Part shown: positions 1 through 38,011 of the stretch, piece after piece
Layout: every line of letters begins with the position of its first letter
Position numbering within the stretch: position 1 is the stretch's first letter
Virus record (IMG/VR): IMGVR_UViG_3300042806_000370
DNA from: a virus
Strand: one strand, 5' to 3'
DNA: 38,011 bases
Notes under the pieces: generated by a model
The model's input: the letters and a program-made list of their open reading frames with translations, nothing else
What the model was told of the DNA's origin: nothing
Databases searched by the model: none
Translations under genes and position numbers: made by a program

Positions 1-164
1 GTCGTGGACGAACCCGTGGGGGTTCCCACCCGACCCCCCATCGGCAAGGGGGTTCGGTAGTCCAAGAGGGGATCGGGAGGCAATCCGGTGCAAGCCGGGT
101 CCCTCCCCTTCCCCGAACGGATTGCAAATAAAAATGCAATCTTAACAAAAATAATTTTTCGCAA

Positions 165-200
165 AAACTGTCACGGCGGCGCAAGCCGCCGTGACAGTTT
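165..200. repeat. Cassette palindrome 1 (AAACTGTCACGGCGGC-GCAA-GCCGCCGTGACAGTTT)
   Basis: Perfect 16-bp inverted repeat with 4-nt loop; first of 7 copies with conserved AACTGTCACG/CGTGACAGTT arms. Confidence 0.95.
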
Positions 201-207
201 CCTCAAA

Positions 208-275
208 GTCCGATAACGATTATTTCGTGATTCGTGGGCGGCAATTTGCAAAGCGTTTGAACGCTATGGTATGAT
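208..275 (+). promoter_or_regulatory. Early promoter 1: GTCCGATAACG box, TTGCAA -35, extended -10 TGgTATGAT
   Basis: Box 208-218, -35 246-251, 18-nt spacer, -10 270-275; same layout in 6 cassettes. Confidence 0.85.
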
Positions 276-342
276 GGTCGCATGGCCATACCACTCCGGT
301 ACGGCGAATCAACGCCCCAGTTGGGGCAGAAGGCGAGTAGAT

Positions 343-690
343 ATGAAGAATCACGCACGGGAATCGGCTCTGTGGATCATCTTCACCCGCATCAACGAAA
401 TGCGGAGCGTCGTCGGCATGACCGAAGAGCGCGCCGCGCGCTCCGAGGTGATGGGGGCCATCAGCATGGCCTACCACGTCGGGGCGATCCCGGCGAAGGA
501 GATGGACTACCTCTACGACGTTCTCTTCTCGCAGGAAGAGAAGTACTTCTTCCCCTTCCGCGACGGAGGCTTCCGCGTCTACGACGACGCATGGCGTTCT
601 CGCTACGAGGCGTGGTTGGCTTCCGGTAGGTTGCCGACCGATGCCGAGGCCCTCCCGGAACACATCACGGCACTCGCCGTTGCGGGGTGA
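343..690 (+). CDS. Hypothetical early phage protein (MKNHARES..., 115 aa)
   Basis: ORF downstream of promoter, AGAAGG SD-like element; track start 271 lies inside the -10 box. Confidence 0.8.
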   Translation: MKNHARESALWIIFTRINEMRSVVGMTEERAARSEVMGAISMAYHVGAIPAKEMDYLYDVLFSQEEKYFFPFRDGGFRVYDDAWRSRYEAWLASGRLPTDAEALPEHITALAVAG

Positions 691-702
691 TACCCCGCAC
701 AC

Positions 703-745
703 ACCCCCCACCCCAACCCGGGTGGGGGGTTTATTTTTATTTTTT
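703..745 (+). terminator. Rho-independent terminator, cassette 1
   Basis: ACCCCCCACCC/GGGTGGGGGGT stem followed by T tract. Confidence 0.85.
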
Positions 746-751
746 CGCAGA

Positions 752-786
752 AAACTGTCACGCGCGCTTTGCGCGCGTGACAGTTT
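752..786. repeat. Cassette palindrome 2
   Basis: AAACTGTCACGCGCGC-TTT-GCGCGCGTGACAGTTT. Confidence 0.95.
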
Positions 787-793
787 GCGTAGT

Positions 794-861
794 GTCCCAT
801 AACGATTATTCTACGATTCTTGCGCCGTAGTTTGCAAAGCGTTTGATCGGCATGGTATGAT
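794..861 (+). promoter_or_regulatory. Early promoter 2
   Basis: GTCCCATAACG 794-804, TTGCAA 832-837, TATGAT 856-861. Confidence 0.85.
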
Positions 862-931
862 TGTTGCATAGCCATACCACTCCGGTACGGCACAGTTCTA
901 ACCGCCCCAAGTCAGGGGCAGGAGAGTTTCG

Positions 932-1270
932 ATGGCTCGTAATCTCAATCTGTCGGTTCCCGCTATGCTCGTCAACATGCTTGCCAACGCCGTCCGTGGC
1001 GGTGAGCGCATCAACGCCATCGACATGATGGCGAACCTGCACTTGGTGCAGGACGAGTTGTCCTGCTTCGGCTTCTCTGCCGAGTTCTGGAAGGCTGCGG
1101 CGGCGGCGTACACGCACCGCCTGCCCAAGCGGCCGCGCGGCACTTACGCCGCGCTTCGCCACCGTCTCGATGCCTGCCCCGAGTGGCAGGAGTGGAGCAA
1201 GCGCAGCGCACCGGGTCGCCTCGTCAACGAGGATGGCATCATCATCGCGCCCATGTCGGCGCAGGGCTGA
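932..1270 (+). CDS. Hypothetical early phage protein (112 aa)
   Basis: AGGAGAG SD before ATG; GC3-rich codons. Confidence 0.8.
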   Translation: MARNLNLSVPAMLVNMLANAVRGGERINAIDMMANLHLVQDELSCFGFSAEFWKAAAAAYTHRLPKRPRGTYAALRHRLDACPEWQEWSKRSAPGRLVNEDGIIIAPMSAQG

Positions 1271-1336
1271 TCTTTCACGGTGGATCCCTCCCCTACGGGG
1301 GAGGGTCCACCATACGCACACCAACGGAGTACCACC

Positions 1337-1513
1337 ATGAATCTCGCTCTCGTCGCACTGTCTGCCCTCACCACGGGATTCCTGCTCACTTGGATGGCGT
1401 TGACAACGCCATCCAACCCGATCATCCTGATTATCGGCACGGTTCTCTGCGCCGTGCCGATGGTCCGCGCGCTGGTCCTGACCGCGATGCGGTCGATGGG
1501 CTACCCGCACTGA
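1337..1513 (+). CDS. Small membrane protein, two predicted TM helices (58 aa)
   Basis: GGAG SD; MNLALVALSALTTGFLLTW...PIILIIGTVLCAVPMV. Confidence 0.7.
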   Translation: MNLALVALSALTTGFLLTWMALTTPSNPIILIIGTVLCAVPMVRALVLTAMRSMGYPH

Positions 1514-1555
1514 ACTACATTCTTCGTCGGTGGGTGGTTCCCACACGAAGAATGG

Positions 1556-1585
1556 CCCCCGCCCTAACCAGGCGGGGGTTTATTT
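1556..1585 (+). terminator. Rho-independent terminator, cassette 2
   Basis: CCCCCGCC-CTAACCA-GGCGGGGG plus T tract. Confidence 0.8.
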
Positions 1586-1600
1586 GTAAATTTATCGAAA

Positions 1601-1633
1601 AACTGTCACGCGCGCTTTGCGCGCGTGACAGTT
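1601..1633. repeat. Cassette palindrome 3
   Basis: AACTGTCACGCGCGC-TTT-GCGCGCGTGACAGTT. Confidence 0.95.
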
Positions 1634-1641
1634 CTCGCAGA

Positions 1642-1709
1642 GTCCGATAACGGCAATATCACGATTCTCGCGCGGCAGTTTGCAAAGCGTTTGAACGGCG
1701 TGGTATGAT
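1642..1709 (+). promoter_or_regulatory. Early promoter 3
   Basis: GTCCGATAACG 1642, TTGCAA 1680-1685, TATGAT 1704-1709. Confidence 0.85.
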
Positions 1710-1764
1710 CGTTTCATCGCCAAGCCATTCCGGCAAGGCACACACACGAAAGGAAAGTGGTCAC

Positions 1765-2097
1765 ATGACCAACAACGAAACCGTTATGCGTGAGGGGATC
1801 AGCGTTCTCCTCAAGTCCTCCCGCACCTACTTCGATGCGTTCAACGAGATGCACATGAAGGGCGCGGACACCTGCCGCTCCGTTCTCTCCACCGTGAAGT
1901 CGATCCTCGACTTCGCCGACACCATCGCGGATCCCAAGGGTCAGGAAGATCTGATCCGCCTCTGCGGCCAGTTGCAGCGCGATCTGCTGCCTCTCGCCCA
2001 AGCAGGTCTGGATACCGGGCTGCGCGTCGATACTGCCTGTGACAACATGGCAGAGTTCTACGAACAGAACCATGAGGTTCTGGACACCATTCGCTGA
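1765..2097 (+). CDS. Hypothetical helical early protein (110 aa)
   Basis: GAAAGGA SD upstream of ATG 1765. Confidence 0.8.
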   Translation: MTNNETVMREGISVLLKSSRTYFDAFNEMHMKGADTCRSVLSTVKSILDFADTIADPKGQEDLIRLCGQLQRDLLPLAQAGLDTGLRVDTACDNMAEFYEQNHEVLDTIR

Positions 2098-2157
2098 TTC
2101 GTGTGTGGGAGGGGGGATGTTCCCCCCTCCCTCTTTCACTCCAACAGAAGGAACATC

Positions 2158-2544
2158 ATGGATCCTGTCATCGGCATCGTGATCAATGTGAACGGCAACA
2201 TCGATCTGCTCAAGTTCTCCAACATCCAGGGCTATCAGGAAACCGTCGGCGGCTACTTCGAATGCCTCGGGTTCGGCCCGAACCACCGCGCGCTCGTCAA
2301 CGATTCCGGGTGGTCTGACGGCCTCCCGGCCAATCCGCTTGCCACCCTGCTGTGGAAGCACTACAGCGGCGATGAGCGCGCGTGGTCGGTCGATGATCAG
2401 TTGTACGGCCCGGTGATCATCGTCGGCAAGATCAACCCCGTCACCCTTGAGGATGACGGCGGGGATTACGCTCCCAGCGCGGAAATTTGGTTCACGGCAA
2501 TGATGTTGAAGGCCGTGCGCCTACCCACCGATCTGCACTTCTGA
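2158..2544 (+). CDS. DUF3846-like protein
   Basis: YQETVGGYFE, VNDSG..GLPANPLAT and D.LYGPVIIVG match my recollection of the family pattern; GAAGGA SD. Confidence 0.7.
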   Translation: MDPVIGIVINVNGNIDLLKFSNIQGYQETVGGYFECLGFGPNHRALVNDSGWSDGLPANPLATLLWKHYSGDERAWSVDDQLYGPVIIVGKINPVTLEDDGGDYAPSAEIWFTAMMLKAVRLPTDLHF

Positions 2545-2555
2545 CACGCAACCGC

Positions 2556-2591
2556 AAACCCACCACCCCTAACCGGGTGGTGGGTTTATTT
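2556..2591 (+). terminator. Rho-independent terminator, cassette 3
   Basis: AAACCCACCACCC-CTAACC-GGGTGGTGGGTTT plus T tract. Confidence 0.85.
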
Positions 2592-2606
2592 GTAAATTTA
2601 CCAAAA

Positions 2607-2639
2607 AACTGTCACGGCAGCAAAGCTGCCGTGACAGTT
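2607..2639. repeat. Cassette palindrome 4
   Basis: AACTGTCACGGCAGC-AAA-GCTGCCGTGACAGTT. Confidence 0.95.
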
Positions 2640-2647
2640 CTGCCACC

Positions 2648-2715
2648 GTCCGATAACGACTATTTCGTGATTCTCGCGTGGTGGTTTGCAAAGCGTTTGA
2701 TCGGCGTGGTATGAT
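2648..2715 (+). promoter_or_regulatory. Early promoter 4
   Basis: GTCCGATAACG 2648, TTGCAA 2686-2691, TATGAT 2710-2715. Confidence 0.85.
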
Positions 2716-2761
2716 TGTGACATCGAAACGGCCCCACATGGGGCAGAAAGGAACGAGGCTT

Positions 2762-3040
2762 ATGAAAGTTGTGTTGACCGCGAAATCGTCATGTGATTGT
2801 TGCCACGGCAAGGGCTACTTTGTCGAGAGTCATGGAGATGCTTTCTCCCCAGGGGAGGACATGGTCTGTGATTGTCCCTTTGAGGACGCAACGGACGATC
2901 AGATTGCCGCGATGGAAAGCGGCGTGTCTTGGGTGATTCTTCCCGATCCCTCCTGTGAGCAGGAAGATGTGGATGAGTACGATTGGGATGACGATTGCTT
3001 CGACTGTGATTCGGAACCGGACTACGATTTCCCTCTCTGA
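2762..3040 (+). CDS. Small zinc-finger-like protein with acidic tail (92 aa)
   Basis: CDCCHGKG...CDC motif; D/E-rich C-terminus; GAAAGGA/GAGG SD. Confidence 0.7.
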   Translation: MKVVLTAKSSCDCCHGKGYFVESHGDAFSPGEDMVCDCPFEDATDDQIAAMESGVSWVILPDPSCEQEDVDEYDWDDDCFDCDSEPDYDFPL

Positions 3041-3052
3041 AAAGGAAACGAA

Positions 3053-3451
3053 ATGCACACCGATGACATTCAGACCGTGTTTGATATGTTGACCGAGGTT
3101 CGTGAATCGGGCATCAACAAGATCGTGCGCGAGGAGAACTGTGATCGCTTCGCGGCTACCGTGAAGTGGGACACCCACCTCGCCCCGTTGGTTACCGACC
3201 GCGAGAAGTTCGCGCTGATCGGTATTCATCTTCCTGCGGATTTCGTTCCGCAGAACGATGCCGAAGCGATGTCGTTCAACGACCGCGTGTTCGCCGCGTA
3301 CAAGATGTGGGGGGACGAAGTGATCGCGTATGATCACCTGTCTCCCACCGACCTGACTCGCGTTCTTCAGATGGTGTTGGATGACAAGGTTCACCTTGTT
3401 CCTCCCACCAAGGACTGTACGCAGTACATCGACTTGGCGTTCTCCAAGTAA
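3053..3451 (+). CDS. Hypothetical protein (132 aa)
   Basis: AAAGGA SD, operon position. Confidence 0.8.
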   Translation: MHTDDIQTVFDMLTEVRESGINKIVREENCDRFAATVKWDTHLAPLVTDREKFALIGIHLPADFVPQNDAEAMSFNDRVFAAYKMWGDEVIAYDHLSPTDLTRVLQMVLDDKVHLVPPTKDCTQYIDLAFSK

Positions 3452-3523
3452 TCCACCGTTTCGTTCCACTCCCCTGCCACCCTAATCAGGTGGCAGGGGA
3501 GACTTCTGACAAGAAAGGCCACA

Positions 3524-3829
3524 ATGAGTTACCAGAAGTTTTACGATCCCACCGACATCAACAACAAGGTTCGGTGGTATTCACACAACCACGGAGTGAG
3601 GTTCACGTTCGACAACGGCTATTCTGTTTCAATCATTCCGGGATCGGATGGCGACTGCATGGAATGCGCCATCTTCAATCCTTCGGGTGAGATGGAAACC
3701 GACGAACACGGATTCGAATTCATCATGATGCAGCCGGATCGGTTGTCCTCGCTCCTCGCTGATGTTCAATCCCGAACAGACCAGAACGAGATTTTCGGTC
3801 TGAAGCCAACGGACACCTTCACCGACTGA
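3524..3829 (+). CDS. Hypothetical phage protein (FTFDNGYSVSII motif)
   Basis: GAAAGG SD; F.F.NGY.vSvi pattern recalled from small phage proteins. Confidence 0.75.
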   Translation: MSYQKFYDPTDINNKVRWYSHNHGVRFTFDNGYSVSIIPGSDGDCMECAIFNPSGEMETDEHGFEFIMMQPDRLSSLLADVQSRTDQNEIFGLKPTDTFTD

Positions 3830-3832
3830 ATG

Positions 3833-3863
3833 AAAAGCCACCCCTAACGGGGTGGTTTTTTTT
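3833..3863 (+). terminator. Rho-independent terminator, cassette 4
   Basis: GCCACCCC-TAAC-GGGGTGGT plus T tract. Confidence 0.85.
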
Positions 3864-3879
3864 GTGTTTTTTTCTCAAA

Positions 3880-3912
3880 AACTGTCACGCGCGCTTTGCG
3901 CGCGTGACAGTT
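3880..3912. repeat. Cassette palindrome 5
   Basis: AACTGTCACGCGCGC-TTT-GCGCGCGTGACAGTT. Confidence 0.95.
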
Positions 3913-3941
3913 CTCAACGGTGTTCAATAACTTCTGAAAGC

Positions 3942-4010
3942 GTCCCATAACGACAAAGTTTCAGTTTCTCTGCCGTAGGTTTGCAAAGCGATTGATCGAC
4001 CTGATATGAT
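3942..4010 (+). promoter_or_regulatory. Early promoter 5
   Basis: GTCCCATAACG 3942, TTGCAA 3981-3986, TGaTATGAT with -10 at 4005-4010. Confidence 0.85.
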
Positions 4011-4058
4011 GGTGACATACCAAACCGCTCCCCAAGTGGAGCAGAAAGTGAGTTAGCA

Positions 4059-5060
4059 TTGGGACACATGATTACTGCCTCTGATAGCGTTGCCATCTAC
4101 AAGTCCAAGGGATGGCACGGCCTTGCGTTGGATCTCAATGAGTACCCGTCGCCTAGCGCGGCCCGTGACATCGTTGCCCCGTGGGATGCGATTGCCAGCA
4201 CCGACATGGCGATCACTCTTCCTACCGGGGATGTGGTCAACACCGATCAGTTCAAGGTTGTCGTTCGTTCTGACAACTTCGAAGTGCTCGGGCTGCACAG
4301 CCATAAGTACAGCCCGGTTCCGGTCGGTGATTTCTTCGACCTGTGCTACGAATTCGGTGCGGCAAATGTCGTGAAGGTTGACTCTGCCGGAACGCTCAAG
4401 GGTGGCAAGGTTCTCTTCTGTTCGCTCAAGGGCGATACGGTTGAGATTGGCACTCGCGGCGACACTAGCACGGGGTATCTGCTCCTGTCCCAGGCTTACG
4501 ACGGAACCATGCCCCTGCGTGGTGATGTCGCAGCCGAACGGACTGTGTGCAACAATACGCTGATGATGAATCACCTTGCGAGTAACTGCGGATTCTCCAT
4601 CCGTCACACTCGCAAGATGGATTCGCGCATGGAAAGCATTCGCCAGTCCATTCAGCGTTGGAAGGATGGGTTCGATGTCAGCGTCAAGGCTGCAAATAAC
4701 CTTGCCATCGCCCCAGTCCGCACCCGTGCGGAGGTCGAAGAGTTCTTCCTGCGGTCGCTTGAGTCGATGTACGGGGTTCTCCCGTCGCCCAACACGAAGG
4801 ACAAGCGTGAGCAGAACACGCTCGTTTGGGCCTCCAACTCTCTCGCGGAGATTGGTGAGTTCTGGAACCGCGAAGAGGCGCAGTTTGGGGCCAATTGGTG
4901 GACTGCGGCGAACGCAGTCACGGCCTACTTGCAGCACAGCGATGAGGCCACTCGCCTTGGCACGAACAGCGAATCCCGCCTGTTCTCTGACATCTACGGT
5001 CAGCAGGGTGAGCGCAAGGGCATGGTGATGAACCTTGCCCAGTCCTACGCTCTCGCCTAA
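4059..5060 (+). CDS. DUF932 (TIGR03299-like phage/plasmid) protein
   Basis: WHGL, AGTLKGGK, YLLLSQAYDG, RTVCNNTL and IRHT motifs; start TTG 4059 or ATG 4068. Confidence 0.85.
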   Translation: MGHMITASDSVAIYKSKGWHGLALDLNEYPSPSAARDIVAPWDAIASTDMAITLPTGDVVNTDQFKVVVRSDNFEVLGLHSHKYSPVPVGDFFDLCYEFGAANVVKVDSAGTLKGGKVLFCSLKGDTVEIGTRGDTSTGYLLLSQAYDGTMPLRGDVAAERTVCNNTLMMNHLASNCGFSIRHTRKMDSRMESIRQSIQRWKDGFDVSVKAANNLAIAPVRTRAEVEEFFLRSLESMYGVLPSPNTKDKREQNTLVWASNSLAEIGEFWNREEAQFGANWWTAANAVTAYLQHSDEATRLGTNSESRLFSDIYGQQGERKGMVMNLAQSYALA

Positions 5061-5076
5061 TCGTTCGGCTTCTTCG

Positions 5077-5111
5077 ACCCACCACCCCTAACGGGGTGGT
5101 GGGTTTCTTTT
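5077..5111 (+). terminator. Rho-independent terminator, cassette 5
   Basis: ACCCACCACCCC-TAAC-GGGGTGGTGGGT plus T tract. Confidence 0.85.
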
Positions 5112-5126
5112 GTAAATTTATCGAAA

Positions 5127-5159
5127 AACTGTCACGGCAGCTTTGCTGCCGTGACAGTT
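5127..5159. repeat. Cassette palindrome 6
   Basis: AACTGTCACGGCAGC-TTT-GCTGCCGTGACAGTT. Confidence 0.95.
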
Positions 5160-5198
5160 CTCACACCCACCCGATCATTTACTTCTGATTCTTGCAGA

Positions 5199-5266
5199 GT
5201 CCCATAACGGCAATTTGCAGAAATGCGACCGTAGGTTTGCAAAGCGTGATGCCGTCGTGGTATGAT
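5199..5266 (+). promoter_or_regulatory. Early promoter 6
   Basis: GTCCCATAACG 5199, TTGCAA 5237-5242, TATGAT 5261-5266. Confidence 0.85.
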
Positions 5267-5302
5267 CTGCGTATGGCAACAGCCATGAAAGGAATGACAA
5301 GT

Positions 5303-5599
5303 ATGGAACCCCGAAAGATCACAGGCACTTATCTTCGTAACTTGCTCAATGAAGGTCGCATCGTTTGCCTTACCTTCATCAAGAGCGATGGTAGTGAGCG
5401 CGACATTCGTTGCACTACCAACCCTTCCCTCATTGACAAGGATCGTCGCGTCAAGGGACTTCGTAAGTCCGCTGACCATCTGATTCCTGTCTTCGATCTT
5501 GAGAAGAAGGAGTGGAGGTCTATTGACGAGGAGACTGACATCGAACTGTTCTCTTCTGAACTCCCCACTCTGTTCGATACGATTGGAGTGAAGGAATGA
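5303..5599 (+). CDS. WYL_2 / SH3 beta-barrel (DUF2693-like) protein
   Basis: LTFIKSDGSER..CT and VFDLEKKEWRS signature; GAAAGGA SD. Confidence 0.8.
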   Translation: MEPRKITGTYLRNLLNEGRIVCLTFIKSDGSERDIRCTTNPSLIDKDRRVKGLRKSADHLIPVFDLEKKEWRSIDEETDIELFSSELPTLFDTIGVKE

Positions 5600-5838
5600 A
5601 AGCAGTAAACATTCGGATTCTTGTCACTCAACAGATTGAAGAGAATTACTTTGCAATTGTTGAGGACAACGATCCGATTCTGACCAAGACTCCCATGACG
5701 CTTGACGCAGGGGATGTCTTTCAAGATTCTCGGTTTCGTTTGTGCGACACCGATGTAAGGCGTATCATGCACACCGACCTAGACTCCATCGATGTGGTGG
5801 AGTGGACTCCCGCAGATGAATTGGAGCAGCGACGATGA
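5596..5838 (+). CDS. Hypothetical protein (80 aa)
   Basis: ATGA overlap with previous gene, GGAG SD. Confidence 0.7.
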   Translation: MKAVNIRILVTQQIEENYFAIVEDNDPILTKTPMTLDAGDVFQDSRFRLCDTDVRRIMHTDLDSIDVVEWTPADELEQRR

Positions 5839-6149
5839 CACCCGAACAACAAATCGAAATTCTTCGCAAGGCCGGGTTCTTTCAGAATGGCGATGACGCT
5901 GTGAGCCTCATTGCCGCATTTGAATCGCTTCAGGGAGAGATCGACTCCCTGAACGAAAAGATTCAGGCTCTCCGAGCCGTGGCGTACTACGATGGTCAGA
6001 AGTTCCCTTGGGAACACCCCACTCTGATCAAGGTTGGCGAACAGCGCAAGGACTACTTGCTGTTCATCGACCCCGATGATCTGTCCGATGCAGAGTATGC
6101 CGAGGCGTATGGCGACGATGAAACCCCCAACAAGGAAGGTGCAGATTGA
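5835..6149 (+). CDS. Hypothetical coiled-coil/acidic protein (104 aa)
   Basis: ATGA overlap, GGAG SD. Confidence 0.75.
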   Translation: MTPEQQIEILRKAGFFQNGDDAVSLIAAFESLQGEIDSLNEKIQALRAVAYYDGQKFPWEHPTLIKVGEQRKDYLLFIDPDDLSDAEYAEAYGDDETPNKEGAD

Positions 6150-6328
6150 AAGAAAAAGAAAAGAATCGTTTGTTCGTTGCAATTCTTTCTGTCGAGGATT
6201 TGCAAAGCGATGTCACCAACGGTTATGTTAGTGCCAAGGACATCGTAGGTCGCCTTGAAGAGATTCACTCGACCCTGTGTACCCTGATTCCCGAACCATC
6301 CATCACCAACCCAGCCAAGGAAAACTGA
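6146..6328 (+). CDS. Hypothetical protein (60 aa, TTG start)
   Basis: TTGA overlap, GAAGGT SD, fills the operon gap. Confidence 0.55.
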   Translation: MKEKEKNRLFVAILSVEDLQSDVTNGYVSAKDIVGRLEEIHSTLCTLIPEPSITNPAKEN

Positions 6329-6475
6329 ATGTTCTACGACGATTACGAAGATTTCGATGTTCCGTACTACAACTATCCCGATTTCGATTCGGATTGGGCG
6401 CAAGAAGTATATTGCGACAATTTCGATGATGACATCTGTTTCGATGATGACACCGAAATGTTCTTCGAAGACTGA
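6329..6475 (+). CDS. Very acidic/aromatic 48-aa peptide (not in ORF track)
   Basis: AAGGA SD; MFYDDYEDFDVPYYNYPDFDSDWAQEVYCDNFDDDICFDDDTEMFFED. Confidence 0.7.
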   Translation: MFYDDYEDFDVPYYNYPDFDSDWAQEVYCDNFDDDICFDDDTEMFFED

Positions 6476-6504
6476 TTTCCACTTTCAAACAAAAGGACAA
6501 GACA

Positions 6505-7134
6505 ATGCCAAACTGGTGCTCAAACACTCTCTCAATCAACGGCCCCCAAGAAGCCATCGACCGTTTCCATGCTGACCGTAAGGCAGCACTTACGGCCAAG
6601 GACTGCGACTTCGATCAGGTCATCACCTTCAATCAGGTGCTTCCCCTGCCCAAGGAGTTGCTGAACTCGACCAAGGAATACTCCCGGATGACCGAGGAGC
6701 AGATTCGTGCGACCGCGTTCGCAAACAACTGGTCTGATGAGACTCTTCAGGATAATCTGAAGCACGCTCTGACCCCGGAGATGATCGCTGAATCGAATCG
6801 TTTGATTCAGAAGTACGGCCACGACAACTGGTACGACTGGTGTATCGCCAACTGGGATACCAAGTGGGATGCTGTTCGCTCCCACATCGATGAGGACGGT
6901 GCAAACATTCACTTTGAAACGGCATGGAGTCCGCCGACCAAGGTGATTCGGGAACTGGCATCGGCCTACCCGGAACTCAAGTTCATCCATTCGTATTCCC
7001 TTGAGGGGGAGAACGGGGACTGGGAGTTTACCTACTTCACCGAGGACGATACCCTCATGGTGTCGTGGGAGTACACCGCGATGAGTGGTGAGGCAATTCC
7101 TGCCGACGAACTTGACGAACACACGATCCCGTGA
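6505..7134 (+). CDS. YubB/DUF1281 ferredoxin-like domain protein
   Basis: MPNWCSN, NWYDWCIANWDTKWD and FETAWSPP motifs. Confidence 0.85.
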   Translation: MPNWCSNTLSINGPQEAIDRFHADRKAALTAKDCDFDQVITFNQVLPLPKELLNSTKEYSRMTEEQIRATAFANNWSDETLQDNLKHALTPEMIAESNRLIQKYGHDNWYDWCIANWDTKWDAVRSHIDEDGANIHFETAWSPPTKVIRELASAYPELKFIHSYSLEGENGDWEFTYFTEDDTLMVSWEYTAMSGEAIPADELDEHTIP

Positions 7135-7199
7135 TATACTGGTAGGTGGGGGAGGGGGTGTTCCCCTCCCCCAAGGTTTCAAACAAAAAGGACAAGACA

Positions 7200-7451
7200 A
7201 TGACAACTGCTCCGATCCAACTTGGCATCGACCGCAACAACCCCGACCGATGCTTCATCACCGTTCCGTGCGACATTGCTTACATGAAGTCGCAGAGGGA
7301 AGTTCTGTATGCGATGGTCAACGCAGATTCGGCGTTGACTCCCAATGAGAAGCAGCAGATGCTGCACCTCGTTGGGTTCCTCGACCACTTCATCCACGGC
7401 GTGTACTCCGTCACGGCGGAATACCACACCGCCAACCGTAGCCGCTACTGA
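7200..7451 (+). CDS. Hypothetical protein (83 aa)
   Basis: AAAAGGACAAGACAATG leader as before the 6505 gene. Confidence 0.75.
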   Translation: MTTAPIQLGIDRNNPDRCFITVPCDIAYMKSQREVLYAMVNADSALTPNEKQQMLHLVGFLDHFIHGVYSVTAEYHTANRSRY

Positions 7452-7474
7452 ACCAAACAAAAAGGACAAAAAAA

Positions 7475-7957
7475 ATGACATTCATCCGCGAAGAATCCGC
7501 TTTCGTTCTTCCCCTCCCCAAGTCCCCGATCATCTGCAACACAGATGGCAGGGGGTACTGGTCGTGTGAAGCCCGTGCTGTTCGGGTCAACAAGGTGGTG
7601 CTTTCGATCCACCGTGCCGAAGTGAACCTGTACCAATACCATCCCGTTCTCTATGTGAATGTGGATGCCTACTTCCCCAAGAGTTCTTGGGACACCAATG
7701 AGCACGGTCTGATCTACACGGACAGGCTGTGGCTCAAGGAGTTCAACAAAGCCATGAAGGGAATCAATCGCCTTCTGTTTAGTTCGGGGATCTACTACAC
7801 AGAGCAGGGAATGCAGGAACGGGATTATGTGTCCATGTCGATGACCCTGACCTCGTTCCCGCAGATCAAGCGGTTCGATTGTGGTCTTACCAAGATCAAG
7901 AACCTGAAGTGGTTGAAGGATGAGCAGACCATCTTCGGTGGGGGGTGTTGCCGATGA
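7475..7957 (+). CDS. Hypothetical phage protein (160 aa)
   Basis: TDGRGYWS, GLIYTD and YTEQGMQ..DYVS motifs; AAAGGA SD. Confidence 0.8.
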   Translation: MTFIREESAFVLPLPKSPIICNTDGRGYWSCEARAVRVNKVVLSIHRAEVNLYQYHPVLYVNVDAYFPKSSWDTNEHGLIYTDRLWLKEFNKAMKGINRLLFSSGIYYTEQGMQERDYVSMSMTLTSFPQIKRFDCGLTKIKNLKWLKDEQTIFGGGCCR

Positions 7958-8208
7958 CAAAAACCAAAACAAAAAAGCCCAAGCAGTACCACTACAATTT
8001 TGAATTCAATTCCGGAAGGTACTCTGATGTGTCTTGGACACTTGAGGATGAGTTTCCGGAGTGGTTTGCGGGATCAGGTACACTTTTAGGCCGCAACGAG
8101 TACGATGTCTCGTTCATCTGCACTCCCGCCGAGGTGAAGACGGTCGTTGACTTCATCAAGAAGACTTGGAAGGAACTGAAGTTCACCCAAGCGAAGTGGG
8201 ATCTGTAA
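7954..8208 (+). CDS. Hypothetical protein (84 aa)
   Basis: ATGA overlap; last gene before terminator. Confidence 0.7.
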   Translation: MTKTKTKKPKQYHYNFEFNSGRYSDVSWTLEDEFPEWFAGSGTLLGRNEYDVSFICTPAEVKTVVDFIKKTWKELKFTQAKWDL

Positions 8209-8222
8209 CAATCATTTCTTGT

Positions 8223-8261
8223 CCCCCCCGTTGCTGCCGTGTGGCAGCGCGGGGGTTTTTT
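8223..8261 (+). terminator. Rho-independent terminator, cassette 6
   Basis: GC stem CCCCCG.TGCTGCC/GGCAGCGCGGGGG plus T tract. Confidence 0.75.
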
Positions 8262-8277
8262 ATTTGGAATTGTTGAG

Positions 8278-8312
8278 AAACTGTCACGGACGCGCAGCGT
8301 CCGTGACAGTTT
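8278..8312. repeat. Cassette palindrome 7 (terminal copy, no downstream promoter)
   Basis: AAACTGTCACGGACGC-GCA-GCGTCCGTGACAGTTT. Confidence 0.95.
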
Positions 8313-8401
8313 TGCCGCAAATAAACAAAAAATTTACAGTAATAATACTGTAAATTTTCAGTAAATTAACACTATTAATATTGTAAATTTATGGTAAAAT
8401 G

Positions 8402-8671
8402 TTAGGCGTACTTATGGTATTCATTATACCCCTTATGAGGGTTATTTTTTGTTTGATATTTCTCCACCCCATACGCATCATTTAATTTGCGATTTGGGTA
8501 AATATCATTTATAAGTTTTTGCTTTAGAATTTTTTGCTTTGTGATTAGATCCATTGGTTCTTCTGGAGCCTTTCTCAACCCCTCTATTAGCTCCTGTAGC
8601 AATGCCTGGGCTGATGTGGGTAGATACTGCTCCAACTCCTCTACAATGCGGTCTATGCGATCCTGATTCAT
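8402..8671 (-). CDS. Hypothetical protein, paralog of 8668-8949
   Basis: Shares EELEQYLPTSAQALLQELIE motif with neighbour; ATGA overlap. Confidence 0.7.
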   Translation of the reverse strand: MNQDRIDRIVEELEQYLPTSAQALLQELIEGLRKAPEEPMDLITKQKILKQKLINDIYPNRKLNDAYGVEKYQTKNNPHKGYNEYHKYA

Positions 8672-8949
8672 TTAATCGAATACTCCTTGCATTGTCCCCA
8701 ATTACTCTGCCAAGTATTTTGAATGAAATCTGCCGCATCACCCTTGATTTGAGAACAAAAACCAGAAAAAATAATCTGGCCCCATGAATTTTTCTTCACA
8801 TCCGTCAAAATCAACCCTTCAATGAGTTGATTTGGACTGGCTGCTGCTGGAATCTTCGTTTCAATCAATTCATTCAGCTTGACCTGAAGCGAGGTGGGGA
8901 GGTACTGTTCCATTTCTTCCTGAAGTTGTCGAATCTCATGTGGAGTCAT
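8668..8949 (-). CDS. Hypothetical protein, probably leaderless (MTPHEIRQ...)
   Basis: EEMEQYLPTSLQVKLNELIE; ATG 8 nt downstream of TATAAT. Confidence 0.7.
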   Translation of the reverse strand: MTPHEIRQLQEEMEQYLPTSLQVKLNELIETKIPAAASPNQLIEGLILTDVKKNSWGQIIFSGFCSQIKGDAADFIQNTWQSNWGQCKEYSIK

Positions 8950-8956
8950 ACCCTCC

Positions 8957-9062
8957 ATTATACCACAGAGAGGTATCGAATGTCAAATTTTACTTTCAGA
9001 AATTATTCGTGGGGGGTGCAAAAACTACCCTGATTATACCATATGGGGGTATTGCGTGTCAA
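8957..9062 (-). promoter_or_regulatory. Two tandem consensus sigma70 promoters
   Basis: TTGACA-N18-TATAAT with extended TG at 8986-8957 and 9062-9033. Confidence 0.85.
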
Positions 9063-9328
9063 GTGTTATTTTTTGTTATTTTTAAAATTAACAATATTAA
9101 TTTTTATTAATATTTAAGTTTCTTGATCTTGCTGCGATAATGCGCGATTATGCGGCGATAATTGTGAATATTAAGGGTGTTTTTGTGTGTTTTTGGGGAA
9201 TATTTGAGTATTTTCCGGGTTTTTTTGCTTGGTTACCTAACATCCACCTAACAAATTAATATTTTCTTTACCACATTTCTCCCCACTCTACCCCACTTCA
9301 CCCCACTCTTGTACACCTACATACTTTT

Positions 9329-10417
<1,089 letters not shown>

Positions 10418-10428
10418 TAATGTAAAAT

Positions 10429-10460
10429 AAAAAAACCCCGAATATTCGGGGTTTTTATTT
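10429..10460. terminator. Bidirectional terminator
   Basis: AAAAACCCCG-AATATT-CGGGGTTTTT between convergent genes. Confidence 0.85.
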
Positions 10461-10500
10461 CAACCAAAATTAAATAAAATTATTTGGGTATTATAAAAAT

Positions 10501-10833
10501 TTAACGCCATCGGCCAAACTGTAGCGCATATCTATAACCATTTAGTATATTAGTGTACTGAATATACTGGGCCTTTAATTGTTCACAATTATTCGTTTGT
10601 TCACAATTTGCCAACTGTTCTAATATATCATTGATCATACTTTCATATTGGGCTATCATTTGATAAACATTACCAGTCATATACCTATCCTGCATTATTT
10701 CTCCAGTATCATATACTAAAAATTCATCGGTATCTGGAGCCTCTAATGGCATTGGTGGTGTTTTAGGCGTTATGGCTGCTTCTACCAATCTCTGGTATGT
10801 TCTGGCGACTTGGTTTATTGAGTTTTTATCCAT
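10501..10833 (-). CDS. MDKNSINQVARTYQRLVE-leader family protein (putative internal head protein)
   Basis: Shared leader; CEQTNNC helical hairpin. Confidence 0.85.
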   Translation of the reverse strand: MDKNSINQVARTYQRLVEAAITPKTPPMPLEAPDTDEFLVYDTGEIMQDRYMTGNVYQMIAQYESMINDILEQLANCEQTNNCEQLKAQYIQYTNILNGYRYALQFGRWR

Positions 10834-10837
10834 AAAA

Positions 10838-11152
10838 TTAATATCCGGTTCCTCTTAAAAAGTTAGTATAATATGCTATTAACCAATTTAAACGGTCGAT
10901 TTGCTCCTGCGTGCATATTCCAGGATTAGACATACAATAATCTAACATATCTACTGCTTGATTATAATATGCTTGATTCGCAGCCCCTAAATTTGGATAT
11001 GTTGGACCAGTATCAAATGTTCTTGGCATATACGGTACATCTTCTGTTGCTGGTTGCATTTCAACAGAAGAAGATAATTGCGGTGATGGTTGAGCTGCTT
11101 CTACCAATCTCTGGTATGTTCTGGCGACTTGATTTATTGAGTTTTTATCCAT
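10838..11152 (-). CDS. MDKNSINQVARTYQRLVE-leader family protein
   Basis: Shared leader; CMSNPGIC; AATAAATA upstream. Confidence 0.85.
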   Translation of the reverse strand: MDKNSINQVARTYQRLVEAAQPSPQLSSSVEMQPATEDVPYMPRTFDTGPTYPNLGAANQAYYNQAVDMLDYCMSNPGICTQEQIDRLNWLIAYYTNFLRGTGY

Positions 11153-11194
11153 ATTTTATTTATTAATTGTAAAATCCTAATCTTCTTCTATATT

Positions 11195-11401
11195 TTATTT
11201 GTAAAAATAATGTACGGGAGGAAGTGGCCGTGGTGATGGTGGATCTTGTGGAGGAAACGGATGTATTGGTTGTGGTGAAGGTTCTGGCTTTGGTTTTGGG
11301 TTTGGTGGATCTTGTGGGGGAATTGGTGGACCAAAAGAAGAATATTTTGCAACTCTTTTAGCATATGTCTTAGCCACCTGATTTATGGCGTTTTTATCCA
11401 T
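11195..11401 (-). CDS. Divergent leader-family member, Pro-rich (68 aa)
   Basis: MDKNAINQVAKTYAKRVA; PPQDPP repeated. Confidence 0.75.
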   Translation of the reverse strand: MDKNAINQVAKTYAKRVAKYSSFGPPIPPQDPPNPKPKPEPSPQPIHPFPPQDPPSPRPLPPVHYFYK

Positions 11402-11411
11402 ATTTTATTTA

Positions 11412-11714
11412 TTAATTGTAAAATCCTAATCTTCTTTTATATTGTCTTATGAATTCTTCATATTGAGCTATCTCGGAATCAGAACATGCTCCTGGATTTA
11501 ATTGGCAATTTCTAAGAAGATTCAAATATTGTTCAAATTTTTCATATTCCTTACCAAGTAAAAGTTCTAGCCTCAAATCATCTCTAGTTTGTGGTGGTAG
11601 ATTTGGCTCTGGCGTATCAAAACCTTCCATAGGCTCTGGAAGCATTTGTGGAGAAGCTGCTTCTACCAATCTCTGGTATGTTCTGGCAACTTGATTTATT
11701 GAGTTTTTATTCAT
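11412..11714 (-). CDS. MNKNSINQVARTYQRLVE-leader family protein
   Basis: Shared leader; CQLNPGAC. Confidence 0.85.
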   Translation of the reverse strand: MNKNSINQVARTYQRLVEAASPQMLPEPMEGFDTPEPNLPPQTRDDLRLELLLGKEYEKFEQYLNLLRNCQLNPGACSDSEIAQYEEFIRQYKRRLGFYN

Positions 11715-11724
11715 ATATTATTCT

Positions 11725-12225
11725 TTATACGGTTGATACCGGATCTGGTCTAGCATCAAAATGTATTTGATATAATAAATTTCGTAACTGTGAAACACGC
11801 TGATTAATTGTATTCACTAAAAGATTTGTATATTCTGGCGCACACATACCAGATAGATTACAATCATTTAAGGATGATAATGCGCTGTGCAATTCTTCAT
11901 ACAGTTCAAAATACAAGGCAATATTGTTAATAACATTTGGATGTTCACTATCACCATATGTTTCTCTAACTTCTTTGGGACTCATTGGAGTAGATGTACT
12001 TGGAATTGAAGTAATGTTTGGTCCAGGTCCATCTGGGCCGTATAAGTACCAAAGCCAGATATCATATGCTTGATCTTGGACAACAGGATTTGTAACTAAA
12101 TCATAATAAGTTTGTCCCACTGATTGAGCAATATTGCCCATGTTTGGATTTATTTGTTGTACATTTTTAGATTCAACCAATCTCTGGTATGTTCTGGCAA
12201 CTTGATTTATTGAGTTTTTATCCAT
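11725..12225 (-). CDS. MDKNSINQVARTYQRLVE-leader family protein (166 aa)
   Basis: Shared leader; CNLSGMC; TATAAATA upstream. Confidence 0.85.
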   Translation of the reverse strand: MDKNSINQVARTYQRLVESKNVQQINPNMGNIAQSVGQTYYDLVTNPVVQDQAYDIWLWYLYGPDGPGPNITSIPSTSTPMSPKEVRETYGDSEHPNVINNIALYFELYEELHSALSSLNDCNLSGMCAPEYTNLLVNTINQRVSQLRNLLYQIHFDARPDPVSTV

Positions 12226-12229
12226 ACTT

Positions 12230-12241
12230 TATTTATAAATA
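12230..12241. promoter_or_regulatory. Bidirectional T4-type late promoter (TATTTATAAATA)
   Basis: Palindrome containing TATAAATA on both strands between divergent genes. Confidence 0.8.
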
Positions 12242-12247
12242 AAAAGA

Positions 12248-12553
12248 ATGCTTTCTTTCAATCAATACCTTTCAGAATCAGAGAAAAAACCAAAAATTCT
12301 TAAACGATTGGTTTATCAACTTGAGAATAAAGGTATGGACACAAATAAAGCCTATTCCGTGGCCGTAGGACAGCTCCAGAAGGCAGGCGTTCTCAAGAAG
12401 GACTCGTTGAGCCTAACACCAAAGGGTGTCAAGAGAAACAAAATGAGCGCGGAAGAAAGAGCAAAGGATAGATCTGCTAAATATTCAGGAAGAAAACCAA
12501 AAGATTTTGTTTATAGCAAAAAAACAAATAGAGCTACTCTGAAAGACAAATAA
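12248..12553 (+). CDS. Basic protein with CTS-like leader MLSFNQYLSE
   Basis: K/R-rich; late promoter immediately upstream. Confidence 0.8.
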   Translation: MLSFNQYLSESEKKPKILKRLVYQLENKGMDTNKAYSVAVGQLQKAGVLKKDSLSLTPKGVKRNKMSAEERAKDRSAKYSGRKPKDFVYSKKTNRATLKDK

Positions 12554-13084
12554 ATGATATCCTTCAAACAATTTTTAATTGAAAGACTAAATCCTACATC
12601 TATTCCTGCAAATGAACTATACCCAGGAATAAATCCAAATGCATGGCAAGATCCAGCAACTAATGTAGATCATCCGCGCCCAACTGGATTTGATGAGTAT
12701 GGTGATCCAATTGAAGATTTAAATGATGTGGATGGAGATGGCCAAACAAATGAAGATGATCTTGATGACGATAATGACGGAGTTCAAGATTATCTAGATC
12801 TTGATGACGATAATGACGGAATTCCAGACTGGGTTGATCCAGATTATCTTGAAGCTCAAGGAATAGAGCCTGGAAGCGAATTTGATGATACGGATAGTGA
12901 TGGAATACCTGATGAATTTGATGAAGATCATGATGGCGATGGTATTCCAAATGCCCAAGACAAAGATTATAGAAATAGAATGCGTGAGATGTTAGCACCA
13001 GGAGTAATCGATTATATGCAAAATCAACCACCTCCAGGTCAACCTATAGCTCCACCGCCATCAAATAATCAAAGAGGTGGTTGA
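12554..13084 (+). CDS. DxDxDG Ca-binding repeat protein with CTS-like leader MISFKQFLIE
   Basis: DDDNDGVQDYLDLDDDNDGIPD; same leader as the 9329 gene. Confidence 0.85.
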   Translation: MISFKQFLIERLNPTSIPANELYPGINPNAWQDPATNVDHPRPTGFDEYGDPIEDLNDVDGDGQTNEDDLDDDNDGVQDYLDLDDDNDGIPDWVDPDYLEAQGIEPGSEFDDTDSDGIPDEFDEDHDGDGIPNAQDKDYRNRMREMLAPGVIDYMQNQPPPGQPIAPPPSNNQRGG

Positions 13085-13085
13085 T

Positions 13086-13120
13086 AAAAAAACACCCAGA
13101 TTTCTCTGGGTGTTTTTTTT
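13086..13120. terminator. Bidirectional terminator
   Basis: AAAAAAACACCCAGA-TTTC-TCTGGGTGTTTTTTT. Confidence 0.9.
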
Positions 13121-13136
13121 TATTTTTAACTAAAAA

Positions 13137-13922
13137 TTATCCTCTTGAAAGAGTTCCTTGCCATTGCCTAAATGCCGTGATAAATTGTTGCAGTGCTGTA
13201 ACACCTAATTGTGATCTAATTCCCTGAAGAATTGGACTGGCAACATTATTACCAAAACTTTGATCGTTTGTTATACTTAAATACCAATTCATCCAGTTTA
13301 TCTGACCAGTATTATAATCAATATACTGATCTGCCACTCCAAGCTCTTCAAACATACTGTAAATTAGTGACATTATATTTGGTGGTAAATAACCAGGAAT
13401 GTATAATGGACCACCCGTTCCATTTCCTTGTCCCCCTCTACCACCTCTACCAGATTGTCTTCCATATCCTTGTGGGGAATACATACTATCTTTTGCATAA
13501 CCAGTTAGGGGTCCACCAGTTTGTGGGGTAGAAACTCTCTCAACACCTGAATCTGTAGGGGTTTGAGTTGCCTCAGAAATCAATCTTCTAAGTCTATAGT
13601 TTTGTTCATTTACTTTTCTATAATTACCGGAATTGCTATACAATTTCATTAAACTATCAATATAATCTTGACTGCACCTTCCGGGATTTTGGTTGCAATA
13701 AGCCAATTGCTGTAAAATAGTATTAAGCGTATCAGTAAATGATGGTCTAGCAGGACTTGGATCATCCATACTTGGTTCTTCTGGTTCAAACGAAGGCATA
13801 GGTAAAACTATAGGTGGTTTTGGATTTTGTGCCTCAGAAATCAATCTTCTAAGTCTATAGTTTTGTTCTGTGAGTTGTTGAATTTGTCTTTTTAAATGTA
13901 AATTTTCTGTGAATGATGCCAT
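13137..13922 (-). CDS. Putative internal polyprotein with duplicated EQNYRLRRLISEA leader
   Basis: Motif occurs twice; CNQNPGRC; GATAAATA and AAAGGA upstream. Confidence 0.85.
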   Translation of the reverse strand: MASFTENLHLKRQIQQLTEQNYRLRRLISEAQNPKPPIVLPMPSFEPEEPSMDDPSPARPSFTDTLNTILQQLAYCNQNPGRCSQDYIDSLMKLYSNSGNYRKVNEQNYRLRRLISEATQTPTDSGVERVSTPQTGGPLTGYAKDSMYSPQGYGRQSGRGGRGGQGNGTGGPLYIPGYLPPNIMSLIYSMFEELGVADQYIDYNTGQINWMNWYLSITNDQSFGNNVASPILQGIRSQLGVTALQQFITAFRQWQGTLSRG

Positions 13923-13943
13923 ATTATGTCCTTTATCTATTTA

Positions 13944-15740
13944 TCAATACCAGCGATTGTAGTTTTCTGAGATCATGTTCATGTAAGTTTTTGCAACTTC
14001 ATTTACTTCTTGACCTTTCTGTGGAACAACCCATCTTCTTCGTTTTCTATCATATACTGCTCCCTCACCTTCGCCCTTATAAACTCTCTTACCTTCAGGT
14101 TCAGCACCCCTGGGCAAGAATCCTGCTGCTACATCTCTTGCGTCTGCTGCTACATCTTGAGCAAATTTTTCTCCAGGAATACCCACGGGTTCTTCTACTG
14201 GTGGTTTTGGTTTACGAACCGCTGATGGGTTTCCTACAACTGGAGTTTTGCTTGCTCTCGATCTTCTAGCTTTTTGTGCTCTAAGAGCGGTAACAGCAAA
14301 GCCTAAATCGGATCCTCTACCAGGAGCTGGTTCTTCTCCTCTTGGAACAGGTAAACGAGGAGGAACATCTCCAATAGTTACTCCAGTTTTTTCCATTGCT
14401 CTTGAAACCAGTTTATCTTCTCTTCCGAGTGGTCCAACTGAACGTGGAAGCCGAGGATTGGATGGATTTCTTCTTCCGGTTCTAATTCTTTCTTCTTGTG
14501 AAGTTGTAGCAGCCATGACATCGCTAACTAGACCCAATGCACCTGGCTTATTGACATCTATACCTCTAAGAACTCCTTTAGCTGCTCTGAGAACGGGTAC
14601 TTCTCCTCCTCCTGCTGCTCTTAGTTTACCAATAGTTGCTTTTTCACCTCTAATAATCTTTTTAAGTGCTCCTCTTACTCTTTTACTTGTTCTACCGGAC
14701 CTTCGAAGTGAATCTTTTGTGACTGTTGTATCGGCAGTACCAACCTGGGATACTCCGGGTTCCATTGATGTTTCTGCAAATTTTCCAGGGAATTTTGCAC
14801 CATGTTCTGCTACGCCCTTAGCAAATACTCGTCTTCCAAATTCAGCTTCCTGTTCTGGAGTCATCATGCTATATGATTGCTGACCTATATTTGCTCTTCT
14901 TCTTTGTCTTGCACTAGGTGCTGGAGCGGTTCCTCTTGAAGTTCCTCCAATTTGTCTTAGAAGATCTTCTAGTCCTTCTTGTCTTCTTCTTCCGGCAGCA
15001 GCAACTCTAGCAGCCTTTAATGATCTTGCTTCATCTGCAAAAGCTGCATCTTTTTGTGCCTTTACTACTCTATATTCTGGACCAAACTGTGGGTTATTTG
15101 CTAATTCATCTCCAAAATAATCTTCAGTTCCGCCATCAGTTGGATCAAGTATTCTTCCCACTTGTGCTGCTTGTCCTGCACTAACATCTCTTTGGCTACT
15201 CCACGCAGGAACTTGATCTTCCACTCTAGCATCTCTATAACCAGCTGCACCTCGTCTTGTTCTCAATGATTGCATGATAGAGGCAACAGTTGGATCTTCT
15301 CCTTGAGCTACTGATCTTGGATTTGGAATTTGTACTTTTTGACCGACACTCATCGCATCAACGGCAGACTGAACTGCTCCTCTCACATAACCTGGAGCAT
15401 CAAATCCTGGTTGAGCACTTTTGCTCGTTGCTATTTCACGGCCCTTTGCAGCTGCATCTTCTTTTTGTTTTTTTATTACCTTTTTGGTAACTCCAACTCC
15501 CATTTCTCTGCGAGTTTGTGTTCTTTTGATTTTTTCCTGAGTGGTTAGTTGTCTAGCTGGTTTCTTGGCTGGTTTCTTTGAAGACGAGACAACCGTGCCA
15601 CGCTTAACAAGCTTTCCCCTTTTGGTCTTCTCCTCTTCGACTATGAAAGAAGTGAGAGAATTTTGTTCTCTGATTAAATATTTTAGTTGTTCTTCAAGAA
15701 GATTAATTTTTGCCTGTAGCTCAGGAATGAATGATGACAT
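13944..15740 (-). CDS. Large basic (R/K/A/G-rich) putative internal head protein (598 aa)
   Basis: TATAAATA and AAGGAG upstream; coiled-coil N-terminus. Confidence 0.85.
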   Translation of the reverse strand: MSSFIPELQAKINLLEEQLKYLIREQNSLTSFIVEEEKTKRGKLVKRGTVVSSSKKPAKKPARQLTTQEKIKRTQTRREMGVGVTKKVIKKQKEDAAAKGREIATSKSAQPGFDAPGYVRGAVQSAVDAMSVGQKVQIPNPRSVAQGEDPTVASIMQSLRTRRGAAGYRDARVEDQVPAWSSQRDVSAGQAAQVGRILDPTDGGTEDYFGDELANNPQFGPEYRVVKAQKDAAFADEARSLKAARVAAAGRRRQEGLEDLLRQIGGTSRGTAPAPSARQRRRANIGQQSYSMMTPEQEAEFGRRVFAKGVAEHGAKFPGKFAETSMEPGVSQVGTADTTVTKDSLRRSGRTSKRVRGALKKIIRGEKATIGKLRAAGGGEVPVLRAAKGVLRGIDVNKPGALGLVSDVMAATTSQEERIRTGRRNPSNPRLPRSVGPLGREDKLVSRAMEKTGVTIGDVPPRLPVPRGEEPAPGRGSDLGFAVTALRAQKARRSRASKTPVVGNPSAVRKPKPPVEEPVGIPGEKFAQDVAADARDVAAGFLPRGAEPEGKRVYKGEGEGAVYDRKRRRWVVPQKGQEVNEVAKTYMNMISENYNRWY

Positions 15741-15767
15741 ATATTTTCTCCTTGATATTTATAAAAG

Positions 15768-15797
15768 AAAACCCCCACCGGGTTTGGTGGGGGTAGT
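15768..15797 (-). terminator. Rho-independent terminator
   Basis: ACCCCCACC/GGTGGGGGT stem, T tract on minus strand. Confidence 0.7.
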
Positions 15798-15825
15798 TCT
15801 TTGTAATAGTAAATTATTGTTTCTT

Positions 15826-16299
15826 TTAACTGCTACTCCATCCCCAAGAGTTAGAGCCGAGATAAGTTGGAGCCCATGTATATGTGCGGTGTAATTCTCC
15901 GTTTTTGTAATATTGTACAACGGCTGGTGGTCCAGGAGAATAGACATATGTGTGGACTCCCGCAGTATAAGTATATACTCCATTTTCATAGGAACCTTCT
16001 CTCATTATTTGTCCTAAAGTTGTTTGTCTAATACCTTGATTGGGTCCCGGAATAGAAGGATCTTGAGTTGTACTCATTGTATACCTACCATCTGGATTTG
16101 TACCACCATATTGTCCAAGAGGTCCTTGACTAGGTGTTTGAGTATCATCAGTAGGACCCATTAACAAATCATTCGATGGTGCAGCTTCCAATAAGTATCT
16201 TGCTCTTCTTCTTAAATTATTGTTCTGCTCCTGAAGGTTTCTAATTTGATTCTCAAGAGCGTTAATTCTTTGTTGTAGTACGTTTGTAAATGTTGACAT
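15826..16299 (-). CDS. MSxFT coiled-coil-leader protein (157 aa)
   Basis: TATAAATA and AAGGAG upstream; leader ends RYLLE-A. Confidence 0.85.
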   Translation of the reverse strand: MSTFTNVLQQRINALENQIRNLQEQNNNLRRRARYLLEAAPSNDLLMGPTDDTQTPSQGPLGQYGGTNPDGRYTMSTTQDPSIPGPNQGIRQTTLGQIMREGSYENGVYTYTAGVHTYVYSPGPPAVVQYYKNGELHRTYTWAPTYLGSNSWGWSSS

Positions 16300-16324
16300 T
16301 TATAATCTCCTTGTTATTTATAAT

Positions 16325-17644
16325 TTATGGTTGTCCTGGATTTATGGTTCCATCATGTGGTGCTGGCTGACCACTTAACGAATCTATAATTGAATCTACC
16401 CAAGCTATTATTTGGTCCCATATTTGGCCAATAGCAACTCCAGCGGTAATCAATGCCGAAATAGCAGCGACAATAGCCGCATATCTTCCTGCCATTCCAC
16501 CACCCGCATTATTGTATGCATCAGTTGCAGCTTGAGCTGCTGCATTTTGTTGAGACAAAGAAAGAACTATTGGTGGTTTTGGGTTAATAGGATTTGAGGG
16601 GCGAGGCGGTCTAAAATTTGGACTTAAAAAGGGATTGGGACCCAAAGGATAAGTAAAAGGATCTGGAGCGGGTCTAGGAATAAGTATATCCAGTAATGAT
16701 TCTCCGTTATTTTCAGGGTCATAAACAATTACTGTACCGGGATTTGTATCTACGGACAAAGTTGGTGTAGTATCATATCCTCCAGGTAAAGAAAGAATAT
16801 TTTGCAAACCAGGAACAAGATTTACATATCCTTGCCAATTGCTATAAAGAGACATCATAAAATCATTCAACATAGAAAATCCTTGAACATTCATTGGGAT
16901 TGTTCCGTTTATAACAGCATCTAAAATAATTTGTATTTGATCATAAAATATTCTATTAACGTTATCAATGCTATTTCCTGCAAGTTGATCTACGATATTC
17001 AATATTCTATTTCTTGATGTCTCATTTAATCCAGCAAATAATTGACTATATTCTGGCATATTTTGCCAATTTGGAGGAAGATTAGCAAAATTTATGACAT
17101 TTCCATTAGAATCTCTTAAGTTATCTAAAATCCATCTTATATGGTAATCATATTCTATAATGTCCAATAACATATCTGAAAGTGGAACATCCTCCATACC
17201 AGCAATATCTGCAACTAAATTTCCTAAAGTTTGGAATAGAGCATAAACATTGTTTGCTCCATAACCAATTAGTAGTTGTTCCCATCTTGCTCTAGTAGCA
17301 GGATCCATGTTTAGTAACATATCTCTCAGCATGTCTGCTAAATCTGGATCTCCAATTTCCAAATTATTGAAAAATTGGGTAAAACCTGGACTAAAAATTG
17401 GGTTGTCAAAAGGACTATTATTGGGGGTTAGCCTAGAATCTCTAAAAATATCATCAAAATCTGGATTTTCTATTGGACCAATATCATCTGAAGGACCTTG
17501 CAACATTGCAAGCGGAACTGCTTTTTCGTAAATTGCTCTAGGTCTTAATTTTGAATTTAATCTTAAAGAATTAATAAAGGCAATATTTTCTTGATTTCCT
17601 TTTTGTTGCTCTATTAAAAACTTTAAATATAATTTGTGATTCAT
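16325..17644 (-). CDS. Leader-bearing protein with C-terminal hydrophobic helical hairpin (439 aa)
   Basis: N-terminus paralogous to the 17663 gene. Confidence 0.85.
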   Translation of the reverse strand: MNHKLYLKFLIEQQKGNQENIAFINSLRLNSKLRPRAIYEKAVPLAMLQGPSDDIGPIENPDFDDIFRDSRLTPNNSPFDNPIFSPGFTQFFNNLEIGDPDLADMLRDMLLNMDPATRARWEQLLIGYGANNVYALFQTLGNLVADIAGMEDVPLSDMLLDIIEYDYHIRWILDNLRDSNGNVINFANLPPNWQNMPEYSQLFAGLNETSRNRILNIVDQLAGNSIDNVNRIFYDQIQIILDAVINGTIPMNVQGFSMLNDFMMSLYSNWQGYVNLVPGLQNILSLPGGYDTTPTLSVDTNPGTVIVYDPENNGESLLDILIPRPAPDPFTYPLGPNPFLSPNFRPPRPSNPINPKPPIVLSLSQQNAAAQAATDAYNNAGGGMAGRYAAIVAAISALITAGVAIGQIWDQIIAWVDSIIDSLSGQPAPHDGTINPGQP

Positions 17645-17662
17645 TTTTTTATTCCTAATTTA

Positions 17663-18826
17663 TTAATATCCAGGGAACCAACCACCAAGATCCAATCTAC
17701 CAGATTCTTGTGATGTTGATGGCGGTGGCACTCCGGGTATTCCTCCAGGAATCACCGAAGGTGTTGGTGCTAGTGATTCTGGAGAATCAACTTGAGGAAC
17801 TGGCTGTCTAATGAAATTCCATATGTCTTTATGGCTAATAGGTGGTGGAGTAGAAGAATCCCAATTTGGATCTTGCAATATGTTGTAAATATGCCACCAA
17901 GAAGCAATTATACTTAGGATTGAACCAACTGCCAGTCCAGCGATAGCAAGACTTCTTACCAAAGCTCCCATAGTAACTCCATTTACTGCTCCACCACTAA
18001 ACAAAGAACTTATAGACTGACCATTGGCTATAGCAGTAGCTATTTGTCTGACATTATTCCATGCTGCAAAACCGACATTACTTGGACCTGGCTGGAAAAC
18101 AGTAAGTATTTGCCCTAGAGTAGTAGTTGCTCCCGGGCCAACCAATGCAGGACCTAAATTATTGGCTATGATGAATGCTGCTATGTCAGCACCAAAAAAA
18201 CCAACAATTAAACTAGCAATACCAGCAATTGCTTGTCCTCCAGCTCCAGGAATAATGCCAGGTACATTTCCAACAATCCACAAAGCAACAGCATCTTCTA
18301 ATTTACTTAGGAAATCCCACCAAGGCCACTCCGGTAATCCTTGTTGGCTAAAATATTCTGACCATTCATCCATAGGTTGTGGTGATTGTTGTCCTCCTCC
18401 TCCTCCTCCTACTTGTTCTATCGGACTATCTCCGCCGAAAGAAAAATATGTTACCCCGTTAATGGTAATAATCCAAATACCAGATTCTGAATTCCACTGC
18501 CAATGGTTATCATTTACATTACCATTATATTGCCAATATCCTCCAGTTGAAGAACTATTATTAGTAACCCAAGTCCAATTAGTCAAATCTCCTGGGGGAG
18601 GTTGAGATTGTCTTGATCCTGGTTGTGGATCTCCTTGCGTTAAACTCCAGTACGATGGACCTACTACCGAATATCTTGAATCACCATATCCACCCTCATC
18701 TTGTGATTCTAAAATATTAATTGGTCTTAAATTACTATTTTTTCTAATTGAATTCTGAAAGGAAATAAACTGCTGATTTCCTTTTTGTATGTTATTCAAA
18801 TAAGATAATAGTAATTTAGTGTTCAT
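17663..18826 (-). CDS. Leader-bearing G/W-rich protein with hydrophobic helices (387 aa)
   Basis: QKGNQ..I.F.NS.R.NS.LRP..I.E leader shared with the 16325 gene. Confidence 0.85.
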   Translation of the reverse strand: MNTKLLLSYLNNIQKGNQQFISFQNSIRKNSNLRPINILESQDEGGYGDSRYSVVGPSYWSLTQGDPQPGSRQSQPPPGDLTNWTWVTNNSSSTGGYWQYNGNVNDNHWQWNSESGIWIITINGVTYFSFGGDSPIEQVGGGGGGQQSPQPMDEWSEYFSQQGLPEWPWWDFLSKLEDAVALWIVGNVPGIIPGAGGQAIAGIASLIVGFFGADIAAFIIANNLGPALVGPGATTTLGQILTVFQPGPSNVGFAAWNNVRQIATAIANGQSISSLFSGGAVNGVTMGALVRSLAIAGLAVGSILSIIASWWHIYNILQDPNWDSSTPPPISHKDIWNFIRQPVPQVDSPESLAPTPSVIPGGIPGVPPPSTSQESGRLDLGGWFPGY

Positions 18827-18834
18827 TTAAGAAT

Positions 18835-19914
18835 TTATGGATTCGTTGTGTTACTTGGATTTGACCATTGGAATCCACCAGGACCAAGTTCAAAATCGTA
18901 TTCTCCACTAACAACATTTCCAAGGAATTCTTCGACCCAATTCCAAATACCTTCAACTGTAATTGTTCCACCTCCAAAAAGACTAGCCGCTGCAACTAAA
19001 ACACTAGAAATAGCAGCAGTTCTACCAGAAACATTTGGTCCCATTTGCATTATTCTCTTAATTTCATCTATTATATTAGTGGCTGCTTGTCTTTGTTCTG
19101 GGGTGCTATTTGGATTATCTCTAATTTCTATAGCTCTTCTTTCCAATTCCTCTGCTTCTCTTTTACCAAAAAGTAAAGCTCTGTCCGCAAAAAGATCACC
19201 ACTCAAACCATTAGCAAATAAAGTTAACTGACCAATAATTCTAGTATGCGCTCTAGAACTAATCGTGTAATTATTAGTCAAACTTCTTATTAGTTGATCA
19301 TACCTTTTTTGTGACATACTAAAAAGCTGCGGTGAAGTAAATCTGTTCAACTGGATCATATTAATCATTCTTGCTAACATATCCCGGTATGATCTCAAAA
19401 GATCATTCAATCTGTTCATTTGGCCACTTTCGACGATTGCTCTTACATTGTCGGCAGTAACATCAATCTCTGTTATATCATCATGTAGTAGATGATGTAA
19501 AAGCATTCCCATTTCTGAAGTATTCATATTGCTAAGAATATCCGACATTTCTCTCCAAATAGAAACTAAAGATTGATTGAATGCTTCTCTTTGATCTGGA
19601 GTTAATAATTCCCAAGCCTGAATCAAATCATATCTTATTTGTGGGTCAAACCGCATAAACCAAGTTTGAAAGTCTTGCAAATTATTAAAATGTCTCATAA
19701 ATTCTGAGAAAATTGGATCAAATTGCCTAGGAGCAGGAGATCTCTCTGGATTAACATACCTAGATCCGCGCATGGTTTCATCTGGAGAAGGAGTTTCATC
19801 CGCTACGGGTGCAGCTTCAACTAAAAAATGCAATTTACGATGTAGTAAATTATTTTCATTAATTAATTGCTGTAATTGTTTTCTTAGATATAAAGCTTCT
19901 GTAAAATGACTCAT
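18835..19914 (-). CDS. MSxFT coiled-coil-leader protein with hydrophobic C-terminal hairpin (359 aa)
   Basis: Leader ends HFLVE-A; GRTAAISSVLVAAASLFG. Confidence 0.85.
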   Translation of the reverse strand: MSHFTEALYLRKQLQQLINENNLLHRKLHFLVEAAPVADETPSPDETMRGSRYVNPERSPAPRQFDPIFSEFMRHFNNLQDFQTWFMRFDPQIRYDLIQAWELLTPDQREAFNQSLVSIWREMSDILSNMNTSEMGMLLHHLLHDDITEIDVTADNVRAIVESGQMNRLNDLLRSYRDMLARMINMIQLNRFTSPQLFSMSQKRYDQLIRSLTNNYTISSRAHTRIIGQLTLFANGLSGDLFADRALLFGKREAEELERRAIEIRDNPNSTPEQRQAATNIIDEIKRIMQMGPNVSGRTAAISSVLVAAASLFGGGTITVEGIWNWVEEFLGNVVSGEYDFELGPGGFQWSNPSNTTNP

Positions 19915-19917
19915 ATT

Positions 19918-20964
19918 TTATCCTTTTCTCTTCTTGAAGAATGGCATTTTTCCTTTTGGTGAAGGTAGTCCCATTGGAGGTTTTCCGCCCATTCCAGGCA
20001 TTCCAGGCATTCCGCCACCCATTCCTGGCATAGCTGCTGGTGAAGGTAGTCCCATTGGGGGTAGGCCACTTCCCATTCCTGGAGGCATTCCGCCACCCAT
20101 TCCTGGCATTCCTGGCATTCCCCCACCACCACCCATTCCACCCATCATAGCAGCAAATGGATTTGCTCCACCGCCCATTCCGCCCATACCGGGCATTCCT
20201 GCTGGTGCTTGCATTCCAATATCTTGTTTTGGTGGTTCAATTACTTGTCCGCTCTTTTTCTGCCAAGGACCAGCTGTTTTTGGAATCATTCCAGTTCCTG
20301 GGAATTTTGGAGTTTGTGGGGCTGGTTGCATTCCACCCATTCCGCCCATACCGGGCATTCCGCCCATTCCACCCATTCCGCCCATACCGGGCATACCGGG
20401 CATTCCTGGCATTTTACCCATTCCACCCATTCCAGGCATTCCACCCATACCGGGCATTCCTGGCATTCCACCTTGTTGTGGTTGGGGTGCTGGCTGTTGA
20501 GATGTTCTAAATGTAGATGGAACACCTGGTTGTAATGAAGGATCTGGTTTAGGTGTTGGTGAAGTACCCATCATTGCTTGTTGAATATTTTGTCCTGGAG
20601 TCTGAGGAGATTGTGGCATCCCGCCCATTCCACCCATACCGGGCATTCCACCCATTCCACCGCCCATAAGAGCAGCAAGAGGATTTGCTCCACCACCCAT
20701 ACCCGGCATAGCTGTTGGTGAAGGTAGTCCCATTGGGGGTAGGCCACTTCCCATTCCTGGAGGCATTCCTGGCATTCCGCCCATTCCACCCATACCGGGA
20801 ATTCCGGGAGGCATTGCACCAGGTGAACCACCCTTACCCATTCCACCCATCATCTTTGCTAACATGGATGGATCTGCGGGAGGAATTCCTTTTTTTGGTT
20901 TTTTTGTTTGTTCGTGAATCTTGTAATATGATTCGGTTAGTAATTTTGCCCAGTTATTTTGCAT
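19918..20964 (-). CDS. Gly-Met-Pro low-complexity protein (348 aa)
   Basis: GMPGMGG repeats; TATAAATA just upstream of ATG. Confidence 0.8.
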   Translation of the reverse strand: MQNNWAKLLTESYYKIHEQTKKPKKGIPPADPSMLAKMMGGMGKGGSPGAMPPGIPGMGGMGGMPGMPPGMGSGLPPMGLPSPTAMPGMGGGANPLAALMGGGMGGMPGMGGMGGMPQSPQTPGQNIQQAMMGTSPTPKPDPSLQPGVPSTFRTSQQPAPQPQQGGMPGMPGMGGMPGMGGMGKMPGMPGMPGMGGMGGMGGMPGMGGMGGMQPAPQTPKFPGTGMIPKTAGPWQKKSGQVIEPPKQDIGMQAPAGMPGMGGMGGGANPFAAMMGGMGGGGGMPGMPGMGGGMPPGMGSGLPPMGLPSPAAMPGMGGGMPGMPGMGGKPPMGLPSPKGKMPFFKKRKG

Positions 20965-20983
20965 ACTTTATTTATAGTTTTTT

Positions 20984-21646
20984 TTACACAGTGTTTTGTT
21001 CCCACCATAATTGCGCTCCATACATGCAGAACAAGATTGTCAAATATCTCGTCAATTCATGACCGTAAGGAACACCTTCTGGATTACCACCATCATTTTG
21101 TGCCATTAACTGTAAAAAATAACTATAAGCTTGCGGATTACTAATTGCAAATTGTTGTTGCATTTCTACAAGATTTGCAAACAAAGCCCCTAGAGCTGTA
21201 GATTGTGTTTGATTACTCATTGATGATGTCATAACATTTCCATACTGCTGATACCAGCCATAAATTTCATTAAGAAATGTTATTGTTTCTTGGCCTATTC
21301 CTTGATTTTCTAAATATGCAATTAAACTTGGTATGTCACCAATATACTGATCTACCAATCCAATCAATCTATTAAAATTTTCAACACTCCATTGACCATT
21401 AGGAAATAAATCAAATTGTGATGAATTAGGAATCATATCAGAAAAATTTGGTGATGTGTCTGCTGGTTTATCCCATCTCCAATTTAAATACTGTCCATTC
21501 GGGCCTATAATAATTCCTGGATTAGCTAAAATTTCATCAGGTGAATCTCTCATCAATGGAGATGTATCTCTTGGTGGAGCAGATTCAAATAGTTTTTTCT
21601 TATATTTTTCAACAAGTATTCTGTATGATTTATTTAATTCTAGCAT
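20984..21646 (-). CDS. Late hypothetical protein (leader ends KLFE-S)
   Basis: CATAAATA upstream. Confidence 0.8.
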   Translation of the reverse strand: MLELNKSYRILVEKYKKKLFESAPPRDTSPLMRDSPDEILANPGIIIGPNGQYLNWRWDKPADTSPNFSDMIPNSSQFDLFPNGQWSVENFNRLIGLVDQYIGDIPSLIAYLENQGIGQETITFLNEIYGWYQQYGNVMTSSMSNQTQSTALGALFANLVEMQQQFAISNPQAYSYFLQLMAQNDGGNPEGVPYGHELTRYLTILFCMYGAQLWWEQNTV

Positions 21647-21654
21647 GTTAATAT

Positions 21655-22506
21655 TTATGGTTCTTGTGAATCTGGAATTCCATTTCCATCTAAATCATGA
21701 TCCTCTGGTGGTGGTTGTCTTGGCCAAGTTAATAGAGGGTTTGCTAAATTTTCTAAAGGAAAATCAAATATAGTTCCTGGAATAGGGGCTAGCCAAGTTC
21801 TTGCTGTTTGTTTCAATAAATCTTTAAGTTCTTTCAACCACTGTGGTAAGGAAATATTATTAGAAACGTAATATGATAGAACTTCAAGCATATGGTTATT
21901 TACAAAAGATAAAATATATTGTCTAATATTAGAATTAGGTCCAACAGTTTGCCAAACTCCTGGTTGGATTTGGCCAGAAAATATAAATCCTGGACTGTTA
22001 TCAGAATAATTTGGTAATCTTCCAACAATTTCTAATAAAATTCTAAAAACATCATCATTAGAAAGAGTCATTTCGTGCTGTGTTCCAGGAAAAACAGTAT
22101 TATATGGAAATGTGCTAGATGTGCTTTCTCTAAAAAGAATTGTTCTTAATTGGTCTATGGAAACACCACTGTTAATTATACTTGGAGGAAAATTAAAATT
22201 ATTAACCAAATAATTTAAAAAACTTGGAGATACTATTACCATATTCATTAAGCCTAAATTTAAAAATATAGAAAAAAGTATATCAACCAAATCGCTAGTT
22301 ACTATATCATAATCAAAAGGATCAGAGCCATCATCTGGTCTTTCAACTCTTCCAGTGGCAGAATTTCTTATTATATCAATGAAAGATTGTGGTCCCCCTA
22401 AACCATAAATTGGAGTTTCTGGGACATCTGAAACTTGAGGTGTTAAAGTTTCTTTTGCTTCATTTATTTTTATTCTTTGCCTCAAAGATTTTATAAATTC
22501 TTTCAT
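21655..22506 (-). CDS. Late hypothetical protein (MKEFIKSLRQRIKINE-A) with terminal DLDGNGIPD
   Basis: AATAAATA upstream of ATG 22506. Confidence 0.8.
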   Translation of the reverse strand: MKEFIKSLRQRIKINEAKETLTPQVSDVPETPIYGLGGPQSFIDIIRNSATGRVERPDDGSDPFDYDIVTSDLVDILFSIFLNLGLMNMVIVSPSFLNYLVNNFNFPPSIINSGVSIDQLRTILFRESTSSTFPYNTVFPGTQHEMTLSNDDVFRILLEIVGRLPNYSDNSPGFIFSGQIQPGVWQTVGPNSNIRQYILSFVNNHMLEVLSYYVSNNISLPQWLKELKDLLKQTARTWLAPIPGTIFDFPLENLANPLLTWPRQPPPEDHDLDGNGIPDSQEP

Positions 22507-22510
22507 GCAG

Positions 22511-22527
22511 TATTTATTATATAAATA
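22511..22527. promoter_or_regulatory. Back-to-back late promoters
   Basis: AATAAATA (minus) and TATAAATA (plus) between divergent ATGs at 22506 and 22533. Confidence 0.75.
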
Positions 22528-22532
22528 AAGAG

Positions 22533-23219
22533 ATGAAATCATTCAAGAAATTTTTAACTGAAGCTCCCGGAGATCCACCAAAAGGTGGATTGATAGATTC
22601 TGGACTACAAAGTGCTGGTTTCCAGGGATATTCTGATACTCAAACAACCGCAGCAGTTACTCCATCAGTAGCAACTGCTTCAAAATTCTCATCCAATTTA
22701 AATAACCCAACACCATCCATTAACGGATTTGCATTACCAAAAGAAGCAAGTGGTGTTCTTAGTGTTCTGACATTAGGATTAGATCCACTAAATTATAATT
22801 CTGCGGCGCAAATGGCAAATGAGGTTCTATCACGAGATATTATTAATAATAACTCAAGCTACCAAGTCAAGTCTCTCATAAATCCTATGTTTAGATCTCT
22901 ACAGCAGCAGGGCGGAATGTCGCCAGAAGAAGCCCAGCAAGTAGCAGATGCTCTTATTGTTGGTGGATTTAAATTAGATCAAGTTTATGATCAAATGCTC
23001 AAAGTTTACATGGAGCAATTAAAATCTTTAGGAAAACAAGCTTCACCGGGTATGGCTGCTACTTTACTAGGTGCTCAGTCGTATTATGATAGAGCGACAA
23101 GAGAACTAGGAGTCCCACAGAGATATGTTGATCTACAGACAAAACCCATCCCAGGAGATAAGGATATAAAGGATATGGGACTTTATACTCCAGCCCAACA
23201 GGGTATGCCAGGAATGTAA
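22533..23219 (+). CDS. Putative internal head protein with CTS-like leader MKSFKKFLTE
   Basis: Close to T4 CTS MKTYQEFIAE; late promoter. Confidence 0.85.
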   Translation: MKSFKKFLTEAPGDPPKGGLIDSGLQSAGFQGYSDTQTTAAVTPSVATASKFSSNLNNPTPSINGFALPKEASGVLSVLTLGLDPLNYNSAAQMANEVLSRDIINNNSSYQVKSLINPMFRSLQQQGGMSPEEAQQVADALIVGGFKLDQVYDQMLKVYMEQLKSLGKQASPGMAATLLGAQSYYDRATRELGVPQRYVDLQTKPIPGDKDIKDMGLYTPAQQGMPGM

Positions 23220-23237
23220 AAATTTTGACTTCTGGAC

Positions 23238-23267
23238 TTGACATTCGACAATGATGGCTGCTATAAT
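23238..23267 (+). promoter_or_regulatory. sigma70 promoter
   Basis: TTGACA-N18-TATAAT with TG extension. Confidence 0.85.
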
Positions 23268-23273
23268 GGGTGA

Positions 23274-23495
23274 ATGCACAACATCCCCTTTGCTATGCGT
23301 ATTCGCGGCACTATTGAATCCCTCAAGGAAGAGATGGCCCAGAACTTTGGGACTGATGAGTATGTCGATTGGACAACCCTCATTGAATCCCTTGAAAAGA
23401 CTCTGGCAGAAATGTCAGATGAAGAACTTAATGAAGTCATGGATGTCCCTGACTTTGCCGAAGACATGGACAATGACGAACTGGAGATCTGGTGA
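23274..23495 (+). CDS. Acidic 73-aa protein, probably leaderless
   Basis: ATG 7 nt after -10; D/E-rich. Confidence 0.75.
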   Translation: MHNIPFAMRIRGTIESLKEEMAQNFGTDEYVDWTTLIESLEKTLAEMSDEELNEVMDVPDFAEDMDNDELEIW

Positions 23496-23496
23496 T

Positions 23497-23604
23497 ATGG
23501 TAGATCACATCGACTATCTGTATTGGTTGGAACTCAGTTGGGATATGAATCAGGATATGGGATCGAACGAACCACAAGAGGAGAGCAATGTTCAAGAAAA
23601 GTGA
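23497..23604 (+). CDS. Small acidic peptide (35 aa)
   Basis: GGAG upstream; fills the operon gap. Confidence 0.4.
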   Translation: MVDHIDYLYWLELSWDMNQDMGSNEPQEESNVQEK

Positions 23605-23749
23605 TTTTAGGGGTTCCCGTGGGGAACAGCGTAACAAGAAGCGTAAGAAGTGGGACCACAAGCCTTTCAAGCGTCCCAAGGATGACAAGGGTAGCAATCA
23701 ACGCTTCGACTGGAACAACCAGAACAATCAAAACGAAGGATTCAACTAA
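23588..23749 (+). CDS. Small basic protein (53 aa, MFKKSDFRGS...; not in track)
   Basis: GAGGAG SD; K/R-rich. Confidence 0.55.
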   Translation: MFKKSDFRGSRGEQRNKKRKKWDHKPFKRPKDDKGSNQRFDWNNQNNQNEGFN

Positions 23750-24359
23750 ACGCTCTGTTTAGTTCTTCCTTTACTGGCTTGGGAACTACTAGGTGACTCT
23801 TCACCTTGAAGTTCCCTGCTAGCATGTTGAGAAGCTTGGCTGATTTGTAAACATCAAATTTAGTTTTGAGGCAATGTGAATTCATCCACATGTGATGAAG
23901 ATACACATAAAGATTTGCCTTCTTGATGTAAACATCTTTGTTGAATGGAATATCCCACTTCTCAAGAAGTTTTACAGTTCTTCTCTCGCAGTCTCTTTCG
24001 TTGTGCGCTACAAGAAGAAATGCGTTTCTGATTTGTCTCTTTGTCCATTTTTTATTGATGACTCCAACAGAAACATTGTTTACAATATCCTGGGAAATAT
24101 CAAATTTGTTTGAGTACCAAGATGGATATTCCAGCCATTGTAGAAAGTGGCAATATTCATGGGCAAGAACATAAAGCCAAGTTTGGCTCTTTCTCGCAAC
24201 AACAATACGCCTTTCTTTTTTAGTTTTACCATAATTAAAATAACCTTCACACCTTGCCCCACCGACATTTACTCTTCTACCTTTTCCGAAGACTAGGCTA
24301 AAGCCATATTCCTCAAGATGTTTGCGAATGTGCTTGACAAATTCGGTTTCTTTTGTCAT
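23742..24359 (-). CDS. HExxH zinc metallopeptidase-like protein
   Basis: LAHEYCH plus downstream NERDC; GGAGG SD. Confidence 0.75.
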   Translation of the reverse strand: MTKETEFVKHIRKHLEEYGFSLVFGKGRRVNVGGARCEGYFNYGKTKKERRIVVARKSQTWLYVLAHEYCHFLQWLEYPSWYSNKFDISQDIVNNVSVGVINKKWTKRQIRNAFLLVAHNERDCERRTVKLLEKWDIPFNKDVYIKKANLYVYLHHMWMNSHCLKTKFDVYKSAKLLNMLAGNFKVKSHLVVPKPVKEELNRAFS

Positions 24360-24461
24360 AATACACCTCCATATATGTATCTTACCCTACCGGGGAGTAA
24401 AATCAAGAAATTAAAACAAACAAAATTTCAGAAATCAGCCGTAAAAAAGTTCACAACCCAC

Positions 24462-24489
24462 TTGACAACCAAAAATTACAGGATATAAT
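24462..24489 (+). promoter_or_regulatory. sigma70 promoter
   Basis: TTGACA-N16-TATAAT. Confidence 0.75.
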
Positions 24490-24496
24490 CACTCAA

Positions 24497-24592
24497 ATGT
24501 TCGAAGCTTTAACAATTTTCGCAATTCTTGGTGTTGCAATTCTTATTGGAGCGTTTGCAGCAAAGATTTTGACCAACTTCATTAACGACTAA
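24497..24592 (+). CDS. 31-aa single-TM peptide, probably leaderless (not in track)
   Basis: MFEALTIFAILGVAILIGAFAAKILTNFIND; ATG 8 nt after -10. Confidence 0.6.
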   Translation: MFEALTIFAILGVAILIGAFAAKILTNFIND

Positions 24593-24601
24593 GGAAAAAA
24601 A

Positions 24602-24940
24602 ATGAACTACCAAACCATTATTAACGATTCGCAACTTGCAGATTTCAAGACTACTTGTGCTAATGCTTTTTGTGAAATTTCTGGCAAGACCAGTAACATT
24701 CAAACTTGCATGAACAAGGTCGAGTCAATGTTGTTTGAAGAAAATCAACGCAATGTTCAAAATGTTGCTGAAATGATTTTTGATAATCTTTTTGAGTATT
24801 ATGAGTCAGATCTCTTTTCTAAGAGGTATGATGTGTTTGTTGATGATGACATGCCTGATATGACTGACGATCTTTATTCCGAAATGTACGAAGAATATAC
24901 TTCAATTTTGAATAAGGTATATGGATTGAAGATTAGTTGA
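24602..24940 (+). CDS. Acidic hypothetical protein (112 aa)
   Basis: TAAGGA SD. Confidence 0.75.
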   Translation: MNYQTIINDSQLADFKTTCANAFCEISGKTSNIQTCMNKVESMLFEENQRNVQNVAEMIFDNLFEYYESDLFSKRYDVFVDDDMPDMTDDLYSEMYEEYTSILNKVYGLKIS

Positions 24941-24951
24941 TATGATACTAA

Positions 24952-25209
24952 GCCTCCGTAGCTCAGATGGTAGCAGCAGTTGACTTTCGAAGGAAGCCTT
25001 GAGTAGGAATACTCATTGAATCACTCTTCAAATTCGGTGAACCCTTAACTGGCAACGCCGAGCCAAGCGCAGAAATGCGAAGGTGTAGAGACTTGATGGA
25101 GAGCGTCCAGAACGGACGAAGGCAAAGTCCAGACCACGAACCGCAAGGGCGGCGAAAGCCGAAGTGGTAAGTAATCAATCGGTCGTAGGTTCGATCCCTA
25201 CCGGAGGCA
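24952..25209 (+). tRNA. trnK: tRNA-Lys(UUU), exons 24952-24987 and 25172-25209, no encoded CCA
   Basis: Acceptor GCCTCCG/CGGAGGC, T arm GTAGG-TTCGATC-CCTAC; spliced arm GTTGA-CTTTTAA-TCAAT matches the typical bacterial tRNA-Lys arm. Confidence 0.85.
24988..25171 (+). ncRNA. ORF-less group I intron (IC3-like), 184 nt, inserted at 35/36
   Basis: P CAAATTCGGTGAA, Q AACGCCGAGC, R GGTGTAGAGACT, S AAAGTCC; P1 with U.G pair; terminal G. Confidence 0.85.
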
Positions 25210-25212
25210 TTT

Positions 25213-25572
25213 ATGTGCAAGTGCAAGCACTGTTTGAAAAAGATAACAGATCCGGCAAGACCCAATGCGACAATATGTGGGTCTTGTCGCGTTTCTAAAA
25301 GACGATGGAAATCAAAAATTGAATTGATGGAAAAACTTGGAAACAAATGCTCAAAGTGTGGTTTCACTGGCCATCCGGCAGCATTTCATTTTCATCATCA
25401 AAATCCAAAAAATAAAAAGTATGAATTAAATTCAAACAAATTGTTGGTGAAGGATAGAGATAAAGAATTAAAGAAGTGTATTCTTTTATGTGCTAATTGC
25501 CATTCAAAAGAACATTGTAATAATGAACTTCTGAGAACTTTTGGCCTTCTTGACGAAAAACTCCTTGACTAG
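25213..25572 (+). CDS. HNH endonuclease (free-standing, putative homing)
   Basis: CSKCG...FHFHH...KCILLCANCHSKEH. Confidence 0.85.
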   Translation: MCKCKHCLKKITDPARPNATICGSCRVSKRRWKSKIELMEKLGNKCSKCGFTGHPAAFHFHHQNPKNKKYELNSNKLLVKDRDKELKKCILLCANCHSKEHCNNELLRTFGLLDEKLLD

Positions 25573-25598
25573 CCACAGTCTTTTGCTATATTAATACC

Positions 25599-26066
25599 AT
25601 GCACCCAGATCTCTCAAAACTTCTATACACCCGCTATCCCGATATCTTCGCAGACAAGGACGCACCGCCCACAGACTCTCTCATGGGATTTGGATTCGCC
25701 CACGGCGATGGTTGGTATTTCATTATCGACAATCTGTGCCGCTGCATTCAATCCCATGTGGAATGGAAGCGTAGGACTAATCCAGACTTTTATGTAAAGG
25801 CTGTTCAAGTCAAAGAAAAGTTTGGAACTCTTCGTTTTTATATTGATGGCGGCGATGAAGAAGTGTTTGGTATGATCAAGATGGCAGAGTGCATGAGCCG
25901 CAATGTCTGTGAGATTACAGGAGATATTGGCAGCAGCACAATTCCGCCTATGTGGGCTACTCGTTCTCCTGAGTGTCAGGAAAAACCCACAGAAGATCAA
26001 ATGAATCGTGTTTTGAATTTTGTGAACAAAATTGAAAGCGAAGATCCAAATCAATATGACATCTAA
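25599..26066 (+). CDS. Phage hypothetical protein, probably leaderless
   Basis: GDGW, QVKEKFGTLRFY and CEITG motifs; TTGACT/TATATT promoter at 25565-25592. Confidence 0.8.
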   Translation: MHPDLSKLLYTRYPDIFADKDAPPTDSLMGFGFAHGDGWYFIIDNLCRCIQSHVEWKRRTNPDFYVKAVQVKEKFGTLRFYIDGGDEEVFGMIKMAECMSRNVCEITGDIGSSTIPPMWATRSPECQEKPTEDQMNRVLNFVNKIESEDPNQYDI

Positions 26067-26478
26067 TACACTAGCCATGATCAATGCGTACCTTGATGGT
26101 GGAAGTGGCTCCACGATGGAGCAGATCATCATGAAGCAAGCCTACGGAGACATTGTTCGGCTTATTGCTGAACGGGATGAAGCCCGTCGTGATGTGTGCG
26201 ACATGATGCACATGACTGGATTCCTTGCTGGTGACTTTGCCCATTCAAAGGGATGGGATTGCTTCAAGGATGGAGACAAGCATCCTTGGTCAGATGATGT
26301 AGTAAATTTCAGAAACATTTACTATGCTTACTCCGACGAACTAACGGCCCAGCGTGATGCTGCATGGCTGAAGATCGGGCGCATTCAGAATGAAATTGAT
26401 TGCCGTGTTCAGCATGGTGCAGAAAGCAACGGACACCTAGAAGCTATTCTTGCCATGTTCAAGGAGGAGAGCAAGTGA
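26056..26478 (+). CDS. ERDEARR/GWDCFK family protein
   Basis: LIAERDEARRDVC...KGWDCFK. Confidence 0.75.
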   Translation: MTSNTLAMINAYLDGGSGSTMEQIIMKQAYGDIVRLIAERDEARRDVCDMMHMTGFLAGDFAHSKGWDCFKDGDKHPWSDDVVNFRNIYYAYSDELTAQRDAAWLKIGRIQNEIDCRVQHGAESNGHLEAILAMFKEESK

Positions 26479-26888
26479 GCGAGGACATCATTGAAACTCT
26501 GCGAAGGATTCAATGCAGCGATGCTGCGTGTGGTAATCTTAAAATCGCAATGGGAGTGAAACTGGCGATCTATGAAATTGAGCGTCTACGCTCCGAGCGT
26601 AACGAAATGCAGAGCGAACTACGGAAGGCTGAAACTGAATCCTCCATGCTCCGTGTTGAGTGTGGGGTTCTTGAGAAAAATGCTGAGATGACATATGAGA
26701 ACCACAAGCGGATCGTGAAGGAACTCACCGCCGAGCGCGACGAGGCGCGGCGTTCTTGCTGTGAGTTCGCAGCGATGGTTGATTCAGCCGATACCGTTGT
26801 GATGTATGTGGACAGCAATCGTTTCCATGAGATCGCCATGAGGTACATGAAATCCCGTGGCTGGGACTGCTTCAAAGATAACGCTTGA
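26475..26888 (+). CDS. ERDEARR/GWDCFK family protein
   Basis: GTG start in GTGA overlap with AGGAGG SD. Confidence 0.8.
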   Translation: MSEDIIETLRRIQCSDAACGNLKIAMGVKLAIYEIERLRSERNEMQSELRKAETESSMLRVECGVLEKNAEMTYENHKRIVKELTAERDEARRSCCEFAAMVDSADTVVMYVDSNRFHEIAMRYMKSRGWDCFKDNA

Positions 26889-26913
26889 CAACACCAATAG
26901 ACTGTGCTATACT
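26885..26913 (+). promoter_or_regulatory. sigma70 promoter
   Basis: TTGACA-N17-TATACT with TG extension. Confidence 0.8.
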
Positions 26914-26979
26914 ATACCAACAAGGAGACACGGAGCGTTTCTGTGTCCAATAAAGAAGTTTACAACAAGGAGAACAACA

Positions 26980-27261
26980 ATGACTAAGACTGCAACAAAG
27001 AACAAGACCAACAAGACCGTTACCACCAGTGCATCTGACCTCTACGACATCGCAAAGACGATGGAGGGTCTGTTTGCAAAGATTACTAAACTCAACAACA
27101 ATGTCTCGTCACGCTCCATCAGCGGTCGTGATATTGAGAAGGCATGTGATGACATCTCAGAGGAGATGGGTGAGGCGTTTGACACTCTGAAGACCATTCT
27201 CATTCAGAATGAAGTTGTCAGCGGACCTTCCTACCCCCTCACTCTGCCCAAGAAGGTTTGA
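26980..27261 (+). CDS. Hypothetical protein (MTKTATK..., 93 aa)
   Basis: AAGGAG SD. Confidence 0.75.
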   Translation: MTKTATKNKTNKTVTTSASDLYDIAKTMEGLFAKITKLNNNVSSRSISGRDIEKACDDISEEMGEAFDTLKTILIQNEVVSGPSYPLTLPKKV

Positions 27262-27278
27262 CAAAAAGGAACACAACA

Positions 27279-27371
27279 ATGACTAAGACCAAGAAGAAGA
27301 CCAAGCGCCTCGCAGGAATCGGACTAAGCGTGCTGTTTCCAAGACGCCCGAAGAAGGAGGACGGCAAGTGA
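27279..27371 (+). CDS. 30-aa basic leader ORF MTKTKKK...KKEDGK (not in track)
   Basis: AAAGGA SD; same termini as the 28818 gene; GTGA-coupled to next gene. Confidence 0.6.
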   Translation: MTKTKKKTKRLAGIGLSVLFPRRPKKEDGK

Positions 27372-27598
27372 AAGACACAGACATCATTGCGGCGATTGCG
27401 CCCGATGCGGTATCGCTGATGGACAAGGCAATCGCGGAGATCAAGCGACTGCGGCAGGAGAACGCAACCCTCACCGCCGAGCGCGACGAGGCGAGGCGGG
27501 AAGTCCTGCTGTGGGTGAAGGAGCGATGTTCGTGGGCTGAACTGTCTGACGAGATCAAGAAGCGCGGGTGGGAATACTTGAAGGAGGACGGCAAGTGA
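27368..27598 (+). CDS. ERDEARR family protein
   Basis: LTAERDEARREV...RGWEYLKEDGK. Confidence 0.8.
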   Translation: MKDTDIIAAIAPDAVSLMDKAIAEIKRLRQENATLTAERDEARREVLLWVKERCSWAELSDEIKKRGWEYLKEDGK

Positions 27599-27933
27599 AA
27601 GACACTCAAACACCACGCACCGACGCAGCAGAAACAAACTGGTGGAGTGAGGACGGTCTGCGGTCGGCGTTCATTGTTCGTGCAGAGTTTGCCCGTGAAC
27701 TGGAGCGCGAGAACACAACCCTCACCGCCGAGCGCGACGAGGCGAGGCGGCTCTTGAAGGCTGTCGTAGACATGATGCGGGACAACATGGCTCCAGATGC
27801 CACGCATCCGAAGCATGTGTGCGACTTCATTTACTGCCCCGAAATCGCTACATGCATGGTGTGCGAGAACTGGACGCATGCAATAATGATGTGCTACCCC
27901 GATGATTTTCAGGACGAGGAGGACAGCCAGTGA
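27595..27933 (+). CDS. ERDEARR family protein with Cys-rich C-terminus
   Basis: GTGA overlap; TPRTDA...FARELERE; CMVC. Confidence 0.8.
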   Translation: MKDTQTPRTDAAETNWWSEDGLRSAFIVRAEFARELERENTTLTAERDEARRLLKAVVDMMRDNMAPDATHPKHVCDFIYCPEIATCMVCENWTHAIMMCYPDDFQDEEDSQ

Positions 27934-28169
27934 GCGACCAAGATCTTAACGACTTGCTGAAGGAGTTTGACAACCCGCATCATTGCTACCAGCAGAGTTT
28001 GGTTGATGCCATCCGCCTGTTGGTCAAGGAGCGTGATGAGTTACGCTGCGAGGTTTGTGATTGGGTGGGCAACCACTTCAAGGAGCCACCGCAGGATGTA
28101 GCAAAGAGAAACGGCTGGGACTGCTTTGATACGGGTGTTTGGGATTGCTACAAGGAGAAAAGCAAGTGA
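27930..28169 (+). CDS. ERDEARR/GWDCFK family protein
   Basis: ERDELRCEVC...GWDCFDTGVWDCYKE. Confidence 0.75.
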   Translation: MSDQDLNDLLKEFDNPHHCYQQSLVDAIRLLVKERDELRCEVCDWVGNHFKEPPQDVAKRNGWDCFDTGVWDCYKEKSK

Positions 28170-28540
28170 CCCCACACAATCTCAACATCTTGCTTGGACT
28201 TTCCACAGTCGGATTCGTCGTGGTGTCCCTGCTCTACATGATTCACTTGCATGACACCAAGTGGAAACTCTTGAGCAAGGACAACAAGATTCGTCACCTT
28301 GAATCCGAGTTGCGCCACTACAGCAGTCTCTACTTTTCGGGATGCGCTTGCAAGAAGAACCACGCACACACCGAGGAAGCGGATAGTAGTAAGCCCAATG
28401 AGAAGCCCAGCAGCGGATGGTTCTCGTCCCTATTGAAGATGGGTGTCTTGGCGGCGATTGCCTACCTTGCCTACTTCCTGTACAAGAAGTACAAGCAGCG
28501 GTCAAAACCCATTCCAGTCACAGCAGAAGTCATCAACTGA
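28166..28540 (+). CDS. Membrane protein, two TM segments
   Basis: GTGA overlap; hydrophobic stretches near both termini. Confidence 0.7.
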   Translation: MTPHNLNILLGLSTVGFVVVSLLYMIHLHDTKWKLLSKDNKIRHLESELRHYSSLYFSGCACKKNHAHTEEADSSKPNEKPSSGWFSSLLKMGVLAAIAYLAYFLYKKYKQRSKPIPVTAEVIN

Positions 28541-28560
28541 AACACAGAAAGGAGAAAGCC

Positions 28561-28662
28561 ATGAATAACTTTTGGAAGTACATCAAAACCGCAGCCATCG
28601 TCATGGGAGTGTCCGTGATGGCATACTACGGCTACAAAAAGATTCGCAAGATGTTTGCCTGA
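28561..28662 (+). CDS. 33-aa single-TM peptide
   Basis: AAAGGAG SD; MNNFWKYIKTAAIVMGVSVMAYYGYKKIRKMFA. Confidence 0.65.
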   Translation: MNNFWKYIKTAAIVMGVSVMAYYGYKKIRKMFA

Positions 28663-28695
28663 CAGCACAGACCGTTCACGAAAACAAGAAGCCGA

Positions 28696-28761
28696 GTCCG
28701 ATAACCGTCAACCAAATACTTAAAAATAGGGGTTGACACAAACCAAAAGATCGTGTATCTT
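28696..28761 (+). promoter_or_regulatory. sigma70 promoter with upstream GTCCGATAAC box
   Basis: Box at 28696, TTGACA 28733-28738, TATCTT 28756-28761. Confidence 0.7.
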
Positions 28762-28817
28762 TCTGTTGTGGAGATGGTCTCCACTCTTCCCTCCCCCTGA
28801 ACTAGGAGAACCCCCCA

Positions 28818-29114
28818 ATGACCAAGACCAAGAAGAAGATCAAGAAGAAGATCAAGCGCACCACCAATACGAGCCGTAAGATTGCCCGACTGACTGCCGA
28901 GCGTAATGAGGCACGGCAGGAGATTGCCCAACTGACCGCAGAACTCAATACGATGCGGAAGGAGAACTTTCGGCTTTGGACTCACTTGGAGGAGGCAACA
29001 AGCGACCGCGACACCAACAATGAGGCATATGAGGCGAGAACGGAGCAGGTGAATAGGCTGAAGCGGGCGTTGGATGAAGCCCGTGCAGCCATCAAGAAGG
29101 AGGATGGCAAGTGA
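28818..29114 (+). CDS. Basic coiled-coil ERNEARQ family protein
   Basis: AGGAG SD; MTKTKKK...KKEDGK. Confidence 0.8.
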   Translation: MTKTKKKIKKKIKRTTNTSRKIARLTAERNEARQEIAQLTAELNTMRKENFRLWTHLEEATSDRDTNNEAYEARTEQVNRLKRALDEARAAIKKEDGK

Positions 29115-29386
29115 GCGAAGAAGAGCGCGAATACCTGAACGAAATGATTCGGAGTCTCAACAATCAACTGGTTGATGCGTTGCGGGAGCGCGACGAGGCG
29201 AGGAGATATTCTTGCGATCTAGAAGCACGAATCACCATGCTTGAGGAGGATCGTCGTGATACATCAAATAACTTTGGCACGAATCCGTGCTCAGAGATTA
29301 TTCTGCCAGACTATCCTCTTGCAAGAGATCCTAAAGAGATCGCAAAGCGAAAGGGTTGGGATTGCTACAAGGAGGAAACTAAGTGA
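29111..29386 (+). CDS. ERDEARR/GWDCYK family protein
   Basis: Motifs present; GTGA overlap. Confidence 0.8.
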   Translation: MSEEEREYLNEMIRSLNNQLVDALRERDEARRYSCDLEARITMLEEDRRDTSNNFGTNPCSEIILPDYPLARDPKEIAKRKGWDCYKEETK

Positions 29387-29610
29387 ACGAACACGATGCC
29401 ATCGCAAGGATCAAGCGACTGTCTCACAGCATCAACTGTGCAGATGAGATCGCAGAAGTGATTGAGCGGCTAATCAATGAGCGCGACGAGGCAAGGCAGC
29501 AAGTGAGAGACATTATTCAACGCAATGAAGCACAAATGCTGTCCATTATTCAGGAAGGCAACGGAGTAGCGAGGGTGCTGGACTGCTTCAAGCAGGAGGA
29601 CGGCAAGTGA
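29383..29610 (+). CDS. ERDEARQ/DCFK family protein
   Basis: Motifs present; GTGA overlap. Confidence 0.8.
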   Translation: MNEHDAIARIKRLSHSINCADEIAEVIERLINERDEARQQVRDIIQRNEAQMLSIIQEGNGVARVLDCFKQEDGK

Positions 29611-29900
29611 GCGCACCCCTAACTGCACACATGAGCAACTTCGACCCCATTCCCCGGCTTCAGCAGATCGCTGCAACTATTGAGGATGGAGGACACCTTG
29701 ACTCCCCAGCCACCGCAGCGCACTATATCAACTGCGCGATCAAGGAGATTGAGCAACTTCGCAAGGAGCGCGACGAGGCGAGGCGGATGTGTTGTGAGCA
29801 AGCCGCTATGGACGAGAGCGGATATGTGAAGCATGGAGACATGCTGCACTTCACAGAGTCTCGCGGATGGGACTGCTTCAATCAGGAGGACGGCAAGTGA
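29607..29900 (+). CDS. ERDEARR/GWDCF family protein
   Basis: Motifs present; GTGA overlap. Confidence 0.8.
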   Translation: MSAPLTAHMSNFDPIPRLQQIAATIEDGGHLDSPATAAHYINCAIKEIEQLRKERDEARRMCCEQAAMDESGYVKHGDMLHFTESRGWDCFNQEDGK

Positions 29901-30190
29901 GTAATCAACAATTTCCAGTAGTAGAAAGCTCCCCAATTCTTGTTGATCTGCTTAATCAGATTAGACGAATGGAAAATGAAAGAGTTGATCTACTTCAAGT
30001 TATTGCTTCTCTTCGTGCTGAAAGGGATGAGGCACGGCGAGAAGTGTGTATGTGGCAGTCTATCTCACCACAGCATGACATGAATGGAATATTTGACATT
30101 GCCGATCAACGGGGATGGGATTGTTACAAGAAACAAAACGAAGCACTAGATCGCATTGCACAATTCGATCAGGAGAATGGACTGCTATGA
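29897..30190 (+). CDS. ERDEARR/GWDCYK family protein
   Basis: Motifs present; GTGA overlap. Confidence 0.8.
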   Translation: MSNQQFPVVESSPILVDLLNQIRRMENERVDLLQVIASLRAERDEARREVCMWQSISPQHDMNGIFDIADQRGWDCYKKQNEALDRIAQFDQENGLL

Positions 30191-30420
30191 AAAAGACTGT
30201 AATGTTTATTGATCCCCCTACTGGGTGGCGATACGGCTTTCCAAAGCCTGCTCCAAAGAACATTCGGGATATGACTCAAGAACAACTACATGAATGGTTT
30301 GTGGCTAACGGCTATCCCCAGAAAGAACTGGATATCTGGAAGAACAGTGAAAATGGAATGCCGTGTGGAATGTTTGAGAGTGAAGTAGGAGATGATGAAA
30401 ATGGACAAGAAAACGCTTGA
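30187..30420 (+). CDS. Phage hypothetical protein (DPPTGWRYGFPK)
   Basis: ATGA overlap; motif recalled from small phage proteins. Confidence 0.75.
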   Translation: MKKTVMFIDPPTGWRYGFPKPAPKNIRDMTQEQLHEWFVANGYPQKELDIWKNSENGMPCGMFESEVGDDENGQENA

Positions 30421-30589
30421 CAGGCTTGAGGAGCTGTTCTATAATTATGGAGAGACATCTAAACACATCGGTCGTGTGGAGACTGATGGTAAGGCTGAAC
30501 ACATGAAAAAGTATGAAAAACTCTGCAAAGAGCGTGATTTTGTGGTCAGCGAGTTTAGAAACTTCGTCAAGCAGTTTAAGGCTGCTTGA
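30401..30589 (+). CDS. Hypothetical protein (62 aa)
   Basis: AGGAG SD. Confidence 0.65.
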   Translation: MDKKTLDRLEELFYNYGETSKHIGRVETDGKAEHMKKYEKLCKERDFVVSEFRNFVKQFKAA

Positions 30590-30595
30590 TGATTT

Positions 30596-30866
30596 GGGAA
30601 TGTGGCGGAATTGGCATACGCAGCAGACTTTGAAAAACTGAGCACTAATGTAGGAATATGTTAGTGAATCCAATCAAATTCGGTGAAAGGTTAAATCCCC
30701 CAACGCCGAGCCAAGCGCAGAGATGCGAAGGTGTAGAGACTAGACGGTTGGCATCCAGAACGGATGAAGGCATAGTCCAGACCACGAACCGCAAGGGCGG
30801 CGAAAGCCGAAGTGGTATGAAAATCTGCGGTCTTACGACATGTGGGTTCGACTCCCACCATTCTCA
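30596..30866 (+). tRNA. trnL: tRNA-Leu(UAA), exons 30596-30630 and 30820-30866, no encoded CCA
   Basis: Acceptor GGGAATG/CATTCTC, Leu-type D loop GGCGGAATTGGCATACGC, spliced GCAGA-CTTAAAA-TCTGC, long variable arm. Confidence 0.9.
30631..30819 (+). ncRNA. ORF-less group I intron (IC3-like), 189 nt, at 34/35 (U^AA)
   Basis: Same P/Q/R/S core as the tRNA-Lys intron; IGS GAG; terminal G. Confidence 0.9.
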
Positions 30867-30906
30867 TTCAGAAAGGCAATCGCATATATAGTAGTAGAGG
30901 TGCGAA

Positions 30907-31368
30907 ATGCCAATTAAACAATACGGTAGAATATCTAAATTAGGTAAAGACAAATTACAAGAAATGGCTAATAAATGCAATAATATTGCTGGCTTATTAG
31001 TCCAATTAGGATATAAGAAAAATGCGGGTGGCACTTTTTCTGTTGTAAAAAAGTATCTCCAACTGTATAATATAAACACAAAGCATTGGACTGGTCAGGG
31101 TTGGAGTAAAGATAAACAGCTCAAAGATTGGTCACAATATTCTGGTCATCAAAGCATCAAGAAACATTTAATCAAAGAAAGAAATCATAAATGCGAAATG
31201 TGTTCTCTTGATAAATGGCGGGAAGAATCAATACCTTTAGAGATTCACCATAAAGACGGAAATAGAACAAATAACAGTTTAGATAATTTACAAATACTTT
31301 GTCCAAATTGTCATGCCCTTACCGATTCGTGGAAGGGTAGAAACATAAAGAAAAAAGAAAAGGTTTGA
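30907..31368 (+). CDS. HNH endonuclease (free-standing, putative homing)
   Basis: CEMC...LEIHHKDGNRTNNSLDNLQILCPNCH. Confidence 0.9.
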   Translation: MPIKQYGRISKLGKDKLQEMANKCNNIAGLLVQLGYKKNAGGTFSVVKKYLQLYNINTKHWTGQGWSKDKQLKDWSQYSGHQSIKKHLIKERNHKCEMCSLDKWREESIPLEIHHKDGNRTNNSLDNLQILCPNCHALTDSWKGRNIKKKEKV

Positions 31369-31370
31369 AA

Positions 31371-31532
31371 ATGGAACATAATCACATTCGCTCGTCAATG
31401 ATCGAACGCACTACTATGGAAGAATTCTTCGTTACTCTGTATGACGAAGATGGTAACCAGGTTGCTGTTTATTACTTCACCAACTACAAGGATGCCGAAA
31501 ATTGTGTCAAAAAGTGGTACGAACACGATTGA
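31371..31532 (+). CDS. Hypothetical 53-aa protein (not in track)
   Basis: AAAGG SD; MEHNHIRSS...KKWYEHD. Confidence 0.55.
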   Translation: MEHNHIRSSMIERTTMEEFFVTLYDEDGNQVAVYYFTNYKDAENCVKKWYEHD

Positions 31533-31556
31533 CAAAGCAAAAAAATTCGGTATACT
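31529..31556 (+). promoter_or_regulatory. sigma70 promoter
   Basis: TTGACA-N16-TATACT. Confidence 0.75.
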
Positions 31557-31565
31557 GAAAAGCGT

Positions 31566-31621
31566 AGGGCATGAGGTTGATTCAGGAACAGCCTCAAAAC
31601 CCTTTCAACAAGTTTCCTGAA
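31566..31621 (+). promoter_or_regulatory. Predicted H-type pseudoknot in 5' UTR
   Basis: Stem TGAGGTTG/CAGCCTCA; loop TTCAGGAA complementary to downstream TTCCTGAA. Confidence 0.65.
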
Positions 31622-31638
31622 GATAAGGTTTGAATCGT

Positions 31639-31851
31639 ATGTCAACTACTATGACCAAGAAGGATCGCGTTCTGAACTACATGCGCCGTGGCAACGGACT
31701 CACCGTCAACGAGGCTCGTTCTCGTTTCGGTATCGGCAACTTCCGTGCGCTCATGAGCGATGTTCGTCAGGAACGCATTGGCCGCGTGGTGACTGAAGAG
31801 ACTCGTAGCGGTAGCAACCGTTACTTCCTTCGTCCGATGCGTGGTAATTGA
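31639..31851 (+). CDS. Small winged helix-turn-helix DNA-binding protein
   Basis: KKDRVLNYM..GLTVNEARSRFGI.N.RA.MSD.R pattern. Confidence 0.7.
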   Translation: MSTTMTKKDRVLNYMRRGNGLTVNEARSRFGIGNFRALMSDVRQERIGRVVTEETRSGSNRYFLRPMRGN

Positions 31852-31926
31852 AAAGCAAAATGCTTTTTATATTATAGTGTTCTTGTTTGCGGCAGCTGAA
31901 GCAATTCAAACGGCGAACACGAACCA

Positions 31927-31965
31927 CCCCTTTTGATCTCTAACGGGGTCAAGAGGGTTTTTTTT
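31927..31965 (+). terminator. Rho-independent terminator
   Basis: CCCTTTTGATCTC-TAAC-GGGGTCAAGAGGG plus T tract. Confidence 0.75.
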
Positions 31966-31979
31966 AAAAGGAGATTTGA

Positions 31980-32228
31980 ATGCGTAGAAGTAAAGTATTA
32001 TTGTCCTCAATGATTGAACGGTTTTTGGTTATTGAACCTATAGCACAAAATTATAGATTGATGCAAGCAGTCCATAATAACATTTTGATGTATGCTGAAT
32101 CTAATAACCTTTTAATCTTTAATGAAGAAGCAAATGCTATGAATAAGCACATGAACATGGCAAAGATAAATGTTTTTATTAAGCCATTTGAAAAGTTTGA
32201 TCATGATGACAATTACGAAAATTTTTGA
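31980..32228 (+). CDS. Hypothetical protein (82 aa)
   Basis: AAGGAG SD. Confidence 0.55.
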   Translation: MRRSKVLLSSMIERFLVIEPIAQNYRLMQAVHNNILMYAESNNLLIFNEEANAMNKHMNMAKINVFIKPFEKFDHDDNYENF

Positions 32229-32236
32229 TCGGTGAC

Positions 32237-32265
32237 TTGACTATCGAAATTTTATGTGGTATACT
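32237..32265 (+). promoter_or_regulatory. sigma70 promoter
   Basis: TTGACT-N17-TATACT with TG extension. Confidence 0.8.
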
Positions 32266-32294
32266 AGATGACCTAACCGAAAGGAACTTACACA

Positions 32295-33212
32295 ATGACT
32301 CTCGTTAATCTCGTCCGTGAAATGTCTAATGGTGAACGCAACACTCTTATCCCATCTCAGATTGCTGAGTATGTCAAGTGGGGTAACTTTGATACGATCT
32401 CCAAGATCCTCAAGAGCGGTCACTTCACCGTGACCTACATCACTGGTCTGTCTGGTAACGGCAAGACCACGATGGTTGAACAGGTCTGTGCCAATCTCAA
32501 GCGTGAATGCATTCGTGTGAACATCACTGCTGAGACTGACGAAGACGATCTTCTTGGTGGTATGCGTCTGATTGATGGCAACACTCAGTTCGTCTATGGC
32601 CCGGTCATCGAAGCCATGCGTCGTGGCTCAGTGCTGCTGCTCGATGAAGTCGATCTTGGTAGCGACAAGCTTATGTGCCTTCAGCCAGTGCTTGAAGGTA
32701 AGGGTATCTACCTGAAGAAGATCAATGAGTTCATTCAGCCTGCCAAGGGCTTTGCAGTTGTCGCTACTGCCAACACCAAGGGTCGTGGTGGTGATCATTC
32801 GGATCGGTTCGTCGGAACCAAGATTTTGAATGAAGCGTTCCTTGATCGCTACAACTTCACCATTGAACAGGAATACCCTCCTCGCGCAACCGAAGAGCGT
32901 ATTGTCAAGAAGTACATGGAGTCGATGAATGTTCAGGATGAAGGGTTTGCCGATAAGTTGGTTCGTTGGGCAGACATCATTCGCAAGTCATTCTATGAGG
33001 GTGCAGTTGATGATGTCATCAGCACTCGTCGGTTGATCGATATCGTCAAGGGGTATTCGATCTTTGGAAACAAGGAAGTTGCCATCAAGCTTGCACTCGC
33101 ACGGTTTGATGTGTCGGTTGCTGAAGGGTTCTACACGCTCTACAGCAAGTTGGATGATAACATGGTGCAGGATGGTCCTGCACAGAATCAGAATCAAAAT
33201 GAAAAGGAGTAA
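32295..33212 (+). CDS. MoxR/CobS-like AAA+ ATPase (phage type)
   Basis: Walker A GLSGNGKT, Walker B LLLDEVD, ATANTKG, LNEAFLDR, ISTRRL. Confidence 0.9.
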   Translation: MTLVNLVREMSNGERNTLIPSQIAEYVKWGNFDTISKILKSGHFTVTYITGLSGNGKTTMVEQVCANLKRECIRVNITAETDEDDLLGGMRLIDGNTQFVYGPVIEAMRRGSVLLLDEVDLGSDKLMCLQPVLEGKGIYLKKINEFIQPAKGFAVVATANTKGRGGDHSDRFVGTKILNEAFLDRYNFTIEQEYPPRATEERIVKKYMESMNVQDEGFADKLVRWADIIRKSFYEGAVDDVISTRRLIDIVKGYSIFGNKEVAIKLALARFDVSVAEGFYTLYSKLDDNMVQDGPAQNQNQNEKE

Positions 33213-33216
33213 TGCA

Positions 33217-33450
33217 ATGAAGAATATTCAATCTAAGTTTTGTCAGTGGCTCGTAGAAGAAGGACATACCAATCCTGCTGAGGTCAATTTCGGTCGGGCT
33301 TACCTCAAGTCCGTGGCCATCAAGCATGGTATGAAGTCTGCTCCGGGATGGATTGTTAATGATACTAACCGTATCGTTAGCCGAGGAGTATATTCAGTTC
33401 CTGAACTCGCCACCTATCTCGCTAGCATGAATCAGACTGCGAATGCCTGA
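33217..33450 (+). CDS. Small putative DNA-binding protein (77 aa)
   Basis: AAGGAG SD; PGWIV...SRGVYSVP. Confidence 0.65.
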   Translation: MKNIQSKFCQWLVEEGHTNPAEVNFGRAYLKSVAIKHGMKSAPGWIVNDTNRIVSRGVYSVPELATYLASMNQTANA

Positions 33451-33476
33451 TTCTGGTCGCTGCGAGTGACAGACGA

Positions 33477-33505
33477 CCCTCCCTTCGGGGAGGGTTTTTT
33501 TTTTT
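33477..33505 (+). terminator. Rho-independent terminator
   Basis: CCCTCCC-TTCG-GGGAGGG plus long T tract. Confidence 0.9.
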
Positions 33506-33558
33506 AGAAATCTTGCTTTTGGTTGCATATCGACATTTTTCTATGGTATACTGGTACT

Positions 33559-35718
33559 ATGATCAACATCAACACAACTTCAAAGAATGTTCTTGCCAAG
33601 GTCCTTGCTACTGAAAACATCATCGTTCGCCATGATGCCAAGGCCAAGACTGCCTCTTTCGATCTGCACCGCCGAGTCCTGACTCTCCCTGTGTGGAAGT
33701 CCATGTCGAGCAGCCTGTGCGATATGCTCATCGGGCATGAAGTGGGTCATGCTCTCCACACCCCAGGAATGAATCCTGATACCTTCAAGGAGTATGTTTT
33801 CAACATTGGTGATAATTTTGATATTGCTCTGATGATTTGGAACACGGTAGAGGATGCTCGTATTGAGCGTATGATCAAGAACGATTACCCCGGTCTGCGT
33901 CGTGACTTTTATCATGGCTACCGAGAGATTTACGACATGGATCTCTTTGAAATCAAGAGAAAGAATCTGAATGATCTTCCGTTCATTGACCGTTTGAATC
34001 TTCACTTCAAGATCGGTCCCATTCTTCATGATGACATTGAGTTCTCTGCTGAAGAGATGGTTTTCATCAATCGGTGTGAAACTGCTGTGACTCATGAGGA
34101 TGTTACTACTCTGAGCAAGGATATCTACGATTTCATGCATATGGAAAACGAATCCTCTGAACAGAACGAACAGAGTAATCCCATCAACATTATCTTCAAC
34201 CAAAGCGGTGAAGAACAGGATGGAAGCAATGAGGTCCAGGTCCAAATGAGCGAGTCTCAGGAAGATAAGAGTGGGAAGCAAGGTCAGAATGCAACCAATG
34301 GGACCAGTTCATCCGGCCCTCAACACAATAATAGTCCGATCAAGCCGGGAGAAACCATCGAAGCACTCAAGCGTAATCTTGAGAATAAGACTTCTGATCA
34401 TGGTGGTACGATCATCGCCACTGTTCCCACTCCCGATCTGAACAAGATCATTGTCGATCATAAGATTCTGTACAATCGTGTTGATGATAAGATGTTGCAG
34501 TATTGCTGTGGCAGCAGCGTTGATCGTTTCGTTGAGGTGAACAATCGTTTCATTGATATCGTCAAGCGCATCAAGGCAGACGGTGTTCGTTCTGTTACTA
34601 CCATGATCAACCAGTTCAACCGTAAGAAGGCTGCTGACGAGGCCCGTAAGTCTCGCATTGCCAAGACTGGCAAGTTGAACATGGACAAGCTTCACCAGTA
34701 CAAGATCAATGACGATATCTTCCTGTCTCGTCTGATCACCAAGAGCGGCAAGAATCACGGCTTTGTCATCTATATCGACTGGAGTGGATCGATGAGCCAT
34801 ATCGCTCACGATGTCATTCTTCAGTTGTTCCAGATTGCCATCTTCTGCCGCAAGGTCAAGATTCCGTTTGAAGTCTACACCTTCACGAATTGCATGTTCA
34901 ATGATCGTGGTTGGGAAAATCAGTTCACCAAGAGTGACGAATTTTCTTTCCAGATGAATGACTTTTGCATGTTGAACATTCTCTCTTCTCGTATGTCAAA
35001 CATCGAGTTTGATCATGCCATGAAGATTCTGACTTGGGTTTCGATTGCTCATAACGGAAACAAGATTAAGAAGTATGGCCTGATGGCCCACATGCCAGTC
35101 TGTCCGCGTGAGTTCATGATGTCTTCTACTCCCCTTAACCAGGCTCTTGTGTGTGCTCTTGATATGGTTCCTGAATTCCGTAAGAAGTACAATCTTCAGG
35201 TTGTCAACACGGTTTTCATGACTGATGGTGATGGGGATAGTGTTTCATATGAGAGTGATGTGTATGAGAACCGAAAGAATTATGTTCTCTACGACAAGCA
35301 GACTGGTCAATCGTTTAATTACAATGCCTATGGCAACGAAATTACTTCGGTCCTTGGCCGTCTGCTCAAGGTTCGTACTGGTTGCAATACTCTTCGCTTC
35401 CACCTGGACACCGTTCGCAAGGTCGAGAACGCCCCACATAACGTCATGACTGGCAATGAGTCTACGGAGCAAAAGCAGGCGATGCAAAAGCTTTATGAGG
35501 CTGAAGGCTTCTTCTACGGTACGAATAAGAATGGGTTTGATGAGTTGTTTGTCGTGAAGGCCAACACCGAGATCGATATCAATGATGATGAAGATCAAAT
35601 CCTTGAAGCCAAGAAGGGCAACTTCACTGCGCTAAAGACTGCATTCCTCAAGATGAATGACCGAAAGACAACCTCCCGAGTCTTGCTCAATCGGTTTATC
35701 GATCTAATCTCTGTATGA
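33559..35718 (+). CDS. HExxH peptidase-like plus VWA (CobT-like) protein, MoxR partner
   Basis: HEVGH, NTVEDARIE, MIDAS DWSGSM, TPL, TDGD; leaderless after TTGCAT-N18-TATACT (33523-33552). Confidence 0.9.
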   Translation: MININTTSKNVLAKVLATENIIVRHDAKAKTASFDLHRRVLTLPVWKSMSSSLCDMLIGHEVGHALHTPGMNPDTFKEYVFNIGDNFDIALMIWNTVEDARIERMIKNDYPGLRRDFYHGYREIYDMDLFEIKRKNLNDLPFIDRLNLHFKIGPILHDDIEFSAEEMVFINRCETAVTHEDVTTLSKDIYDFMHMENESSEQNEQSNPINIIFNQSGEEQDGSNEVQVQMSESQEDKSGKQGQNATNGTSSSGPQHNNSPIKPGETIEALKRNLENKTSDHGGTIIATVPTPDLNKIIVDHKILYNRVDDKMLQYCCGSSVDRFVEVNNRFIDIVKRIKADGVRSVTTMINQFNRKKAADEARKSRIAKTGKLNMDKLHQYKINDDIFLSRLITKSGKNHGFVIYIDWSGSMSHIAHDVILQLFQIAIFCRKVKIPFEVYTFTNCMFNDRGWENQFTKSDEFSFQMNDFCMLNILSSRMSNIEFDHAMKILTWVSIAHNGNKIKKYGLMAHMPVCPREFMMSSTPLNQALVCALDMVPEFRKKYNLQVVNTVFMTDGDGDSVSYESDVYENRKNYVLYDKQTGQSFNYNAYGNEITSVLGRLLKVRTGCNTLRFHLDTVRKVENAPHNVMTGNESTEQKQAMQKLYEAEGFFYGTNKNGFDELFVVKANTEIDINDDEDQILEAKKGNFTALKTAFLKMNDRKTTSRVLLNRFIDLISV

Positions 35719-35745
35719 AAAAGGCCCCTTTCGGGGCCTTTTTTT
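35718..35745. terminator. Bidirectional terminator
   Basis: AAAAAGGCCCC-TTTC-GGGGCCTTTTTT. Confidence 0.9.
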
Positions 35746-35917
35746 ATCTTCTTCCGCCTTTTCTTCTCTTTTTAGAAATTTCTATTGCTGCTAATTGTTT
35801 CATGGCGGATTTTTTACTTGGATGTTTTCCCAGTATCTTTTGGCCTGAAGAATCTTTAACCAAAAAATTTTTTCCGCTTTTGACAATCATCTCCATAATT
35901 TCAGTCATTTTCTTCAT
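35744..35917 (-). CDS. Small basic late protein (57 aa)
   Basis: CTAAATA upstream; LGKHPSKKSAMKQLAAIE. Confidence 0.65.
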   Translation of the reverse strand: MKKMTEIMEMIVKSGKNFLVKDSSGQKILGKHPSKKSAMKQLAAIEISKKRRKGGRR

Positions 35918-35972
35918 GACATTATTTAGGCATTTGCTAAAATGAATTCCTATGCGTAATAAATATAAGCAG

Positions 35973-36476
35973 ATGAGCAAAAGAGTATTACTCTTAAACG
36001 CATCAGAAGAAGTGGTCAACATTATAGAATGGAATCGTGCTGTCAAATTGCTGTATAGCGGAAAAGCACTTGAACATAATGTTGACGAATTTTACGAGAT
36101 ACGATTGCCTGATAAGGTAATTCGTCTTCCTAAAATCATTATTCTTAGGAATTACATTCGTATTCCATACAGAAGAATCACACCCACTCGTAAAAACATT
36201 TTTTTACGAGATCAATATAGCTGCCAATACTGTGATGACAAACTCACAGAAGACACGGCAACAATTGATCATGTGACTCCAAGGAGCAAGGGTGGTGGTT
36301 CTACATGGGAAAACATGGTCACTTGTTGCCGCAAATGTAATCTGAAAAAGGCAAACAATTATCCAAAGGATGTAGGACTCAAGCTAAATAAGAAGCCAAG
36401 ACCACCACTTGTAAATGTTCTTGGTTTAAGAGAATTGATTGAATTGAACAAATGCTGGTCCAAATTTGTAGGATAA
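35973..36476 (+). CDS. HNH endonuclease (McrA-like)
   Basis: VLLLNAS, RDQYSCQYC, TIDHVTPRSKGG, WENMVTCCRKCN. Confidence 0.9.
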   Translation: MSKRVLLLNASEEVVNIIEWNRAVKLLYSGKALEHNVDEFYEIRLPDKVIRLPKIIILRNYIRIPYRRITPTRKNIFLRDQYSCQYCDDKLTEDTATIDHVTPRSKGGGSTWENMVTCCRKCNLKKANNYPKDVGLKLNKKPRPPLVNVLGLRELIELNKCWSKFVG

Positions 36477-36479
36477 AAT

Positions 36480-36779
36480 ATGCCAACTTATAATTACGAA
36501 TGCACAAAGTGTAAACATCTGTTTGAACAAGTCGAAACAATCGCAAATCGAAATGCTCCATGCGAAAAACCTTGCCCTGAATGTAAGGAGATGGGCGTTG
36601 AAAAGAGCTGGGTTGGTCAGACCCCAGGACTGGCCGCTGATACCACTCTAACGGCTAACAAGGCTACTGGTGGGGCTTGGAATGAGCTTATGAGCAAGAT
36701 GAAGCGAGGTATGCCAAAGCGGTATCACAAAAATATGGATAGGGCTACCAATAAAACTGGAACTCGTTGGAAATCATAA
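36480..36779 (+). CDS. FmdB-family zinc ribbon protein
   Basis: MPTYNYECTKC...CPEC. Confidence 0.85.
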   Translation: MPTYNYECTKCKHLFEQVETIANRNAPCEKPCPECKEMGVEKSWVGQTPGLAADTTLTANKATGGAWNELMSKMKRGMPKRYHKNMDRATNKTGTRWKS

Positions 36780-36787
36780 ATACCAGT

Positions 36788-37789
36788 ATGAAAGACTTTC
36801 AAGAACTAATAGAACAAACAACAGAGATTGTCGAAACTGATCAAGAAAAGGATCATTTGGCAGAAAATATTCTTAGAACTCTCGAAAAAACAGAATTTTA
36901 TCTAAAAAGAAAACTAACTGAATCAGAATTCAATATGTTTTCAGATCTTCTATTAGAAGAAGACATGAAGTCTGATAAGAAAAAAAGCCCATCAAGTTTC
37001 ATTAAAGATACTGGAAATTGGGTAGTTGAAATTATCACCCCAAAGGGAAAGACCCAGAGCATTGCAAAAACTAGAAAAGGTCTTCTTGACACCATTTCTA
37101 AGGTAAGAAAGCGCGGTGCTAAATTTAGAGTTTTGGATGCAACAAAGGGCAAACAAGATATAACTTCTAAGATCAACAAAGTCATTACTGACCGCGCAAA
37201 GGAAGAAGAAATTAGAAAAGATTTCTTCGGAAAATCAAGAAAGAAGAAAAAATTTCTAAAGAATAGCGTTTCTTGGTCTGAATTTGATGTTCAAGACAGA
37301 TATCTTGAAGAATCAAAAGGATCTTTTTTTAAGAAGTTAATGGGAAAATTTTTAGGTAGTTCAACAAAAGAAACGGCCCAACAAGGGGTTGAAACTGCCG
37401 CTAAAGAAACCGTACAGCAAGGAACAGAAAGCGCAGCTAGAGAAACTGGCGAAGAAATGGCCGAAAGAGGTGCTAGAGAGGCTGGAGAAGAAATCGTCGA
37501 AAGAGGTGCTAGAGAGGCTGGAGAAGAAGCTGCTGAAAGTGGAACAAAAAGATTCTTGAAAAAAGCTGCGGGTCCAGCAGCTGCTGCTGCGACAGGATTT
37601 GGAGCAGCAAAGGTTTTAGGTGGATTTGGTCAATCTGGTGGATCCACTACACCCACAGAATCAGATGAAGGCGATTTTTCTTATTCATATGGCGGATATA
37701 GCCAACAAAATATGGAAGGTAATACTACTGGAGAAATAGATCCTTATGAAGGACCTCTTAACATACAGTGGGGAAGAAAAAGAAGATAA
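36788..37789 (+). CDS. Late protein with CTS-like leader MKDFQELIE and 12-aa E/A/G repeats
   Basis: CATAAATA upstream; ERGAREAGEE repeats. Confidence 0.8.
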   Translation: MKDFQELIEQTTEIVETDQEKDHLAENILRTLEKTEFYLKRKLTESEFNMFSDLLLEEDMKSDKKKSPSSFIKDTGNWVVEIITPKGKTQSIAKTRKGLLDTISKVRKRGAKFRVLDATKGKQDITSKINKVITDRAKEEEIRKDFFGKSRKKKKFLKNSVSWSEFDVQDRYLEESKGSFFKKLMGKFLGSSTKETAQQGVETAAKETVQQGTESAARETGEEMAERGAREAGEEIVERGAREAGEEAAESGTKRFLKKAAGPAAAAATGFGAAKVLGGFGQSGGSTTPTESDEGDFSYSYGGYSQQNMEGNTTGEIDPYEGPLNIQWGRKRR

Positions 37790-38011
37790 TGAATCAAAAA
37801 ACTTTTAATCATGATTTTGTTGAGATAAAGAGTGAAATAGAATCAAAAGAAGGCGAAAAAGGACGATTTTATATTACTGAGGCTGGAGAATTTCCTAGCG
37901 TAACCACGGTTGTTGGGTGGGAAAAGCAGGAATTTTTTCGTGTCTGGAGAAAACAAAATCCAGAAGAATCGAAAAGAGTAACTGCTAGAGGAACAAGAAT
38001 ACACTCTCTGG
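37789..38011 (+). CDS. PD-(D/E)XK phage exonuclease, runs off the window end
   Basis: RFY...FPSVTTV...WRK...ARGTRIH. Confidence 0.8.
   Translation, partial: MNQKTFNHDFVEIKSEIESKEGEKGRFYITEAGEFPSVTTVVGWEKQEFFRVWRKQNPEESKRVTARGTRIHSL

Follow-up and report, generated by a model that had tools for sequence, protein, structure and literature searches.

Palindromes with invariant arms behind the terminators of an early-gene array in an uncultured phage: candidate boundary elements

Described systems of repeated stem-loops and palindromes

The T4-type phages RB49/phi1, T4/PST and KVP40/nt-1 harbour promoter-early stem-loop (PeSL) cassettes: modules consisting of a terminator and a sigma-70-like promoter are repeated among small genes of unknown function in a variable early region, where modules are gained or lost and genes are regrouped between relatives (PMC2839356, PMC4122927). 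Mini-circles formed by recombination between modules are a further PeSL trait. As described, each module contains one stem-loop, the terminator, and the strings 'palindrom' and 'cruciform' are absent from the text of PMC2839356. In their discussion, Arbiol et al. leave open whether a specific DNA-binding protein reads the PeSL modules (PMC2839356).

REP/BIME elements are extragenic palindromes of 20–40 bp located 3' of genes, where the adjoining ORFs are tandem or convergent; they undergo complementary stem changes and have been proposed as gyrase sites relieving transcription supercoils (PMC3733652). Integron attC sites are cassette-bounding hairpins with an AAC/GTT foot and a top that differs in length from site to site (PMC5027507). 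Promoters of the N4 virion RNA polymerase, early-region inverted repeats with conserved as well as free-but-paired stem bases, require a 5–7 bp stem and a conserved 3-nt loop at a fixed distance to the start site (PMC4496689). T5 iss, which is palindrome-rich (10.1101/866236), is defined by its location in the terminal repeat, DnaA boxes and an injection stop. Template switching is a mutational process first seen in T4 that makes arms perfect, changes several paired bases at once and flips spacers reversibly (PMC5941160, PMC8604942); arms are homogenized and spacers inverted on any repeat with arms longer than about 9 bp (PMC8604942).

The array and its seven palindromes

The DNA analysed here, a stretch of 38,011 nt from the IMG/VR virus record IMGVR_UViG_3300042806_000370 (the window), contains an early-gene array bounded by seven perfect inverted repeats of 33–36 bp, with arms of 15–16 bp and loops of 3–4 nt (Table 1). 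These repeats and their invariant arms had been described in an earlier note on this sequence and are fully borne out: when up to one mismatch is allowed, the 10-nt arm matches 14 times, always exactly and always inside the seven palindromes, against 1.70 ± 1.41 matches expected by chance (100 shuffles), and the rest of the window contains none. DNA folding z-scores of the palindromes range from −6.5 to −9.0. The inner stems always pair, as claimed, but only four distinct ones occur in the window (GCGGC once, CGCGC three times, GCAGC twice and GACGC once), so that the covariation seen there reflects few events. Copies 4 and 6 are exact reverse complements of each other, which agrees with the flip of the loop strand noted previously. 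A GNNA or GNA loop is confined, among the window copies, to copies 1 and 7. At the position of copy 4, run X9 shows a loose end with the left arm alone visible, which suggests a stem of the CGCGC type.

Table 1. Features of the early-gene array and the adjoining unit, in window positions.
Feature	Position	Strand	Remarks
Palindrome 1	165..200		stem GCGGC, loop GCAA; no upstream terminator
Unit 1 promoter block	208..275	+	GTCCSATAACG box, 27–28 nt on TTGCAA-18-TATGAT
Unit 1, ORF	343..690	+	no family
Predicted terminator, copy 2	704..729	+	
Palindrome 2	752..786		stem CGCGC, loop TTT
Unit 2, two ORFs	932..1513	+	
Predicted terminator, copy 3	1556..1578	+	
Palindrome 3	1601..1633		stem CGCGC, loop TTT; its 33 nt recur within copies 2 and 5 as their core
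Unit 3, two ORFs	1765..2544	+	second is DUF3846
Predicted terminator, copy 4	2559..2584	+	
Palindrome 4	2607..2639		stem GCAGC, loop AAA
Unit 4, three ORFs	2762..3829	+	no family; homologs in relatives grouped otherwise
Predicted terminator, copy 5	3838..3855	+	
Palindrome 5	3880..3912		stem CGCGC, loop TTT; 5' of DUF932 gene; orthologous site in relatives
Unit 5, sole gene DUF932 (TIGR03299-type)	4068..5060	+	palindrome-bracketed here and in relatives
Predicted terminator, copy 6	5078..5103	+	
Palindrome 6	5127..5159		stem GCAGC, loop TTT; 3' of DUF932 gene
Unit 6, nine ORFs	5303..8208	+	includes WYL_2 (5303–5599), DUF1281_C/Api92-like (6505–7134)
Predicted terminator, copy 7	8225..8255	+	
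Palindrome 7	8278..8312		stem GACGC, loop GCA; last of the array, before the convergent unit
Convergent unit, two small ORFs	8402..9062	−	consensus sigma-70-type promoters (8986, 9062); syntenic in relatives

Copies 2–7 begin approximately 24–26 nt past a GC hairpin with a T tail. All six strong terminators of the array are followed by a palindrome at +24 to +26, whereas none of the 11 terminator-like matches elsewhere in the window is; copies 2–6 stand between a predicted terminator and the next promoter-like site, as anticipated. The TTGCAA-18-TATGAT promoter-like site follows copies 1–6 at 46, 46, 46, 46, 68 and 77 nt, with the promoter block repeated at −35 positions 832, 1680, 2686, 3981 and 5237. 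It is the distance from the GTCCSATAACG box to the promoter that is constant, not that from the palindrome, and no such site is found behind copy 7. The position of the palindrome tracks terminators, not promoters. The promoterless last copy had been noted before, but the division into six cassettes needs qualification: the sixth, 3.1 kb long, contains an internal promoter-like site (7112–7140) devoid of a palindrome.

Eighteen array ORFs were scanned, and 14 of them belong to no Pfam or PHROG family; no solved-structure relative of the DUF932 protein was found by sequence, and the protein encoded at 8668–8958 has only two homologs and no family. No tRNA was found in the window. In run X9 the unit 1 ORF is swapped for other sequence between 352 and 650, and the 58-aa ORF of unit 2 (1337–1513) is placed in another unit in the relative L156. 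Within the latter ORF of the window lies a further perfect palindrome, with 13-bp arms (1390–1416), which suggests that template switching is at work in this DNA.

Five modules, those of copies 2–6, combine a predicted terminator with TTGCAA-18-TATGAT, and the genes around them are small and of unknown function, as in the variable region of a T4-type phage, which the source probably is. The array modules, situated in a GC-rich early region, are of the PeSL type with an extra palindrome. The cassette layout put forward as part of an undescribed system is already known; what is new to PeSL is a second, sequence-fixed palindrome behind the terminator, present even where no promoter follows.

Conservation among relatives

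The element recurs in relatives, for a total of 54 sites, many of them from near-identical strains. Among scorable sites in the window and relatives (33 sources), 52 of 53 lie 14–68 nt behind a terminator-like hairpin. The arms are exact over 10 nt in 61 of 62 cases (31 distinct contexts) amid variable flanks, a figure to be read with the choice of the relatives' seeds on exact arms, L156, found by protein, being the exception. Only one degenerate arm pair turned up at up to two mismatches per arm, and a contig-end copy in L037, kept outside the count, has a 1-nt insertion. This constancy holds although the phages compared share only about 70% identity in their DUF932 proteins and about 40% in other early proteins; the palindromes bracketing DUF932 and the order of the convergent unit are likewise kept.

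The core between the arms is very different: in relatives it measures 8, 10, 13–18, 34, 37 or 41 nt and covers every helical phase. The fixed half-site spacing of a dimeric operator is thus missing, in line with the previous view of the palindromes as boundaries. Of 102 metagenome loci, 30 were chosen by protein homology alone, and all 34 of their arm pairs enclose a paired core, against 25 of 72 in the other, unrelated loci. No interior G-T pair exists in 22 distinct cores (two are loop-closing under RNA rules), whereas 15 of 31 adjacent terminators contain G-U, a contrast with Fisher p = 0.003 over rows that are not independent. Neighbouring terminators of similar stem length are bulged in 17 of 31 cases, while 18 of the 22 cores are bulge-free; the bulges are present in four long cores, and the foot is perfect in all. 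Cores of 34–41 nt contain nested hairpins, and the GC fraction of the paired core is 0.70 versus 0.40 in the flanks. Loops are unconserved and 3–8 nt or longer, with GNA/GNNA in 2 of 22 cores in addition to two nested GAA loops. The shortest forms have stems of 11–12 bp, which are marginal for cruciform extrusion. The centre flips between close strains: L053 and L084 differ at 6 of 7803 nt, one difference being the flip, and this flip is also the single difference in 1988 nt between L053 and L032. Both loop orientations are thus present at one site.

A candidate boundary element and its rivals

We tentatively favour, at slightly less than an even chance, the reading of the palindromes as post-terminator boundary elements of early genes, whose hairpin foot is likely protein-bound and which would insulate adjacent, strongly transcribed units. 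The position behind terminators, the invariant arms, the free-length but always paired core and the centre flips are observed; to these the reading would add that the element folds as DNA, into a cruciform or a hairpin of one strand, that a protein binds its foot and that it insulates. Each palindrome would fold into a DNA hairpin with an invariant 10-bp foot, a putative protein would bind that foot, and the bound hairpin may serve as a read-through block or, as proposed for REP/BIME and gyrase, as a topoisomerase loading point. Free core length together with constant pairing, absence of interior G-T, GC richness and flips excludes a dimeric operator of rigid spacing; a DNA hairpin whose foot is read is the favoured form. 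Template switching can also yield pairing and flips in the absence of any selection for structure, so that folding is no more than likely; copying alone does not explain the GC content of the core. The earlier suggestion of a hairpin that loads a protein thus survives as the best reading, although no binding protein for the palindrome was found. Transcription between convergent units should overwind the DNA and disfavour a cruciform; copy 7, between such units, should count against a cruciform there. Copy 1, which follows no terminator, also speaks against the boundary reading.

By analogy, the palindromes are likely REP-like in role, sharing with REP/BIME the size, the placement relative to ORFs and the complementary stem changes. 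In contrast to those elements, the unpaired GTAG/CGTC tag is absent from the flank profile, the stems are perfect rather than bulged and free of G-T pairs, the palindrome is located past a terminator with seven copies in one phage region, and no RAYT was found (PF01797, RAYT/TnpA-REP, is absent from the four partial records).

A rather unlikely alternative is that the arms are two independent inverted protein sites on duplex DNA, forming a two-way roadblock past terminators, with a core that pairs and flips through template-switch correction. Free spacing fits monomer sites, template switching homogenizes arms and inverts spacers, and the near-identical strains L053/L084 and L053/L032 differ by a centre flip. 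TGTCAC repeats cluster next to a helicase-like gene in the unrelated phage L001, and similar bacterial arm pairs occur with an unpaired core (17 of 30 distinct cores of 10–18 nt). However, an unpaired core is seen at none of 34 lineage sites, and duplex sites leave unexplained the GC-rich core in AT-rich surroundings, the nested hairpins and the G-U pairs and bulges retained in adjacent terminators. Template switching itself does not account for arms invariant across lineages or for the link with terminators.

A bolder version of the boundary reading, which we regard as unlikely, sees a dedicated structure-plus-sequence DNA signal of T4-like freshwater phages, a hairpin with a fixed 10-bp foot and a free top, that is recognized by a protein of the phage or its host, walls off early units and, cut as a cruciform, starts recombination that regroups nearby anti-host genes. 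If true, the signal would be a phage counterpart of REP and attC sites, one solution to the boundary problem.

It is improbable that the palindrome acts as an RNA hairpin in read-through transcripts, a second terminator or RNase III-type cut site against leakage. Such a role would suit a palindrome directly 3' of terminators on the sense strand, the antisense flank of window copies 1–6 with its 5–7 T in 9 nt and a similar single-copy palindrome before a T run in a Planctomycetota genome (L153). Yet at least 6 T in 9 nt past the stem occur, for either strand, in just 4 of 31 contexts, so the U-tract of an intrinsic terminator is lacking; interior G-U is absent, contrary to true terminators; both loop orientations are found at one site; and no Rfam family is matched at gathering score, with four sub-threshold matches.

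Equally doubtful is a recombination site, where an attC-like recombinase or a cruciform-cleaving resolvase would act on the folded palindrome to excise, insert or reorder cassettes, in keeping with the shuffling or excision that the earlier note envisaged. The cassette-bounding hairpin with a fixed foot, an AAC start, a GTT end and a variable top recalls attC; the lineage encodes gp46/47, UvsY and UvsW, and G003 an endonuclease VII-family ORF; and centre flips are fast. Relatives differ in module number and gene grouping, modules being gained or lost between the same genes (WYL_2 and the 5596 gene; the 2762 and 3053 genes). But a change of gene content exactly at the palindromes, as envisaged, is not supported: homology runs through, with 200 alignments that cross a palindrome and extend 100 nt or more to either side of it. 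Homology breakpoint clusters within 25 nt number 0 of 29 in L053 and 0 of 7 in the window, which, with about 1 and 0.5 expected by chance, indicates a lack of enrichment and not that palindromes are avoided. In 8 runs, all 17 joint rows keep a distance of 55 nt or more, in assemblies that are partly blind there as contigs break at palindromes. Most breakpoints fall in or between genes, and five joint rows end just 5' of the last terminator. Unlike attC, the palindromes have no RYYYAAC/GTTRRRY box (positions outside AAC vary and are unpaired), no extrahelical bases and no unpaired central spacer, and the cassettes own promoters; the units all share one orientation despite symmetric sites. Neither a tyrosine recombinase nor an integron integrase was found in the 33 window ORFs scanned and four records (14–43% complete), and a Y1 transposase is absent from the same partial records.

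On the preferred boundary reading, gene gain, loss and reordering would proceed by ordinary recombination, partly over the 11–39 nt common to modules (the PeSL route), palindrome cutting would not be their source, and template switching or the resolution of junctions would flip the loops as a side effect.

Hairpin promoters for an N4-like virion RNA polymerase or T5 iss-like DNA-entry pause signals are barely credible: confinement of palindromes to the early region, the palindrome richness of T5 iss and the GNNA/GNA loops of copies 1 and 7 speak for them, but each unit has a sigma-70-type promoter of host type, length is free, the foot and not the loop is invariant (the 2 of 22 GNA/GNNA cores undo the proposed mini-hairpin link), no virion RNA polymerase appears among the ORFs scanned, the lineage, with its late sigma gp55, has a T4-like appearance, and the L053 array has other genes on both flanks, not a visible genome end. 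As to a terminal repeat, contig depth gives conflicting signals, being doubled within the array in X2 and flat in X9.

For experiment, a fixed 10-bp sequence amid drifting surroundings offers a defined pull-down bait, and cores of 8 to 41 nt a natural mutant series for hairpin versus duplex recognition. If the palindromes insulate tandem strong promoters, they would provide a compact new insulator part. As palindromes break assemblies, phages of this kind are under-sampled in their early regions.

Lineage and distribution

Several candidates were set aside. L001, L002, L004 and L014, in which TGTCAC repeats are numerous but scattered, are unrelated contigs; the fold-back contigs L029 and L096, with arms only 95% alike, were excluded as assembly chimeras of different strains; and a conserved left-border block of the relatives' arrays was dropped, being itself a hairpin that also occurs away from arrays in L177.

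Cultured phages offer no real match for the module, and a single-protein search revealed no DUF932 loci in viral contigs. The arm pair is absent from 18 viral loci found through the 7475–7957 family, which points to a lineage-restricted element. A GTDB scan of 48 loci yielded none with early-gene homologs of the phage lineage; two planctomycete genomes contain one site each, hence no host repeat family is seen.

The source phage is uncultured and likely T4-type. T4 core genes are present in the record G001, to which the window is linked indirectly, and gp46/47, UvsY, UvsW and the late sigma gp55 in the lineage. CobS matches are cyanomyoviruses, and the relatives are freshwater phages.

Palindromes and early-gene units

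The seven perfect inverted repeats described in the earlier note are all present where it placed them, and the 38-kb window has 14 matches to their 10-nt arm, each of them exact and located inside these sites (1.7 occurrences in shuffled sequences). They delimit an array (165–8312) of six units, 551–3118 nt long and carrying small plus-strand ORFs, whose GC content is 0.54 versus 0.38 over the following 17 kb. No family was assigned to 14 of the 18 array ORFs scanned; the remainder belong to DUF3846, DUF932, WYL_2 and DUF1281_C. A predicted terminator precedes copies 2–7 and a TTGCAA-18-TATGAT site lies downstream of copies 1–6. The motif GTCCSATAACG stays 27–28 nt upstream of the -35 box, also in the two units in which the palindrome lies 22 and 31 nt further away from it: promoter block and palindrome are therefore separate units. 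The added 22 and 31 nt, in the gaps between palindrome and promoter of units 5 and 6 (3913–3980 and 5160–5236), correspond to about two and three helical turns, in two instances only.

Association with terminators

The palindrome follows terminators, not promoters. Among scorable sites, 52 of 53 lie 14–68 nt downstream of a terminator-like hairpin, copy 1 of the window being the sole exception. Strong terminators are followed by a palindrome in six of six cases in the window array and, among related loci, in 3/4 in L053, 1/1 in L156 and 2/4 in L005; the figure for terminator hits elsewhere in the window is 0/11. Promoter-like sites without a palindrome are numerous both inside and outside arrays, and a promoter-less last copy is retained in L053, L006, L023, L068 and L070. 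The palindrome is not a normal terminator: on each strand, at least six T within the next nine nucleotides are found in only four of the 31 contexts.

Conservation in relatives

An exact-arm scan yielded 104 metagenome stretches and 102 loci (L006–L107, L052 and L053 being one contig), 30 of which encode a homologue of a window early protein. All 34 arm pairs in these 30 loci enclose a self-pairing core, as opposed to 25 of 72 in the remaining loci, and L156, recovered by protein search alone, also carries the element. The palindrome is a real, lineage-wide element. Cores were surveyed in 32 hand-picked lineage loci and the window, after removal of duplicates, of two fold-back chimeras and of half copies at contig ends: the 54 sites, many from near-identical strains, display 22 distinct cores of 8, 10, 13–18, 34, 37 and 41 nt. 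The arm is exact in 61 of 62 cases (31 distinct contexts, from seeds picked on exact arms) and the flanks are free; a search permitting two mismatches per arm retrieved a single variant pair. Helical phasing requires a rigid dimer on duplex DNA to have suitably spaced half-sites, and core lengths of 8–41 nt cannot accommodate one.

In relatives, 21 of the 62 arms have a -35-like hexamer (TTGACA or TTGCAA) directly outside, devoid of a -10 box; none does at the window copies. A GGGACCC hairpin block is conserved where the array begins on its left side in relatives (L053 392–425, L005, L156, L175, L177), and in L177 occurs without an adjoining array. A Planctomycetota genome contains a single palindrome, fully paired and sharing the arms of the window copies (L153 810–844), between two short paralogous ORFs that are presumably pilin-like.

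Candidate mechanism and alternatives

We tentatively favour, on sequence grounds, a DNA hairpin whose foot (the arms) would be read by a protein and which would insulate early units. A putative protein would bind the foot in the gap, predicted to be untranscribed, that follows each early unit, and the bound hairpin may insulate strong tandem units, either as a block to read-through or as a loading point for a topoisomerase. The DUF932 gene is flanked by palindromes wherever both sides are visible. Counting against this model, copy 7 lies between convergent units and stems are very short in some relatives. A fixed foot and a free top make the palindrome directly testable. Extrusion of 33 bp at a supercoil density of -0.06 would free an estimated 23 kcal/mol or so, near its approximate cost; a cruciform is thus possible, not assured, and a hairpin in single-stranded DNA is equally plausible.

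A less likely but serious alternative envisages two inverted monomer sites, with the core kept perfect by template switching. The portions of PMC5941160 and PMC8604942 consulted describe this process as homogenising arms and inverting spacers without any function. The pairing and centre flips on which the earlier note relied are both observed: at an orthologous site, a flip is one of six differences between L053 and L084 over 7803 nt and also separates L053 from L032, and others distinguish L006 from L101, L015 from L043 and L039 from the L017 group (four comparisons in all). Both carry less weight than assumed, since template switching generates them without function. What carries the argument instead is that the arms do not vary, that their spacing is free, that the core is GC-rich (70% at paired positions versus 40% in flanks) and that terminators differ from the palindrome in pairing. 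A perfect palindrome with 13-bp arms at 1390–1416, inside the 58-aa ORF, is not palindromic in the L156 homologue; it is likely a template-switch product and suggests that the process operates in the window phage.

An RNA hairpin is improbable. The 22 cores contain 142 Watson-Crick pairs and zero G-T under DNA rules, with two loop-closing G-U under RNA rules, whereas G-U occurs in 15 and bulges in 17 of 31 neighbouring terminators (p = 0.003, indicative only); bulges do appear in four long cores, and one contig-end copy excluded from the survey has a 1-nt insertion.

A recombination site is equally doubtful. Gene order in relatives is largely preserved, and modules have been gained and lost: WYL_2 and the 5596 gene are neighbours in the window, and L053, L018 and L091 have a module between them; L015 separates the 2762 and 3053 genes, which belong to the same unit in the window; the 3524 gene lies upstream of DUF932 in the window and downstream in L053; the 1337 gene is elsewhere in L156. 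The shuffling at palindromes proposed in the earlier note is not supported: 200 alignments cross a palindrome and extend 100 nt or more to either side, breakpoint clusters within 25 nt number 0/29 in L053 and 0/7 in the window (about 1 and 0.5 by chance), and the 17 joints among those listed from eight sequencing runs (two repeated) all lie at least 55 nt away, although contigs of these runs break at palindromes and exact joins there would be missed. Five joints stop just upstream of the last terminator, and run X9 has the unit-1 gene exchanged between 352 and 650. No tyrosine recombinase or Y1 transposase was found in four records, 14–43% complete, and attC features, as given in the part of PMC5027507 consulted, are absent. 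Modules share 11–39 exact nucleotides, enough for the PeSL (promoter-early stem-loop) route via ordinary T4 recombination. Joints of run X9 at 3784–3791 and 4365–4454 suggest that, in that strain, 90 nt of the DUF932 gene have been inserted into the end of the gene upstream of it. A free-standing endonuclease VII-family ORF (L177 861–1085, minus strand) has as neighbours genes that in other relatives lie next to the array.

Roles like those of N4 promoters or of the T5 iss (10.1101/866236) are very improbable. The palindrome lacks the N4 promoter features in the consulted part of PMC4496689.

Relation to known systems

The module layout resembles that of PeSL cassettes of T4-type phages in the sections of PMC4122927 and PMC2839356 consulted, where each module has a single stem-loop; the words palindrome and cruciform are absent from the main text of the latter (figures and supplements aside). 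REP/BIME elements are probably closest in way of working, judging from part of PMC3733652, and the palindrome has no REP/BIME tag. No description of this element was found in the literature searched, in which subscription journals are thinly covered. The array is built of PeSL-kind modules with a previously undescribed terminator-linked palindrome.

Phage identity and other features

The window encodes a CobS/CobT-like pair; best cultured matches are cyanomyoviruses (57–59%). The phage record G001 encodes T4 gp23, gp20, gp17, gp55, gp46/47, gp32, gp44/62, gp45, RegA and UvsY and shares 74–99% protein identity with L005, which has palindromes and aligns with L015, which in turn has two early genes in common with the window. 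As this link is indirect, we infer from sequence that the window phage is probably T4-like. Runs containing the stretch derive from subsurface, freshwater, drinking-water, plankton and lake-water sets.

Coordinates of features in the window
Feature	Position	Strand	Remark
Palindrome copies 1–7	165–200, 752–786, 1601–1633, 2607–2639, 3880–3912, 5127–5159, 8278–8312		
Protein with DxDxDG repeats	9329–10417		acidic tail; repeats presumably calcium-binding-like
Five tandem small ORFs	10501–12225	minus	common start MDKNSINQVARTYQRLVE
Protein with DxDxDG repeats	12554–13084		repeats presumably calcium-binding-like
Further long low-complexity ORFs	13137–22542		
MPGMGG-repeat protein	19918–20964		among low-complexity ORFs
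135-nt direct repeat (87%)	25053–25187, 30701–30835		just 5' of two HNH genes; no tRNA called in window
Second GC-rich block	26056–30190		at least seven small paralogous ORFs with common coiled-coil ERDEARR motif; no palindromes in block

Positions 1–20 form the apparent centre of another GC-rich palindrome, outside the family, and run X9 has a loose end before position 7; the window start is probably an assembly break. Contig depth in run X2 is 130–195 inside the array (762–8275) against 69–79 outside, and is flat in X9 (77–92); the rise in X2 may come from a terminal repeat present in virions or from biased library preparation. In an unrelated phage (L001 4850–5150), 11 TGTCAC repeats on both strands follow a Walker-A helicase-like gene, in an origin-like arrangement.
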